Part shown: positions 1 to 62,972 of the stretch, piece after piece
Position numbering within the stretch: the stretch's first letter is position 1
Layout: each line of letters begins with the position of its first letter
DNA from: an uncultured Clostridia bacterium
GTDB lineage: Bacteria > Bacillota > Clostridia > Oscillospirales > CAG-272
Reading direction: 5' to 3'
DNA: 62,972 nt
NCBI GenBank assembly: GCA_946404035.1
Contig: CAMJCC010000001.1
Location: 1-62,972 of the forward strand
The notes under the pieces: generated by a model
What the model was told of the DNA's origin: nothing
What the model saw: the letters and a program-made list of their open reading frames with translations, nothing else
The model's database searches: none
Made by a program: the position numbers and the translations under genes

Positions 1-102
1 CCCATCGGGGCGTTTTCGCTCGCTAACCCTCAGGGGGAAGGCTTGGAACGGCTGGCGCAAACGGGTAAAAGGCGGCGCAGCGTTTGGGACGCAGACCCCT
101 GC

Positions 103-150
103 AACAAAACAAAGGCGGCTTCCCGGTTGTCGGGAAGCCGCCTTTGTTTA
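103..150. terminator. bidirectional rho-independent terminator after serS
   Basis: GGCGGCTTCCCG-gttgt-CGGGAAGCCGCC flanked by A-rich and T-rich runs. Confidence 0.75.
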
Positions 151-154
151 TCGG

Positions 155-1447
155 TTACTTTTTCTTCGGGATCAAAAGTTCCTTGCCGCCCATGTAGGGA
201 CGGAGCGCGACGGGGATCTTGACCGTGCCGTCGGCTTGCAGGTTGTTTTCGAGGAACGCGATCAGCATCCGGGGAGGAGCGACCACGGTATTGTTCAGCG
301 TGTGGGCAAAATACTTGCTGCCGTCCTGTCCGTTCACGCGGATCCTCAACCGACGCGCCTGCGCATCACCGAGGTTGGAACAGGAGCCGACCTCAAAATA
401 TTTTTTCTGCCGGGGCGACCACGCCTCGACGTCGACGCTCTTGACCTTGAGATCCGCGAGGTCGCCGGAGCAGCACTCCAGCGTGCGGACCGGGATATCG
501 AGCGAGCGGAACAGGTCGACGGTGTTCTTCCAGAGCCGGTCGAACCAGACCGGGCTCTCCTCGGGACGGCAGACCACGATCATCTCCTGTTTTTCGAACT
601 GGTGGATGCGGTAGACGCCGCGCTCCTCGATGCCGTGCGCGCCCTTTTCCTTGCGGAAGCAGGGGGAGTAACTGGTCAGGGTGTAGGGGAGATCCTCCTC
701 TTTCAAGATCTGGTCGATGAACTTGCCGATCATCGAATGCTCGCTGGTGCCGATGAGGTAGAGGTCCTCGCCCTCGATCTTGTACATCATCGCGTCCATC
801 TCGGCAAAGCTCATGACCCCGGTCACGACGTCGGAGCGGATCATAAACGGCGGGACGCAGTAGGTGAAGCCGCGGTCGATCATAAAGTCGCGGGCGTAGG
901 AGATGACGGCGGAATGCACGCGGGCGACGTCGCCCATCAGGTAGTAGAAGCCGTTGCCAGCGACCCGGCGCGCGCTGTCGAGGTCGATGCCCGCAAAACT
1001 CTCCATAATGTCGGTGTGGTACGGGATCTCGAAATCGGGGACGACCGGCTCGCCGAAACGCTCGCGCTCGACGTTCTCGCTGTCGTCACGGCCCACGGGG
1101 ACCGACGGGTCGATGATGTTCGGGATGGTCATCATATCCCGCCTGATCTTCTCCTCGAGTTCTGCGCACTCGGCTTCGAGCGCGGCAAGGCGCTCCGCCT
1201 GCTCCGAGACCTGCTTTTTCGCCGCCTCGGCTTCCTCGCGCTTGCCCTGCCCCATCAGGACGCCGATCTGCTTCGAGATGCGGTTGCGGTCGGCGCGGAT
1301 GTCGTCGCCCTCTTTCTTGGCGGCGCGGCAGCGCGCGTCGAGTTCGATCACCTCGTCGACGAGGGGCAGTTTCTGGTCCTGGAATTTCTTTTTGATATTC
1401 TCTTTGACTACGTCGGGGTTCTCCCGGACAAATCGCAGATCGAGCAT
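155..1447 (-). CDS. serS: seryl-tRNA synthetase
   Basis: ORF 155..1510(-). N-terminal coiled-coil arm (MLDLRFVRENPDVVKENIKKK...) and class II core blocks (SPCFRKEKG, GSCSNLGDAQARRLRIR). Start moved to ATG 1447, which follows a GGAGGA RBS. Confidence 0.9.
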   Translation of the reverse strand: MLDLRFVRENPDVVKENIKKKFQDQKLPLVDEVIELDARCRAAKKEGDDIRADRNRISKQIGVLMGQGKREEAEAAKKQVSEQAERLAALEAECAELEEKIRRDMMTIPNIIDPSVPVGRDDSENVERERFGEPVVPDFEIPYHTDIMESFAGIDLDSARRVAGNGFYYLMGDVARVHSAVISYARDFMIDRGFTYCVPPFMIRSDVVTGVMSFAEMDAMMYKIEGEDLYLIGTSEHSMIGKFIDQILKEEDLPYTLTSYSPCFRKEKGAHGIEERGVYRIHQFEKQEMIVVCRPEESPVWFDRLWKNTVDLFRSLDIPVRTLECCSGDLADLKVKSVDVEAWSPRQKKYFEVGSCSNLGDAQARRLRIRVNGQDGSKYFAHTLNNTVVAPPRMLIAFLENNLQADGTVKIPVALRPYMGGKELLIPKKK

Positions 1448-1462
1448 TTTATCCTCCGTTTT

Positions 1463-1482
1463 CGTTTCGCACGCGTGCGAAA
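1463..1482. promoter_or_regulatory. 20-bp perfect palindrome GTTTCGCACGCGTGCGAAAC in the serS leader
   Basis: Lies between the predicted -10 box and the RBS. Candidate operator or leader hairpin. Confidence 0.4.
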
Positions 1483-1499
1483 CGGTTTCTATATAGATG

Positions 1500-1528
1500 A
1501 ATAATAACACAACGCGCCCCGATTGTCA
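1500..1528 (-). promoter_or_regulatory. promoter of serS (TTGACA-17-TATTAT)
   Basis: Read on the minus strand. The -35 box lies inside the terminator hairpin of the upstream gene. Confidence 0.55.
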
Positions 1529-1586
1529 AGCGCCGGGGCGCATTTTCGGACTTTTTGCGGGCGCGGAGCGCTTTTCCGCCGACTTG

Positions 1587-2093
1587 TCAGTCGCGGAGAG
1601 CCGACCGGTGCGCCATCCACTCGAAGACGTGGGCGACGACCAGAAGAACGAGATAGCCGCCAAAGACCGCCGGGAACAGCGCGGGGACGGTGCTTTCCAG
1701 AGTGTCGCCGAGCGCGCCGATCAGAATGATCGCAAAGCCGAACGTCGGAACGGTCAGAATCTTTAAGATCAGCGAATAGATCACGGTCCCGCGTCCGGGC
1801 GCCTTTTTCAGGCAATGGAGCCCGATCGCAAGTCCTGAGATCACGTCGATCAGTCCGAGCGGCACCAAGAGGATCAGGATGATCGGCAGGAAAAAGATCA
1901 GCGAAACGAAGATCGCCGCCGCCTGACCAACCGCCTCCTCCTCCGTCGTTTCGGCGGACGAGGTGCTCTCCCCGGAGAAAGCGCCCGACGACAGCACGCC
2001 CCAGAACATCACGATGGCGACGACGAGCAGGACCGCGGTCACGAGATTAAGGATCCCGGCAAGGCGGGAAAAGGTCTTGGTCTTCCCTTCCAT
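1587..2093 (-). CDS. small integral membrane protein, function unknown
   Basis: Last 168 codons of ORF 1587..3164(-), starting MEGKTKTF at ATG 2093 after an AAGGAGAG RBS. Four long hydrophobic segments. The upstream part of the ORF is Arg/Gly/Pro-rich antisense of gene 2277..3710 and is rejected. Confidence 0.6.
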   Translation of the reverse strand: MEGKTKTFSRLAGILNLVTAVLLVVAIVMFWGVLSSGAFSGESTSSAETTEEEAVGQAAAIFVSLIFFLPIILILLVPLGLIDVISGLAIGLHCLKKAPGRGTVIYSLILKILTVPTFGFAIILIGALGDTLESTVPALFPAVFGGYLVLLVVAHVFEWMAHRSALRD

Positions 2094-2172
2094 TTTGAAC
2101 TCTCCTTTGCGGTTTGATCTACGCGGCGACGCGGGAACGGTCGGTCGCGCGACAAGAGGTCCGTTCGTTTTG

Positions 2173-2201
2173 ATTATAGCACCGCGCACGCGATTTGTCA
2201 A
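2173..2201 (-). promoter_or_regulatory. promoter of 1587..2093 (TTGACA-17-TATAAT)
   Basis: Perfect consensus hexamers on the minus strand. Confidence 0.6.
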
Positions 2202-2215
2202 GGAAAGCGACGCGC

Positions 2216-2244
2216 TTGACAGTTGCCCGCGCGCGTGATATAAT
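2216..2244 (+). promoter_or_regulatory. promoter of the 2277..8077 operon (TTGACA-17-TGaTATAAT)
   Basis: Perfect consensus hexamers with an extended -10 TG. Confidence 0.6.
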
Positions 2245-2276
2245 AGATGATAACGAAATGAAAGGAGGAGAGCAAA

Positions 2277-3710
2277 ATGAAAGGACGCGGCAAGCTCCTG
2301 TTCTCTCTTCTTTCTCTTTTGCTCGTCGTACTGATCACGGCGCCGCTGTGGGTCTTGCCGGTCGTCGGCGCGATCCTCCCGGGGAACAGCCACGAAAACG
2401 ACTATACCGCCGCCATCGTCGACAAGTACGACCGGCTGAACGGGGTCAAGGGGAAAAAGATCGTTTTCGTCGGCGGCTCGTCGCTTCCGTTCGGGTTGAA
2501 GTGCGAGTTGATCGAAAGCGAACTGCCGGATTATACCGCCGTCGATTTCGGACTGTACGCCTCGCTCGGGACGGTGGTGATGATGGACCTTTCGCTCTCG
2601 GGGATCTCGGAGGGCGATATCGTGATCCTTGCCCCGGAGACCGACCCGCAGCTCTACTCCGACTTTTTCACGCCCCGGCTGTTCCGCACCGCCATCGGGG
2701 ACCGCACCGATCTGCTTGCCTCCCTCTCCCCCGCACGGCGGAGGAAGACGGCGCTCGCCTATTACCCCGTTCTGTTCGACCGGCTGCGGGAACGGAACGA
2801 TCTGCCCGTCCCTGACAGCGAGACCTACGCGCGCAGCAGTCTGAACGAGTACGGCGATATGGCGCTGACAAGAAAGCGCAATCAGATGCCGGACGGTTTC
2901 GACGCGTCGAAGACCGTGACCCTGAACGTCCTGCTTGACCGGGGGTTTTTCGACGAAGTGAACGCCTACGCCAAGAAAGTGCGTGAAAAGGGCGCGACGC
3001 TCCTCTTCTGGTTCCCGCCCATCAACGAAGCCGCCGTCCGCTTTTCGGACAAGGAGGCGACGCGTTTCGCCAAAGAACTTGCCGACGCGCTCGACTGCCC
3101 GATCCTCGGAGACGTTCGCGACACGGTGTACGAGCCGGGCTACTTTTACGACACCAACTATCACTTAAACGACGACGGTGCGGTGATGCACACCGCGACG
3201 ACGATCAAAAAGATCAAGGACTATCTCGGACTTGACCCGACGGTCGCTTTCTACGTTCCCCCCGCGCCGGAGTACGGGTACTCCGGGGAGATCACGACCG
3301 ACGGCACGTTCCTTTTCCAGGGTCCGTCCAGCGACGGCGAGGCGTACGCGCTCTACGGCGTTGAGGACGGGGTCCGCGCCGCGCTGACCGACGTGACCAT
3401 CCCCGCGACCTACAACGGGCTGCCGGTCCGCGATATCCTGTCCGAGTGTTTTATGGGATGCAAGAACATGACCTCCCTGACCATCCCCGAAAGCGTGATC
3501 GCGCTGGGATCCGACGTGTTCGTCGGGTGCGGAAAACTGACCGCGATCAAACTCAAGGGGACCAGTCCGTTCGGTCTTCCGGACGAGGACGCGTTCATGG
3601 GCGCCTCTCCCTCCCTGAAGATCTATTACCCGCGGACGGCGGGCAACGCCTACACGGGCGGATACACCTGGCCGAACTATCAGTCGCTCCTTGCTCCCTA
3701 CGACCCCTGA
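2277..3710 (+). CDS. membrane-anchored SGNH/DltD-like protein with C-terminal BspA-type leucine-rich repeats
   Basis: AAAGGAGGAG RBS and an N-terminal TM helix. SGNH-like blocks (VFVGGSS, DTNYHLNDDG). C-terminal repeats TIPATYNGLPV...CKNMTSLTIPESVIALGSDVFVGCGKLTAIKL are typical of BspA-type LRRs. Confidence 0.6.
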   Translation: MKGRGKLLFSLLSLLLVVLITAPLWVLPVVGAILPGNSHENDYTAAIVDKYDRLNGVKGKKIVFVGGSSLPFGLKCELIESELPDYTAVDFGLYASLGTVVMMDLSLSGISEGDIVILAPETDPQLYSDFFTPRLFRTAIGDRTDLLASLSPARRRKTALAYYPVLFDRLRERNDLPVPDSETYARSSLNEYGDMALTRKRNQMPDGFDASKTVTLNVLLDRGFFDEVNAYAKKVREKGATLLFWFPPINEAAVRFSDKEATRFAKELADALDCPILGDVRDTVYEPGYFYDTNYHLNDDGAVMHTATTIKKIKDYLGLDPTVAFYVPPAPEYGYSGEITTDGTFLFQGPSSDGEAYALYGVEDGVRAALTDVTIPATYNGLPVRDILSECFMGCKNMTSLTIPESVIALGSDVFVGCGKLTAIKLKGTSPFGLPDEDAFMGASPSLKIYYPRTAGNAYTGGYTWPNYQSLLAPYDP

Positions 3711-3749
3711 CGCGACCCTTTTTCATTTCGCGACGAAAGGTGCAAAATA

Positions 3750-6359
3750 ATGAAACCGCTGAACAAGTATCTGTTCCTTTTGATCCTTTTGCTGCTCGCC
3801 CTGTCGGTTTTGGCGGGGTGCTCGATGGTGTCGGTGGACGGCGAACGAACCGACGAAGCGGCGTCCGACGAGGCGGCGATCGTATCCGCCGAGGGTTTTA
3901 CCGTCAACGGGACCAGTCTGTCGCTCACCGTCCCGAACGCGACGGCCTCCCTCGCTTTTGCCGAGAAGATCACGGTCAGCGAGGGCGCGACCTGGAAGAT
4001 CACGGCGAACGGATCGAGCAAGAATAAAACCGTCGACCTTTCGACGGGCGACAATACTTTCTCGATCGTCGTGACCTCCGAGAGCCGGGCAAACACCGCG
4101 ACCTATACCGTCACGGTGCGGCGCAGACCGCTCTACACCGTTACGTTCGATACCGACGGCGGATCGACCGTCGCCTCCGCGCAGGTGGAGGAGGGCGCCG
4201 CGATCCCCTCTCCCGCCGACCCGACCAAACGCGGCTACGAATTTGCGGGATGGGACCGCGATCTCTCGACCCCCGTCGAAAGCAACCTGACCGTGACCGC
4301 CGGCTGGACGGTGATCCGGTACAACATCCGCTACGAACTGAACGGCGGGACCAACGCGCAGGGCAACCCCGCGACCTACACGGTCGAGGACGCGATCGCG
4401 CTGCAAGCCCCGACAAAAGGCGACCGGGAGTTCCTCGGCTGGTCGGACGGCGGGGTCATCCCCGTCGGCTCAACGGGGGATAAGACCTTTACCGCGAACT
4501 GGATGACCGACACCGACGCCTACTATACCGTCGAACACTATCTGGAAAACAAGGCGGGGACGGGATACGACAAGGTTTCAAACGCCACCGAAAAGAAAGC
4601 CGGACAGATCGGTTCGCACGTGACGGCAGACGGCAAATCTTTCGAGCACTACGCCTACGCCCCCGGCAAAAGCATCGCCGCGGGGGATATCGCCTCCGAC
4701 GGTTCCCTGATCTTGAAACTCTACTACGACCGGGTCAGCTACACCGTCACGTTCAAGGGCGACGGCGGGACCCTGACCGCGGGCAACGCGACCCCCTCCG
4801 TGCGGTACGGCAACGCCCTGCAAAGTTATCCGACCTTTGCCCGCGACGGGTACGCGTTCGCGGGATGGGACGACGTTTCGGGGTGCGGTTCGGTCGAGGG
4901 CGACCTGACGGTCCACGCGCTCTGGACGGCGACGAGCGAGTATGAACAACTGATCCAACAGGGAAAAGCGGAACTCGGCGCGACCGAGGTCTACGCCCCC
5001 TCGCGGGAGGGCGTCACGTACGCGAACCTGCTGCCCGCCCCCGCGTCGCTTTCTGCGGCGGCGTCGCGCGCGGAACTGGTGGAGATCGCGAACTACTACG
5101 CGTTCTACCGCACCGAGGAGTTTTCCGTCACGCTGACATACGCCGCGTCGAGCGCGGAGGAGGAACTGAACGCCCTCTACTACAACAGCGAGCTGATCCC
5201 CTCGCTCTGTGCTATCGCCGGGACGCTTGACGCCGGGGTGTTGCACGTCGACCTGATCTTCTATCCCGAGACCTATCTCGTCAGTCCCCGGAAGACCGTC
5301 TTCGCCGAGGTCCTCGGCGGGGAGAACGCACAGCCGAACGGGACCGACACCCTGCCGGGGCTCGACCCAGTGAACGGGATCTCGGTCTGGGACAGCGAGC
5401 AGGCGTGCTACGCGCTGTCGCGGGGCTATGCGATCGCGCCGATCGAGGGCAGCCCGGCGGCGGAACTGGTCGAGGCGGCGCAAGAGATCCTGCTCGGTCT
5501 TGCCGACGACACGATGAACGAGTTTCAGATCGCGTACCGCGTCTACCGCTGGCTGATAGAGAACGCGCCCTACGATTACGACGGCGACCATTGGGCCGGC
5601 AATTCGCTCGACCCGGCGTACCAACCCGAGATGGTCCCCGCCCGCATGGCGTCCTTCCGCGCCGAGGGTCCCATCCTCTACGGCGGCGGCGTCTGTTTCG
5701 GGTACGCGAAAGCGGCGGAACTGCTCCTCGGCTTGGAGGGGATGCGGGTCCGGCGCGTGGTCTCGTTTGCGATCGACGGCTATCTGGAATACACGCCGGG
5801 ACGTTCCTGGGTCTACGGCGGGACCATTCAGGTCCACTCCTACAACTATTTCCGGGTCGACGGGTACGATTACCTCTTCGATCTCTCATTCGGAAAGGAC
5901 AGTTCCAAGACGGTCAGCGACAGCACGACGGGACAGAACGTGAAGATCGCGGTCACAAAAGACTTCTGCGTCGGGCTCTCCAAAGCCGAGCAGACCACTT
6001 TCTACTCCGAGTTCCCGACCGATATCTTCTGCACGTCCGCGGAATACAATCCCGGCTCCTACCACTATCTCTCGGACATCACCTACGACGGGGAGCACGT
6101 TCTGCTCCTGTCCTCGCCGGCGGAGGCGCAGACCTACTATACCTACCTGCAAAACAACGTCTTCAACGGCGACCCCGCGTTCCGGACGGTCACCCTGTTT
6201 TACGCGAACGTCAGCGTTTCCCAGTGGAACGCGCAGTACAGAGCGGGGCTGCTCTCGTTTCTGAACTCAACGGGCGTTCCCTACTCGACCCCCAACCCCG
6301 TTGCGGCGGGTGATCGGGCGGGCGGCGGCGTCCGGGTCGTCATCGCATTCGGAAAATGA
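3750..6359 (+). CDS. surface lipoprotein: cadherin-like/InlB B-repeat stalk plus transglutaminase-like C-terminal domain
   Basis: Lipobox LSVLAGC. Repeats of the form TVTFDTDGG...GYEFAGWD (Listeria-Bacteroides type). A Cys-His-Asp triad is present (GVCFGYAKAAELL, VHSYNYFRV, YLFDLSF). Confidence 0.8.
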   Translation: MKPLNKYLFLLILLLLALSVLAGCSMVSVDGERTDEAASDEAAIVSAEGFTVNGTSLSLTVPNATASLAFAEKITVSEGATWKITANGSSKNKTVDLSTGDNTFSIVVTSESRANTATYTVTVRRRPLYTVTFDTDGGSTVASAQVEEGAAIPSPADPTKRGYEFAGWDRDLSTPVESNLTVTAGWTVIRYNIRYELNGGTNAQGNPATYTVEDAIALQAPTKGDREFLGWSDGGVIPVGSTGDKTFTANWMTDTDAYYTVEHYLENKAGTGYDKVSNATEKKAGQIGSHVTADGKSFEHYAYAPGKSIAAGDIASDGSLILKLYYDRVSYTVTFKGDGGTLTAGNATPSVRYGNALQSYPTFARDGYAFAGWDDVSGCGSVEGDLTVHALWTATSEYEQLIQQGKAELGATEVYAPSREGVTYANLLPAPASLSAAASRAELVEIANYYAFYRTEEFSVTLTYAASSAEEELNALYYNSELIPSLCAIAGTLDAGVLHVDLIFYPETYLVSPRKTVFAEVLGGENAQPNGTDTLPGLDPVNGISVWDSEQACYALSRGYAIAPIEGSPAAELVEAAQEILLGLADDTMNEFQIAYRVYRWLIENAPYDYDGDHWAGNSLDPAYQPEMVPARMASFRAEGPILYGGGVCFGYAKAAELLLGLEGMRVRRVVSFAIDGYLEYTPGRSWVYGGTIQVHSYNYFRVDGYDYLFDLSFGKDSSKTVSDSTTGQNVKIAVTKDFCVGLSKAEQTTFYSEFPTDIFCTSAEYNPGSYHYLSDITYDGEHVLLLSSPAEAQTYYTYLQNNVFNGDPAFRTVTLFYANVSVSQWNAQYRAGLLSFLNSTGVPYSTPNPVAAGDRAGGGVRVVIAFGK

Positions 6360-6370
6360 AAGGTACGCAA

Positions 6371-8077
6371 ATGAAACGATCCGCACCAATCGCCCTCGTC
6401 GCGGCGCTCCTCGCCCTGTCGACGCTGTTTTCGGGTTGTTCTTTGGTCTCGGTCGTCGACACGGCGAGCGCCGAGAGCGAACCGGCAGAGACCGTTGTCA
6501 CGACGGCGAATACCACTGTGCAGACCACCGAGGCGACGACGGCGCAAACCACGGCGGAAGAAGTGCCAGAGCCCGAGCCGGAACCCGTGATCCTCGGGAC
6601 CCATCTTCGGACCGCGCCCGACGTCTCCTACGTGGCGACGCCCTACGCGACGCAGTCGGATAAGTACACCGCCAAGATCCTGCAAAAGGCGCTCGCCACC
6701 TCCGGCGCGAAGATCGTCAATATGCCGTCGCGCGAGGGGGTCGAATACCCGCGGAAACTCCCCGCCCCCGCCAGTCTGACCCGGGCGAACAGCCGCGACG
6801 AACTGGTGAAGATCGTGAACTGGCACGCGTTCTACCGTGAGAGCGGGTTTTCGGTCACCCTCGGCTACGCGGCGAGCGACGTCGAGGCGGAGCTCAACTA
6901 TCTCTGGCGGCACAGCGACCTGCTCGCCTCCCAATGCTCGCTGTTCGGCTCGCTCCAAAACGGGGTCATCACCGTCGACCTGAAATTCTATCCCGAGAGT
7001 TATCTCGCCTACCCGCGCTACACGACCCCCGCCAAGTATATCGCGGTCGAAACGACGCCGCCGAAGTGGACCGACACCCTGCCGGGTCTGGACCCCGAAC
7101 ACGGCGTGTCGGTCTGGGACAGCGAACAGGCGTGCTACGCGCTGGCAAACGGCTACAAGATCGCGCCCATCCCGGGCAGTCCGGCGGAAAGTCTCGTGAA
7201 CACGGCGAAAACCATCCTTGCCGGGATGATCGACGACACGATGACCGAGTGGCAGATCGCCTACCGCGTTTACGTCTGGCTGGTGGACCACGCCGCCTAC
7301 GACCAGGCGGAGCATTGGGCGGACGGCGAGACGCTCGACAAATCCGACGTCGCAAAGGAGTCCGAGGCGGTCTCCTCGCGGGTGATCGGTTTCAGGGCGG
7401 AGGGTCCGCTGCTCTACGGGGTCGGCGCGTGCTTCGGATTTGCGAAAGCGTCGGTTTTGCTCCTGGGGCTGGAGGGTATCGAACTCCGGCGCGTGGTCGC
7501 GTTCAGCACCAAGTTGCGGGAAGGTCGTTCGTGCATCCTGAAAGACGGAGAAAGCATCGCGATCCACTCCTATCTGTACCTTCGGATCGGCGGGTACGAC
7601 TACATCTTTGATCCCACCTTCGTCGGCGAGACCAAGCAGACGATCGGGGGCGTCAATATCAGCATTTTCCGCGATTTTTCGATCGGGATGTCCTTTACGG
7701 AACACCGCAAGATCTTCGGCACCCACTACTCGAAACCGGACTTTTACTCGGAGACCGACGCGTACAGGCCCGCGTCGTACAACTACCTGATCGAGTTGGG
7801 TTACGACAAGTATCACGATCAGGTGCTGTCCACCCAGGCGGAGGCAAAGCACTACTACGACTACCTGCTTGAAACCGTTTTCTCCCAACCCGCCGAATAC
7901 CGGACGGTCACGCTGTTCTACGGGAACATCACCGTGTCGGACTGGAGCAAAGTGTTCCGAACGCAACTCCTGGAGTTCCTTGCCAAGACGGGCGTTCCCT
8001 GTTCGACCCCCAACCCCCAGGCGTACAACCGCCAGGGCGTGAGCGGCGTGTCGGTGGTCCTGGTCTTCGGGAAATAA
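6371..8077 (+). CDS. transglutaminase-like lipoprotein, tandem paralog of the C-terminal half of 3750..6359
   Basis: ORF 6356..8077. Preferred start is ATG 6371 (GAAAGG RBS), giving MKRSAPIALVAALLALSTLFSGC with a lipobox. About 440 aa are collinear with the upstream gene (PSREGVxY..LPAPASL, GACFGFAKASVLL, IHSYLYLRI, YIFDPTF). Confidence 0.8.
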   Translation: MKRSAPIALVAALLALSTLFSGCSLVSVVDTASAESEPAETVVTTANTTVQTTEATTAQTTAEEVPEPEPEPVILGTHLRTAPDVSYVATPYATQSDKYTAKILQKALATSGAKIVNMPSREGVEYPRKLPAPASLTRANSRDELVKIVNWHAFYRESGFSVTLGYAASDVEAELNYLWRHSDLLASQCSLFGSLQNGVITVDLKFYPESYLAYPRYTTPAKYIAVETTPPKWTDTLPGLDPEHGVSVWDSEQACYALANGYKIAPIPGSPAESLVNTAKTILAGMIDDTMTEWQIAYRVYVWLVDHAAYDQAEHWADGETLDKSDVAKESEAVSSRVIGFRAEGPLLYGVGACFGFAKASVLLLGLEGIELRRVVAFSTKLREGRSCILKDGESIAIHSYLYLRIGGYDYIFDPTFVGETKQTIGGVNISIFRDFSIGMSFTEHRKIFGTHYSKPDFYSETDAYRPASYNYLIELGYDKYHDQVLSTQAEAKHYYDYLLETVFSQPAEYRTVTLFYGNITVSDWSKVFRTQLLEFLAKTGVPCSTPNPQAYNRQGVSGVSVVLVFGK

Positions 8078-8128
8078 AAACAAAAAATGAGCCGCGCCGG
8101 AATTCCGGCGCGGCTGTTTTTCTGTTTT
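8078..8128. terminator. bidirectional terminator between convergent genes
   Basis: AGCCGCGCCGG-aatt-CCGGCGCGGCT with an upstream A-run and a downstream T-run. Confidence 0.8.
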
Positions 8129-8136
8129 GGAAAGGA

Positions 8137-9405
8137 TCATTCTTCCCCGTCGTCCTCGGGCGGATTGACCACGACCGACAGACGGCTGACGCGGTAGTCC
8201 TTGATCTCGGTGACGATGACGCAGAGGTTGCGCCAGGTGAAACTGTCGCCCTCGTGCGGGTCGGCTTCGAGCATTTCGATCGCCCAGCCGCCCATCGTCA
8301 CGTACTCGCTTTCCAGATCGCGGCGGTCCATATCGACGTAGTCGAAGAAGTCGTCGATCGAGACCAGACCGTCGACGTCGTAGGTGTTCTCCCCGGTCTT
8401 GGTGATCTCGCAGGTGATGGTGTCGTTTTCGTCCCAGATGTCCCCGACGATCTGTTCCAGAATGTCCTCCATCGTCACGATGCCCATCGTGCCGCCGTAT
8501 TCGTCCAGCACGACCATCATGTGCGTCTGGCGTCTCTGCATCTCGGAGAGCGCGGCGGGCAGGCGCATGGTCTTGTGCACGAAGCAGGGCTCGAGCAGAA
8601 GATCGGAGAGTTGGATCTGCATCCCCTCCGCCTCGGTCTGCTTCTTATAGAAGTGGTTGACCGAGAGGATCCCGATGATGTGGTCGACCGTTTCACGGTA
8701 GACCGGGATGCGGGAATGCGAGTAGGAGAGGATCTTTTTGAGGTTTTCCTCGTAGGGGTCGTCGATGTCGAGCATATCGACCTTGACCCGGGGGATCAGG
8801 ATGTCCTCGACGGTGGTCTCGGCAAAGCTGATCGCGGATTGGACCAGTTCGCTCTTGTCCTCGTCGATGACGCCCTCCTCCTCCGCCGTTTCGATCATCG
8901 TGGCAAGCTCCTCGTTTGTGACCGAGGGCTTTTTCTTTTTGCGGAACGGAGCGGTCAGGACCTCCACGAACCCGACGATGATCCAGGTCAGCGGACGGAA
9001 CAGGATCATCAGGACCAGGATCGGCACCGAAAGACGGCACGCCGAGACCAAAGCGTAGCGTTTTGCCACGGTCTTCGGGATGATCTCGCCGAAGATCAGA
9101 ACGACCAGGGTCACCGCCGCGCTCGCCACCGTGGCGCCGAGCCCCTGCCCCAGCAGGTTGACGCAGACGACGGTCGCGATGGACGAAAGACCGATATTGA
9201 CGATATTGGTCCCGATCAGAATGGTCGAGAGCGCGACGTTAAAGCCGTCGCTGACTTTCAGGGCGACCTTTGCCGTGCCGCTCTTTTCGGCGCGCTTTTC
9301 CAGCCGCTTGCGGTTGAGGGAGGTAAAGGCGATCTCGGTCGCGGAGAAGAACGCGCAGAACAAGAGGAAGATCGCCGAAACGGTAAAGAAGACAGGCAAA
9401 CTCAT
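8137..9405 (-). CDS. CNNM/CorC-HlyC family membrane protein (DUF21-CBS-CorC_HlyC)
   Basis: Start MSLPVFF at ATG 9405, overlapping the upstream stop as ATGA. TM DUF21-like N-terminus, a CBS pair region and a CorC C-terminal domain. The Arg-rich 43-codon N-terminal extension of the ORF is rejected. Confidence 0.85.
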   Translation of the reverse strand: MSLPVFFTVSAIFLLFCAFFSATEIAFTSLNRKRLEKRAEKSGTAKVALKVSDGFNVALSTILIGTNIVNIGLSSIATVVCVNLLGQGLGATVASAAVTLVVLIFGEIIPKTVAKRYALVSACRLSVPILVLMILFRPLTWIIVGFVEVLTAPFRKKKKPSVTNEELATMIETAEEEGVIDEDKSELVQSAISFAETTVEDILIPRVKVDMLDIDDPYEENLKKILSYSHSRIPVYRETVDHIIGILSVNHFYKKQTEAEGMQIQLSDLLLEPCFVHKTMRLPAALSEMQRRQTHMMVVLDEYGGTMGIVTMEDILEQIVGDIWDENDTITCEITKTGENTYDVDGLVSIDDFFDYVDMDRRDLESEYVTMGGWAIEMLEADPHEGDSFTWRNLCVIVTEIKDYRVSRLSVVVNPPEDDGEE

Positions 9406-10706
9406 TCCTCGCTCGCCTCCTCTCCGTCCTCTTCCATCGGGGGAAGATCCAGTTCGGGGGTGTCGAGTTTGACGGTGACGCGGGCGATGCGTTCGTCGGC
9501 GACCTCGTCGACAGTGAAGTGCAGGTCGCCGCACTCGTATTCCTCGCCCTCCTCGGGGAGGCGTCCCATCCGTTCGAGCAAGAACGTATGTATCCGCTTG
9601 CCGCGGAGCGATTTGTCGCCGTTTTCGTACCCCATCCGGTCGAACAGCGCGCCGAGCGTCAGGTTGCCGCTCGCCTCGAAATAGTTGCCGCCGAGTTTGG
9701 CGAAGTTGGGGTCGAACTTATCGTCCTCGTCGTAGATCTCGCCCACCAGTTCTTCAAGGAAATCTTCGACGGTGACCAGCCCCATGATCTTGCCGCTCTT
9801 GTCGCGGACGATCGCCATACAGCACTTGTTGCGGCTCATCTCGTCGAGCAGATCGTCGATCGGGGCGTCGAGGGGAACGAAGGTCGGTTTGGTCATCAGG
9901 CGGCGCAGATCGGCGCGCCCGGTGGTCATATAGGAGCGCAGGTAGGAGCGCACCAGAAGGATCCCGACCACCCGGTCCTTTTCAAGCACCGGCAGGCGGG
10001 AGTATTTGGTCTTGCGGATCAGATCGAGCAGTTGGTCCTGGGTCATCGAGAGCGTGACGTAGGTCACGTCGTCCCAGAGCGTCAGGACGTCGGCGACGCG
10101 GGTGCCGCCGAACTCGAGCGCGGATTGCAGAAGATCGCTCTGCTCCTCGTCGATGACGCCCTCCTCCTCGCCGGTCTCGATGATCGAGGTGATCTCGTCC
10201 TCGGTCACGGTGGGCTCGGACGAGCCGCCCGAGATCTTGGAAACGAGGGCGGTCAGCCCCGAGAACAGGAGGGTCAGAGGCGTGAGGATCCAGAGCAGGA
10301 AACGCAGAAACGGCGCGAACGCGACGGCGACCGCGTCGTTGTCGTAGTTGGCAAGGGTCTTCGGCGTGATCTCGCCGAACAGGATAACGACGGCGGTGGT
10401 GACGAGGGTCGTGACCGTCGTCTGCACGGCGTTCATCTCGCCGAACTGCTGCAGGGTGAAGACCGTCGCGAGCGACGCGCAGACGGTGTTGACGAGGCAG
10501 TTGCCCACCAGGATCGCCGTCAGGGTCCTATCGAATTTGTCGGAGATCGACATCGCCAGCGCGGCGCGCCGGTTGCCGTTCTCCGCCAGCGTTCTCAGTT
10601 TGATCCGGTTCGCGCCGACGAAGGCGCTCTCCGAAGCCGAGAAAAAGGCGCTGAGGCCGAGCAGAACAAGGCAGCTCAGAAGACACAGCGTACTACTTGG
10701 GTCCAT
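9402..10706 (-). CDS. CNNM/CorC-HlyC family membrane protein (paralog)
   Basis: Same architecture as 8137..9405 (GEITPKTLA, CBS region, C-terminal CorC domain). Follows consensus promoter 10766..10794. Confidence 0.85.
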   Translation of the reverse strand: MDPSSTLCLLSCLVLLGLSAFFSASESAFVGANRIKLRTLAENGNRRAALAMSISDKFDRTLTAILVGNCLVNTVCASLATVFTLQQFGEMNAVQTTVTTLVTTAVVILFGEITPKTLANYDNDAVAVAFAPFLRFLLWILTPLTLLFSGLTALVSKISGGSSEPTVTEDEITSIIETGEEEGVIDEEQSDLLQSALEFGGTRVADVLTLWDDVTYVTLSMTQDQLLDLIRKTKYSRLPVLEKDRVVGILLVRSYLRSYMTTGRADLRRLMTKPTFVPLDAPIDDLLDEMSRNKCCMAIVRDKSGKIMGLVTVEDFLEELVGEIYDEDDKFDPNFAKLGGNYFEASGNLTLGALFDRMGYENGDKSLRGKRIHTFLLERMGRLPEEGEEYECGDLHFTVDEVADERIARVTVKLDTPELDLPPMEEDGEEASEE

Positions 10707-10765
10707 AAAAAGTTAAACCACACTCCTTTATTCGGGGAAAGCGTTAGACTAACGCAGTATAGTTT

Positions 10766-10794
10766 ATTATACACGATAACGGCGTTTCTGTCAA
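10766..10794 (-). promoter_or_regulatory. promoter of the CNNM pair (TTGACA-17-TATAAT)
   Basis: Perfect consensus on the minus strand, 60 nt upstream of ATG 10706. Confidence 0.6.
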
Positions 10795-10925
10795 TCATTT
10801 TCCCGAAGAATGCGGGAAAGCGGGGGATCGGAGGGAAAAAAGCCGCCCGTTCGGCGACGTTTTTGAGCGAAGCGCGGCGCGGGAGGACGAGTTTCGTTTT
10901 TTCAGGGAAAATCAAAGCCACCCCC

Positions 10926-10955
10926 TTGATTTTGCCGGGGACGATATGTTAAAAT
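10926..10955 (+). promoter_or_regulatory. promoter of ftsK (TTGATT-18-TGtTAAAAT)
   Basis: Extended -10 box, with the -10 hexamer ending 32 nt upstream of ATG 10988. Confidence 0.5.
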
Positions 10956-10987
10956 ATTGATATATGATAAAAGGGGGCATAGCGCGG

Positions 10988-14134
<3,147 letters not shown>

Positions 14135-14156
14135 CCGCGCCGGCGAGGTGACCGAT

Positions 14157-14714
14157 ATGATCCTGCTTTTGCTTGCGGACGGTTTTGAAGAGACCGAGGC
14201 GCTGGTGCCGCTTGACTTGCTCCGGCGCGGGAAATGTGACGTGAAGACCGTCGGTATCACCGGGAAAACGGTCTGCGGCGCGCACGGGATCCCCGTGACG
14301 GCGGACCTTGTCCCAAACGACGTGCGCGGCAAGATCGACGCGCTGATCCTGCCGGGCGGGATGCCCGGGACCACCAACCTCGACGCGTCGCCCGACGTGG
14401 ACCGGCTGATCGAAAAAACGCTCTCCGACGGCGGGCGGCTCGCCGCCATCTGCGCCGCGCCCCTGGTCCTCGGACGGCGGGGGCTTCTCACGGGCAAACG
14501 CGCGGTCTGCTTCCCGGGGTTTGAAAGTGAACTGACGGGCGCTGTCAAAACGAACGCACGCGTCGTGACCGACGGCAACGTCACCACCGCCGTGGGGATG
14601 GGCGCCGCGTACGAGTTCGGGCTGGCGCTGCTGTCGCTGCTTGCCGGAAAACGGACGGCGGAGCAGGTGCGCGTCTCCTCCCTGATCCCGCCCACGATCG
14701 CGATCCCCGACTGA
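14157..14714 (+). CDS. DJ-1/PfpI family protein
   Basis: ADGFEETEALVPLDLLRR... and AAICAAP (nucleophile-elbow Cys). ATG 14157 follows a GAGGTGA RBS. The ORF track starts at GTG 14148. Confidence 0.85.
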   Translation: MILLLLADGFEETEALVPLDLLRRGKCDVKTVGITGKTVCGAHGIPVTADLVPNDVRGKIDALILPGGMPGTTNLDASPDVDRLIEKTLSDGGRLAAICAAPLVLGRRGLLTGKRAVCFPGFESELTGAVKTNARVVTDGNVTTAVGMGAAYEFGLALLSLLAGKRTAEQVRVSSLIPPTIAIPD

Positions 14715-14732
14715 AAGAAAAAGAGGTATCCC

Positions 14733-15422
14733 ATGGTTTTGAAACCGAAAGAAACAGAGATCGCCTACCGCTGCCCGGATTGCGGGACCGCCGTGTTCGG
14801 GCTGATGGGCGATTTTATCCCCACGGCGGGGATGCTCCGGCTGAAATGCCCGTGCGGCAAGAGCCGGATGCAGATCATCCCCTCGCCCGACCGGGAAAAG
14901 ATCCGCTTTGACGTGCCCTGCCTGTTCTGCCGGCAGGATCACCATTTTTCGGTCGCCCGCACCGTCGTGTTCGGGGATCGGCTCTTCCTTCTGAACTGCC
15001 CCTACACCAATATGGACATCGGGTTCATCGGGTCGCGGGAGGAGATCGACCGCGCGCTGGAAGAGCAGGAAAAGGAACTCAAAAAACTCGCCGGACTGCT
15101 CGGCGTGGAGCGGCTGCGCGACCTTTCCCCCGACGAGGAGGAGAGCGAGGCGACGCTGCCCGACGCGCACGTGCACGATATCATCCGTTTCATCGTCAAG
15201 GAGATGGAGGCGGACGGCGCGATCACCTGTCCCTGCCACGGCGGGACCTACGAGACCGGGATGACCGAGAACGGGATCCTGGTCTACTGCCCCACGTGCG
15301 GCGCGTCGCATCTGTTCCCCGCGAACAGCGTGTCGGATGCGGAGAGTTTTCTGCATTGTGAGCGTCTGGAACTGACGAACCCCCGCAAAATGCCGGGTGA
15401 CGAGGGGGGTCAGACCCCGTAA
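14733..15422 (+). CDS. hypothetical double zinc-ribbon protein
   Basis: AAGAGGT RBS. Cys pairs CPDC, CPC, CLFC in the N-terminal half and CPC, CPTC in the C-terminal half, joined by an acidic linker. No family recognised. Confidence 0.55.
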   Translation: MVLKPKETEIAYRCPDCGTAVFGLMGDFIPTAGMLRLKCPCGKSRMQIIPSPDREKIRFDVPCLFCRQDHHFSVARTVVFGDRLFLLNCPYTNMDIGFIGSREEIDRALEEQEKELKKLAGLLGVERLRDLSPDEEESEATLPDAHVHDIIRFIVKEMEADGAITCPCHGGTYETGMTENGILVYCPTCGASHLFPANSVSDAESFLHCERLELTNPRKMPGDEGGQTP

Positions 15423-15973
15423 TAGGCGACGATGCCCCGATAAAGCCCCTCCGCGAAGAGGTCCGGGTCCTCGTTCATCTGCGCCGCTTCGCGCGGGTTG
15501 GAGAGGAAACCGATCTCCGAGAGGACGGCGGGCATTTTGGTTTTCCGAAGTACCCAGAGCCCCGGTCGGGCGATCACACCCCGGTCGCGAAATCCGGTCA
15601 GGGCGGCGAGGGACGTCTGGATCGAGCGGGCGATATCCGCCGCGGTCGACGGGATGCGATAGACCAACGCTTCGCAACCGTTTGCAGACGTATCGAGCGA
15701 GGCGTTGGTGTGGATGGAGAGGAACAGGTCCGCGCCCCAGGCGTTCGCCTGGTTGGTCCGGGTCGAAAGACTGGTCGCGTTGCTGGTCCCGAGTTGTGTC
15801 TCGGGGGTCGGGCGCGAGAGCCGCGCCGTGAACGCGGAGTTATCCTGCAAGAGTGCGTAAAGCGCGCGTCCCACGCGGTAGGTGATATCCTGTTCCCGCA
15901 AGCCGTACCACGCGGCGCCGGTGTTGGGGTTCTCCGGGTTGTGTCCCTGATCTATGTAAACTCTGATCGCCAT
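15410..15973 (-). CDS. N-acetylmuramoyl-L-alanine amidase (Amidase_3-like), no signal peptide
   Basis: VYIDQGHN...FLSIHTNA...EIGFLSNP blocks match the zinc amidase_3 fold. The 3' end overlaps the convergent gene 14733..15422 by 13 nt. Confidence 0.78.
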   Translation of the reverse strand: MAIRVYIDQGHNPENPNTGAAWYGLREQDITYRVGRALYALLQDNSAFTARLSRPTPETQLGTSNATSLSTRTNQANAWGADLFLSIHTNASLDTSANGCEALVYRIPSTAADIARSIQTSLAALTGFRDRGVIARPGLWVLRKTKMPAVLSEIGFLSNPREAAQMNEDPDLFAEGLYRGIVAYYGV

Positions 15974-16095
15974 TTTCTTTTGCTTTCCGTTTCGGGAAGC
16001 GTCCTTTCTCGGTTACTCGGGGGCGGCGCGGTCAGCCGCGCCGCCCCCTTTCATTCTATGCGGGCGGGGATCATCCCGTCCGCCGGGAGAAGGTC

Positions 16096-16863
16096 ATGAA
16101 CGAACTGCAACGGATCTTAAGTTTCGTGCGCCGCGCGGTGGACGACTACGGGATGATCGCCGAGGGGGATAAGATCGCCGTCGGGATCTCGGGCGGGAAA
16201 GACAGTCTGACCCTGCTCGCCGCCCTTGCCGCCCTGCGCCGGTTCTACCCCGCCAAATTCGACCTTGTCGGGATCACGGTGGATATGGGGTTCCCTGACG
16301 TGGACCTCTCCCCGATCGCGGAGTTTTGCCGCGCGCTCGACGTGCCGTTTGTCGTGGAGAAGACCGACATCGCAAAGGTGATCTTCGATATCCGGAAAGA
16401 GACCAACCCCTGCTCGCTCTGCGCCAAGATGCGCCGCGGCGCGCTCCACGCCCGCGCGAAAGCCGAGGGGTGCAATAAGGTCGCGCTGGGACACCACTTT
16501 GACGACGCGGTCGAGACCTTTATGCTGAACCTGTTTCACGAGGGACGGCTCGGGTGCTTTTCGCCCGTGACCTACCTCTCGCGCCGGGATCTGACCCTGA
16601 TCCGCCCGCTGCTCTACGCGCAGGAAAAGGACGTGCGGTACTACGTCCGCCACGCCGATCCGCCCCTGCCCGTCATGACCAGCCCCTGCCCGGAGGACGG
16701 CGAGACCGAGCGCGAGACCATGAAGGGTATGCTCCGCGACCTTGAACGCAAGTACCCCGGTCTCCGCCACCGCATCTTCGGCGCGCTCTGCAAGGGCGAG
16801 ATCGACGGGTTCAAGGAGACCGAACGGCTGCCGCTCCAGAAGGACGAGGGGGACGAGGGGTAA
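16096..16863 (+). CDS. TtcA-family PP-loop ATPase (tRNA thiolation-type)
   Basis: PP-loop SGGKDS, CSLCAKMRRG motif and a C-terminal PCPEDGE Cys. GGGAGAAGG RBS. Confidence 0.78.
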   Translation: MNELQRILSFVRRAVDDYGMIAEGDKIAVGISGGKDSLTLLAALAALRRFYPAKFDLVGITVDMGFPDVDLSPIAEFCRALDVPFVVEKTDIAKVIFDIRKETNPCSLCAKMRRGALHARAKAEGCNKVALGHHFDDAVETFMLNLFHEGRLGCFSPVTYLSRRDLTLIRPLLYAQEKDVRYYVRHADPPLPVMTSPCPEDGETERETMKGMLRDLERKYPGLRHRIFGALCKGEIDGFKETERLPLQKDEGDEG

Positions 16864-16919
16864 CGAGGAGAACGCCCGCTTTCTTTCGGAGAAAGCGGGG
16901 TAAAGAACTGTATTGATTG

Positions 16920-16952
16920 GGGAGAGATCGTGCGATCTCTCCCGACTTTTTA
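16920..16952 (+). terminator. terminator downstream of the TtcA-family gene
   Basis: GGGAGAGATCG/CGATCTCTCCC followed by GACTTTTTA. Confidence 0.6.
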
Positions 16953-17022
16953 TCGGCACGGCTCGCTCCGCGCTCCGCCGCGCCTCGGTTCTATAGCCCA
17001 AACAAAACGACCGCTCCACACG

Positions 17023-17066
17023 AAAAAAAACCGCCTGCCGAAAACGGCAGGCGGCGTTCTTTCTTG
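17023..17066. terminator. bidirectional terminator
   Basis: A8-CCGCCTGCCG-aaaa-CGGCAGGCGG followed by a T-rich tract. Confidence 0.7.
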
Positions 17067-17203
17067 TTGTAAAACGGTCAACGGCAGTTCCGTTTTTGAA
17101 ACCGCGCAACGAGGCACGAGTTGCGCTAACTTCATCCCTTGATGAAGTTCTTTGCCGCGCTTTCTTCCAAGAAAGCGCGCGTCCTCCCTCGTACCCCCGT
17201 TCC

Positions 17204-18502
17204 TTAACCGAGCATTTCGGACAGGAGGTTATCGCTGTCGGTCGGGACGACGGGGACGGCGAGGGCTTCGGAGAGTTCGGAGAGGTGCATATCGTCGAGG
17301 AACACGTCCTCCCCGGCGCGGAGCGCCGACGAGGGGATCAGGAGCGCGTCGCCGAGCGGTACGCCCGAGAGTTGGCGCAAAATATCCTGCCCCGTGAGCA
17401 GTCCCGAAACCGTCACCGAATGCCCGAAGAAATCGTTTAGTATCGTGCAGACGTTGACCGTCAGGTTCGGGTACCGTTCCATCGTCATCCGCGCGATCTC
17501 CCGCATCAACCCCTCGGCGGCGACCCCGGTCGCGATGGTGACTGTGCGGGGTGCGGCGGCGGGATCCGCGGCGGGCGCGTCGGCAAGTTCAAAGCGAAAA
17601 TCCTCGAGCGTCGAGCGGATCATCCCCACGCCGTTCTCGAGCTGCGGATAGCCCTCGTAGTAGTCCTCGTCCGGGATGGGCAGTTTCGCGGACAGGTAGA
17701 ACTCGTCCGCGCAGAAGAAAATGCGCGAACCGTGTTTTTGTCGGCACTCCGAGGCGAACGCGTCCACCTGCCGGATGACGGCGGCGCACTCCTCGGCGGT
17801 GAACGGGGTCAGGGGGTACAGCCCGTCGCGGTGATCGGTCAGCCCCGCGGGCACCACCGACACCGAGTTCACGGCGGGCGACAGCGCGGCAAGATCCCGC
17901 ATCGTGCGGTCCAACTCCGCCCCGTCGTTCAAGGTGCGGCAAAGCACGATCTGGCAGTGCAGCTCGATCCCCGCCTCCGCGAGCCGCGGGAGGTAGGACA
18001 GCACCGCCCCCGCGCGCTTGTTCTTCATCATCTCGACGCGCAAGGCGGGGTTGGTCGTATGCACCGACACGTTGATCGGGGAGAACCGCATCTTGATGAT
18101 ACGGTCGATATCCCGGTCGGTCATATTGGTCATCGTGATATAGTTTCCGTGAAGAAACGAGAGCCGCGAGTCGTCGTCCTTGAAGTAGAGCGACTTTCGC
18201 ATCCCTTTCGGCAGTTGGTCGATAAAGCAGAACACGCACTTGTTCCGGCACGCCTGCTTTTCGTCCATCAGCGGGGTCGCAAAGTCCAGCCCGATATCGT
18301 CGTAGGTCCCCTTTTTGACCGTGACCGAATAGGGGTTTCCGTCCCGGAGGAGGGCAAGAACGACGGTTTTGTCGGCAAGATAGAAGCGATAGTCGAGCAC
18401 GTCCCGGATCTCCTCGCCGTTGATCGAACACAGCTCGTCGCCCGGTTGGATCCCCGCGCGCGCGGCGCGGCTGTTCGGTTCGACGACGGTGATTTTGACC
18501 AT
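17204..18502 (-). CDS. PDZ plus DUF512 domain protein (radical-SAM-like)
   Basis: N-terminal PDZ (AGIQPGDELCSINGEEI), a Cys cluster CRNKCVFCF and a long DUF512-type C-terminus. AAGGAGGGG RBS. Confidence 0.75.
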   Translation of the reverse strand: MVKITVVEPNSRAARAGIQPGDELCSINGEEIRDVLDYRFYLADKTVVLALLRDGNPYSVTVKKGTYDDIGLDFATPLMDEKQACRNKCVFCFIDQLPKGMRKSLYFKDDDSRLSFLHGNYITMTNMTDRDIDRIIKMRFSPINVSVHTTNPALRVEMMKNKRAGAVLSYLPRLAEAGIELHCQIVLCRTLNDGAELDRTMRDLAALSPAVNSVSVVPAGLTDHRDGLYPLTPFTAEECAAVIRQVDAFASECRQKHGSRIFFCADEFYLSAKLPIPDEDYYEGYPQLENGVGMIRSTLEDFRFELADAPAADPAAAPRTVTIATGVAAEGLMREIARMTMERYPNLTVNVCTILNDFFGHSVTVSGLLTGQDILRQLSGVPLGDALLIPSSALRAGEDVFLDDMHLSELSEALAVPVVPTDSDNLLSEMLG

Positions 18503-18536
18503 ATCGTTCCCCTCCTTTCGTTTTCGTTTGAAGAGA

Positions 18537-18556
18537 GCGCCGCCCGCGGGCGGCGC
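18537..18556 (-). terminator. GC palindrome between rnfB and the DUF512 gene (weak terminator or processing hairpin)
   Basis: GCGCCGCCCGCGGGCGGCGC with no clear U-run. Confidence 0.3.
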
Positions 18557-18562
18557 TCGGCG

Positions 18563-19441
18563 TCACACCTTCGCCGGTTCGGCGGGCGCGGCGGTCTTTT
18601 CCGGCTCCTGCGCCGGGGTGACGATATAGCGGTGGATCCCCGAGAAGTCGGAGATCATAATGCAACCCGTCGGGCAGTTCTTGGCGCAGGTGTCGCAGTT
18701 GGTGCATTTGGAGTAGTCGATCCGGGCGAGATTGTCGACGACGGTGATCGCCCCGGAGGGACAGTTCTTCTCGCACTTTTTGCACCCGATACAGCCGTGG
18801 GTGCACGCGCGCCGGGTGTCGGCGCCCTTGTCGGTGTTCAAGCAGGTGATAAGCACCCGCTCCACGTCAGGCATCAGGTCGATCAGGTGGTGCGGACAAG
18901 TCCTGGTGCAAATGCCGCACCCGGTACATTTCCGGGTGTCAATGTGGGCGATCCCGTTTTCAATGCAGATCGCGCCGTTGGGGCAGGCCCTGGCGCAGTC
19001 CCCGAGCCCGATGCACCCGACGGGGCAGATCCCCGCCCCGCCGTAGAACAGGTTGGCGGCGGCGCAGGACGAGATGCCCTGGTAATCGGCGCGGCGTTTC
19101 GCCTGGGTACAGTCGCCGCCGCAATGGATGGTGGCGACCTGCTCGATCACGTCGGCGTAGGTGAGCCCGAGCGCGTCGGACAGCTGTTTTGCCACGGCGT
19201 CGGCGCCCGGCACGCAGAGGTTGGAGCGAGTTTCCTCGCCCGAAGCCAGAGCTTTGGCGTAGCCGTCGCACCCGGTATAGCCGCAAGCGCCGCAGTTGGC
19301 GCCGGGCAGACACGCGCGCGCCTTGGTCTCGCGCTCGTCCACCGGGACGTGGAAGTACTTAGCGGCGACGACGAGCAAAACCGAGCAGATAAGCCCGGTC
19401 ACGGCGACGACGCCGACGGCGGTCAGAATAGCGGTCAACAT
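18563..19441 (-). CDS. rnfB: Rnf complex subunit B (polyferredoxin)
   Basis: N-terminal TM helix, CLPGANCGACGYTGC motif and several CxxCxxCxxxCP ferredoxin repeats. Confidence 0.9.
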   Translation of the reverse strand: MLTAILTAVGVVAVTGLICSVLLVVAAKYFHVPVDERETKARACLPGANCGACGYTGCDGYAKALASGEETRSNLCVPGADAVAKQLSDALGLTYADVIEQVATIHCGGDCTQAKRRADYQGISSCAAANLFYGGAGICPVGCIGLGDCARACPNGAICIENGIAHIDTRKCTGCGICTRTCPHHLIDLMPDVERVLITCLNTDKGADTRRACTHGCIGCKKCEKNCPSGAITVVDNLARIDYSKCTNCDTCAKNCPTGCIMISDFSGIHRYIVTPAQEPEKTAAPAEPAKV

Positions 19442-19453
19442 AGCGTCACCCCC

Positions 19454-20044
19454 TTATCCGCCGAAGAGCCCGGTCGCGACCCCGGAGAACCCGAAGAGCG
19501 ACAAGCTGGTGATGGCGGCGGCGATCAGCGTGATGGGAAGTCCCCGGAACGCCTTGGGCGGGTCGGCGTCCTCGAGCCGCGAGCGCACCCCGGAAAAGAG
19601 CACCATCGCAAAGAGGAACCCGACGCCGCATCCCAGCGAACTGACCATCGCCTCCGCGAAGTTGTAGCCGTCGCGGATATTGTTGATGGTCACGCCGAGG
19701 ACGGCGCAGTTGGTGGTGATGAGCGGCAGGTAGATGCCGAGCGAGGCGTGCAGGGCGGGCAGATACTTTTTCAAGACGATCTCAACGAACTGCACCAGCG
19801 CCGCGATCACGAGGATGAAGACGATGGTCTGCAGATAGCCGAGGTTGAAGCGGTCGAGCAGGAAGCGCTGGATCGGCCAGGTCACCGAGGTCGCCAGCAG
19901 CATCACGAACGTGACGGCGACGCCCATACCGGTCGCCTGGTTCAGTTTTTTCGACACGCCGAGGAACGGACAGATACCGAGGAAGCGCGAGAGGACGTAG
20001 TTGTTGACCAGAACCGAGGTCATGATGATCATCAAAAATCTCAT
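19454..20044 (-). CDS. rnfA: Rnf complex subunit A
   Basis: MRFLMIIMTSVLVNNYVLSRFLGICPFLGVSKKL is typical of RnfA. Start overlaps the rnfE stop (ATGA). Confidence 0.9.
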   Translation of the reverse strand: MRFLMIIMTSVLVNNYVLSRFLGICPFLGVSKKLNQATGMGVAVTFVMLLATSVTWPIQRFLLDRFNLGYLQTIVFILVIAALVQFVEIVLKKYLPALHASLGIYLPLITTNCAVLGVTINNIRDGYNFAEAMVSSLGCGVGFLFAMVLFSGVRSRLEDADPPKAFRGLPITLIAAAITSLSLFGFSGVATGLFGG

Positions 20045-20736
20045 TTCGCCGCCTCCTCTCCGGTCTTCTCCTCATCGGTGCAGGAGAGTTTGCCGCAGGT
20101 GGCAGCCGACGGGCATCCGGCGCAGCCGAAATCCTTTTTCTTGATCGCTTTGCCGTGGCTGAGTGCGTTGACGGCGGTGATCAGACATCCGAAGACCAAA
20201 AACCCGCCGGGGGTCTTCGCCAAAATCGGGATGCAGTATTTCGACAACCCGGGGATCTCGATCCCGCAGAAGCTGCCGGCGCCGAAGACCTCGCGGATGA
20301 ACGACATCGCGAACAGCGCGAGGATGAAGCCGCAGCCCATCCCGAGCCCGTCGACAGCGGAGTTTATCACGCCGTTTTTGGAGGCGTACATCTCGGCGCG
20401 ACCGAGGATGATGCAGTTGACGACGATCAGGGCGAGGTAGATGCCGAGCGAGTTGTAGAGCGAGGGAACGAACGCGTGGAGCAAGAGTTCCACCGCCGTC
20501 ACGAACCCGGCGATCAGCACGATGTAGCAGGGGATCCGCACCTTATCGGGGATCACGCGGCGGAGCGCCGAGATCGCCATATTGGAGCAGACCAGAACGA
20601 CCGTCGCGGCGACCCCCATCCCGAGAGCGTTCAGGATCGAGGTGGTGGTAGCGAGGGTCGGGCAGGTGCCGAGGATCAGGACCAGGACCGGGTTCTCCCG
20701 GATCAGTCCTTTCAGGAAGTTCTGCATTTTCGTCAT
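20041..20736 (-). CDS. rnfE: Rnf complex subunit E, with a Cys-rich C-terminal tail
   Basis: NPVLVLILGTCPTLATTTS is typical of RnfE. AAGGAGGTG RBS. A tail of about 35 aa, DFGCAGCPSAATCGKLSCTDEEK, follows the last TM helix. Confidence 0.9.
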   Translation of the reverse strand: MTKMQNFLKGLIRENPVLVLILGTCPTLATTTSILNALGMGVAATVVLVCSNMAISALRRVIPDKVRIPCYIVLIAGFVTAVELLLHAFVPSLYNSLGIYLALIVVNCIILGRAEMYASKNGVINSAVDGLGMGCGFILALFAMSFIREVFGAGSFCGIEIPGLSKYCIPILAKTPGGFLVFGCLITAVNALSHGKAIKKKDFGCAGCPSAATCGKLSCTDEEKTGEEAAK

Positions 20737-20749
20737 CTCAGCACCTCCT

Positions 20750-21295
20750 TTATTCTTTCGTCACGGCGGCAAACGCCGTGAACGCGTCGCGAACGCCCTG
20801 CTTGACGCCGGTCGAAGAGTAGGTCGCGCCGCTGACGTTCTGAACGGCGTCCACGCCGTCGGCGTCGATGCCGGGGAAGCGGGAGGTGAAGTCGTTTTTC
20901 TTCACCTTATCGCCGATGCCGGCGGTCTCGCCCGAAACGTCGGTGATCTTGATCGCGGCGACCTTGCCGTCGGGTCTGATCCCGACGAGCAGCGTGATGG
21001 GCGCGCTCTTCTTGCCGTAGCCCTCTCCCTTCACGAGGAAGACGTAGCCGCCGCCGTCGTTATCGCGGTAGCAGGCGGAAACCGTGTCAGGCAGGTCGGC
21101 GTAGCCGTCAAGGGAGACCTCGGTGAACTCGGTCGCCCCGGGGAGCGCCTCGCTCCTTGCCTTGCGTTCCGCCTCCGCCGTCGCGTCCGCGATGATGGGG
21201 GACGTGACGTAGTTGACCACGGCGAGCAGCAACGCCACGGCAAGGCAGATCAGGGTGAGGACGAGGATGGGTTTGACGATGTTCTTGAAAGTCAT
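20750..21295 (-). CDS. rnfG: Rnf complex subunit G (FMN-binding)
   Basis: N-terminal TM anchor and an FMN_bind-type C-terminal motif (SGATYSSTGV). Confidence 0.85.
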   Translation of the reverse strand: MTFKNIVKPILVLTLICLAVALLLAVVNYVTSPIIADATAEAERKARSEALPGATEFTEVSLDGYADLPDTVSACYRDNDGGGYVFLVKGEGYGKKSAPITLLVGIRPDGKVAAIKITDVSGETAGIGDKVKKNDFTSRFPGIDADGVDAVQNVSGATYSSTGVKQGVRDAFTAFAAVTKE

Positions 21296-22257
21296 TTCGC
21301 CGTCCCCTCCTTCCCTGCTTTTTCGGGTTTTTGGGGTTTCGGCGCGCCGACGGGACGCCGGAGCGTCAGTTTATCGATATAGGGGCAGAGCAGGTTCATC
21401 ATCAGGATGGCGTAGGACACGCCCTCGGTATGACCCGCCAGGCGGATGAGCGTGGTGATCGCGCCGCACCCGACGCCGAAGATCAGCCGTCCCGTGGGAG
21501 AAGCGGGGGAGGTCACGTAATCGGTCGCCATAAAGATCGCGCCGATGAGAAGTCCTCCCGACAGCACCTGTTCCAGCGGATCGGCGCCCGCGATCCAGGA
21601 GAGGAGCGCGACGGTACCGACAAACGACACCGGGATATGCCAGCTGATGACGCGCCGGACGAGCAGGTAGACCAGCCCGATGAGCAGCGCGAGCGAGCAG
21701 GTCTCGCCGATCGCCCCGGCGTGGAAGCCGAGAAACATCTTCCAGTAGGAGAGCCGTTCCGCGCCGGTGAGCGACAGGGTGAACGGCGTGGCTTCCGAGA
21801 CCAGTTCGCCGCCCTTCAGAACGGCAAAACTGTTCATCTCGGTCGCGAAGCAGAGGAAGAGCATGATCCGCGCGGCGATCGCGGGGTTGGCGAAGTTCTT
21901 GCCGATGCCGCCGAAGAGCTGCTTGACGACCACGATGGCGAAGAAGCATCCGACCACCGCCATCCAGATCGGGAGCGAGGCGGAGAGGTTCTGCGAGAGC
22001 AGGACGCCGGTGACCGACGCCGAGAGATCGAAGACCGTGGTCGGGCGGCGCACCAGTTTCGTGAAACCGAATTCAAACAGGTTGCACGCCGCGACGCAGA
22101 CGACGGTCAAAACCAGCGCGCGCCAGCCGTAAAAGATCACCGAAGCGATCACGGCGGGCGAGAGCGCGATCAGAACGTCGAGCATCACGCGGCGGGTATC
22201 GTTTTTCGTCACGATATGGGGAGAGGAGGAGACCGACAGCTGTTCGTTCACGGTCAT
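21292..22257 (-). CDS. rnfD: Rnf complex subunit D
   Basis: SSSPHI N-terminal motif, polytopic membrane protein. Overlaps its neighbours by 4 nt on both sides. Confidence 0.9.
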   Translation of the reverse strand: MTVNEQLSVSSSPHIVTKNDTRRVMLDVLIALSPAVIASVIFYGWRALVLTVVCVAACNLFEFGFTKLVRRPTTVFDLSASVTGVLLSQNLSASLPIWMAVVGCFFAIVVVKQLFGGIGKNFANPAIAARIMLFLCFATEMNSFAVLKGGELVSEATPFTLSLTGAERLSYWKMFLGFHAGAIGETCSLALLIGLVYLLVRRVISWHIPVSFVGTVALLSWIAGADPLEQVLSGGLLIGAIFMATDYVTSPASPTGRLIFGVGCGAITTLIRLAGHTEGVSYAILMMNLLCPYIDKLTLRRPVGAPKPQKPEKAGKEGTAK

Positions 22258-23564
22258 TTCCCTCCTTTCGGGGGCGTGGCGGCTTTCAGGATCGCCTTGC
22301 CCAGTTTATTCTGCTGGACCAGCGGACGGTGCGCCGGGCAGATGAACGAGCAGCACCCGCATTCCATACAGAGCGTGACTTTCAGTTTGGCAAGTTCGCC
22401 CGCGTCTTTCTTCTGCACCGCCTCGCCGATGGCGAAAGGCGTCAGGTGAAGCGGGCAGGTGTTCGCGCACTTGCCGCACCGGATGCAGGGGGTGGGATCG
22501 GGCAGGATCGCGTCGCGTTCGTTCAGGGCGACGATCGCGTTTGTGGTCTTCATCACCGGGAAGCCGGCGTCGGGGACCGCGATCCCCATCATGGGTCCTC
22601 CGTAGAGGATCTTGCCGGGTTCGGACTGAAAACCCCCGCAGAAATCGAACACGTCCTGCATCCTGGTCCCGATGGGGACGATCACGTTCTTCGGTTCCTT
22701 CACCGCCGAGCCGTCGACGGTCAGGCACCGCTCGACCAGCGGCATCCCGGTCGCAAGATACTTCATCAACTCGACCGTGGTCGTGACGTTTAAGACGATG
22801 CAGCCGACGTCGAGCGGGAGTTTGCCCTCTCCGACGATGCGGCCGGTGCAGTTGTAGATCAGCACCTTTTCGCCGCCCTGCGGGTAACTGCCGGGCAGTA
22901 CCTTGACGGATAGCCCCGCGTCTCCCGCGATCGCGGCGCGGATCTTTTTCACCGCCTCGGGTTTGTTGCGCTCGATCCCGACGACGACGGTGGCGGAATA
23001 GAGGTCGCGGAGCAGTTTCATCCCCGCGACGAGTTCCTCCGTACGATCAAGCATCGTCCGCGTGTCGGAGGTGATGTAGGGCTCGCACTCGGCGCCGTTC
23101 AACAGAACGTAATCGACCTTGGCGGGATCCGCCGCCAGTTTGACCGCGGTCGGGAAACCCGCGCCGCCGAGCCCAACCAGTCCGCAGGCGCGCGCCGCGT
23201 CGACAAGTGCCTTTGCCGTCGTGACGGCGACGGGGGCGAGCGTGGGGTCGGGGGTCATTTCGCCGTCGCTGTCGATCAGAAGAGCGTTGACCGTACGCCC
23301 GAAGACGTCACGGTAACTCTCGGTCTTCTTGACCGTGCCCGAGACCGACGAAAAGATCGCCGCGCCGACGAACCCGCCCGCCTCCGCGATCTTCTGCCCG
23401 ACCAGCACCTTGTCGCCGGGCTGAACGGTCGGCGTCGAGGGCGCGCCGATCCCCATGGAGAGCGGGATCAAGACCGACGCGGGGGGCGGCATCCGGACCG
23501 GGGCGTTGCCCGCCGTGTTCTTCCGATGAGGGACGTGCACGCCGCTCATCCTGAAAAATCTCAC
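22254..23564 (-). CDS. rnfC: Rnf complex subunit C
   Basis: GLVGLGGAGFPT nucleotide-binding motif and two C-terminal 4Fe-4S motifs (CIRCGKCANTCP, CMECGCCSFICP). GTG start after an AAGGAGGA RBS. Confidence 0.9.
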   Translation of the reverse strand: MRFFRMSGVHVPHRKNTAGNAPVRMPPPASVLIPLSMGIGAPSTPTVQPGDKVLVGQKIAEAGGFVGAAIFSSVSGTVKKTESYRDVFGRTVNALLIDSDGEMTPDPTLAPVAVTTAKALVDAARACGLVGLGGAGFPTAVKLAADPAKVDYVLLNGAECEPYITSDTRTMLDRTEELVAGMKLLRDLYSATVVVGIERNKPEAVKKIRAAIAGDAGLSVKVLPGSYPQGGEKVLIYNCTGRIVGEGKLPLDVGCIVLNVTTTVELMKYLATGMPLVERCLTVDGSAVKEPKNVIVPIGTRMQDVFDFCGGFQSEPGKILYGGPMMGIAVPDAGFPVMKTTNAIVALNERDAILPDPTPCIRCGKCANTCPLHLTPFAIGEAVQKKDAGELAKLKVTLCMECGCCSFICPAHRPLVQQNKLGKAILKAATPPKGGK

Positions 23565-23651
23565 GATAGGTCCTCCTTACGATACGTATTCGGATAAGCA
23601 AAGACGACCCGCTTTTTCATTCACAGGTCGTGCCTTTTTTCCACTGAAAGA

Positions 23652-23680
23652 ATTATAACATTCCCCGCGGTTTTTGTCAA
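23652..23680 (-). promoter_or_regulatory. promoter of rnfCDGEAB (TTGACA-17-TATAAT)
   Basis: Perfect consensus, about 85 nt upstream of GTG 23564. Confidence 0.6.
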
Positions 23681-23716
23681 CGGAAAAAAGTATATATTTT
23701 TCACTTTATACGCGCG

Positions 23717-23753
23717 AGAAAAAAACCGGGCGGACCGCACGGTCCGCCCGGGG
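23717..23753 (-). terminator. terminator of copA
   Basis: CCGGGCGGACC-gtgc-GGTCCGCCCGG followed by T7 on the minus strand. Confidence 0.8.
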
Positions 23754-23759
23754 GAAAAG

Positions 23760-25976
23760 TCAACGGAAGCGACGAAGGCGCAGGGCGTTGGTCACGACGA
23801 AGACCGAGGAGAACGACATCGCGAGCGCCGCCATCCACGGAGCGAGCGTCACGCCGAGGGGCGAGAGGACCCCCGCCGCGATCGGGATGCAGATCGCGTT
23901 GTAGATGAGTGCCCAGAACAGGTTTTGTTTGATATTGCGGAGCGTGGCGCGCCCGAGCCGGACGGAGGTCACGACGTCGGAGACGTTCCCCGACCGCAAC
24001 ACCACGTCGGCGGAAGCAACGGCGACGTCAGTCCCGACACCGACGGCGGCTCCGACGTCGGCGGAGGTCAGCGCGGGGGCGTCGTTGATGCCGTCCCCGA
24101 CCATTAAGACCGGTCCGGCGTGTTTCGAGAGTTCGGAAACGGCTTCCGCCTTTCCGTCGGGGAGCAGCCCCGCACGGTACTCGTCGCATCCGAGCGTTTC
24201 GGCGATCCCGGCGGCGGCGCGCGGATGATCTCCCGTCAGCATCACGCTCCGGCATCCCAGCGCGCGGAGTTTTGCAAGCGCGTCGGTCGCGTCCTCGCGC
24301 ACCGTGTCGCCCACCCCGACGACGCCGAGCAGACGTTCGCCCTCCGAGAAGAAGACCGGCGTCCCGCCGACGTCGAGGATCGCGTCCGCGGCGGCGGACA
24401 GCGGCGACAGGTCGAGTTCCATATCGTCCGCGAGCAGGGCGGCGTTCCCGCCGAGCAGGTGGACCCCGTCGGCTTTGCCGTACACCCCCTTGCCGGGGAT
24501 GGTCGAATGGGTCGAGAGAGCGAGATCGGGGACCCCCGCCAGATCGGCGGCGATCGCGCGGGCGATCGGGTGGGTCGAGCGGCTCTCAAGCGCGTAGGCG
24601 ACCGAGCGGAAGCGGTCGGGATCGGCGCCGGGGGCGACGGTCAGGGAGATCACTTTCATCTCGCCGCGGGTGAGCGTCCCGGTCTTATCGAGCGCGACGG
24701 TTTTTACCCGCCCGAGGGTCTCGAGCGCCGCGGCGCTCTTGATCAGCACCCCGCGTTCCGCGCCGCGCCCGGTCGCCGTCACGATGGCGGTCGGGGTCGC
24801 CAATCCCAGCGCGCAGGGACAGGAGATCACCAGTACGCTGACCCCGTGGACGAAGGCGGCGGAGGGACCCGAAACGAAGAACCAGACGACGGCGGTCAGA
24901 AGCGCTGTCCCGAGCACGGCGGGAACGAAGAACGTACTGACCTTGTCCGCCAGACGTGCGATCGGCGCTTTGGACGCCGCCGCCTCGCGGATCATGCGGA
25001 CCGTCGCGGCAAGCGAGGTGTCCTCGCCGACCTTGTCGGCGCGCATTTCGAGGTAGCCGTCGGTCACAAGGCACCCGGCGATCAGGACGTCGCCCTCCTT
25101 TTTGTCGATCGGGCGGCTCTCGCCGGTGACCGACGCCTCGTCGCAGCATCCGACGCCGGATACGACCGTCCCGTCGGCGGCGATCCGGTCGCCGGTCTTC
25201 AGGATCACGACGTCGCCCACCGTGAGTTCGCTCGTGCAGATTGTCGTTTCCGCCCCGTCGCGGCGGACCGTCACACGGTCGGGCGACAGTTTGGTGAGCA
25301 GGCGGATCGCGTCGGTCGTGCGGCGTTTTGCCCGTCCCTCCAGCGTTTTGCCGAGCGAAACGAGGGTCAGGATCATCGCGGCGGCGTCGAGGTAGAGTTC
25401 CATCGAGAGCGCGACCGCCCTCTCCCCGCCGCCGATCAGGGCGAGGATAAACGCGACCGTCCCGTGGAGCAGCGCCGCGCCCGAGCCCAGCATCACCAGC
25501 GTGTCCATATTGGGCGCGCGGCGGATCAGGGCGAGGAGACCGCCCGTGAAATAACGCGAATGGATGACGGCGACGACGTAGGCGAGAACGAGTTGTACCG
25601 AAATGAAAGCGTAGGGGTGGGCGTTTGGCGAGAGGAACGGAGGGATCGGAAGACCGATCATGTGCCCCATCGCCAGATAAAAGAGCAGGAGCGAGAGGAT
25701 CGCAGAAAGGAGCAGTCGGCGTCCGCCAAACGTTTGCGGCTCGTCGTCGAGGGCAAGTTCCTTGCCGGGTTCGGGGAGAAACGCCCCGTAGCCCGCGCGG
25801 ATAACGGCGGAGACGATCTTTTCCTCGCTTGCCGGGGCGTCGAACTCCACCGTCATACTGTCGGTCAGGAGCGACACCACGACCGACGAAACGCCCCCGA
25901 CCCCCCGTACCGCGTTCTCGACGTGCGCGGCACAGGAGGCGCAACTCATTCCCGTTACCCGGAACTCTCGTTTCAT
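23760..25976 (-). CDS. copA: heavy-metal (copper-type) translocating P1B-type ATPase
   Basis: N-terminal HMA domain GMSCASC, CPC in the TM region (SCPCALGLATP), DKTGTLT phosphorylation site and GDGINDAP. Confidence 0.9.
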   Translation of the reverse strand: MKREFRVTGMSCASCAAHVENAVRGVGGVSSVVVSLLTDSMTVEFDAPASEEKIVSAVIRAGYGAFLPEPGKELALDDEPQTFGGRRLLLSAILSLLLFYLAMGHMIGLPIPPFLSPNAHPYAFISVQLVLAYVVAVIHSRYFTGGLLALIRRAPNMDTLVMLGSGAALLHGTVAFILALIGGGERAVALSMELYLDAAAMILTLVSLGKTLEGRAKRRTTDAIRLLTKLSPDRVTVRRDGAETTICTSELTVGDVVILKTGDRIAADGTVVSGVGCCDEASVTGESRPIDKKEGDVLIAGCLVTDGYLEMRADKVGEDTSLAATVRMIREAAASKAPIARLADKVSTFFVPAVLGTALLTAVVWFFVSGPSAAFVHGVSVLVISCPCALGLATPTAIVTATGRGAERGVLIKSAAALETLGRVKTVALDKTGTLTRGEMKVISLTVAPGADPDRFRSVAYALESRSTHPIARAIAADLAGVPDLALSTHSTIPGKGVYGKADGVHLLGGNAALLADDMELDLSPLSAAADAILDVGGTPVFFSEGERLLGVVGVGDTVREDATDALAKLRALGCRSVMLTGDHPRAAAGIAETLGCDEYRAGLLPDGKAEAVSELSKHAGPVLMVGDGINDAPALTSADVGAAVGVGTDVAVASADVVLRSGNVSDVVTSVRLGRATLRNIKQNLFWALIYNAICIPIAAGVLSPLGVTLAPWMAALAMSFSSVFVVTNALRLRRFR

Positions 25977-26009
25977 CCCGTCTTACCTCGTTGGTTTGAT
26001 TTCGTCTAT

Positions 26010-26038
26010 ATTGTAACACCGCGCGCAGGAAAATGCAA
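26010..26038 (-). promoter_or_regulatory. promoter of copA (TTGCAT-17-TACAAT)
   Basis: Minus strand, 34 nt upstream of ATG 25976. Confidence 0.55.
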
Positions 26039-26070
26039 GACGGCGGAGCGAAAGAAAAAGACCGTCGCCC

Positions 26071-26099
26071 TTGCTTTTTTTGCCCGGAACTGGTATACT
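26071..26099 (+). promoter_or_regulatory. promoter of the PPTase gene (TTGCTT-17-TATACT)
   Basis: Plus strand, 26 nt upstream of GTG 26125. Confidence 0.5.
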
Positions 26100-26124
26100 G
26101 GAAGAAAAAAGGGGGTGAGCGCGT

Positions 26125-26721
26125 GTGAAAGTCTTGCTGGCGGACTGTCTCGGCGTGACGGAGAGCGATCTCTTTGCGATTTTCGGCGCGCTCCCGCCGG
26201 GGCGGCGCGCCTACGCCGCGCGGTACAAAAAAACCGTCGACCGGGCGACGGCGGCGGTCGGGTCACTTCTGGTCTCGCGCCTGATCCGGGAGGTAAACCC
26301 CGCCCTCGCGGGCGCCGATTGGACGATCGGAGAACACGGAAAACCCTATCTTCCCGGCGCGCCGTTTCACTTTTCGCTCTCGCACGCCGACGGACTGTGC
26401 GCCGCGGCGCTCTCTTCCGACCCCATCGGGCTTGACGTCGAGCGGATCCGTCCGCTCCGCCCCGCTCTGCTCCCGCGGTTCTGCACGCCCGAGGAGATCG
26501 AACGGGTCGCGCACGACCCCGACCTCGCGGTCAAGATCTGGACCCGGCGCGAGGCGCGGGCAAAACAGAACGGGCGCGGGATCGGGCAGAAACTGACCTC
26601 GCTTTCAAGCGAGGGGATCGCCTCCGTCCGTATCTCTGCGGAGGGACGCGATTTCTGGCTGTCCTGCACGGCGGACGAGCCGCTTGAAACGGTCGCGTTC
26701 ACCCCGCAGGAACTGCTCTGA
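26125..26721 (+). CDS. 4'-phosphopantetheinyl transferase, Sfp type
   Basis: GKPYL, FSLSHA, GLDVE and WTRREARAK blocks. GTG start after a GGGGGTGA RBS. Confidence 0.8.
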   Translation: MKVLLADCLGVTESDLFAIFGALPPGRRAYAARYKKTVDRATAAVGSLLVSRLIREVNPALAGADWTIGEHGKPYLPGAPFHFSLSHADGLCAAALSSDPIGLDVERIRPLRPALLPRFCTPEEIERVAHDPDLAVKIWTRREARAKQNGRGIGQKLTSLSSEGIASVRISAEGRDFWLSCTADEPLETVAFTPQELL

Positions 26722-26769
26722 AAAAAAGGAACGGCGGTCTGCCGAAAGCAGACCGCCGTTATTCGTTTT
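26721..26769. terminator. bidirectional terminator (PPTase gene / CarD-like gene)
   Basis: AACGGCGGTCTGC-cgaaa-GCAGACCGCCGTT with flanking A7 and T-rich runs. Confidence 0.8.
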
Positions 26770-27282
26770 TCACGCCTCCGCCGCCGCGGCGGGGAGTTTC
26801 TCGAGGAACGCGGCGCAATCCTCCCGCGACCAGCCGAGCACGAGCGAAAGTTCGTCGAAGAAGATGCGTTCGGTCTCGCGGTAGGCGCGTTCGTCGGACA
26901 CGCGCAGATGTTTGCCCTTTTTCTCGCGCTCTTCGCGCATATTTTTCAGGGTGAGGTAGACGCGGACGATGGCGAGGCGGTCGCCGCTGTTCATGATCTC
27001 GCGGAACAGGGTCTTGCGCTGGTTCTCGTTCTCGACCCAGATCGGGGCGGCGTCGCCGAGACCGTCGAGCAGGGCGCGCATCTCGCGCTCGGAAAGGAGC
27101 GGGTGCATCCGGGCGAGCAGCATCTCGCTGCCGACCGGGACGAAGACCGTGGTGGCTTCGCTGGATACCGGTTTCAGTACGTAAAAGTCGTCCGTCGCGC
27201 CGCACGCTTCCATACGCGTAACGTCGCGGATGCGGCAGATGCCGTTGTTTCCGTAGAGCACCGCGTCGCCGACCTGGTACAT
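26770..27282 (-). CDS. CarD/CdnL-family transcriptional regulator
   Basis: MYQVGDAVLYGNNGICRIRDV...YYVLKP-like N-terminal Tudor-type domain and a helical C-terminal half. Confidence 0.8.
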   Translation of the reverse strand: MYQVGDAVLYGNNGICRIRDVTRMEACGATDDFYVLKPVSSEATTVFVPVGSEMLLARMHPLLSEREMRALLDGLGDAAPIWVENENQRKTLFREIMNSGDRLAIVRVYLTLKNMREEREKKGKHLRVSDERAYRETERIFFDELSLVLGWSREDCAAFLEKLPAAAAEA

Positions 27283-27317
27283 CGGGTATCGCCCCCTTTC
27301 CTACCTTTTATACACAT

Positions 27318-27346
27318 ATTATAACATATTATGAAGAAAAATGCAC
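27318..27346 (-). promoter_or_regulatory. promoter of the CarD-like gene (GTGCAT-17-TGtTATAAT)
   Basis: Extended -10 box in an AT-rich island. Confidence 0.45.
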
Positions 27347-27375
27347 GGGGTTTCGGGCAAAAAAATCATTTTTCG

Positions 27376-28194
27376 TCACTTCTCACCAAAAAGCGCGCTC
27401 TGTTTTTGTGAATTAGTGCTATCTCCCCGATGGGAAAGGGGTCGATCCAGCCAAACCAGCGAGGGATACGCCTCGAGAAGCCCGTCCGGGGCGGGCAGAT
27501 CGCAGACGACGGCGTCGACCTCGCCGAGATCTCCGAGCGTGTAGGACGAGGTCTTTCCGAGTTTGCTCCCGTCGCAGAGGAACACGCGGCGGGCGGCGCG
27601 CCGGCACATCAGGCGGCGGAGCGCGATCTCCTCTTCAAAACAGTCGGTGATCTCGCCGTCGTTTGACAGCGACTGCGCCGAGAAGAAGACGACGTCGGCG
27701 TGCATCCCCGCGATCAGTTCCTCGGCGTGCGAGCCGACGAGCGCCGACGGGTTCTCGGGGTTGGGGCGTCCCCCGGTCGAAAGCAGACGCACCTGCGTCC
27801 CCGACAGCGCGAGCGCGGTCGACAGCCCGTTGGTCACGACGGTCACGCCGTGCAGGCGCGACAGGTGATCGACGAGGTAGAACGCGGTGGACGAACCGTC
27901 GAGGAACACGACGTCCCCGTCGGATACCAGCGACGCCGCGAGCGAGGCGACCGTGCGCTTGCGCCCCTCGTTCTGGTGGGCGCGCAGATCGTAGGGGATC
28001 AGCCGCGAGCCCCCTCTCGCCGGTTCGGCGCCGCCGTAGGTGCGCCGGATCTCGCCGTTGGCTTCAAGCGACAACAGATCGCGCCGGATGCTCGACGCGC
28101 TGATATGCAGAACGCGCGCGAGATAGTCGACCTTGACGTATCCGTTCTCCTCCGCCAGCCGCATGATCTCGCGTTTTCTCTCCCATCCGTTCAT
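27376..28194 (-). CDS. DeoR/GlpR-family transcriptional regulator
   Basis: Start MNGWERKREIMRL at ATG 28194 after a GGGAGGATGG RBS. HTH motif (VDYLARVLHISASSIRRDL) and a DeoR C-terminal sugar-phosphate sensor domain. Confidence 0.85.
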   Translation of the reverse strand: MNGWERKREIMRLAEENGYVKVDYLARVLHISASSIRRDLLSLEANGEIRRTYGGAEPARGGSRLIPYDLRAHQNEGRKRTVASLAASLVSDGDVVFLDGSSTAFYLVDHLSRLHGVTVVTNGLSTALALSGTQVRLLSTGGRPNPENPSALVGSHAEELIAGMHADVVFFSAQSLSNDGEITDCFEEEIALRRLMCRRAARRVFLCDGSKLGKTSSYTLGDLGEVDAVVCDLPAPDGLLEAYPSLVWLDRPLSHRGDSTNSQKQSALFGEK

Positions 28195-28297
28195 TGTTTT
28201 TCCATCCTCCCGTTCGGTCAAAGTCGCGCAGAAAAGTTGCGCATTGTTGCTCATTTTTCAGAAAACGAGGGATTATTTGCCTTTTTTTGCGCCATCC

Positions 28298-28326
28298 TTG
28301 CATTTTCTTTTCAAAAAGATTATACT
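28298..28326 (+). promoter_or_regulatory. promoter of the FAD-oxidoreductase operon (TTGCAT-17-TATACT)
   Basis: Plus strand. The spacer contains CTTTTCAAAAAG, an inverted copy of the downstream repeats. Confidence 0.55.
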
Positions 28327-28373
28327 ATACGCGGATAAAAAAGTAAAGAGAAAACGGCGAAACTCCCGCACGG

Positions 28374-28394
28374 TTTTGAAAAGTTTTTGAAAAG
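28374..28394 (+). promoter_or_regulatory. tandem direct repeat TTTTGAAAAG x2 (11-nt period), candidate DeoR/GlpR operator
   Basis: 28374..28383 and 28385..28394, between the promoter and the RBS. Related TTTTCAGAAAA at 28256..28266 lies upstream of the regulator gene. Confidence 0.4.
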
Positions 28395-28442
28395 GTTTTC
28401 AGGATCGTGCGCAAAAGACGTTTTGCCGGGGAGGAGAAAGTG

Positions 28443-29879
28443 ATGGAAACGGTTACGCGCTACGACGTGATCGTGATCGGCGGCGGCGTCGTCGGCAGTC
28501 TGACGGCACGGGAACTGACGCGGCTTGGCGCGCGCGTCCTGGTGCTGGAGGCAAAGTCGGACGTGGCGTCGGGCACGACCGCGGCGAACAGCGGGATCGT
28601 GCACGCCGGTTTTGACGCTGAGACGGGCACGAACAAGGCGAAACTGAACGTCCGGGGTTCGGCGATGATGCCGGCTCTGACAAAAGAACTCTCGGTGCGC
28701 TATCAGCAGATCGGCGCGCTGGTGACGGCGAGCGGAGACGAGGGGCTCGCGGGGCTTGAAAAGCTGCTGGAGCGCGGGAAGAAGAACGGTGTGTCCGGGC
28801 TTTCGATCGTCCGGGGCGAGGCGCTCCGGGCGCTGGAACCCAACCTCTCGACCGAACTCGACTGCGCGCTGTTCGCCACGACCTCCGGCATCGTTTGCCC
28901 CTACGGGCTGGCGATCGCCGCGATGGGGAACGCGATGGACAACGGCGCGACCCTGCTCCGGAATACCCCGGTCACTTCGATCGAAGCGACCGACGGCGGG
29001 TACCTCGTCAACGGGACCTACTTCGCGAAAGCGGTGGTCGACGCGGCGGGTCTTGCCGCGCATAAGGTCGCGGCGCTGGCGGGCTTCACGGGTTTGAAAC
29101 AGCATCCGCGCCGCGGCGAATACCTCCTGCTCGACCGCAACTGCGGCGGGACGGTCAAACATACGGTCTTTACCCTGCCGACCAAGGCGGGCAAAGGCAT
29201 CCTGGTCTCCCCGACAGCCGACGGCAACCTGCTGCTCGGTCCGACGGCGGAGGATCTGCCCGAGGGCGTCAACTGCGCGGTGACGGCGGCGGGACAGGAC
29301 AAGATCATCGCGACGGCGAAGAAGATGGTGCCGTCGGTGCCGCTCGGCGGGCGGATCACCTCGTTCGCGGGGCTCCGCGCGGTCGGTGAGAGCGGAGATT
29401 TCGAGATCTCGCAGAAAAACGGCTTCGTCATCCTGACCGGCATCGAGTCGCCGGGTCTTTCGGCGGCGCCCGCGATCGCGGAACTGATCGGAGAGATGCT
29501 GGGCGAGGCGGGACTGCTTCCCGAGAAGCCGATGGCAAACTTCGACCCGGTGCGCACCGTGGTGCGCCCGAAAGAGATGACCGACGTCGAGCGCGACGCG
29601 CTGATCCGGCGCGATCCCGCCTACGGACGGATCGTGTGCCGGTGCGAGGAGGTCTCGGAGGGCGAGATCCGCGATGCGCTCCGGCAGAACCCGCCGGCGC
29701 TGACGATCGACGGGATCAAGCGCCGCACCCGCGCCACGATGGGCAGATGCCAGGGCGGCTTCTGCACTCCGTCGCTTGTCGCGCTTGTCAGCCGGGAACG
29801 CAAGATCGACGAGACCAAAGTCGCCAAGGGCGACGGCAACAGCATCATCGCAGACAGACGGACGAAAGGGGGCAACTGA
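28443..29879 (+). CDS. FAD-dependent oxidoreductase, GlpA/GlpO-like, with a BFD-like [2Fe-2S] domain
   Basis: Start METVTRYDVIVIGGGVVGS (GxGxxG) after a GGAGGAGA RBS. C-terminal CRCEEVSEGEI...GRCQGGFC. Confidence 0.8.
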   Translation: METVTRYDVIVIGGGVVGSLTARELTRLGARVLVLEAKSDVASGTTAANSGIVHAGFDAETGTNKAKLNVRGSAMMPALTKELSVRYQQIGALVTASGDEGLAGLEKLLERGKKNGVSGLSIVRGEALRALEPNLSTELDCALFATTSGIVCPYGLAIAAMGNAMDNGATLLRNTPVTSIEATDGGYLVNGTYFAKAVVDAAGLAAHKVAALAGFTGLKQHPRRGEYLLLDRNCGGTVKHTVFTLPTKAGKGILVSPTADGNLLLGPTAEDLPEGVNCAVTAAGQDKIIATAKKMVPSVPLGGRITSFAGLRAVGESGDFEISQKNGFVILTGIESPGLSAAPAIAELIGEMLGEAGLLPEKPMANFDPVRTVVRPKEMTDVERDALIRRDPAYGRIVCRCEEVSEGEIRDALRQNPPALTIDGIKRRTRATMGRCQGGFCTPSLVALVSRERKIDETKVAKGDGNSIIADRRTKGGN

Positions 29880-29880
29880 A

Positions 29881-31158
29881 ATGGCGAACGAGAAAACCAA
29901 CGCGTTGCCCGAGATCAAGGTCGGGCTGCTTGTGATCGGCGCGGGCCCCGCGGGGCTTGCGGCGGCGGTCGCCGCCTACGACCGCGGCGTGCGCGACATT
30001 TTGATCTGCGAACGGCAGGATTTTGCCGGCGGCATCCTCCCGCAGTGCATCCATAACGGGTTCGGGCTCAAACGCTTCGGCGAGGAGCTGACCGGTCCCG
30101 AGTACGCCGGAAGATACGAAAAGATGGCGGAGGAGCGCGGCATCAGGATCGAGTACGGCGCGACCGTGACCAAACTCTCGCACGATCGGCACGCGACCGT
30201 CCTGTCTGACAAGGGTATGCGCGTGTACGCCGCCGACGCCGTGATCCTGGCGATGGGCTGCCGGGAACGGCCGCGCGGAGCGCTTCCCGTCGTGGGGACC
30301 CGTCCCGCGGGGATCTACACCGCCGGATGCGCGCAGAAGATGGTCAACCGTATGGGTCTGCTCCCCGGGCGGGAGATCGTGATCCTCGGGTCCGGCGACA
30401 TCGGGCTGATCATGGCGCGCCGGATGACGCTGGAGGGCGCGCACGTGAAAGCGGTGTGCGAAGTGATGGATCATCCGGGCGGACTGCGCCGGAACATCGT
30501 GCAGTGCCTGGACGACTTCGGCATCCCGCTCTACCTCTCGACGACGGTCGTCGAGGTGGAGGGCGACGAGCGCGTGACCTCGGTCACGCTGGCGGAGGTG
30601 GACGAACGCCGCCGCCCGATCCCCGGTACCGAACGGAAAGTGCCGTGCGACACGCTCCTGCTCTCGGTCGGTCTGATCCCCGAAAACGAACTGACCCGGC
30701 AAGCCGGCATCGAGATCGACCCGGTGACCAACGGCGCCGCCGTGCGTGAGAACCGCGAAACCTCGATCCCCGGCGTGTTCGCCTGCGGAAACGTCCTGCA
30801 CGTTCACGACCTGGTCGACTTCGTGTCGGAAGAGGGCGAGATCGCCGGGAACGCCGCCGCTGATTACCTTGAAAACGCGAAGAAAATCGAAACCGCCCCC
30901 GTGGCGAAGATCGTGGCGAAGAACGGCGTGCGCTATACCGTGCCGGAACTGATCGGAAACGGAAACACTCCGAAAGTCACCGTGTTCTTCCGCGTATCCG
31001 ACAGTTTCCGCGACGCGACGCTGATCGCGGAGAACGAGAACGGTCAGATCCTTGCAAAGAAAGTCCGCCGGATGGTCCCGGGCGAGATGCAGCGCGTGGA
31101 TCTGCCGCGTGAGAAGTTGGTCGGGACGGTCACGCTCTCGGTCGCGACGCAGGGTTGA
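29881..31158 (+). CDS. NAD(P)/FAD-dependent pyridine-nucleotide-disulfide-type oxidoreductase
   Basis: Start MANEKT 1 nt after the upstream stop. Two Rossmann motifs (VIGAGPAGLAAA, ILGSGDIGLIMA). Confidence 0.8.
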   Translation: MANEKTNALPEIKVGLLVIGAGPAGLAAAVAAYDRGVRDILICERQDFAGGILPQCIHNGFGLKRFGEELTGPEYAGRYEKMAEERGIRIEYGATVTKLSHDRHATVLSDKGMRVYAADAVILAMGCRERPRGALPVVGTRPAGIYTAGCAQKMVNRMGLLPGREIVILGSGDIGLIMARRMTLEGAHVKAVCEVMDHPGGLRRNIVQCLDDFGIPLYLSTTVVEVEGDERVTSVTLAEVDERRRPIPGTERKVPCDTLLLSVGLIPENELTRQAGIEIDPVTNGAAVRENRETSIPGVFACGNVLHVHDLVDFVSEEGEIAGNAAADYLENAKKIETAPVAKIVAKNGVRYTVPELIGNGNTPKVTVFFRVSDSFRDATLIAENENGQILAKKVRRMVPGEMQRVDLPREKLVGTVTLSVATQG

Positions 31159-31258
31159 TGGGGGCTCCCCGTCTTCCCTGCCCGCTTCCCCGTCTGCAAG
31201 ATCTGTCGAAAAAAGCGATGAAAGGAAACGCGCCCCAAAAGGCGCAGGTCTGAACGAA

Positions 31259-31612
31259 ATGAACAACAACGAAACGATCCGCCGTTTCCCCTGTACGGTC
31301 TGCCCGATGGGTTGTGAGTTGACCGTGGACGTCGATAAACTCACCGTCACCGGCAACGGCTGCCCGCGCGGCGCCGCCTACGGCGTGGCGGAGGTCACGC
31401 ATCCGACCCGGACCCTGACCACCACCGTCGCCCTGCGCGGCTGTGACCGCGTGGTCGCCGTCCGCACCGATAAACCTATCCCGAAAGAACTGCTCCTGCC
31501 CGCGATGGACTTTGTCCGCGACTACGTCGCGCCCGAAAACGTCCAGCCCGGCGCCGTTCTGGTCAAGGGGTTTATGGGCACCGACGCCAACCTCGTCGTC
31601 ACCGGAAAGTAA
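31259..31612 (+). CDS. DUF1667-type small Cys-rich protein
   Basis: MNNNETIRRFPCTVCPMGCELTV...GNGCPRGAAY. It follows the two oxidoreductases, an arrangement I recall as conserved. Confidence 0.72.
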   Translation: MNNNETIRRFPCTVCPMGCELTVDVDKLTVTGNGCPRGAAYGVAEVTHPTRTLTTTVALRGCDRVVAVRTDKPIPKELLLPAMDFVRDYVAPENVQPGAVLVKGFMGTDANLVVTGK

Positions 31613-31762
31613 GAGGAACGGGGGTTCGCGCGCTTTCTTTGTGGCGCGCCCGCAATCACGAGCGGGCGCGGTAAGGAAAGGCGCGGCAAAGAACTTCATT
31701 GAAAAATGAAGTTGGCGGCACTCATTCTTCGCGCCGCGGTTGCAAAAAACGGAGCAGAGCGC

Positions 31763-31858
31763 GAACTCTCTTCATTTGAATAGGTACGCCGTCCGCGTCG
31801 GTCATCGACGCGGACGGCACCGTTTCAGGAACGGATTAAGAGAGTTCGTTCGTTTTTT
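31763..31858 (+). terminator. branched (three-way-junction) terminator-like RNA element
   Basis: P1 GAACTCTCTT/AAGAGAGTTC, P2 13 bp (31788..31818), P3 CCGTT/AACGG, then GTTCGTTTTTT. Confidence 0.4.
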
Positions 31859-31972
31859 GTGTATTTATACATATGTTATTGTTTTTTCTTTTTTGTGTGA
31901 TATAATCGGAAACGAAGAGTAGATCTTCGCGCGCGGGGGACGATCCCGAAGCCCCGCGAAAGAAAACGGCGG

Positions 31973-32001
31973 TTGCTTTTTTCCGAACTGTATGATATAC
32001 T
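31973..32001 (+). promoter_or_regulatory. promoter of 32063..36193 (TTGCTT-17-TGaTATACT)
   Basis: A second possible promoter lies at 31879..31906 (TTGTTT-16-TGaTATAAT). Confidence 0.5.
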
Positions 32002-32062
32002 GTTTTTTGAAAAGAAACCTACCCTCTTTCTTGCGTCCCATCTCAACCACTGGAGGTACTTT

Positions 32063-35000
32063 ATGAAAACTCTTCGCGTCCTTTTCATCGCGCTCCTGCT
32101 TCTGTGCCTTGCGCTGGCGTTCGTTTCCTGCGGGGACGAGGCAACGCCCGCCGAAACGACCGGGACCGCTGCGTCAGCGCCCGCCGAAACGACCGGGACC
32201 GCTGCGTCAATCGAGGCGAAGATCGTTTCGTTCGAGGGGTTCACTCTGAACGGGACCACGCTGTCCGTCACGGTCCCGAACGCGGTCGACAGCCTTCCCT
32301 TTCCCGACCGCATCGCGGTCAGCGATGGCGCGACCTGGCAGGTCACGACCGACCGCGAGGGACGGAACGTCGTCCCGAGCAAGAGCGTTTCTCTTGCCGA
32401 GGGGGACAATACGTTCTACGTTCTGGTGACCGCCGAGGACGGCAAGACCGTCGGGTCCTATACCGTCCATATCCGGCGCACCCCGCTCTACACCGTTACT
32501 TTTGAAACGAGCGGCGGGACCGCGATCGCCCCCGTCAAGGTCGAGGAGGGCGGTTCCGTCACCGCGCCCGCGACCGATCCCACGCGCACGGGCTACGCCT
32601 TTGCCGGTTGGGACAACGACTTTACCGCGCCCGTCACGGGGAACCTGACGGTCACGGCGAACTGGACGCCCAACACCGACACCGCCTATACCGTCGAGTA
32701 TTACCTCGAGAACGCGGCGGGGACCGGGTACGACAAGAACTCGACCGAACCCAAGACCGGCACGACGGGCGCCTCCGTTACGGCACAGCAAAAGGCGTTC
32801 GATCACTTTACCTATACCGCGACGGGAAGCAATCCGACCGGCGTGATCGCCGGGGACGGGTCGCTTATCCTGAAGCTCTACTACGTCCGCGATACCTACA
32901 CCGTCAACTTCGTCGGCAACGGCGGAACGCTGAAAACCGGCAGCGCGAACCAGCACGTGCGCTACGGGGGCGCCGCGGTCCTCCCGACCTACGCACGCAA
33001 CGGCTACGAGTTCACAGGTTGGGAGAACGCCGAGGGCTACGACGCGGTGGTCGAGAATATGACGATCACGGCGCAGTGGCGGATCCTGACCTATACCGTC
33101 ACCTACGAACTGGACGGCGGCACCAACGATCCCGCCAACCCCGCGACCTATCAGATCACCGACGACGTCGCGCTCGCCGCGCCGACGCGGGGAGAAGAGA
33201 ACTTTGTCGGTTGGTATCTCCCGAACGGGCAAAAGGTCGACAATCTGAAAGGGCTCTACGGCAACCTGACGCTGACGGCGCGGTGGGGCGCAGATCCCGA
33301 CAAATGGGAAAAGATCGGGGGAGAATTATCGTCGCTTGACGCGAAATACCGGAACCTCAAGATCGAGATGAGCACGTACGGCGACGCGGAGAAGCAGTCG
33401 AAAAACGACCTGTACCTCGCGGGACCGGACACCGTTGATAACGCGACCCGGGATATTCTGAAACTGGTCTACCGGCGCAACGCCGAGGCGAACGCGGCGC
33501 TCGGAACGACGGTAGAATACGTCTACTGGAGCAATTACGGATGGGGCAGCCAGGCAAACCAGATCAAACAGATCGTCTACGCCGCCTCCTCCGACGCGCC
33601 CAACCTCTTCGTCAATATGATCTACGACCTCGGCAACGCGACCCTGCTGGGATGCTTTAAGGACGTCTTCGGATTGAACAACTCGTACTTTGACTTTTCC
33701 TGCGAGGGTTGGATGAGCGAGTGGATGAACGGCTTGTCCCTGACCGGGGATCGCGCCTATATCCTCGGCGGCGACTACTTCCTCGATATTTACCGCTCGA
33801 TGGCGGTCCTGCCGTTCAACGCGGCGATGATGAACGATTACGGGGCGACCCTTGCCCCGGCGCTCTTCGGCAGCGCGCTCGGCGCGGGCGAGACCATGAC
33901 GGGTCGCTTCTACGACTACGTGGAAGCCGGCAACTGGACCTGGGACGCGCTCGCAAAACTCTCGGCGGCGATCTGGCAGGATACCGACGGAAGCGGACAG
34001 ACCTCGATCAACGACCGGCTCGGCATCATTGCCGACGCCAACAGCGGCTTCTGCGCAGCGGTGGTCCTCTACTCCGCCGACGTGACGCTCACCGAGAACT
34101 ATTCGAACAACGGTCAAAGTTGGATCCGCTATCCCGCAAGTTCAGCGGCGCTGGGCGGGATCTTCGACGCCGTTTCGGGCGTGTTCGGCGGGAACGGCGC
34201 GCTGGTGACGAACGGCAGCACGAACAGCGCCACGATCGAAAACCCGGGGCTGGCGTACCACAACGTCAAGTTCTCGGAGGACATGCTGCTGTTCGCGGGA
34301 CCGAGAATGCTCTGCGCGATGGAAGACGACGTCTTCCAGTTGATGGGCAACGCCGTATCGGTCGTTCCGATGCCGAAAGTCAGTTCCGAGAAGCGGTACC
34401 GGACCCTGATCCACAACGTCGCCGACGCCGGCGCGATCAACGTCAACACCAACTCCTCTAAAGCGACCGTCCTTTCAGCGTATCTGCAATTCTGTGCCGA
34501 GGCCTCGAGCGGGATCAAAAACGAATACCTCGACCGATACGTGAAATACTCCACGTTTTCGTACACCAACGGAACGAGCCGGATGCTCGACCTGATCTAC
34601 GACGGGATCGCCAGCGGACGCGACAAATCGATCGACGACCTGATGAACACCGACAGCTCGATCAAGTCCAAACGCTGGCACGCCATCATCAAGGATCACG
34701 CGTTCCGTTGGACCGCAGACGATCTCGCATCCGTGTATCAGTCCGCCGTCACCGAAAAGCAGAGCCGGTTGGACGACGTTCTCGAAACGTGGTACACGCT
34801 GCCGAAAGGGACCGGAGGATCGTCGGGGCACACCAACCACGTCTGGGCGACCGATTATACGGTCGACCGCGCGGCGACCTGCACGGTAGCCGGCGCCAAG
34901 AGCATCCACTGCACGTCATGCAACGCGATCAAGCCGGGGTCCGAGGTCTCCATCCCGGTCATCGCGCACGCCCCGTCTGCAGACTATACCGTGGATACGC

Positions 35001-36193
35001 CGGCTTCCTGCACGACCGCCGGTTCCAAATCCAAGCACTGCACGGTCTGCAATCAGAGCATCCCCGGTACGGAAGTGACCATTCCGGAGGCGCATACCCC
35101 GGCGCAAAACTATACCGTGGAGCTGCCGGCGACCTGCATGTACGGCGGCACGAAGGTCCTTTACTGCACCACGTGTCACGAGGTCCTCGATACGCAGGAT
35201 ATCCCGAGTGACCCGGACGCGCACGTCGTGGACGACTGGACCGTGACCAAACAACCGACCCTGGTCGAAAAAGGGAGCCGGAACGGCGTGTGCCTGCTGT
35301 GCAGTACGCACGTCTACGAAACGCTGGTGTCCGAGCCGACCGTTCTGACCTGCACCTCCTCGACCGGATCGAACTACAAAACCAACAACGTCAATTATTC
35401 GGACATCCTCGGCGAAAAGCACTTCTATCCGACCAACGCGGATCCCGAGGGCAACGACCTCCTGATCGAATATTCGATCCTCTGGAACGAAACGATGCTT
35501 CATCTGAACGGATCGAAGGACCCCTATATCACCACCCGTATCGGTACTGACCCCGTCGTTTACTGGTCGCCCACGTTCAACATAAGTTACAGCGACTGTC
35601 CGTATGCCGGCGGCTTTGAGTGGACGGGCAACTTTATGACCCCCATCACCGACGGCGACGCGACCACCCCGATAGGGATGTGCAGCGGCGGCGATCAATT
35701 CGCCGACTATCCCAACGTCGGCGGCGCCGATCCGGATAACGTCGAATGGGGCTGGCATCGCGTCCAGATCCGCGTTCATCAGGCGCTGATCGACGAGGCG
35801 ACGCTACGGGCGAAACCCGACGGCACGACCGCTGACGTGAAAGACTACGTCACGACCGTCACCGTTTATATCGACGGCGTTGCGGCGTTCAAAATCTCCA
35901 CCGGCACCAATGGCTTGCAGAAGATCGCAGATAACCTCTTCATAGCGCAAGCGGACGGCACCGGAGACATCAACTACGCCGACGGTACCGCTTACGCCGT
36001 GGCGTTCTCGATCAACAAGATGAATTCACTCGACGGCACGACCGCATATATCGCGCTCGCAGACGTCAACGTGACCGCGGGCAAAGACTTCGTCCAGCGG
36101 GTCGAAAAGGTGGCATCGCCCGCCGCAGCGACCCTGACGGTCGACGACGGCGTGGAACTTGCCGCACCGATCTACTACAGACTTGCAGACTGA
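32063..36193 (+). CDS. 1376-aa mosaic surface lipoprotein (stalk repeats, SBP-like domain, Cys3His modules, YYRLAD C-terminal domain)
   Basis: GGAGGT RBS and lipobox LAFVSCG. N-terminal 410 aa are collinear with 3750..6359. The central ~500 aa resemble large family-1 solute-binding lipoproteins. Four Cys modules at 34838..35329. The C-terminal domain is homologous to those of 58506..61100 and 61252..62580. Confidence 0.8.
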   Translation: MKTLRVLFIALLLLCLALAFVSCGDEATPAETTGTAASAPAETTGTAASIEAKIVSFEGFTLNGTTLSVTVPNAVDSLPFPDRIAVSDGATWQVTTDREGRNVVPSKSVSLAEGDNTFYVLVTAEDGKTVGSYTVHIRRTPLYTVTFETSGGTAIAPVKVEEGGSVTAPATDPTRTGYAFAGWDNDFTAPVTGNLTVTANWTPNTDTAYTVEYYLENAAGTGYDKNSTEPKTGTTGASVTAQQKAFDHFTYTATGSNPTGVIAGDGSLILKLYYVRDTYTVNFVGNGGTLKTGSANQHVRYGGAAVLPTYARNGYEFTGWENAEGYDAVVENMTITAQWRILTYTVTYELDGGTNDPANPATYQITDDVALAAPTRGEENFVGWYLPNGQKVDNLKGLYGNLTLTARWGADPDKWEKIGGELSSLDAKYRNLKIEMSTYGDAEKQSKNDLYLAGPDTVDNATRDILKLVYRRNAEANAALGTTVEYVYWSNYGWGSQANQIKQIVYAASSDAPNLFVNMIYDLGNATLLGCFKDVFGLNNSYFDFSCEGWMSEWMNGLSLTGDRAYILGGDYFLDIYRSMAVLPFNAAMMNDYGATLAPALFGSALGAGETMTGRFYDYVEAGNWTWDALAKLSAAIWQDTDGSGQTSINDRLGIIADANSGFCAAVVLYSADVTLTENYSNNGQSWIRYPASSAALGGIFDAVSGVFGGNGALVTNGSTNSATIENPGLAYHNVKFSEDMLLFAGPRMLCAMEDDVFQLMGNAVSVVPMPKVSSEKRYRTLIHNVADAGAINVNTNSSKATVLSAYLQFCAEASSGIKNEYLDRYVKYSTFSYTNGTSRMLDLIYDGIASGRDKSIDDLMNTDSSIKSKRWHAIIKDHAFRWTADDLASVYQSAVTEKQSRLDDVLETWYTLPKGTGGSSGHTNHVWATDYTVDRAATCTVAGAKSIHCTSCNAIKPGSEVSIPVIAHAPSADYTVDTPASCTTAGSKSKHCTVCNQSIPGTEVTIPEAHTPAQNYTVELPATCMYGGTKVLYCTTCHEVLDTQDIPSDPDAHVVDDWTVTKQPTLVEKGSRNGVCLLCSTHVYETLVSEPTVLTCTSSTGSNYKTNNVNYSDILGEKHFYPTNADPEGNDLLIEYSILWNETMLHLNGSKDPYITTRIGTDPVVYWSPTFNISYSDCPYAGGFEWTGNFMTPITDGDATTPIGMCSGGDQFADYPNVGGADPDNVEWGWHRVQIRVHQALIDEATLRAKPDGTTADVKDYVTTVTVYIDGVAAFKISTGTNGLQKIADNLFIAQADGTGDINYADGTAYAVAFSINKMNSLDGTTAYIALADVNVTAGKDFVQRVEKVASPAAATLTVDDGVELAAPIYYRLAD
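32145..32209 (+). repeat. 33-bp tandem duplication in the lipoprotein linker
   Basis: A 32-nt perfect repeat CGCCCGCCGAAACGACCGGGACCGCTGCGTCA at 32145 and 32178, encoding PAETTGTAAS twice. Confidence 0.85.
34838..35329 (+). repeat. four tandem Cys3His modules in the 1376-aa lipoprotein
   Basis: HVWATDYTVDRAATCTVAGAKSIHCTSC / HAPSADYTVDTPASCTTAGSKSKHCTVC / HTPAQNYTVELPATCMYGGTKVLYCTTC / a degenerate fourth module (CLLC). Confidence 0.8.
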
Positions 36194-36203
36194 TCCTGCA
36201 CGC

Positions 36204-36256
36204 AAAAAAACAAAAAGAGGACGCCGGAGCGATCCGGCGTCCTTTCGTATTGCTTT
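36204..36256. terminator. bidirectional terminator (big lipoprotein gene / typA)
   Basis: AGGACGCCGGA-gcga-TCCGGCGTCCT with an A-run and a T-rich flank. Confidence 0.8.
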
Positions 36257-36265
36257 TCAGGGGGA

Positions 36266-38101
36266 TTACTGCTTTGCGGCGTTGCGCTTGGCTGCCTGCG
36301 CTTTCTTGCGGAGCGGGGTGTCGAGGATGGTCTTGCGGAGCCGGATGTTTTTCGGCGTGACCTCGATCAGTTCGTCGTCCGCGATGAACTCGATCGCCTC
36401 TTCCAGACCCATCTGGCGCGGGGTGACGAGGGTCAGCGCCTCGTCGGCGCCGGTCGAGCGGATGGCGGTCAGGTGCTTCTTCTTGCAGACGTTGACCTCG
36501 ATATCGCCCATCTTCGGGTTCTCGCCGACGATCATCCCCTCGTAGACCGGGGTCTGGACCCCGATGAAGAGAGGACCGCGCTCCTGCGAGTAGTAGAGCC
36601 CGTAGCTGGTCGCCTCGCCCGCCTCGCTTGCGACGAGCGAGCCGGTGTAGCGCATCGTGACCTCGCCCTTATAGGGCGCGTAGGTCTCGAAGACCGCGTT
36701 GATGATGCCCTCTCCGCGGGTGGCGGTCATAAACTCCGAACGGTAGCCGAAGAGGCAGCGCGTCGGGATCAGGTAGGTGAGTTTCTGGCGCGTGCCGCGC
36801 AGCTGCATATCGACCAGTTCCCCTTTGCGGGAGCCCAGCCGCTCCATCACGGTCCCCATATACTCCTCGGGGACGTCGATGGTGACGCGCTCGATGGGTT
36901 CGCACTTGACCCCGTCGATCTCTTTCATCAGGACGCGCGGGTTGGAGCAGGCGAGCTCGTAGCCCTCGCGGCGCATGGTCTCGATCAGGATGGAAAGGTG
37001 CATCTCGCCGCGTCCGGCGACGCGGAACGTATCGGTGGTCTCGCCGTCGGTGACCCGGAGAGACACGTCTTTCAAGAGTTCGCGGTAGAGCCGCTCGCGC
37101 AGGTGGCGGGAGGTGACGTACTTGCCCTCGCGTCCGGCAAACGGGCTGTCGTTGACCGAGAAAGTCATCTCGAGCGTCGGCTCGCTGACCTTGACGAACT
37201 CGAGCGGTTCGACGCAGGTGAGCGAAGTGACGGTATCGCCGATGGTGATGTTCTCGGCGCCCGAGAAGCAAACGATGTCGCCCACGGTCGCGCTGGGAAC
37301 GGCGACGCGGTTCAGCCCGTCGAACTGGTACATCGAAACGATGCGGGCGCGGCGGGGCGCCTCCTCAGAGTGGAAGTTGGTGATCATCACGTCCTGGTTC
37401 TGTTTCAAGGTGCCGCGCTCGATCCGCCCGATCCCGATCCGACCGACGAAGCTATTGTAGTCGATCGAGGAGACCAAGAGCTGCAATTCCCCGTTCTCGT
37501 CGCCCTCGGGGGCGGGAATGTAGTCGAGGATGGTGTCGAAGAGCGGGCGTAGGTCGGTGCCGGGGGTGTGCGCGTCAAAACTGGCGGTCCCGGCTCTGCC
37601 CGAGCAGTAGAGGATCGGGGAGTCGAGCTGTTCGTCGGTGGCGTCCAGTTCCATCAGAAGTTCCAGCACCTCGTCCTCGATCTCGTCGAGGCGCGCGTCG
37701 GGACGGTCGATCTTGTTCACGACCACGATCACGCGGTGATTGAGCGCGAGGGCGCGTTCCAGCACGAAGCGGGTCTGGGGCATCGGTCCCTCGGCGGCGT
37801 CGACCAGGAGGATAACGCCGTTCACCATCTTCAGGATGCGTTCGACCTCGCCGCCGAAATCGGCGTGTCCCGGGGTGTCGACGATGTTGATCTTCACGCC
37901 GTTGTAGTGCACGGCGGTATTCTTCGCCAGGATCGTGATGCCGCGTTCGCGCTCGATGTCGCCAGAGTCCATCACGCGCTCGGTCATCGCCTGGTTCTCG
38001 CGGTACACGCCGCCCTGCCGGAGCATCTCGTCGACAAGCGTGGTTTTTCCGTGGTCAACGTGCGCGATGATCGCCACGTTGCGAAGGTCTGTCCGCTTCA
38101 T
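36266..38101 (-). CDS. typA: translational GTPase TypA/BipA
   Basis: [33 protein letters not shown] and NKIDR motifs. Start at the second ATG (38101), with better RBS spacing. 611 aa. Confidence 0.92.
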
Positions 38102-38174
38102 TCTCATCCGTCCTTTTCGTCTGTTCGGGGCTGTTTGATCGGTCTGCCCCGCGTTTCGTTTTTTTAACTTTTTT

Positions 38175-38203
38175 ATTATACCCGACAAAAGCGCGTTTTG
38201 CAA
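38175..38203 (-). promoter_or_regulatory. promoter of typA (TTGCAA-17-TATAAT)
   Basis: Minus strand, in an AT-rich divergent region. Confidence 0.55.
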
Positions 38204-38242
38204 GGGGGAAAAGCCCTTTTTTTGATATTTTTCTTCTATAAG

Positions 38243-38271
38243 TTGACTTTTTTATTAAAAGATTGTATGAT
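38243..38271 (+). promoter_or_regulatory. promoter of 38350..40743 (TTGACT-17-TATGAT)
   Basis: Plus strand, 78 nt upstream of the ATG. Confidence 0.5.
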
Positions 38272-38349
38272 TAAGGTAGATGCGTGTCGCGCATCCCGCC
38301 CGATCCCACGGGGATCCGGCGCCGCCATCGACGATGCGAGGAAAAAACC

Positions 38350-40743
38350 ATGAAACGAGTTCTGATCCTGTTGGTTGCCGCCGTAACGGTCTTCTCGGCG
38401 CTTCTTGCCCTCTCCGCGTGCGGAAAGAATAAGCTTCCCAAGACCGATTACGAGAAAGTGGCGTTCGCTTTCAACGGCGTGGAAAAGAGTTTCAAGGACG
38501 CCGGCGCCAAAGCCGCGGACGCCGGGGCCTTTGCCGTTCCGCGTCTGCTTGCCGGGGAGGGCGACCCCCTCTCGACCATCCGCGGGCTCTACACGTCGGG
38601 GGATAACCAGGGCGACGTGATCGACGAACTCGAATACACCGAGCCCCCGATGATCCAGTTCCAGTGCCTGAAAGCGGTGCTGGAGAAGATCGGCAAGAAC
38701 TTTGCGTTCGGGACCAAATACTACGACGATATTTCCGGCACGGTCTACCTTGACCCGACGACCGGGGAAAGCAAGGCGGACGACCAGAACAAGGACGATT
38801 ACAAGTACGACTACGCGTTCCGGCTGGCGCTTCGGATCGACATCGACGAAAACGACCTGATCAAAGCGGACGTGTCGTTCTCGATCCGCATGACGCGCGG
38901 AAACGACGTGATCGCGACCGAGTGGTACGTCGGGATGGAACTCGACTACGATATGACGAGCACGAAGCCGATCTATACGCTGACGATGAAGACGGCAAAC
39001 GACGAACGTCAGCTCGCGTTCCGCGGCAACTACACCTACGAATACGACTACGTCGACGTGGACGCCTCCGGGATCAAGGAGTGGCGGAAATTCGTTCTGG
39101 AGCCCGACGCCAAGTTGGTCAAAGACGCCGACCATCAGACCTTTGCGACCTACCGTGAGGCGGGCGTCAACTTCCGGGCGGACACCTGCAAGTGGTATTT
39201 CGACAAAGCGCTGAAAAAGATCACGCGGCACGACCCCGACAAGGACGCCCGGATCGCCGACGCGTTCTACCTGTTCGGGCTGAACTCGACCGACATCGAC
39301 GGGCAGCCGTTCCTCTCGGCAAACGGGGAGAAGAACAGCGCCATCACCGACGCCTACCGCAAGTTCTCCGAGATCTTCCGAAACGACGTGATCTACTCGC
39401 TCGTCACCGAGAAAGAGGACGACCACGGCGGCAACGGCGGACACGGCGAGGTGGTCGGGATCCGCGTGCTGACGCCGGAGGGTGACGCGTGGTCGACGCA
39501 GACCATCGAAAACGACTGTACCGTCTCGGATCTGCTCTCGGGTTTCGCGCCCTGGGGCGGAGCCGTGATCGGCGTTACGCGCCCTTGCATCTGGACGGTG
39601 GACGCCGCCGGCGACAAGGTCGATATGCTGCACAATTTCGGCGACTACAACTACACGATCACGTTAGGAAAAGGCTCGCCCCTGCCCGTCACGCTCGGCA
39701 CCCGGCTTTCGACGGTGCTGGCAAACGACCTCGGCGGCAGCGCGGCGCTGGAGCAGAACGGGTTCTATATCACGATCGGGATCACAGACAAGAACAACCC
39801 CGCCTATACGGCGTCGTTCGGGGCGATCGTCGGCTTTTCGCAGGAGATCGACCAGCAGACGGCAAAGCAGTTCCCCGCCGCGCTGACCGAAATGGGCGTG
39901 CCGACCTTCGATACACAGAACGGCAGTTTCCGCCCAATCGACGGGAAGCAGGGCGAGGTCGCCGTCGAGATCACGACCAACCGCGACGAGAGAAGCAAGT
40001 ACCTTGACAAACTGACAAGAAACGGCTTCGTCAAAAACGAACTGAACGAATACGTCAAGACCGTTGGGGAGAACGTCCTGTACGTCACCGTATCGGATTT
40101 CAACGGCGGATCCGAAATGACCCTCTCCGCCCGTCTGGAAAAGAACGGCGGACAGAACAGCGCCGCCTGGCCGGCGTCGACCGTCGCGGGATGGCTGGAC
40201 GGTAAGATCACGCTGCCCGAACCGACCGGCGAAGGAACGCTGCAATACAAAGCCGGCGACGCAAGCGCCAAAAACCTCTTCATCTACGGGCTGACCGAAA
40301 GCGAAAAGGTCGCCTACCTCAACGAGATCGCGGAGCCGAAAACCGTCTGGATCACGGGGGATCCCACCCTGACCACGCGGACGATCAAGTTCCTCTACGA
40401 GGGCAACTACTACGCGATCGACGTCAGCCTTGACTTTGACGGGGCGATGTACTTTGAACTGAACCTGGAAAGAAACGGCGAGCACCCCGCCCCCGTGCTT
40501 CAGGTCAACCAAGGGACCGGGGTCTGCTTCGCGCCGCTGACCAACGGCAGACCCGGGTACACGGTCACCGAGAAACTGAAAATCGGGGACACGATCCGGT
40601 TCCTCAATACCAACGGACTTCCGTTTTCGGAAACGGAAGATTTCACCAGATCCCTCGAAGATCCGGAGGGGGCGTGGGTCGTTCAGAATTCCGGCACCTA
40701 TACCTTCGTGATGGACGGGATGATCGAAGTAACGAAACAGTGA
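38350..40743 (+). CDS. 797-aa lipoprotein, no recognisable domain
   Basis: Start MKRVLILLVAAVTVFSALLALSACG (lipobox), downstream of promoter 38243..38271. GC3-biased throughout. Confidence 0.7.
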   Translation: MKRVLILLVAAVTVFSALLALSACGKNKLPKTDYEKVAFAFNGVEKSFKDAGAKAADAGAFAVPRLLAGEGDPLSTIRGLYTSGDNQGDVIDELEYTEPPMIQFQCLKAVLEKIGKNFAFGTKYYDDISGTVYLDPTTGESKADDQNKDDYKYDYAFRLALRIDIDENDLIKADVSFSIRMTRGNDVIATEWYVGMELDYDMTSTKPIYTLTMKTANDERQLAFRGNYTYEYDYVDVDASGIKEWRKFVLEPDAKLVKDADHQTFATYREAGVNFRADTCKWYFDKALKKITRHDPDKDARIADAFYLFGLNSTDIDGQPFLSANGEKNSAITDAYRKFSEIFRNDVIYSLVTEKEDDHGGNGGHGEVVGIRVLTPEGDAWSTQTIENDCTVSDLLSGFAPWGGAVIGVTRPCIWTVDAAGDKVDMLHNFGDYNYTITLGKGSPLPVTLGTRLSTVLANDLGGSAALEQNGFYITIGITDKNNPAYTASFGAIVGFSQEIDQQTAKQFPAALTEMGVPTFDTQNGSFRPIDGKQGEVAVEITTNRDERSKYLDKLTRNGFVKNELNEYVKTVGENVLYVTVSDFNGGSEMTLSARLEKNGGQNSAAWPASTVAGWLDGKITLPEPTGEGTLQYKAGDASAKNLFIYGLTESEKVAYLNEIAEPKTVWITGDPTLTTRTIKFLYEGNYYAIDVSLDFDGAMYFELNLERNGEHPAPVLQVNQGTGVCFAPLTNGRPGYTVTEKLKIGDTIRFLNTNGLPFSETEDFTRSLEDPEGAWVVQNSGTYTFVMDGMIEVTKQ

Positions 40744-40775
40744 TCCGATAAAACGGTTTTCGGGAGGGGATGCGA

Positions 40776-41435
40776 ATGGCAAACGGCAAGGAAAACGCGC
40801 CGGTCTGCCGGATCTTTGGCGGGGGCGAATTCGACCCCGCCTCTCCCTTTGCACCCGGGCCCGGCGACCTTGTGATCGCGGCGGACAGCGGGCTGAACCT
40901 CGTAAAACGCCTCGGGCTGACGCCGGACCTGATCGTCGGGGATTTCGATTCGCTCGGGAAAGTACCGACGGGGGAGAACGTCGTGACGCTCCCGGTCGAG
41001 AAAGACGTGACCGACGCCGCGGCGGCAATCTCCCTCGGACGCGAGCGCGGGTATTCCCGCTTCGCCCTTTTCGGATGTACCGGCGGGCGACCCGACCACA
41101 CCTTCGCCGCGTACCAGACCCTTTCGGAACTGGCGGCGCGGGGTGACGTCGGTCTGCTGTTCGGGGACGGTTTCACCGTCACGGCAGTAAAAAACGGCAC
41201 GCTTACCTTTCCCGCCCGGGAACACGGCACCCTCTCGGTGTTCGCCGTCGGGAGCGACGCCCGGGGCGTGACGCTCTCCGGGGTCTTCTATCCCCTCTCG
41301 GGCGCGACCCTCTCACCGACGTTCCCGCTCGGGGTGTCGAACTCGTTTATCGGGCGACCCGTTACGGTAAAAGTGACTGACGGCACGCTGCTGGTGTTTG
41401 CCGAGGGGTACCCGGTCCCCGCGTTCGGGGAGTAA
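40776..41435 (+). CDS. thiN: thiamine diphosphokinase
   Basis: LIVGDFDSL, EKDVTDAAAAI and GGRPDHTFA blocks. The second ATG is chosen for spacing from the GGGAGGGG RBS. Confidence 0.8.
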   Translation: MANGKENAPVCRIFGGGEFDPASPFAPGPGDLVIAADSGLNLVKRLGLTPDLIVGDFDSLGKVPTGENVVTLPVEKDVTDAAAAISLGRERGYSRFALFGCTGGRPDHTFAAYQTLSELAARGDVGLLFGDGFTVTAVKNGTLTFPAREHGTLSVFAVGSDARGVTLSGVFYPLSGATLSPTFPLGVSNSFIGRPVTVKVTDGTLLVFAEGYPVPAFGE

Positions 41436-41436
41436 A

Positions 41437-41482
41437 CAAAAAAAGAAGCGCCCGCATCGCGTGATGCGGGCGCTTCTTTTTC
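41437..41482. terminator. bidirectional terminator (thiN / potD)
   Basis: GAAGCGCCCGCATC-gcgt-GATGCGGGCGCTTC flanked by A7 and T5. Confidence 0.85.
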
Positions 41483-41495
41483 GGTCTATTCCCGA

Positions 41496-42644
41496 TTATT
41501 CCTCGATCCCCAGATCCATCCAGTAATCGTCCATCAGTTTCTGGGTGTCATCGTCGAGGGTGTGGTAGTACTGCATTCTCGCGGGATCCTCTTTGTAGGA
41601 CGCGGGCAGTTCGTAGAGGATCGCGTACTCGTCGGTTCCCTCGCAGTAATCGTAGTCGGGGTTGGTGCGGACGGCAAGGTTCGGGGAGGCATAGCAGATG
41701 TAGTTGGCGTTCTCGGTCGCGATGCGCGGATCGAGCATAAAGTCGATGAAGAGTTTCGCCGCGCCGACGTTCTTCGCGCTGGTCGGAATGACCATCGAGT
41801 CGACGAAGATGTTGGTCCCCTCCTTCGGATAATAGAAAGCGAGATCCTCGTTTTCCTGCATCATTTGCAGACAATCGCCGGCGTAGTACGCGGCGGCGAA
41901 CGAGTTGCCGAGTTCCATCTTGTCGTAGATCTCGTCCATCAGATACAGGCAATCCTGCTCTCTCAGCTTGTTATATGCGGACTCCCAGTCGGCGGGATCG
42001 GTCGTGTTGACGTCCAGCCCGAGGTAGCACATCGTCACGCCGAAAGCGTCGCGCGGGTTGTTCATATTGATGAGTTCCCCGGTCTTGAAATTCTTCGACC
42101 AGAGGAGCGACCAGGACTGCTCGGCGACCTCGGCTTCGCTGACCTTCTTCGTATTGTAGACGATCCCGACCATCCCGACCGAATACGGCACCGAGTACTC
42201 GTCCTTGGGATCGAAGTAGAGCCCCTTGTATTCGGGCGCGATGTTCTGATAGTTTTCAAGCTCGGAGTGGTTAAACTTCTGGATCAGACCGTCCTGGATC
42301 AGCCGGGAGATCATATAGTCGGAGGGGATCACTACGTCGTAGGATGCGCCGCTTTTCAGCTGGGCGTAGAGTTCCTCGTTGGTCGAGAAGTAGTCGTACT
42401 TGACCTTGATCCCGTAGACCTTCTCGAACGCCTTGACGACGTCGAGCGAGCCCTCGCTGCCGTCCGAGATGTATTCGCCCCAGTTGCAGACCTTGAGGGT
42501 CGTTCCCTTATACTCGGTGTCGATCTCCTCGAAATCGTACTTGTCATTGCCGCCGCAAGAGGCGAAAGAAAAGACCAGCGCGGCAATCGTCCCGAGGGTA
42601 ATCAGCACGGCGAGCAGACGGACAAAAACGTTTCTGTTTTTCAT
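41496..42644 (-). CDS. potD: spermidine/putrescine ABC transporter substrate-binding lipoprotein
   Basis: Lipobox FSFASCGG. PotD-like sequence (LKVCNWGEYI, VVIPSDYM). Confidence 0.85.
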   Translation of the reverse strand: MKNRNVFVRLLAVLITLGTIAALVFSFASCGGNDKYDFEEIDTEYKGTTLKVCNWGEYISDGSEGSLDVVKAFEKVYGIKVKYDYFSTNEELYAQLKSGASYDVVIPSDYMISRLIQDGLIQKFNHSELENYQNIAPEYKGLYFDPKDEYSVPYSVGMVGIVYNTKKVSEAEVAEQSWSLLWSKNFKTGELINMNNPRDAFGVTMCYLGLDVNTTDPADWESAYNKLREQDCLYLMDEIYDKMELGNSFAAAYYAGDCLQMMQENEDLAFYYPKEGTNIFVDSMVIPTSAKNVGAAKLFIDFMLDPRIATENANYICYASPNLAVRTNPDYDYCEGTDEYAILYELPASYKEDPARMQYYHTLDDDTQKLMDDYWMDLGIEE

Positions 42645-42649
42645 TTTTA

Positions 42650-43498
42650 TCAGTTCTCCTTCAGTTTCTTTTTCTTTTTTGCGTTCCGGGCGGCGATCTT
42701 ACGGGGATCGCGGCGCGCCTCCATCCTCGCCTGCAGGAGGTTGGAGAGGATCAGGAGCGTCAGGATCACGAGGAAAATCAGGGTCGAGAGCGCGTACATA
42801 TCGGGGGTGACCTTCTTCTTGGTCATCGAGTAGATGTAGGTCGGCAGGGTGTAGAACCCCTCGCCCTTGGTAAACTGCGTGATGATGAAGTCGTCGATTG
42901 AAAGCGTGAACGCCATCAGCAAGCCCGACAGGACGCCGGGCAGGATCGCCGGGAGTTCGACGCGGAAGAAGGTCTCGATCGGCGTACATCCGAGATCTGC
43001 CGCCGCTTCGAGCAGATGCTTGTCCATCTGTCGGATCTTGGGCATCACCGAGAGGATGACGTAGGGGAGGTTGAACGTGATGTGAGCGATGAGCACCGTC
43101 GCGAAACTGCGGCTGGCGATCCCGAGCGCCGAACCGACGAAGACGAAGAACATCAGCATCGAGACGGCGGTGACGATATCGGGGTTCATCATCGGGATAT
43201 TCGTCACGCTCTGAACCGTATTGCGCACCCAGCGCCGTTTCAGGCGCGAGAGCCCGACCGCGGCGAGCGTGCCGAGGACCGTGGCGATGACCGAGGACAG
43301 AACCGCGAGCTTCAAGGTGTTCAGCAACGCTTCCGCCGCCTTTTCATCCCGGAAGAGTTCGCGGTACCATTTGAGGGAAAAACCAGAGAAAACGGCGGTG
43401 CTCCGCGTGCTGTTGAAACTGAACAGCATCATCACGATAATCGGCGCGAAGAGGAAGAGCAGGATCAGGATAATATAGATACGGGACAGCGTTTTCAT
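42650..43498 (-). CDS. potC: spermidine/putrescine ABC transporter permease
   Basis: Six-TM BPD-type permease with an EAA loop ([21 protein letters not shown]). Confidence 0.85.
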   Translation of the reverse strand: MKTLSRIYIILILLFLFAPIIVMMLFSFNSTRSTAVFSGFSLKWYRELFRDEKAAEALLNTLKLAVLSSVIATVLGTLAAVGLSRLKRRWVRNTVQSVTNIPMMNPDIVTAVSMLMFFVFVGSALGIASRSFATVLIAHITFNLPYVILSVMPKIRQMDKHLLEAAADLGCTPIETFFRVELPAILPGVLSGLLMAFTLSIDDFIITQFTKGEGFYTLPTYIYSMTKKKVTPDMYALSTLIFLVILTLLILSNLLQARMEARRDPRKIAARNAKKKKKLKEN

Positions 43499-44370
43499 AC
43501 GACCACCCCCCCGTCGTTATCCCCGAAACGGTTGGTGATCAGCATACTGACGATAATCAGGATCATCAGGATAAAGGAGAGCGCCGAGCCGATCTCGTAG
43601 GCGGCAACGTTGTGAAGCGAAATGCGCTGTTCAATCACGTCACCGATCAGGCGGATCCTGCCGTCCGAGAGCGACTTTGAAATGAAGAATGTCGAAATCG
43701 AGGGGACGAAGACCATCGTGATCCCCGAAACGATCCCTGAAACCGAAAGAGGGAGGACGACGCGGAAAACGGTCTGGAAACCGTTGCAGCCGAGGTCCGC
43801 CGCCGCCTCTTTCAAGCGGGGGTCGATCTTGGCGATGACCGAATAGATCGGCAGGATCATATACGGCAGGTAGTTGTAGACCATACCGAGGACGATCGCA
43901 AACTCGGAGTTCAGAAACCCGATCGGTCCGATCCCGAGCCGACTGAGAAAGCCGTTCAGCGGTCCGTTCGTTTCAAGCAGGAGTTTGAGCGAATAGGTGC
44001 GGATCAGGAGGTTGATCCACATCGGGAGCATCAGAAGCAGGATCACGAGCGACTGGTTCCTCGGTTTCATTCGTGCGATGGAAAGCGCCAGCGGATAGGC
44101 GAGGAGCAGACAGATGGCGGTGGACTCGAGCGCCAGCAGGACCGAGCGTTTCAGCACGGTGAGATAGGCGGACGAAAAGACCTCTTTGATGTTCGCCATC
44201 GTGAATGCGCCGGACGGATCGGTGAACGTGTAATACACGACGAAAACGAGCGGCGCCAGGATGAAGAGCAGGCACCACAGCCCGTGCGGCGCGACCGTGA
44301 CGGCGCGGACGATCGCCGGCCGCCGGCTCGGTCTCACCCGGGGCGGAGGGGCGACTTTCTGTTCAGTCAT
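43495..44370 (-). CDS. potB: spermidine/putrescine ABC transporter permease
   Basis: BPD-type permease with an EAA loop ([21 protein letters not shown]). 4-nt overlap with potC. Confidence 0.85.
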
Positions 44371-45925
44371 TTTCGTCCTTCGCCTCCGCTTTGGCGTCCT
44401 CCGCCTCTTCCCCGTCGTCCAGACGCTCGATCACGTTGCCGTGCTCGTCCAGTTCGACGTCGGGATTGGAGATCTCGTCCATCTCGTCGCTGAAACTGGA
44501 GTAGTCGCCGATGGTGCCGGAGAACTCGGACTTCTTCATGATATGGATGGCGTCGGGCTCGATGTAGATGCCGATATCGGTATCGACCGCGACGAAGTCG
44601 GTGGTCTGGATCATCCACATAAAGCCGTTGACGTCGACGATGATCTCGTAATGCACGCCCTTGAACGTGACCTTGGTGACGTGACCGCGGAGCATCCCCT
44701 TTTCAAGCGGGACGACGTCCACGTCCTCGGGGCGGATCACGACGTCGACCGGCTCGTTCTTCTCAAACCCGCTGTCCAGGCACTTGAAAACGCGCCCGTC
44801 GAAGAAGACCTTGAAGTCCTCGCGCATCACGCCGTCGACGATGTTGGACTCGCCGATGAAGTCGGCGACGAAGGCGTTTTTGGGTTCGTTGTAGACGTCG
44901 GTCGGGGATCCGATCTGCTGGATCTTGCCGTTCTGCATCACGACGATGGTATCCGACATCGAGAGCGCCTCTTCCTGGTCGTGGGTGACGTAGATAAAGG
45001 TGATCCCGGTCGCCTGCTGGATGTTCTTCAACTCGAACTGCATATCCTTGCGCAGTTTGAGGTCGAGCGCGCCGAGCGGCTCGTCGAGGAGCAGGACGCG
45101 CGGACGGTTGATGAGCGCGCGCGCGATGGCGACCCGCTGCTGCTGACCGCCCGAGAGCGAGTTGACGTTGCGGTGTCCGAAACCGCGAAGCGCGACCATA
45201 TCCAGCATCTCGTCGACGCGGGCGCGGATCTCGTCCTTCGTGAGAAACTCGTTTTTCAACGCGAAAGCGATGTTATCGAACACGTTGAGATGAGGGAACA
45301 GCGCGTACCTCTGAAAAACGGTGTTGACCTGCCTCTGGTAGGCGGGAACGTCGTTGATCCTTTTCCCGTCGAAAAGGATGTCGCCGCAGTCCGGCGTTTC
45401 AAATCCGCCGATCAGGCGGAGGGTCGTGGTCTTTCCGCAGCCGGAAGGACCCAGCAAAGTCACGAACTCTTTGTCCCGGATATACAGGTTCATATCGGAG
45501 AGGACGACCTCACCGTCAAAGGACTTCGTGACCCCCTTTAACTCAATGAGTTTGGCGTTTGACGCCGTGGTTTGCGCGGGTTTGATACGAAGATAGTTGA
45601 AATCGTTTTGCATGATCGCCATCGCGACGATCGAGAGTTCGAAGAACGCCGCGAGGATCAGATACAAAACGCCGTTGCCGACGGCGGAAAATCCGTGCTC
45701 GGCAAACTTTTCTTTAACAAGTTTACCTCTGGTATACCACCAGTACAGGGAGTAAAACGGGACGAAAATCAGGCAGAGCATTTCGTCCGCGCAACTCGTC
45801 CTGTCGTTTCGGATCGCTTTCGTGTTTTTGACGAGCAGATACTCCCAGTAGATCTGATAGATACCGAGGGTGATGATCGACAGTAAAATAGAAACGCCGA
45901 TTTTCCGTTTATTCACAGGCATCAT
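44363..45925 (-). CDS. potA: spermidine/putrescine ABC transporter ATPase fused to an N-terminal membrane domain and an acidic tail
   Basis: Walker [25 protein letters not shown], Walker B LLLDEP and a PotA-type C-terminal TOBE-like region. Preceded in frame by ~130 aa of hydrophobic sequence ([17 protein letters not shown]) and followed by ~40 acidic residues. Confidence 0.8.
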
Positions 45926-46199
45926 ATTGAAACATCCTTTCGGTTTTATCGTGTCGGAATAAGAGAATACTTCAATACTACAAATTCGGACCGATCGCCG
46001 GCGCGCCCCGACGCAAAAAAACGCGTCGTTCGGGGGATCGGGCAGGGATCATACGGTCCTCTTAAAATCGGCGGTGCTGCTTCAGTTCGTTCATTTTTTT
46101 GCGTTCTCGCGCTCCCTTCTCTTTCGCCGCCCGCCGACCCCCGAAAAAAGCGGTCGGGGGACGCCCGTCTTTTCGGCGCCCCGCGGCTTATTGCAACAC

Positions 46200-46228
46200 A
46201 TTATAGCAAAAACCGAAGCAGAATGCAA
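46200..46228 (-). promoter_or_regulatory. promoter of potABCD (TTGCAT-17-TATAAT)
   Basis: Minus strand. Leaves a leader of about 265 nt before ATG 45925. Confidence 0.55.
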
Positions 46229-46354
46229 TACGTTTACAAAAAATATTTTAAATTATGATAAACCGCGATTATCCGCAAGCATCCGCGATTAACCGAAACG
46301 GCGTCTTGACAATCTCTTGAATTCTCGCTCAATCTCCCGTTTTCTCTTAAATGC

Positions 46355-46954
46355 TCAAAAAAAGTCGTCGTCCGGAAGAGGGTGCGAGAGCAGCGAAAAG
46401 AGGCAAAAAACAGAAAAATAAAATCCCGCGCCAAAGGCGTAGAGGAGCGAAAAAGACGCGGTCAGGGAGAGAAAGAGCGAAAGATAGGAGAGCCACGCGC
46501 AAAAAGTCGTTGCCCGCGCGTACCCGACGCGAAAAGACAGGAACGCGTGAACGGCGCGCCCGCCGTCGTGGTCGGATACGGGGATCAGGTTGGAGAGCCC
46601 CGTCAGAAGAAAGATCCACCCCGCCTCGGCAGCGTAGGGCTTCCCCGCCCCGCACAGAACGAGCAGTAGCCCCGGGAGCAGGTTGGCGGCGGGTCCCGCC
46701 AGGGCAACGAAACACTCGGCGCGGTAGGAGAGATACGCGGGGCAGAGGATGCGGAACCCGCCCGACGCGGGACAGATCCGCGGGACCCCCTCTCCGAGCA
46801 AACCGTACGCGGCGATATGTCCCCCCTCGTGGGAGAGGAGCGCGGCAAGGAACAGGATCGCGCGGTAGGGCGGCGTAAAGCGGAAAAGAAAAAAGAGCGA
46901 GAGCAGAACGGGGATCCACGGCAAAACCGTAGCCGCGATCCGTTTTCCCCGCAT
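46355..46954 (-). CDS. M50/site-2-protease-like membrane metallopeptidase
   Basis: Start MRGKRIA after a GGGAGGA RBS. HExxH present as SHEGGH, a second motif NLIPVSDHDGG, polytopic. Confidence 0.62.
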   Translation of the reverse strand: MRGKRIAATVLPWIPVLLSLFFLFRFTPPYRAILFLAALLSHEGGHIAAYGLLGEGVPRICPASGGFRILCPAYLSYRAECFVALAGPAANLLPGLLLVLCGAGKPYAAEAGWIFLLTGLSNLIPVSDHDGGRAVHAFLSFRVGYARATTFCAWLSYLSLFLSLTASFSLLYAFGAGFYFSVFCLFSLLSHPLPDDDFF

Positions 46955-47077
46955 AGTTCCTCCCGCTCGTTCCGCCGGCGGGGGCGGGTCCCCGACGCCG
47001 CGCCCGACTTTTCCCGCCGACGGATAGTGCATCGTATGAAAAGAGGAAAGAAATCATACCAAACGGGGTCCCGCCGA

Positions 47078-47106
47078 TTGACTTTTGACGCCGTTTGGGG
47101 TACAAT
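47078..47106 (+). promoter_or_regulatory. promoter of ligA (TTGACT-17-TACAAT)
   Basis: Plus strand, 47 nt upstream of ATG 47154. Confidence 0.55.
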
Positions 47107-47108
47107 AG

Positions 47109-49160
<2,052 letters not shown>

Positions 49161-49172
49161 AATAATCAAACG

Positions 49173-49208
49173 AAAAAGGGACCGGAGATCCGGTCCCTTT
49201 GTTTTTTT
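49173..49208. terminator. bidirectional terminator (ligA / ABC-2 permease)
   Basis: GGGACCGG-agat-CCGGTCCC flanked by A5 and TTTGTTTTTTT. Confidence 0.8.
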
Positions 49209-49213
49209 GATTA

Positions 49214-50044
49214 TCAGGCGAGGTTGAGTTTGCGGTCGATCAGGCGCGCGTTGAGGAAGAACAGCCCGACCGAGAAGCACGCGTAGAGCACCGTTTCCGC
49301 GATCCAGACGAAGAAGAAGAACGACGAACCGAGGAGTTCCTCGGCGTCGCCCGTTACGAGGATCATGGTCGGGATCGCCTCGATGAGGGTCTTGATCAGC
49401 GACCACGCCATATAGGCGGCGATGCAGAACCCGATCGCGCCGCCGATCTTCGCCTTTCCCTGAAAGACCACCGCGCCGAGCGTGACGCCGGTGTAGAAAA
49501 GGTTGATGATGAACGTCACGAGGAAGATCACGTAAAAGACCAGTTCGACGGCGACCCCCGCGTTGAAGTCACCGAGGAAGCCCAAGGACAGCCCCTTGAC
49601 GCTCGCAAGCGTCAGGTGGAACGCGTAGAAGATCGTATGTCCGGGATAGAGGATGGTCTGGGTCACGAAAAACGCGAACCCGATCGAGAAGAACGCGACG
49701 ACAAGATACCCCGTCGTCAGGATCACGGCGTAGAGGACCTTGGACAGGAGCAGCAGTTTCCGCGGAACGGGGAGCAGCAGCGTGACGTACCCGGCGTCCC
49801 CGAACATCCCGATATAGTAGCGGACGATGAGCAGAACGGGGAGCAGCGCGATCGAAAGGAACAGAGCGATCAATCCGATCACGTACATCGTTTCCAGCCC
49901 GATCTCGACGACGGAGTTATGGATCCTGTTGCCGAGGTAGCCGATCATACCGATGGCGAACGCGACCGCCGGGGTCAGGAGCAGAAGCGGGATCACGAAC
50001 CGCTTGATCGACAGAAAATCGTATTTCAAAAGTTTCTTTAACAT
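49214..50044 (-). CDS. ABC-2-type transporter permease
   Basis: Six hydrophobic segments. Overlaps the upstream ATPase gene by 7 nt. Confidence 0.62.
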   Translation of the reverse strand: MLKKLLKYDFLSIKRFVIPLLLLTPAVAFAIGMIGYLGNRIHNSVVEIGLETMYVIGLIALFLSIALLPVLLIVRYYIGMFGDAGYVTLLLPVPRKLLLLSKVLYAVILTTGYLVVAFFSIGFAFFVTQTILYPGHTIFYAFHLTLASVKGLSLGFLGDFNAGVAVELVFYVIFLVTFIINLFYTGVTLGAVVFQGKAKIGGAIGFCIAAYMAWSLIKTLIEAIPTMILVTGDAEELLGSSFFFFVWIAETVLYACFSVGLFFLNARLIDRKLNLA

Positions 50045-50742
50045 CTGAACGCCTCCCGGAACATTTCGTCAAGCGACTTTCCCTCCCGTTTTCTCGCCTC
50101 GTCGGCGCTGTCGTAGCAGACAAGACGCCCGTCGCGGATGAAGACGAACTCGTCGATCACCTCTTCGACGTCGGCGATCAGGTGCGTGGAGATCAAAACG
50201 GTCGCGTCGGGCGCGTGGCAGGAGAGGATGGTGCGGAGGATATATTCCCGCGCGGCGGGGTCGACGCCCGAGATGGGCTCGTCGAGCAGATAGAGTTTCG
50301 CCGCCCGCGACATCACGAGCGAAAGCTGGACCTTTTCGCGCATCCCTTTCGAGAGTTTGGAGAACGGCTTGTCGAGCGGGATGCCGAGGTCGGCAAGCAT
50401 CTTCTCGGCTTTGACGCGGTCAAAATCCTGAAAGAAATCGGCAAAATACGCCACCGCCTGTTCGGACGTCATCCAACCGGGAATGCTGTTCCGGTCGGGC
50501 AGATAGGCGATCATGGAGCGCGATTGGTCGCCCGGCGGGCAGCCGAGGACCGAAACGCTCCCGGCGTTCGGGGTAAGCAGTCCCGCAATGATCTTGATCA
50601 GCGTGGTCTTCCCGCTCCCGTTCGGGCCGAGGAGCGCCACGATCTTGCCCTCCGTCAAGGTGAGCGAAAAGTCGGAGAGCGACGGGAAGCTGCGGTAATA
50701 TTTCGTCAATCCGCTGACTTCAAGCAACGGTCGTTCCTGCAT
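50038..50742 (-). CDS. ABC transporter ATP-binding protein
   Basis: Walker A GPNGSGKTT, signature LSKGMREKV, Walker B LYLLDEP. AAGGAG RBS. Confidence 0.85.
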   Translation of the reverse strand: MQERPLLEVSGLTKYYRSFPSLSDFSLTLTEGKIVALLGPNGSGKTTLIKIIAGLLTPNAGSVSVLGCPPGDQSRSMIAYLPDRNSIPGWMTSEQAVAYFADFFQDFDRVKAEKMLADLGIPLDKPFSKLSKGMREKVQLSLVMSRAAKLYLLDEPISGVDPAAREYILRTILSCHAPDATVLISTHLIADVEEVIDEFVFIRDGRLVCYDSADEARKREGKSLDEMFREAFRC

Positions 50743-50783
50743 GGGTCATACTCCTTTCTTCGCGGTAAACCGCGGACGATATA

Positions 50784-50812
50784 ATGATACCTTTTTTTCG
50801 CCCGTCTGTCAA
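50784..50812 (-). promoter_or_regulatory. promoter of the ABC-2 exporter pair (TTGACA-17-TATCAT)
   Basis: Minus strand, 41 nt upstream of ATG 50742. Confidence 0.5.
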
Positions 50813-50840
50813 GTCGAAACCGCTTTTTTCGGAAAAACGC

Positions 50841-50869
50841 TTGCAATCGAACGCGAATAAGAGTATAAT
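50841..50869 (+). promoter_or_regulatory. promoter of the upp operon (TTGCAA-17-TATAAT)
   Basis: Plus strand, 47 nt upstream of ATG 50917. Confidence 0.55.
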
Positions 50870-50916
50870 ATAGGAGAAAAAACAGGGGGCTCCGCGCCCC
50901 CGGGAAAGAGAACGGT

Positions 50917-51549
50917 ATGAGTACGTTTCATCTTGTCGATCATCCCCTGATCACCCACAAACTGACCATTATGCGCCAGATCGAGACCAGTTCCAAGGAT
51001 TTCCGCGATCTGCTCGACGAGATCTCGATGCTGATGGGCTTCGAGATCACGCGCGACCTCCCGCTTGAGGAAGTGGAGATCGAGACCCCGATCTGCAAGA
51101 CGAAAGCCAAGCGCATCTCGGGCAAAAAACTGGCGATCGTCCCGATCCTGCGCGCCGGGCTCGGGATGGTGGACGGGCTCCTGCGGCTGGTCCCCGTCGC
51201 CCGCATCGGGCACATCGGTCTGTACCGCGATCCCGAGACCCACGAACCGGTCGAATACTACTGCAAGATGCCGCCCGACATCGAGAACCGTCTGGTCATC
51301 CTGGTCGACCCGATGCTCGCCACCGGCGGCAGCGCGTCCGACGCCATCACCAAACTGAAAGAAAGAGGATGCCACGGCAACATCGTGATGATGTGCCTCG
51401 TCGCCGCGCCCGAGGGCGTCGCCCGGCTGCAGAAAGATCATCCCGACGTCGACATCTACTCCGCCGCCCTCGACGAAAAGCTGAACGAGCACTGCTACAT
51501 CGTTCCCGGTCTCGGCGACGCCGGCGACCGTCTGTTCGGAACCAAATAA
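50917..51549 (+). CDS. upp: uracil phosphoribosyltransferase
   Basis: [13 protein letters not shown] and [17 protein letters not shown] motif. 210 aa. Confidence 0.92.
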
Positions 51550-51550
51550 A

Positions 51551-52579
51551 ATGCGTACTCTGACGATCGGTCAGAACGACGCGGGACAGCGCCTTGATAA
51601 GTTTCTTACCAAGGCGCTTCCTCGTATGCCGAAATCCCTGCTCTACAAGTCCATCCGCATCAAGAAGATCAAGGTCAACCGCCGCCGCGCGACGCCCGAA
51701 CAGATCCTTGTCGCGGGGGACGAACTGCAGCTCTTTCTTGCCGAGGACCTGTTCGATAAGACCGGCGACGCCGACACGGGCGCGGAACTGGCGCGCATCC
51801 GGGGCGAACTGCCCATCCTCTACGAGGACGGGAACCTGATCCTACTGGACAAGCGCCCGGGGGTCACGGTCCACGAGGACGAAAACGGCAGCGCCGACAC
51901 GCTGCTGACCTCCCTGCGCGCCTACCTCTACCGCCGGGGCGAGTACGACCCCGAGAAAGAGCAGTCCTTCGCCCCCTCGCTCTGCAACCGGATCGACCGC
52001 AACACCGGCGGGATCGTCATCGCGGCGAAGAACGCCGAAGCCCTCCGCGATATGAACGAGCGCATCCGGCGCCGCGTGATGAAAAAGCTGTATCTCGCCG
52101 CCGTCCACGGCGTGCCGAGGGAGCGCGAAGCGACCCTCTCCGGGTATCTCAAAAAGGACGAGATCAAAAAGGAAGTCACGGTTTTTCACAACGACCCCCC
52201 CGCCGGAGCGAAAAAGATCGCCACCCGGTACCGGGTGCTGGCGACCTCTCCCGACGGGAAGCTGTCGCTGCTCGAGGTGGAGCTGCTGACCGGGCGGACG
52301 CACCAGATCCGCGCGCACCTGGCATCGGTCGGGCATCCGCTTCTCGGCGAGGGCAAGTACGCCGACAACCGGGGCGACCGGGCGCGCGGGTTCAAGCACC
52401 AGGCGCTCTCCTCCTATCGGCTCGTGTTCCCCGGCCCGCAAGGGGATCTGTTCGATTATCTCTCCGACCGGGTGTTCACCGTCCCGAAAAGCAGCGTATG
52501 GTTTTTGTCGCTCTTCCCCGGCGTCGGGGATGAAGTATTCGCTGCCCCGACCGAAAAAAGAAAGGAAAAGCCGCAATGA
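51551..52579 (+). CDS. RluA-family pseudouridine synthase with N-terminal S4 domain
   Basis: S4-like RLDKFL, catalytic NRIDRNTGG and GRTHQIRAHL. Confidence 0.85.
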   Translation: MRTLTIGQNDAGQRLDKFLTKALPRMPKSLLYKSIRIKKIKVNRRRATPEQILVAGDELQLFLAEDLFDKTGDADTGAELARIRGELPILYEDGNLILLDKRPGVTVHEDENGSADTLLTSLRAYLYRRGEYDPEKEQSFAPSLCNRIDRNTGGIVIAAKNAEALRDMNERIRRRVMKKLYLAAVHGVPREREATLSGYLKKDEIKKEVTVFHNDPPAGAKKIATRYRVLATSPDGKLSLLEVELLTGRTHQIRAHLASVGHPLLGEGKYADNRGDRARGFKHQALSSYRLVFPGPQGDLFDYLSDRVFTVPKSSVWFLSLFPGVGDEVFAAPTEKRKEKPQ

Positions 52580-53508
52580 AACTGTCCACCAGTACGGGCG
52601 ATTTCAAGCGCGTCGGCGCGACGATGCCGGAACGCATCCGGCTGATCGCCGAGGCGGGCTTCAAGCATATCAACCTGGAACTGACCGACGCGGTCGGGCG
52701 GCTGGACGGGGACGACTGGAAAGACAAGATCGCCGCCATCTCCGCCGCACTGAACGAGAGGGGCGTCGACTGCGTCCTCGCGCACGCGACGTGCGAGAAC
52801 CTGAACGAGGCGACCTACGACGGGATCGTCTTTGAGACCCTGCGGGATATTTCCGCCTGCGAGGCGCTCGGGATCCCGGATCTGGTCGTGCATCCGCTCT
52901 ACCCGGAGGGCAAAGACCGGGACGGCGTCTTCGACTTTAACCGCGCGTTCTACCGCGACCTGATCGCGTCGAGCAAGGGCTCGCCCGTCCGGCTCCTGAT
53001 CGAGAATATGGCGGACGTCGAGTGCGCCGTCCCCGCGTTTGCGACGGGGGAGGATATGGCGGCGTTTCTCGACTACGCCAAACTGGACCGCCTCGGCGCG
53101 TGCTGGGACACCGCGCACGGCAACCTGAACGCCCCGCCGCGCGACAATCAGCAGTACGAAGCGATCATAGCCCTCGGCGACCGGCTCTTTGCCTTACACG
53201 TTTCGGACAACTTCGGCCGCCGCCTGCATTGGCACACCTTCCCGTTCAACGGCTCGATCAACTTTGACGCCGTCCTCTCGGCGCTCGTTGAGATCGGCTA
53301 TCGTGGCGCGTTCAATTTCGAGGCGTCGTACATCATGCGCAACGCGTCGATGCCCCCCGTCCGCCGGAACCGGTGGACCCACCCGACCGACCCGCACTTT
53401 GCCCCGAAACTGACCGACCCGCCGCTCGAACTGATCCTGCAGGCGGAAAAGCTGCTCTACGCCACCGGCAAGTACCTGCTGGAACAGTATAACGCTTTTG
53501 AAGACTGA
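52576..53508 (+). CDS. sugar phosphate isomerase/epimerase (xylose-isomerase-like TIM barrel)
   Basis: AP_endo_2-type pattern (LIENM, WDTAHGN, LHVSDN, FNFE). ATGA overlap with the upstream gene. Confidence 0.72.
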   Translation: MKLSTSTGDFKRVGATMPERIRLIAEAGFKHINLELTDAVGRLDGDDWKDKIAAISAALNERGVDCVLAHATCENLNEATYDGIVFETLRDISACEALGIPDLVVHPLYPEGKDRDGVFDFNRAFYRDLIASSKGSPVRLLIENMADVECAVPAFATGEDMAAFLDYAKLDRLGACWDTAHGNLNAPPRDNQQYEAIIALGDRLFALHVSDNFGRRLHWHTFPFNGSINFDAVLSALVEIGYRGAFNFEASYIMRNASMPPVRRNRWTHPTDPHFAPKLTDPPLELILQAEKLLYATGKYLLEQYNAFED

Positions 53509-53523
53509 CCCCGGTCACAACGG

Positions 53524-53565
53524 AAAAACCCGTCCGCGTTTTGCGGACGGGTTTCTTGCTTTTAT
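53524..53565. terminator. bidirectional terminator (TIM-barrel gene / glycosidase-like gene)
   Basis: ACCCGTCCGC-gtttt-GCGGACGGGT flanked by A5 and a T-rich tract. Confidence 0.75.
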
Positions 53566-55307
53566 TTCGTTCCCCAGACGGCTTCGTTTTCTTTGAAGAA
53601 ATCCCGGTCCATCCAATCGTAGACCCAGGCGGCGACGCTGCTTCTCGCGTGCAGGGGCGCGCCGTCGGCGCGGATCGGAGAATAGCACTCGATCGGGGTG
53701 TAGCATCCGTGTTTGACACTCCAACCGAACGAAGAGGTCAGAGCGTAGGTATAGTCCCGCCCGTGCTTTTGTTGCGCGTAGGCGACCAGCGCCGACCAAA
53801 ACGGCCAGACGCCGCCGTTCTGACACGCGTAATCCTCCGCGGAGCGATTGTAGCACCGGTCGGCTCCCCGGTAGAAGGGATAGACGCTCATCACGCCGAA
53901 GTCGCCCGCCTGTTGGCTTTGGTTGTTCCTCGTTTCGAGCAGCGCCGAAACGTTGTCGAGCAGGCGCGCGGTCTGCTTTTCGTCGGAAATGCCGAACAGG
54001 ACGGCGAGGATCGTATCGACCGAGAGGTTGTCCTCGACAAAGTCGCCGTCGCGGTAGTTGACGTAATACCCCTTTCCGTCGTCCCAGAGGATCCTGTTGA
54101 TCGCGCCTTTCGTCTGCTCGAACATCTCGCGGTAACGGCGGGCGCGGGTCTTGTCCCTCGTCCCGACGATCGTGGAAAGGCAGAAGAGCGCGCGGGCGTA
54201 GAGTACCTCGACGTAGGTGACGTACCCCGTCCGGTTGATCTGATCCGCCCAATCGAGTTTGTTGTACCGCCCGCTCTTGACGATCAGCCCCGTTTTGTCT
54301 TCAAAGGTCGACAGCCGATCGATGACGAGCAGACAAAGGTCGAAGACGCTCTTGCCGTTCACGGTCTCAAAGAGGATCGAGCGGTCGCCCGTACGGTTGA
54401 TATAGTCGTAGACCATAAGGATGAAGAAGCACGGACTGTCGTAATAGTTGCGAACACGCGGGCTGAAATCAACCAGCACACCGGAAGGGCAATCGCCGTT
54501 CTCCTTGATCCCGCGCGCGAGCGTCAGGATCTGATTTCGGATCAGGTCGGGGCGGGTCTTATACATCGAAAGCACCGTCCAGTAGGCGTCGCGGAAATAG
54601 GTCCGGACGGGGATCTCGCGGTGACCGCTCGCACAAAAGCCCTTGAATAGCCCGATCTCCCGATAGTTTTCGAGCGCGCAGAAGATGCTGGAAACGTAGA
54701 GCGCCCGTTCCTTTTCGCTTTTTGACGACGCGGGGATCTTCACTTGTCTGAACTCGTCGACGACCTGCTTTTTATACGCCGCAAAACGCGACAGCAGCGT
54801 GGTACAGTACTTTTCGCTCGTGTAGGAAAAAACCAGCAGCGCGCTTCTGCGCGTGCGCAGATGGATCGTGTTGTTTTCGGCGATATATCGCGTTTCGACG
54901 TCGGTGTCGTAGTGGACTCCGTTTTGCGCCCGGCTGAAATCCATAACGAATTCGTAGTCGCCCGGTTTATTCGCCGTGAACTCGTAAAAAACCGCGTTCT
55001 CGTTCGGCGAAACGAACTGAAGGATCTTGATCCCGACCCCGCCGTCTTTCAAAAGGATCTTCTGCATCCGTCCGGCAAGCTCCACTCTTTTTTCACAGAA
55101 CGCGTCAAGTTTTCTGCCGTCGGCAAACACGTTCAGGACGGTCCGCCTCACGCAACTGCCGCTCTGGTTGGAAACGGTATAGTTCGTGATCCCGCCCTTG
55201 CCGTCGAATTGGACGTGCAGTTCGTTCGACGAAACGTCGTAGGGGACGTCCTCGTTCAGCTTTCCCGCTACGAAGAAGATCTTTCCGTTCCGAAAGCACT
55301 TTTTCAT
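53562..55307 (-). CDS. cytoplasmic (alpha/alpha)6 six-hairpin glycosidase-like protein (GDE_C/GH63-like)
   Basis: No signal peptide. The C-terminal half has barrel-type blocks (GLIVKSG..LDWADQ, GYYVNY, GDFGVMSVYPFY, QNGGVWPFW). Family assignment is by recollection only. Confidence 0.55.
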   Translation of the reverse strand: MKKCFRNGKIFFVAGKLNEDVPYDVSSNELHVQFDGKGGITNYTVSNQSGSCVRRTVLNVFADGRKLDAFCEKRVELAGRMQKILLKDGGVGIKILQFVSPNENAVFYEFTANKPGDYEFVMDFSRAQNGVHYDTDVETRYIAENNTIHLRTRRSALLVFSYTSEKYCTTLLSRFAAYKKQVVDEFRQVKIPASSKSEKERALYVSSIFCALENYREIGLFKGFCASGHREIPVRTYFRDAYWTVLSMYKTRPDLIRNQILTLARGIKENGDCPSGVLVDFSPRVRNYYDSPCFFILMVYDYINRTGDRSILFETVNGKSVFDLCLLVIDRLSTFEDKTGLIVKSGRYNKLDWADQINRTGYVTYVEVLYARALFCLSTIVGTRDKTRARRYREMFEQTKGAINRILWDDGKGYYVNYRDGDFVEDNLSVDTILAVLFGISDEKQTARLLDNVSALLETRNNQSQQAGDFGVMSVYPFYRGADRCYNRSAEDYACQNGGVWPFWSALVAYAQQKHGRDYTYALTSSFGWSVKHGCYTPIECYSPIRADGAPLHARSSVAAWVYDWMDRDFFKENEAVWGTK

Positions 55308-55345
55308 ATCATTATTCTCAACTTCCGTTTCTCGTTACCGGAAAT

Positions 55346-55374
55346 ATTATACAATAAAAGACGGCTTTTGACAA
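55346..55374 (-). promoter_or_regulatory. promoter of glycosidase-like gene 53562..55307 (TTGTCA-17-TATAAT)
   Basis: Immediately downstream of the lyase terminator, on the minus strand. Confidence 0.5.
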
Positions 55375-55381
55375 GGTCTTT

Positions 55382-55428
55382 CCCGTCTTTTGGAAAAAAG
55401 ACGGGGCGCGGATGGCTTCACGCCCCGA
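55382..55428 (-). terminator. terminator after the lyase gene
   Basis: Minus strand: CGGGGCG-12 nt-CGCCCCG followed by TCTTTTTT. An overlapping alternative hairpin is CCCGTCTTTT/AAAAGACGGG. Confidence 0.6.
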
Positions 55429-55440
55429 ACAAGCGGCGCT

Positions 55441-58260
55441 TTACGGGTTCGGCAGTTCATCAAATCCGATCGCGTCGTAGTCGTCGACGTCGACGTCGAG
55501 ATTGTCGTCGCAGTCAAGTTCCCCTCCGTCGTACGGAACCAACGTGACTGCCCCGACGGGCGCCCTAAAGGCGACGAAGCCCCCGTCGGCGCTCGCGTGT
55601 ACTGTTCCGACGGTGTTCCCGCCTACCCGTACTTTCCAGTCGCCCTCGGAAACGCCCGAAACGTAGTAGTTCAGCGTTCCCGCGCCCGGTGCGGTGAAAG
55701 AGAAACTCGCCGTCTGCCGGGTCGGGGATTTCACGAAGACCGCCGCCGTGTTCCCGATCACGACACCCTCCGTCTCCGACGAGTAGAACCGCGTCGCCGT
55801 CAGATCCGGGTCGTTTGCGGCGTCGCAGACGTAGATCACGTTCAGAAGATCGTTCGTCAGATTTCCTGTGGTCGGGCTGATCTCGACGCGGCCCCAGTAC
55901 CCGTCGTCCCCGGCGGAATACTGCACGCCGTTCACGTCGTAGTTGTGCCCCGATCCCCCGATCTTCGTGATGCTGTCGCCGCCGAGCACGCTCTGCAGGA
56001 CGAGTTTTCTCGCCCCGACGTCGACCGTTACCCGATTGCCCGCGATCGTCGGCTCCGCCGGAACATGAAGCAGGAAGGTCTTTTTGTAACTTCCCGATTT
56101 CGCCTTGATCCTATCGAAGACGAAGAAGAACATCGGCACGTCTTCGTTTTCGGTATCGAAGACGGTCAGCATCCGGCGGTTGACGGTATCGGCTTTCGTA
56201 CTGTAGGCGGGCTGCAGGTTGCCGGCGATATAGGCGTAGGTCGGGGTCGATCCGTCGTAGCCGTAGGAAACTCCGGTCACCTCGCCCGTCAGATAGCCGT
56301 CGCTCTGCCAGTTGGCGTAACTGCCCGGTTCGCTCGGCTGTTTCTGTCCCGCCCCGTCGATCAGGATACAGTTGTGCGCGACCGTCGCCTGGTGATACCG
56401 CAGATGGTGGCTGTCGCCGTACTCGTCGTAGGAACCGGTATCCCCCGCCAGCATCACGTCCTTATACCAGATCTGGAACTGTCCCGCGTCGGCGTGGTCG
56501 TGGTTGCCCGACGTGCGGCATCCGATCTTCATCAAAACCGCCGCCGCGTTAGAACTGCTCCATCGGTTCCGCGCGATGATCTGTCCGAGCCAGCCGCCGT
56601 TATAGAGGATCAAGGGCATTCCCTCGTGCCGGTCGGACGCCGGGGTCAGATTGGTGGACGAGCAGATCAGGTATTCGGGCACGCTCGAAACGAACGAGTA
56701 GTAGGCGTCGTGGAACTCGGAATAACTCCAATAGTTGTATTCGAGCAGTTTCCGCATCGTCGCGTCGTCAAACAGGTAGGAGGACAGCAGCGCGTTGCGC
56801 CCGTAATCGAGAAACTCGCGGTCGTTCGAGTGGTCGTCGCCCGACGCGAACGCCTTGTGTCCGCTCGTCGTCAATTCGTAACTGTAGACCGTGCGCATGA
56901 CCTGCTTCATGTTTGCTTCGCTTTCGTAGGGGAAAACGCCGGTCGCCGTTTTCACGAGCAGCGCGGAATAAAGATCCGACGCGAAGCGCAGTCGGACGTA
57001 AAGAGACGCGCCCTGCGGGTACATCCCCGCCTCGTAAAACTCGTTCCGCACGGGGACGTATTCGTCGTAGAAGCGGTCGGCGATATAGTTCCACCACCCC
57101 GGATACTCGTCGTAGATCGCGATGGCAAACGACAGGTAATCGCGGAGCAGTTGGAGCTCTGCGCCGTGTCCCGTGACGGCGTTCTCGTCGTTCGGCGGGA
57201 AACCGATCTCCATCCGACCGTTCCGGCAGCATTTGTTTTCTACCCCGAGAACGATCTGCTGTTTGTCGGCGTCGGAAAGAAGATCGTAGCACCAGTCGTA
57301 GACGCAGGCGGCGTCATACATCACCATCCCGTACATCCGGGCATAGTCGTCCAGAGACTTCCAGTTACCGGTCGTTTTGAGGGCGTTTTTGATCGCGTAG
57401 ATCGCGAGGTACCCCGAATAGGGGTTGCCCGTCATCCGGTAGTCGAGCGCCAACAGCTGAATATCGTTCAGCACGCCGGGATCAAAGCCGCCGGACAGGT
57501 TCCCGTCGGTCGGGTCAGCGTGTACCGCCTCGTATTTGGTCGAAACCGAATCGTAATCCTGCGATTGCTGCGCCGGAGCGTTCCGATACGCCGTCCGGAT
57601 CCCCGGAAGATCACTTTCGGTGAAGAGAACGCGCGGGTGCTGCCCCCTCGTCGGGTTCCTTACGAGGGCATCGTAGCCCGTCCCGTTCCCGAGGTTTGCC
57701 GTTACGCTCCCGCCCCCGAAATTCGAGTTGGTGAACGAGGCGATCTGCGTTTGCAGAGTCGGGATCGAGAAACCGCCCTCCGCCGAAAGCGCGTGCAGTT
57801 CGCCGTAGCGGATGCCCTCGCCGTCCTGAACGTACGGGCGGACGTAGATCGGCGTGTCGAACGACGCCTGCGGGACGTCGGTCACCTTGACCGCGACCCA
57901 AAAACGCCCCTCGGACGCGCGGACCCGCTTTCCGTTGGCGTAAACCTCGGCATATACTGTCGCCGTCTGATAGACTTGACAGCCGGCGTCCCCGACCGTC
58001 GGATCAATATTCGTTTTTGATAAAACGAAGCCGACGTTGGTATAATCAAGCGACCCGACCGTGAAGAGAAAACGCAGAGAGGTGCTCGCCGACCCGAGCG
58101 TATCGCCCGCCGTCATCTGATAGCCGAAGTCGTCGATCTCGCCCGCCGGTTCGTCCGCGTTACCGCGGATCGAGAAGAGCATGACAAGGGCGAGCGAAAG
58201 GATCGCCGCCAGTGCAAAAACCGACGTGATCACCCTCGGTTTCATCGAAACTTTTTGCAT
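55441..58260 (-). CDS. secreted heparinase II/III-like polysaccharide lyase with an extra N-terminal module
   Basis: Start MQKVSMKPRV after an AAGGAGA RBS, with a signal-anchor helix. Heparinase II/III-type block GNHDHADAGQFQIWYKDV...HNCILI. Residues ~41-153 are homologous to the N-terminus of 58506..61100. Confidence 0.72.
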   Translation of the reverse strand: MQKVSMKPRVITSVFALAAILSLALVMLFSIRGNADEPAGEIDDFGYQMTAGDTLGSASTSLRFLFTVGSLDYTNVGFVLSKTNIDPTVGDAGCQVYQTATVYAEVYANGKRVRASEGRFWVAVKVTDVPQASFDTPIYVRPYVQDGEGIRYGELHALSAEGGFSIPTLQTQIASFTNSNFGGGSVTANLGNGTGYDALVRNPTRGQHPRVLFTESDLPGIRTAYRNAPAQQSQDYDSVSTKYEAVHADPTDGNLSGGFDPGVLNDIQLLALDYRMTGNPYSGYLAIYAIKNALKTTGNWKSLDDYARMYGMVMYDAACVYDWCYDLLSDADKQQIVLGVENKCCRNGRMEIGFPPNDENAVTGHGAELQLLRDYLSFAIAIYDEYPGWWNYIADRFYDEYVPVRNEFYEAGMYPQGASLYVRLRFASDLYSALLVKTATGVFPYESEANMKQVMRTVYSYELTTSGHKAFASGDDHSNDREFLDYGRNALLSSYLFDDATMRKLLEYNYWSYSEFHDAYYSFVSSVPEYLICSSTNLTPASDRHEGMPLILYNGGWLGQIIARNRWSSSNAAAVLMKIGCRTSGNHDHADAGQFQIWYKDVMLAGDTGSYDEYGDSHHLRYHQATVAHNCILIDGAGQKQPSEPGSYANWQSDGYLTGEVTGVSYGYDGSTPTYAYIAGNLQPAYSTKADTVNRRMLTVFDTENEDVPMFFFVFDRIKAKSGSYKKTFLLHVPAEPTIAGNRVTVDVGARKLVLQSVLGGDSITKIGGSGHNYDVNGVQYSAGDDGYWGRVEISPTTGNLTNDLLNVIYVCDAANDPDLTATRFYSSETEGVVIGNTAAVFVKSPTRQTASFSFTAPGAGTLNYYVSGVSEGDWKVRVGGNTVGTVHASADGGFVAFRAPVGAVTLVPYDGGELDCDDNLDVDVDDYDAIGFDELPNP

Positions 58261-58357
58261 ATTTTTCTCCTTTTGCAAGAGAGAAACGCCGGGCGGACGC
58301 CCGGCGTTTCCGCGGCAATTGTTTTTTCCGCGCCTCCCGCGCGGGGAGGCAAAGGGA

Positions 58358-58486
58358 TCAGAGCGAGCCGAAACTGAACTCGTCCCAGCCGTCCTCCGCA
58401 AGCGTTCCGCCCGAGGTGATCAGCATATCAAGACCGAGCAGAACGATCCTGATCTCGGCGGTTTCGTAGGTCTTTTTCTCTTTCAT
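58358..58486 (-). CDS. unannotated 42-aa ORF (MKEKKTYETAEIRIVLLGLDMLITSGGTLAEDGWDEFSFGSL)
   Basis: Hand translation. ATG lies 19 nt after the upstream stop and 9 nt after AAAGGGG. Roughly 73% G/C at third positions, as in neighbouring genes. Too short for the ORF track. Confidence 0.35.
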   Translation of the reverse strand: MKEKKTYETAEIRIVLLGLDMLITSGGTLAEDGWDEFSFGSL

Positions 58487-58505
58487 TTCAAAATACCCCT
58501 TTCAA

Positions 58506-61100
58506 TCAGTCGGCGAACCGATAGTAGATCGCCGCCGGGTAGTTGTTGCCATCGATCTCGATCGACGCCGCCGCTGGATCGGCGACCGCCTCGACCTGCT
58601 GGACGAAATCACGACCGCAGGTCATCGACTGATCGGCGATCACGAGATAGTTGTCCGAACCCTTGTAGTAATCGACGATGGTGATGTTTGCCTTCGCGGC
58701 GCTGATATCGTTGTCGTGATAAACCAGTTGATCGTTCTCGATCGACGCGGTAAAGAGCAGCGCGCCGGGCGTATCGGTCGCCCAAGCCGACGAGTCGTAT
58801 TGGAGGATCATTTCGCCGTCCAGATAGATCGTAATGATATACGTGTACTCCACGGCGGCGCCGACCTTCGCCGCTTCCTGATGGACGCGGGCGCCGACGC
58901 GATGCCAGCCGTACTCGCCGATATTCGGGTGCCGGTCCTCGGGATTGGTCGGATAGACGTAGGTCGTGCCTGCCCTCTCTTTCGCGGAAAACTTGCCGGG
59001 CGTTGCACTCTGCAGATCGATATTGGCGATATCCGAACCGTCGTTGACGCCGATGTCAAAGGTCGAACCTGATCCGTAGACGGACGCCATCGTACTGTTC
59101 CAGAGGATCGAGAACTCGATCAGAAGGTCGTTGCCGTTGTAGCCGTTCGACGCGTCGGGGTAAAAATGACCTTCGCCGCGAAGAGATTGGAATGTCGGTC
59201 TGACGTCCCAGGTACCTTTCGTCTTGCTGCTTGATTTCAAGATGGTCGGACCGCCGTACGCCACCACCCCGTAGACTGTGTCGTGGCAGAGCGTGCATTC
59301 GCCGGTCTTCGTGCCGTCGGCGAGCAGCGTCGGTTGGACGGTGGTCGTCCAGGAAGCGACGTCATGCGCGTTTGGATCGACGGCAACGACGCGCGCCGTA
59401 TCGGAAACGATCGCGTCGCAAACGGTGCAATGCTTGGATTCGGAACCCGCCGCTACGCAGGTCGGAGCCAGATCGAGCGTATACTCGGCGGCGGGGGTAT
59501 GGGCGACCGTCGCGATCGGTTCCACCGTTTCGGGAATGATCGCATCGCACAGCGTGCAGTGCTTGGAGCGCGAGCCCGGTGTAGTACAGGTCGGCGCAAG
59601 ATCGACCGTGAATTCCGCCGCCGGCGTATGCGCGTCTCCCGTCTCGGGGATCACGACGATGGTATCGTCGATGATCGCGCCGCAGACCGTGCAGTGATAA
59701 GACTTGTAGCCGGAGGTCGTGCAGGTCGGTGCAAGATCGACCGTATACTCCGTCGCGGCGATATGGTCGTGCGTAAGGGTGAACCACATCTTCGCGGACA
59801 GATCGACGCTCTCCTCGACCTCGATGGTGGCGTCTGCGGGATCGTAGACCGGAACGACGCTCTGCACGAAATCGGTACCGCAGGTCATGAAAGGATCGGC
59901 AATTCCGAGGTAGGTGTTCGACACGGTATAATAGCTCTCGATGGAGATCGAACCCTTGCTGTTGTTTGAAGTATTGGCGTGATAAACCAGTTGATCGTTC
60001 TCGATCGTCGCGGTGTAGAGCAGCGCGCCGGGATTGGCGGTCGCCCAAGTCGACGAATCGAATTTGAGGATCATTTCGCCGTCCAGATAGATCGTAATGA
60101 TATACGTGTACTGCACGGCGGCACCGACTTTCGCTGCTTCCTGATGGACGCGGACGCCGACGCGATGCCAGCCGTACTCGCCGATGCTCGGACGTTTGAC
60201 CGTTTCATCCGCCGTGATCTCACCCGGCGTCGGATAAATATACGTCGTGCCGGTTCTCTCTTTGGCGGAGAATTTGCCGGCGTTTCCGCCTTTCAAATCG
60301 ATATTGGCGATATCGGAACCGTCCGAGACGCCGATGTCAAAGGTGGATCCTGCTCCGCTGTTCAGCGACCCGTTCCAGAGGATCGAGAACTCGATCAGAA
60401 GGTCGTTGCCGTTGTAGCCGTTTGACGCGTCGGGATAGTACTTTTCCTCACCGCAAATATTCTTGTAGGGGCGGGAATCGATAAAACGGTTTCCGTAGGC
60501 ACAGTATTGTCCCGACGTCGGAAGGTTCGAGTTCAGAACATAGGGCTCGCCGCTCTTGACGCCGTCCAGGTTACATCCGTCGCAATGCCCCGGTAAGAGC
60601 TGCGGGTCGTGCTTGTGTCCCGCGGCGGAGCAGACGGTCGTATCCAGCGTTTCGCCGTACCGGATCTCCCCGTCGTCGACGTAGGGACGGACGTAGAGCG
60701 CGCCGTCAAAGTATTCGTGCGGGATATCGGTCAGTTTGACCGCGACCCAAAAGCGGCCGTCCCCCGCCGATTGCGGCGTTCCGCTCGCTATGATCGTAGA
60801 GTAGACCTTGCTCGTCGGTTTTTTGACGCAGCCCGCGCCGCCGACCGTGGGAGCGGCGTTCGTTTTCGAGAAGACGAAGCCGACCTCGTCGTAAGCGAGG
60901 GTCCCGATCGTGAAGAGGAAGCGCAGATCGGTGTCTGCGTCGCCGGCAAGATCAAGCGCCGAGAGGGTCTGGACCCCGTAGTCCTCGATCTCCGCGGGTT
61001 CCGCCGACGCCGTGATCGGCAGGATCACAGCGACCGAAACGACCAGGATCGCAAAGATCAGGAGGAGCGACAAGCTCCCTGCTTTCGTTTTGTTCTTCAT
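58506..61100 (-). CDS. 864-aa secreted protein: shared N-module, two copies of the YYRxAD-type domain flanking four Cys3His modules
   Basis: AAGGAGAA RBS. Signal peptide ...ITASA/EP. Internal duplication (residues ~221-442 and ~646-864). Ends IYYRFAD. Confidence 0.75.
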   Translation of the reverse strand: MKNKTKAGSLSLLLIFAILVVSVAVILPITASAEPAEIEDYGVQTLSALDLAGDADTDLRFLFTIGTLAYDEVGFVFSKTNAAPTVGGAGCVKKPTSKVYSTIIASGTPQSAGDGRFWVAVKLTDIPHEYFDGALYVRPYVDDGEIRYGETLDTTVCSAAGHKHDPQLLPGHCDGCNLDGVKSGEPYVLNSNLPTSGQYCAYGNRFIDSRPYKNICGEEKYYPDASNGYNGNDLLIEFSILWNGSLNSGAGSTFDIGVSDGSDIANIDLKGGNAGKFSAKERTGTTYIYPTPGEITADETVKRPSIGEYGWHRVGVRVHQEAAKVGAAVQYTYIITIYLDGEMILKFDSSTWATANPGALLYTATIENDQLVYHANTSNNSKGSISIESYYTVSNTYLGIADPFMTCGTDFVQSVVPVYDPADATIEVEESVDLSAKMWFTLTHDHIAATEYTVDLAPTCTTSGYKSYHCTVCGAIIDDTIVVIPETGDAHTPAAEFTVDLAPTCTTPGSRSKHCTLCDAIIPETVEPIATVAHTPAAEYTLDLAPTCVAAGSESKHCTVCDAIVSDTARVVAVDPNAHDVASWTTTVQPTLLADGTKTGECTLCHDTVYGVVAYGGPTILKSSSKTKGTWDVRPTFQSLRGEGHFYPDASNGYNGNDLLIEFSILWNSTMASVYGSGSTFDIGVNDGSDIANIDLQSATPGKFSAKERAGTTYVYPTNPEDRHPNIGEYGWHRVGARVHQEAAKVGAAVEYTYIITIYLDGEMILQYDSSAWATDTPGALLFTASIENDQLVYHDNDISAAKANITIVDYYKGSDNYLVIADQSMTCGRDFVQQVEAVADPAAASIEIDGNNYPAAIYYRFAD
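58509..59165 (-). repeat. intragenic duplication, copy 2 of the YYRxAD-type domain
   Basis: Long identical runs with 59775..60440, for example a 41-nt run CATTTCGCCGTCCAGATAGATCGTAATGATATACGTGTACT and a 48-nt run CCAGAGGATCGAGAACTCGATCAGAAGGTCGTTGCCGTTGTAGCCGTT. Confidence 0.85.
59265..59774 (-). repeat. four tandem ~44-aa Cys3His modules (H-x13-C-x9-HC-x2-C)
   Basis: HIAATEYTVDLAPTCTTSGYKSYHCTVC / HTPAAEFTVDLAPTCTTPGSRSKHCTLC / HTPAAEYTLDLAPTCVAAGSESKHCTVC / a degenerate fourth module with only CTLC. Confidence 0.8.
59775..60440 (-). repeat. intragenic duplication, copy 1 of the YYRxAD-type domain
   Basis: See 58509..59165. Copies are offset by about 1.26-1.28 kb. Confidence 0.85.
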
Positions 61101-61251
61101 TTCATTATTCTCCTTACTTGATTATCGTCGTACCTCCCGACCGGAAACGGTCCGGAGGGCGGTTTTGGGTGTTTTCGAGAGGATACCGGGGCCGCCGGAT
61201 ACGGGAACAGGAGAAAAACCGTACCGGTCAGCCCCGGGTTGTTGCGTTCAA

Positions 61252-62580
61252 TCAGTCGACTTTTGCTTGGAAATACATCGCCGCGGGAGCGATGACGTCG
61301 TCAGAGGTGTCTTCGGTGCCCAGATCGTCGAGAGTAAGGGTCGCAGGCGCGGGATCGGCGACCGCCTCGACCTGCTGGACGAAATCGTGACCACAAGTCA
61401 TATAGGTATCGGCGATCGCACAGTAGATATCGGTCCCCTTGTAGAAGTCATAGATCGCGATCTCGCCCCAGGCGTTCTGCGCGTCATTGTCGTGATACAC
61501 CAGTTGATCATCCTCGATCGTCGCGGTGTAAAGCAGCGCGCCCTTGTTGTCCTTCGCCCACTTGGACAGATCGAACGCGAGGATCAGTTCGCCGTCAAGG
61601 TACGTTTCGCCGGTAAAGACGTAGACCACGGCGCCCTCGACGATCGTCGCCTCCTGATGGATGCGGATGGCAACGCGGTGCCAGCCGTAGTCGCCGATGC
61701 TCGGATACTTCGCACTCGGATCTGCCGCAATCGCGGCAGCGCTCGGAGTCGACAGGATCGCGCCCTTGCCGTCGTTCCGGTCACGGGCGGAGAAGCCGCC
61801 GACGACCGTGCCGTAGCGGGCGTTCGCATTCTCATTCAGTTTGAGGTTTACGAAGTCGGAGCCGTCGCCGACCGTGATATCGAAGGTCCAGCCGTTCCCG
61901 TGCGACAGCGTTTCGTTATAAAGGATCGAGAACTCGATCAGGAGGTCGTTGCCCTTGTCATTTTCTGCGGTCGGATAGAAGTGGTCTTCCCCGCGGATCG
62001 TGGAATAGAGCCGTTTGTCCACTTTGTTCCCGGACGCCTTGTCGTTGGCGTTCCAGATATCCGGCTCGTAGGTCAGTTCTACGACGACCGGGTTGTCGCA
62101 GATCACGCAGGTGCCGGTTTTGCTGCCGTTCGGCGAAAGCAGGGTGGGTTCGACCGTGACCCATTCCTCCACCTTATGCGCGTTCTTGTCGATCTCCAAC
62201 GGCACGACGGTACTTTCAACGATCTGTCCGCACTGAACGCAGTGCCGGGACTTGGAACCCGCTGTCAGACAGGTCGGTTCCTTATCGGTCGTGTAGTCGT
62301 CAGACGGGATATGCGCCGTTTTTTCGATGGGCTCGGTGGAGCCGGGCTTCATCGCGTTGCACTTGGAACAATGGATGGACTTGGAGCCCTCCTGCGCGCA
62401 GGTGGCGGGGACGTCGATCGTGTACTCGGTGCTCCATTCGTGGGCGCACTCGGTCGTTGCGGCGGTGGTCTCCGGAGCCGCAGTGGTGCTCTTTGCCTTA
62501 TCTTTTCCGCAGGACGCGAAAGCAAAAACGCAAAGAACAAGGGAAAGGACCAGCGCGAGAATAACCGATAGTTTTTTCAT
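61252..62580 (-). CDS. 442-aa lipoprotein: three Cys3His modules plus a YYRxAD-type domain
   Basis: Start MKKLSVILALVLSLVLCVFAFASCG (lipobox) after an AAGGAGAA RBS. Domain blocks FYPTAENDKGNDLLIEFSILYN, IGDYGWHRVAIRIHQEA, YLDGELIL, DQLVYH, MTCGHDFVQQVEAVADPA. This copy ends MYFQAKVD instead of YYRxAD. Confidence 0.75.
   Translation of the reverse strand: MKKLSVILALVLSLVLCVFAFASCGKDKAKSTTAAPETTAATTECAHEWSTEYTIDVPATCAQEGSKSIHCSKCNAMKPGSTEPIEKTAHIPSDDYTTDKEPTCLTAGSKSRHCVQCGQIVESTVVPLEIDKNAHKVEEWVTVEPTLLSPNGSKTGTCVICDNPVVVELTYEPDIWNANDKASGNKVDKRLYSTIRGEDHFYPTAENDKGNDLLIEFSILYNETLSHGNGWTFDITVGDGSDFVNLKLNENANARYGTVVGGFSARDRNDGKGAILSTPSAAAIAADPSAKYPSIGDYGWHRVAIRIHQEATIVEGAVVYVFTGETYLDGELILAFDLSKWAKDNKGALLYTATIEDDQLVYHDNDAQNAWGEIAIYDFYKGTDIYCAIADTYMTCGHDFVQQVEAVADPAPATLTLDDLGTEDTSDDVIAPAAMYFQAKVD
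62077..62448 (-). repeat. three tandem Cys3His modules in the 442-aa lipoprotein
   Basis: HEWSTEYTIDVPATCAQEGSKSIHCSKC / HIPSDDYTTDKEPTCLTAGSKSRHCVQC / a degenerate third module (CVIC). Confidence 0.8.
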
Positions 62581-62662
62581 TTTTGTTCTCCTTTTATTTA
62601 TTGATACGGGGGGGATATCGGACAAACGACTGCAGCGTCGCGCGCCCTTCCCCCTTGCCTCC

Positions 62663-62691
62663 ATTGTACACGATTGAATACCAAATTGCAA
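62663..62691 (-). promoter_or_regulatory. promoter of the 62580..55441 gene string (TTGCAA-17-TACAAT)
   Basis: Minus strand, about 75-nt leader before ATG 62580. Confidence 0.5.
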
Positions 62692-62972
62692 TACATCATA
62701 GCGTTTTAACGCAAAAACGGCTTTATATACAAAAAATAGATGCTTCATTTGTGCAGAGTGCCTATAAACGTTTTTGGCACAGGTCCAAAGCCGGGCGCCG
62801 CAGGCGCAGTTCTGAGTTATGAGTACGGCGTCGCCCTGCGAAGCCGTACGTTATGATTTTGCCGCCCCATATCGGAGCGGCAAAAGTGATCAGCCGCGCC
62901 CACGCGGCGTTTGGTAACGTTCTTCCCTTACCCACCCGCGCCAGCAGATGCCGCCTCGGCTTTCGCAGGCGA

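Follow-up and report, generated by a model that had tools for sequence, protein, structure and literature searches.

The window analyzed here, a 62,972-nucleotide stretch of DNA from an uncultured Clostridia bacterium (GTDB lineage Oscillospirales, CAG-272; contig CAMJCC010000001.1), ends in a minus-strand cluster of five genes that raises a question: what does a domain without a match in current family libraries do beside a heparinase-like lyase? Gene content, homology and predicted structure point to a probable role in the capture and cleavage of an acidic sugar polymer.

Gene content of the locus

All six open reading frames listed by an earlier, sequence-only reading of the window were found at the positions it gave. 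The first gene of the cluster, lipo442 (442 aa, 61252..62580, minus strand), is preceded by the ribosome-binding site AAAGGAG and encodes a predicted lipoprotein with the lipobox FAFASC, a low-complexity linker, His-Cys3 modules and one copy of the shared C-terminal domain, which we call DOM. A protein from a rumen MAG assembly (P0013, GCA_017963335.1) is 98% identical to it. The product of sec864 (864 aa, 58506..61100, minus strand) has, in order, a signal sequence, an Ig-like N-module, DOM1, four Cys modules and DOM2. Nineteen nucleotides downstream, orf42 (42 codons, 58358..58486, minus strand) encodes an acidic 42-aa protein without a signal peptide. It is followed by lyase939 (939 aa, 55441..58260, minus strand), with a signal sequence, an N-module and a heparinase-II-type (PL21-like) lyase region (aa ~207-905), and by gh581 (581 aa, 53562..55307, minus strand), a signal-less six-hairpin (alpha/alpha)6 protein resembling glycosidases or phosphorylases. 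Elsewhere in the window, big1376 (1376 aa, 32063..36193, plus strand) encodes a predicted lipoprotein that combines cadherin-like and Listeria-Bacteroides repeats, a middle region of ~480 aa that belongs to no assigned family, Cys modules and DOM. The middle region is homologous to stand-alone lipoproteins in locus L028 and had no match in a PDB search. Within the five-gene unit there is neither a transporter nor a regulator. The window's closest ABC system, at 41.5-45.9 kb, comes with a binding protein of the polyamine/iron type.

Co-transcription of these genes is uncertain, given the hairpins between them. The site upstream of lipo442 that had been described as a near-consensus promoter (TTGCAA-17-TACAAT, 62663..62691, minus strand) matches only 9 of 12 positions and is weak evidence, because sites of this kind are no more numerous in the region than in shuffled sequence (3 observed against 3.3 expected). 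The terminator and separate promoter proposed between lyase939 and gh581 were both found: a terminator-like hairpin downstream of the lyase gene (55402..55427, minus strand; 9 pairs, 8 of them GC, with a T-rich tail) and a promoter-like site upstream of gh581 (TTGTCA-17-TATAAT, 55346..55374, minus strand; 11/12 matches). The spacer between orf42 and lyase939 (58261..58357, minus strand) is also structured (minimum free energy -50.6 kcal/mol, z = -4.25). Of its two hairpins, the second consists of a 12-bp GC stem with UUUCUCUCUU behind it, and the spacer may act as a leaky terminator; L021 has the identical hairpin sequence in this spacer, and our terminator scan did not call the 12-bp hairpin. 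Because orf42 and lyase939 are separated by this hairpin, which is GC-rich and has a U-rich tail, an uninterrupted four-gene transcript is not assured.

The sequence-only reading had placed orf42 correctly but had missed its status as a conserved gene family. Homologues occupy the equivalent position in at least nine other loci, seven other loci share the ribosome-binding site GAAAGGAG (in the window, GAAAGGGG), dN/dS is 0.08-0.66 in 28/28 pairs, and the family comprises at least 381 clusters in the protein collection. These comparisons identify orf42 as a member of a genuine, strongly conserved small-protein family.

The lyase, the glycosidase and their neighborhoods

lyase939 aligned with heparinase II (PDB 2fuq) at E = 3.8e-72 over both enzyme halves (aa 207-636 and 649-903) and matched the Pfam families Hepar_II_III_C and HepII_C. 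In heparinase II, H202, Y257 and H406 are catalytic and H408, D425 and H451 are zinc ligands (PMC10656541). Equivalents of all of these, and of E205, R261 and N405, are kept in lyase939, so the earlier assignment to heparinase II/III-like lyases extends to the active site and the zinc site. The protein also carries an N-terminal export signal and, judged by its residues, looks active. Its score against NCBIfam HepB (324.5 bits) is far under the equivalog cut-off of 600, and heparin need not be its substrate. BLASTP and an HMM scan detected no DOM in lyase939.

For gh581, Pfam matches were to Glyco_hydro_94 (37.2 bits), MGH1-like, Trehalase and GDE_C. The family expected for the finishing of unsaturated uronates is GH88/GH105 (PF07470), which gh581 did not match in the Pfam search. 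It belongs to an uncharacterized family: there are 338 homologues, and every source-named one is labelled hypothetical protein [Clostridia bacterium]. Members of the family are linked with DOM or orf42 genes in L003, L006, L016, L021 and L028. In L027, from a more distant genome, the homologue (45% identity) has large surface proteins and a pair of ABC permeases as its neighbors, an arrangement that, by its gene content, is the layout of a glycan-utilization cluster.

Judged by gene order, the five-gene unit is conserved in assemblies other than that of the window. Homologues of all five genes occur in unchanged order in L003 and L021/L022, flanked there by housekeeping genes (DUF711, TruB, UvrD/PD-(D/E)XK helicase-nuclease; Na/Ca exchanger), unlike the downstream flank in the window. 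Identity between the window and L021 is 64% for the lipoprotein, 67% for sec864, 67% for orf42, 82% for the lyase and 75% for the glycosidase. L006 holds a rearranged version of the unit, and in L016 and L028 gh581 paralogues lie beside DOM or orf42 genes; the linkage of glycosidase and DOM recurs even without the lyase. Recurrent linkage to lyases or glycosidases, the absence of which had been named as refuting evidence, is therefore present in L003, L021/L022, L006, L016 and L028, and also in single-chain fusions of DOM to lyases (L008, P0146, P0108, P0127 and P0117).

DOM is a small family found on many kinds of protein

We searched Pfam (2025), NCBIfam (2026) and PDB sequences. DOM, the Cys module and the N-module had no match in any of these libraries, and the two elements that the sequence-only reading could not place in named families are still unassigned there. 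BLASTP recovered DOM between its copies in lipo442, sec864 and big1376 at E-values of 1e-112 to 7e-20, in agreement with that reading on a common C-terminal domain, although the domain spans about 250-290 aa rather than 220-240. An HMM scan of the window found four copies in these three genes and no others: one in lipo442 (61255..62079, minus strand; aa 168-442 by HMM envelope, aa 172-442 by BLASTP), DOM1 of sec864 (59766..60560, minus strand; aa 181-445 by HMM, aa 185-430 by BLASTP), DOM2 of sec864 (58509..59264, minus strand; aa 613-864) and a divergent long form in big1376 (35321..36190, plus strand; aa 1091-1376 by BLASTP). Among 1.84 billion representatives the family forms 237 clusters, of which 141 match at E <= 1e-30; this identifies DOM as a real but small family. 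The genome matches are without exception to uncultured Clostridia, sampled either from the rumen or from the gut of horses. Conserved motifs are HFYP..GNDLLIEFSILWN, IGEYGWHRVG.R.HQEA, Y.DG and AD...TCG.DFVQ.V..V..P, and the invariant polar residues are E55, N61, W125-H126-R127, H133, D154, Y187, D189 and D216. With a median pI of 4.5, DOM is an acidic domain. It is therefore unlikely to bind polyanions by direct electrostatic attraction, and one would have to suppose that Ca2+ mediates the contact.

Most often, DOM is found in a lipoprotein of ~420-470 aa that consists of a linker, Cys modules and one DOM, and nothing else; proteins of N-module and DOM alone also exist. Given these two arrangements, DOM must be the functional head. 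One to six tandem copies occur per protein, and fusion partners include PL21-like lyases, EEP, NPP, purple acid phosphatase, GDSL esterase, LRR (LRR_5) and Flg_new. By this range of partners DOM is not confined to acidic-polysaccharide systems, and its fusions to EEP phosphoesterases are about as frequent. Partners as varied as phosphoesterases, GDSL esterase and LRR adhesin modules mark DOM as a general targeting head rather than a component peculiar to lyases. Several of them belong to the phosphoesterases and not to the carbohydrate-active enzymes, so the ligand that they share could be something other than a polysaccharide. The tandem copies and enzyme fusions fit a targeting module.

The same partners bear on what such a head targets. 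One alternative, which we regard as unlikely, is that DOM proteins are adhesins on envelope or matrix polyanions of other microbes or the host (teichoic and teichuronic acids, capsules, extracellular DNA, mucin or GAG-type glycans), with the enzymes serving scavenging or competition rather than the use of dietary fiber. The fused enzymes are mostly suited to phosphodiester or uronate polymers (EEP, NPP, PAP and PL21-like lyase), family members contain repeats of the kinds typical of adhesins (BspA-type LRR, cadherin-like and Listeria-Bacteroides), and the locus lacks a sugar transporter. However, the repeated linkage of the six-hairpin glycosidase and the clustering of its L027 homologue with ABC permeases both suggest carbohydrate catabolism.

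To a similarly low degree, DOM might be a non-covalent cell wall anchor that binds the cell's own wall polymer and in this way presents assorted enzymes and adhesins, making the locus a set of wall-displayed proteins. Its occurrence in one to six copies on very different proteins and the multiple loci found in single genomes (RUG12450 has six, RGIG10200 five and SRR10912538_bin.17 four) would suit an anchor. In addition, known anchors are absent: Pfam and NCBIfam gave no match to LPXTG, SLH, dockerin or cohesin, the same outcome as in the sequence-only reading. An anchor without cargo makes no sense, however, and the commonest family members carry DOM alone; furthermore, the lipoproteins are already lipid anchored, with DOM at the far end of the stalk, and the lyase in the window has no DOM.

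Cys modules and the N-module

The Cys modules form a putative stalk at 62086..62442 in lipo442 (minus strand, aa 47-165; two H-x13-C-x8-xC-x2-C units and one shorter H..W..C-x2-C unit) and at 59265..59771 in sec864 (minus strand, aa 444-612), and also occur within the lipoprotein big1376 (34829..35317, plus strand). By BLASTP, lipo442 has two type-A modules and one shorter one, and sec864 and big1376 have three and one each. Tandem modules had been noted before, but with the spacing H-x13-C-x9-HC-x2-C; the actual spacing is H-x13-C-x8-(H)C-x2-C. Because the His beside the second Cys is present in just 36% of 206 family modules, the conserved set is one His and three Cys, and these modules probably bind zinc.

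The N-module, an Ig-like beta-sandwich, lies at 60621..61010 in sec864 (minus strand, aa 31-160) and at 57778..58158 in lyase939 (minus strand, aa 35-161). The two copies share 53% identity over 143 aa by BLASTP, bearing out the earlier claim of a common N-terminal module. The AF2 model (pLDDT 93.7) retrieved only generic Ig-like folds in Foldseek. In 44 family proteins the module is always directly behind the signal sequence, and a membrane-proximal spacer accounts for it as well as docking to a common partner does. Such docking, which corresponds to the scaffold and common-partner idea of the sequence-only reading, would make DOM and the N-module a cohesin/dockerin-like assembly, in which the lipoprotein or sec864 would be the scaffold and the lyase, like other N-module proteins, would dock onto DOM. 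The shared module, its constant position and the adjoining, syntenic binder and enzyme genes speak for an assembly. Nevertheless, we consider it quite improbable: Pfam detected no cohesin or dockerin signature, the sandwich has no informative structural neighbor, most N-module proteins also have DOM, so that scaffold and cargo do not separate cleanly, and the lyase-DOM single chains (L008, P0146 and others) point to DOM targeting the substrate in cis.

Predicted fold of DOM

A LamG/concanavalin-like jelly roll had been suggested for DOM, and the AF2 model of sec864 DOM2 fits it: the model is all-beta (pLDDT 93.5, pTM 0.91), and its Foldseek neighbors are exclusively distant concanavalin/LamG-like jelly rolls, with probability up to 1.0. 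They include BoNT Hc-N, legume lectins, Emp47p, the trans-sialidase lectin domain, SraP and phage ConA/LamG-like receptor-binding domains. Because these matches are far off (TM 0.2-0.39; best E in PDB 6.5e-4), they establish the fold class and not a sugar-binding site. Size (~250 aa), fold class, unusually many invariant polar residues and the existence of stand-alone DOM proteins could also indicate an unrecognized catalytic family like PL7, PL13 or GH16, but this is improbable, since the top 50 neighbors in both libraries are lectins or receptor-binding domains with no PL7-like or GH16-like cleft enzyme or other jelly-roll glucanase or lyase among them, and up to six tandem copies and fusion to clear enzymes are typical of binding modules.

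Proposed function

Overall, we tentatively read the locus as a lineage-specific unit with which an uncultured Clostridium of the herbivore gut captures and cleaves a polymer at the cell surface, an account to which we give slightly less than an even chance. DOM would be the ligand-binding head, lectin-like or CBM-like, and its display would take two forms: terminally in a lipoprotein, on a stalk of His-Cys3 modules (lipo442 and big1376), or on a Sec-exported protein behind the Ig-like N-module that follows the signal sequence (sec864). The lipo442 and sec864 proteins would hold the polymer, presumably an anionic glycan, at the cell surface, and lyase939, exported with the same N-module as sec864, would cut its uronate-containing chains by beta-elimination with the His/Tyr/His machinery of heparinase II. 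Fragments would enter via a transporter encoded elsewhere and be trimmed in the cytoplasm by gh581. The orf42 protein may be a dedicated partner of the sec864-type protein.

Comparison with known systems

The lyase resembles heparinase II (HepB, PL21; Pedobacter heparinus, PDB 2fuq/3e80) over both halves and in its catalytic and zinc residues. It differs in the extra Ig-like N-module behind the signal sequence, in its score below the HepB equivalog cut-off (324.5 against 600 bits) and in its host, an anaerobic gut Clostridium rather than a GAG degrader of the Bacteroidota. ConA-like lectin and LamG domains are usually ligand-binding modules of multidomain extracellular proteins, and the DOM model shares their all-beta, two-sheet jelly roll of about 250 aa; unlike them, DOM has its own motifs, has no sequence similarity to Pfam, NCBIfam or PDB entries and matches structures only at TM 0.2-0.39.

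As in polysaccharide utilization loci (PULs) with SusE/F-like surface glycan-binding proteins in Bacteroidota, and in their Gram-positive counterparts, putative lipoprotein binders are encoded beside an exported depolymerase and an intracellular glycosidase, and as in CBM-bearing PUL enzymes, DOM also occurs in cis on enzymes. Unlike PULs, the five genes include neither a SusC/D pair nor an ABC transporter nor a regulator; the binding domain is a different, unnamed one, and the unit has in addition stalk modules that resemble zinc knuckles and a 42-aa protein that is conserved. Compared with the SLH, CWB2 and choline-binding repeats of Firmicutes, to which it has no sequence relationship in Pfam, DOM is large and lectin-like where those modules are short, and it can stand alone on lipoproteins that are already anchored. 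It nevertheless resembles those repeats in being lineage specific and reused in variable copy numbers with unrelated partners, with several paralogues per genome.

Genes and shared elements of the locus

ORF listing and translation placed the genes of the locus where the sequence-only reading had positioned them. Five are on the minus strand: lipo442, which encodes a lipoprotein with the N-terminus MKKLSVILALVLSLVLCVFAFASCGK (61252..62580); sec864 (58506..61100); orf42, a 42-codon ORF (58358..58486); lyase939, whose product is 939 aa (55441..58260); and gh581, whose 581-aa product has no signal peptide (53562..55307). The plus-strand gene big1376 (32063..36193) encodes a 1376-aa lipoprotein with the N-terminus MKTLRVLFIALLLLCLALAFVSCGD. 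Both lipo442 and big1376 have signal peptides ending in the lipobox [LVI][ASTVI][GAS]C, by which they are predicted bacterial lipoproteins; the same lipobox occurs in about half of the wider domain family described below.

The claim that these proteins share a C-terminal domain, here called DOM, was borne out by BLASTP, which located it at aa 172-442 of lipo442, aa 185-430 and 613-864 of sec864, and aa 1091-1376 of big1376. An HMM built from the DOM copies found exactly four in the window, in three genes. The domain is longer than first described (~250-290 aa rather than 220-240 aa). BLASTP among the window's proteins also recovered the tandem Cys modules reported to be common to them, with the spacing H-x13-C-x8-(H)C-x2-C in place of the x9 and fixed HC initially given, and confirmed an N-terminal module (N-module) in both sec864 (aa 11-150) and lyase939 (aa 13-154), with 53% identity between the two. 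The three DOM proteins end in ...YYRFAD, ...YYRLAD, and ...QAKVD. In N-module proteins generally, the signal sequence has a hydrophobic core of 20-22 residues followed by a conserved (S/T/G)-S-A-(D/E)-P (sec864, 60990..61100; lyase939, 58150..58260; both minus strand). This stretch may be cleaved off as a signal peptide or stay in place as a membrane anchor, a distinction that bears on surface retention.

Promoter-like sites are no commoner in this region than in shuffled sequence, so promoter calls weigh little: there is a site at 62663..62691, as had been noted, with matches at 9 of 12 positions, and a second promoter-like site ahead of gh581 (55346..55374) matches 11 of 12. The same scan found a terminator 3' of lyase939 (55402..55427), so that both of the signals predicted between the lyase and glycosidase genes were recovered. 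The 97-nt spacer between orf42 and lyase939 (58261..58357, minus strand) is predicted to form two hairpins, with an MFE of -50.6 kcal/mol and a z of -4.25. The second, at ~58280-58310, is a 12-bp GC-rich stem followed by the U-rich tail UUUCUCUCUU. Its sequence is identical in L021, a related locus from another assembly. The hairpin may act as a leaky terminator, which would keep expression of the lyase below that of the binder genes.

A small domain family with a predicted lectin-like fold

We scanned Pfam-A (2025 copy) and NCBIfam (June 2026). DOM, the Cys modules, the N-module, and the 42-aa product had no match in either library, in agreement with the suggestion that the shared elements fall outside named families, and PDB sequence searches returned no match for sec864, the N-module profile, or the middle region of big1376. 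A word-indexed search found just two DOM relatives. When 1.84 billion representatives were searched in full with an HMMER profile, 237 proteins matched, and for 141 the E-value was 1e-30 or lower; the DOM family is real but small. Pattern-scanning 185,579 species genomes with the DOM alignment A1, we detected 18 DOM loci in six MAGs, all of them uncultured Clostridia from rumen or horse faeces that carry several loci each. The lipoprotein nearest to lipo442 (P0013, 98% identical) is encoded on a 1.7-kb contig of the rumen MAG GCA_017963335.1.

Two architectures dominate the family. The first is a lipoprotein of ~420-470 aa consisting of a lipobox, a low-complexity linker, two or three Cys modules, and one DOM; the second is a signal sequence followed by the N-module and one to six DOMs. 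The N-module was present in 44 of the 158 proteins examined, invariably at residues ~31-165, straight after the signal sequence. Pfam scans of long family members identified fusions of DOM to heparinase-II/III-type lyases (P0146, P0108, P0127, P0117, and a protein of L008), EEP phosphoesterases (P0004, P0147, P0091, and the 1230-aa protein of L001), NPP-type phosphodiesterases (P0133 and P0149), a purple acid phosphatase (P0150), a GDSL esterase (P0044), and BspA-type LRR plus Listeria-Bacteroides repeats (P0106).

An AlphaFold2 model of the second DOM of sec864, made from a 30-sequence alignment, is all-beta, with a pLDDT of 93.5 and a pTM of 0.91. Foldseek comparison with the PDB gave distant matches only (best E = 6.5e-4). 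TM values were 0.2-0.39 overall and 0.2-0.35 in the PDB, with probabilities up to 1.0, and every neighbor belongs to the ConA/LamG-like class. The PDB neighbors comprise the lectin-like N-subdomain of botulinum neurotoxin receptor-binding domains, legume lectins, Emp47p, the trans-sialidase lectin domain, the SraP L-lectin module, and TtX122B, a domain of unknown function; those among predicted viral structures are jelly rolls of the ConA-like or LamG-like kind in phage tail or receptor-binding proteins. The earlier guess of a LamG/concanavalin-like jelly roll thus finds support as regards fold class, and no close relative turned up. On this model, DOM likely has a concanavalin/LamG-like fold, with no assignable specific family. 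We rejected binding of polyanions through bulk positive charge on DOM, given its median pI of 4.5.

The Cys modules had no Pfam, NCBIfam, or PDB match above threshold. Across 206 modules in 87 family proteins, His is at position -14 in 79% and Gly at +4 in 97%, while the cysteines at 0, +10, and +13 are present in 100% by construction, as these three define the search pattern. A His beside the second Cys was found in just 36%. The motif is most naturally read as a putative His-Cys3 zinc knuckle.

Conserved gene neighborhood

Whether DOM genes recur beside lyases or glycosidases in related genomes was a check set beforehand, and such linkage was found: to lyases in L003, L021/L022, and L006, and to the gh581 family in these loci as well as in L016 and L028. 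L003 (yak rumen MAG RGIG10200) and L021/L022 have the window's five genes in identical order. Between the window and L021, identity is 64% for the lipoprotein, 67% for sec864, 67% for orf42, 82% for the lyase, and 75% for the glycosidase. The units of L003 and L021/L022 are flanked by housekeeping genes, namely those for DUF711, TruB, and a UvrD/PD-(D/E)XK helicase-nuclease on one side and a Na/Ca exchanger on the other; the downstream flank of the window differs, with a xylose-isomerase-like TIM barrel gene and an RluA-type pseudouridine synthase look-alike (the latter recognized by eye).

Other loci vary this arrangement. L001 has a lipoprotein, an 831-aa DOM protein, a 42-aa ORF, and a 1230-aa protein with the N-module, three DOMs, and an EEP domain, which occupies the position of the lyase in the window. 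The order in L006 is DOM protein, orf42, lyase, glycosidase, DOM lipoprotein. In L016, four DOM genes and orf42 lie between two glycosidase paralogues, and the lyase is absent. In L028, an EEP protein gene truncated by the locus end lies just upstream of orf42; the genes for a DOM lipoprotein and a glycosidase paralogue come next, and beyond them are a GH39 gene and another glycosidase paralogue. In L027, a 45%-identical glycosidase adjoins two ABC permeases and large surface proteins.

The conserved five-gene unit has no transporter or regulator in the window, L003, or L021, and so does not have the makeup of a Gram-positive PUL; no sugar transporter adjoins it in the window. The ABC system at 41.5-45.9 kb is an unlikely uptake partner, as it has an SBP_bac_6/8-type binding protein and lies outside the conserved unit.

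The lyase and the putative glycosidase

lyase939 aligned with heparinase II (PDB 2fuq) at E = 3.8e-72, in two stretches that span aa 207-903 and include both halves of the enzyme. Both the alpha-toroid and the beta-sandwich domains of heparinase II are covered, as expected of a PL21 homologue. The Pfam matches are Hepar_II_III_C (43.4 bits, cut-off 24) and HepII_C. In the HMMER alignment, where heparinase II residue numbers are taken as the chain index + 25, lyase939 keeps equivalents of His202, Glu205, Tyr257, Arg261, Asn405, His406, His408, Asp425, and His451, of which His408, Asp425, and His451 are the zinc ligands of heparinase II. The conserved motifs are GHGAE, YVRLR, NHDH, AGD, and AHN. 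The active-site residues of heparinase II are His202, Tyr257, and His406 (PMC10656541). Judged by this homology, lyase939 is a member of the PL21-type family. Its score against the HepB equivalog model (NCBIfam NF045571, 324.5 bits) is under the cut-off of 600, so its substrate is not inferable from family membership.

gh581 had only weak six-hairpin matches in Pfam at E <= 0.1 (Glyco_hydro_94, MGH1-like, Trehalase, and GDE_C), and no match to Glyco_hydro_88 (PF07470), the model for GH88/GH105 unsaturated uronyl hydrolases. Its family includes at least 338 homologues or clusters, and all of the source-named ones are called hypothetical protein [Clostridia bacterium]. Precomputed Pfam results for 120 homologues gave the same weak six-hairpin set plus Bac_rhamnosid6H and DUF608. 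The model classes that the family matches weakly are GH94, GH63-like, trehalase, GDE, GH78, and GH116-type. Because six-hairpin models match these proteins only weakly, gh581 probably represents an undescribed family of glycoside hydrolases or phosphorylases.

The 42-residue protein

We identified orf42 homologues at 4694..4822 in L001, 10001..10129 in L021, 7789..7917 in L024, and 636..764 in L028, in addition to 58358..58486 (minus strand) in the window. A profile search returned at least 381 clusters of 41-45 aa, nameless and without a Pfam match. The product is acidic (pI 4.3) and has no signal peptide, and its consensus is MnEKKvyEsAEIkIV.LDRDlLitSgGtLgE..Wd.FdFgsL. A ribosome-binding site precedes the ORF (GAAAGGAG in seven other distinct loci, GAAAGGGG in the window), dN/dS was 0.08-0.66 in 28 of 28 pairs, and variable columns numbered 32 of 44 at third codon positions and 17 and 17 at the first two. 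A noncoding conserved element is ruled out by the ribosome-binding site, the unvarying length, the dN/dS values below 1, and the variability of third positions. By these measures, orf42 is a real coding gene.

The position of orf42 is tied to the gene before it. An N-module/DOM gene precedes orf42 in every locus in which that gene is complete, and orf42 begins 15-19 nt downstream of it in L003, L007, L013, L015, L016, L021, and L024. The upstream gene is truncated by the contig end in L006 and L028, and the spacing on the L001/L002 contig is ~150 nt. A leader or arrest peptide for the next gene is ruled out as a general explanation: in L024, a clean terminator lies directly 3' of orf42 and the next gene is 444 nt off, which argues that orf42 is not a leader peptide of the downstream gene. 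The constant feature is the 15-19-nt upstream spacing. We also rejected a RiPP precursor, because maturase genes are not near and Cys is almost never present (2 of 120 homologues); no radical-SAM, LanC-type, cyclase, or peptidase-transporter gene lies beside orf42 in the window, L003, L021, L024, or L028. Mimicry of the first strand of the N-module, with which orf42 has (E/D)-x-A-E-I in common, was not significant by hhalign (probability 0.15), nor was similarity to DOM (probability 0.5).

A sec864-type gene and orf42 might form a two-gene cassette that pairs the lectin-like surface protein with the small protein as its obligate partner, the two constituting a new surface-display or capture system. 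We regard this as a doubtful proposal. Under it, the 42-residue protein might serve export or folding as a dedicated factor, block the DOM binding site inside the cell, or be released as a signal. If the cassette were real, then together with DOM and the His-Cys3 stalks it would amount to a new type of display or capture in one clade of herbivore-gut Clostridia, beyond a new CBM.

In L027 (GCA_045594025.1), a 44-aa ORF beginning MKHQYETIELEIYIFENTDVITMSGSG (3785..3919) directly follows the gene for a 1302-aa Big_2/Flg_new surface protein and belongs to a cluster that also includes two ABC permeases and the gh581 homologue. Judged by eye, the N-terminal half of this ORF is similar to orf42 (YET.E..I.....D..IT.SG), but the orf42 HMM misses it. 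A wider superfamily of orf42-like peptides encoded beside large surface proteins may exist.

Other content of the window

The only Pfam/NCBIfam matches of big1376 are to cadherin-like and Listeria-Bacteroides repeats. Its middle region of ~480 aa (aa ~413-900, 33299..34760) had no Pfam, NCBIfam, or PDB match and is 46-48% identical to stand-alone proteins of L028 (5185..6411 and 6652..8379), one of which is a lipoprotein. We count this region as a further unassigned family of extracellular domains in the lineage. More putative surface-protein genes, none with DOM, form a second run at 2277..10952 (plus strand). It includes an LRR_5 (BspA-type) protein (2277..3710) and an 869-aa protein with cadherin-like and Listeria-Bacteroides repeats (3750..6359) that shares 38% identity with the N-terminal third of big1376; the ORFs at 6356..8077, 8254..9684, and 9519..10952 had no Pfam match.

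The stretch 10964..31158 contains genes for FtsK (10964..14134), a PP-loop ATPase, a DUF512 radical-SAM-like protein, Rnf complex subunits (18563..23564), a heavy-metal P-type ATPase (23760..25976), and a DeoR regulator with FAD oxidoreductases (28407..31158), a housekeeping content that fits a chromosomal region of an anaerobic Firmicute. On the minus strand, three long predicted ORFs in high-GC sequence (46347..47213, 47370..49406, and 49214..50044) had no Pfam match and lie just downstream of a same-strand ABC ATPase gene (50038..50742), with which they may form an uncharacterized ABC-type permease or efflux unit.

Interpretation and comparison with known systems

The lectin-like fold of the model, the occurrence of up to six tandem copies, and the cis fusion to enzymes point to DOM as a predicted ligand-binding module. 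In the most economical model of the locus, lipo442 and sec864 would capture a uronate-containing polymer at the cell surface, the exported PL21-type lyase939 would cleave it, and gh581 would process the fragments after their import by a transporter encoded elsewhere. We put this model forward tentatively, at somewhat less than an even chance. Weighing against it are the distance of the structural similarity, the acidity of DOM, the several phosphoesterase fusion partners, a glycosidase that is not GH88-like, a unit without a transporter, and uncertain cotranscription.

Four other readings were set beside the same observations. An adhesin accompanied by a set of enzymes aimed at microbial or host polyanions would sit with the phosphoesterase fusions as well as with the fusions to PL21-like lyases, and we consider it unlikely. 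A wall-anchoring role for DOM is similarly improbable: none of the known Gram-positive anchors (LPXTG sortase signal, SLH, CWB2) had a Pfam or NCBIfam match, which leaves room for a new one, and most often a family member has only DOM besides its anchor and stalk, which argues that DOM is the functional head. The N-module common to sec864 and lyase939 could mediate a cohesin-dockerin-like assembly; the predicted N-module structure (pLDDT 93.7) has only generic Ig-like sandwiches as Foldseek neighbors, and at E <= 0.1 none of the six proteins had a dockerin or cohesin match in Pfam, so we think such an assembly very unlikely. The absence of LPXTG, SLH, dockerin, and cohesin signatures had already been remarked on and held in both Pfam and NCBIfam. 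That DOM is itself catalytic is just as hard to credit: its neighbors are lectins and receptor-binding domains, and the first 50 entries of its Foldseek lists, whether from the PDB or from viral structures, include no glucanase or lyase of the jelly-roll kind.

If DOM is a binding head, it would represent a new lectin or CBM-like family and new surface equipment of uncultured rumen and hindgut Clostridia, in which a lipid anchor and a zinc-knuckle stalk carry a jelly-roll head. lyase939 would be a PL21-type lyase outside the usual GAG-degrading Bacteroidota. The practical value would lie in new binding modules, new lyase specificities, and annotation of dark matter in herbivore-gut metagenomes. 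Four of the parts are outside current libraries (the predicted lectin-like domain, the His-Cys3 stalk module, the six-hairpin enzyme family, and the 42-residue proteins), and as far as our searches show, these families are confined to uncultured herbivore-gut Clostridia. The locus overturns no current concept; genes for surface binding proteins next to those for a depolymerase and a glycosidase are an already-known kind of system, and the window locus is likewise arranged.
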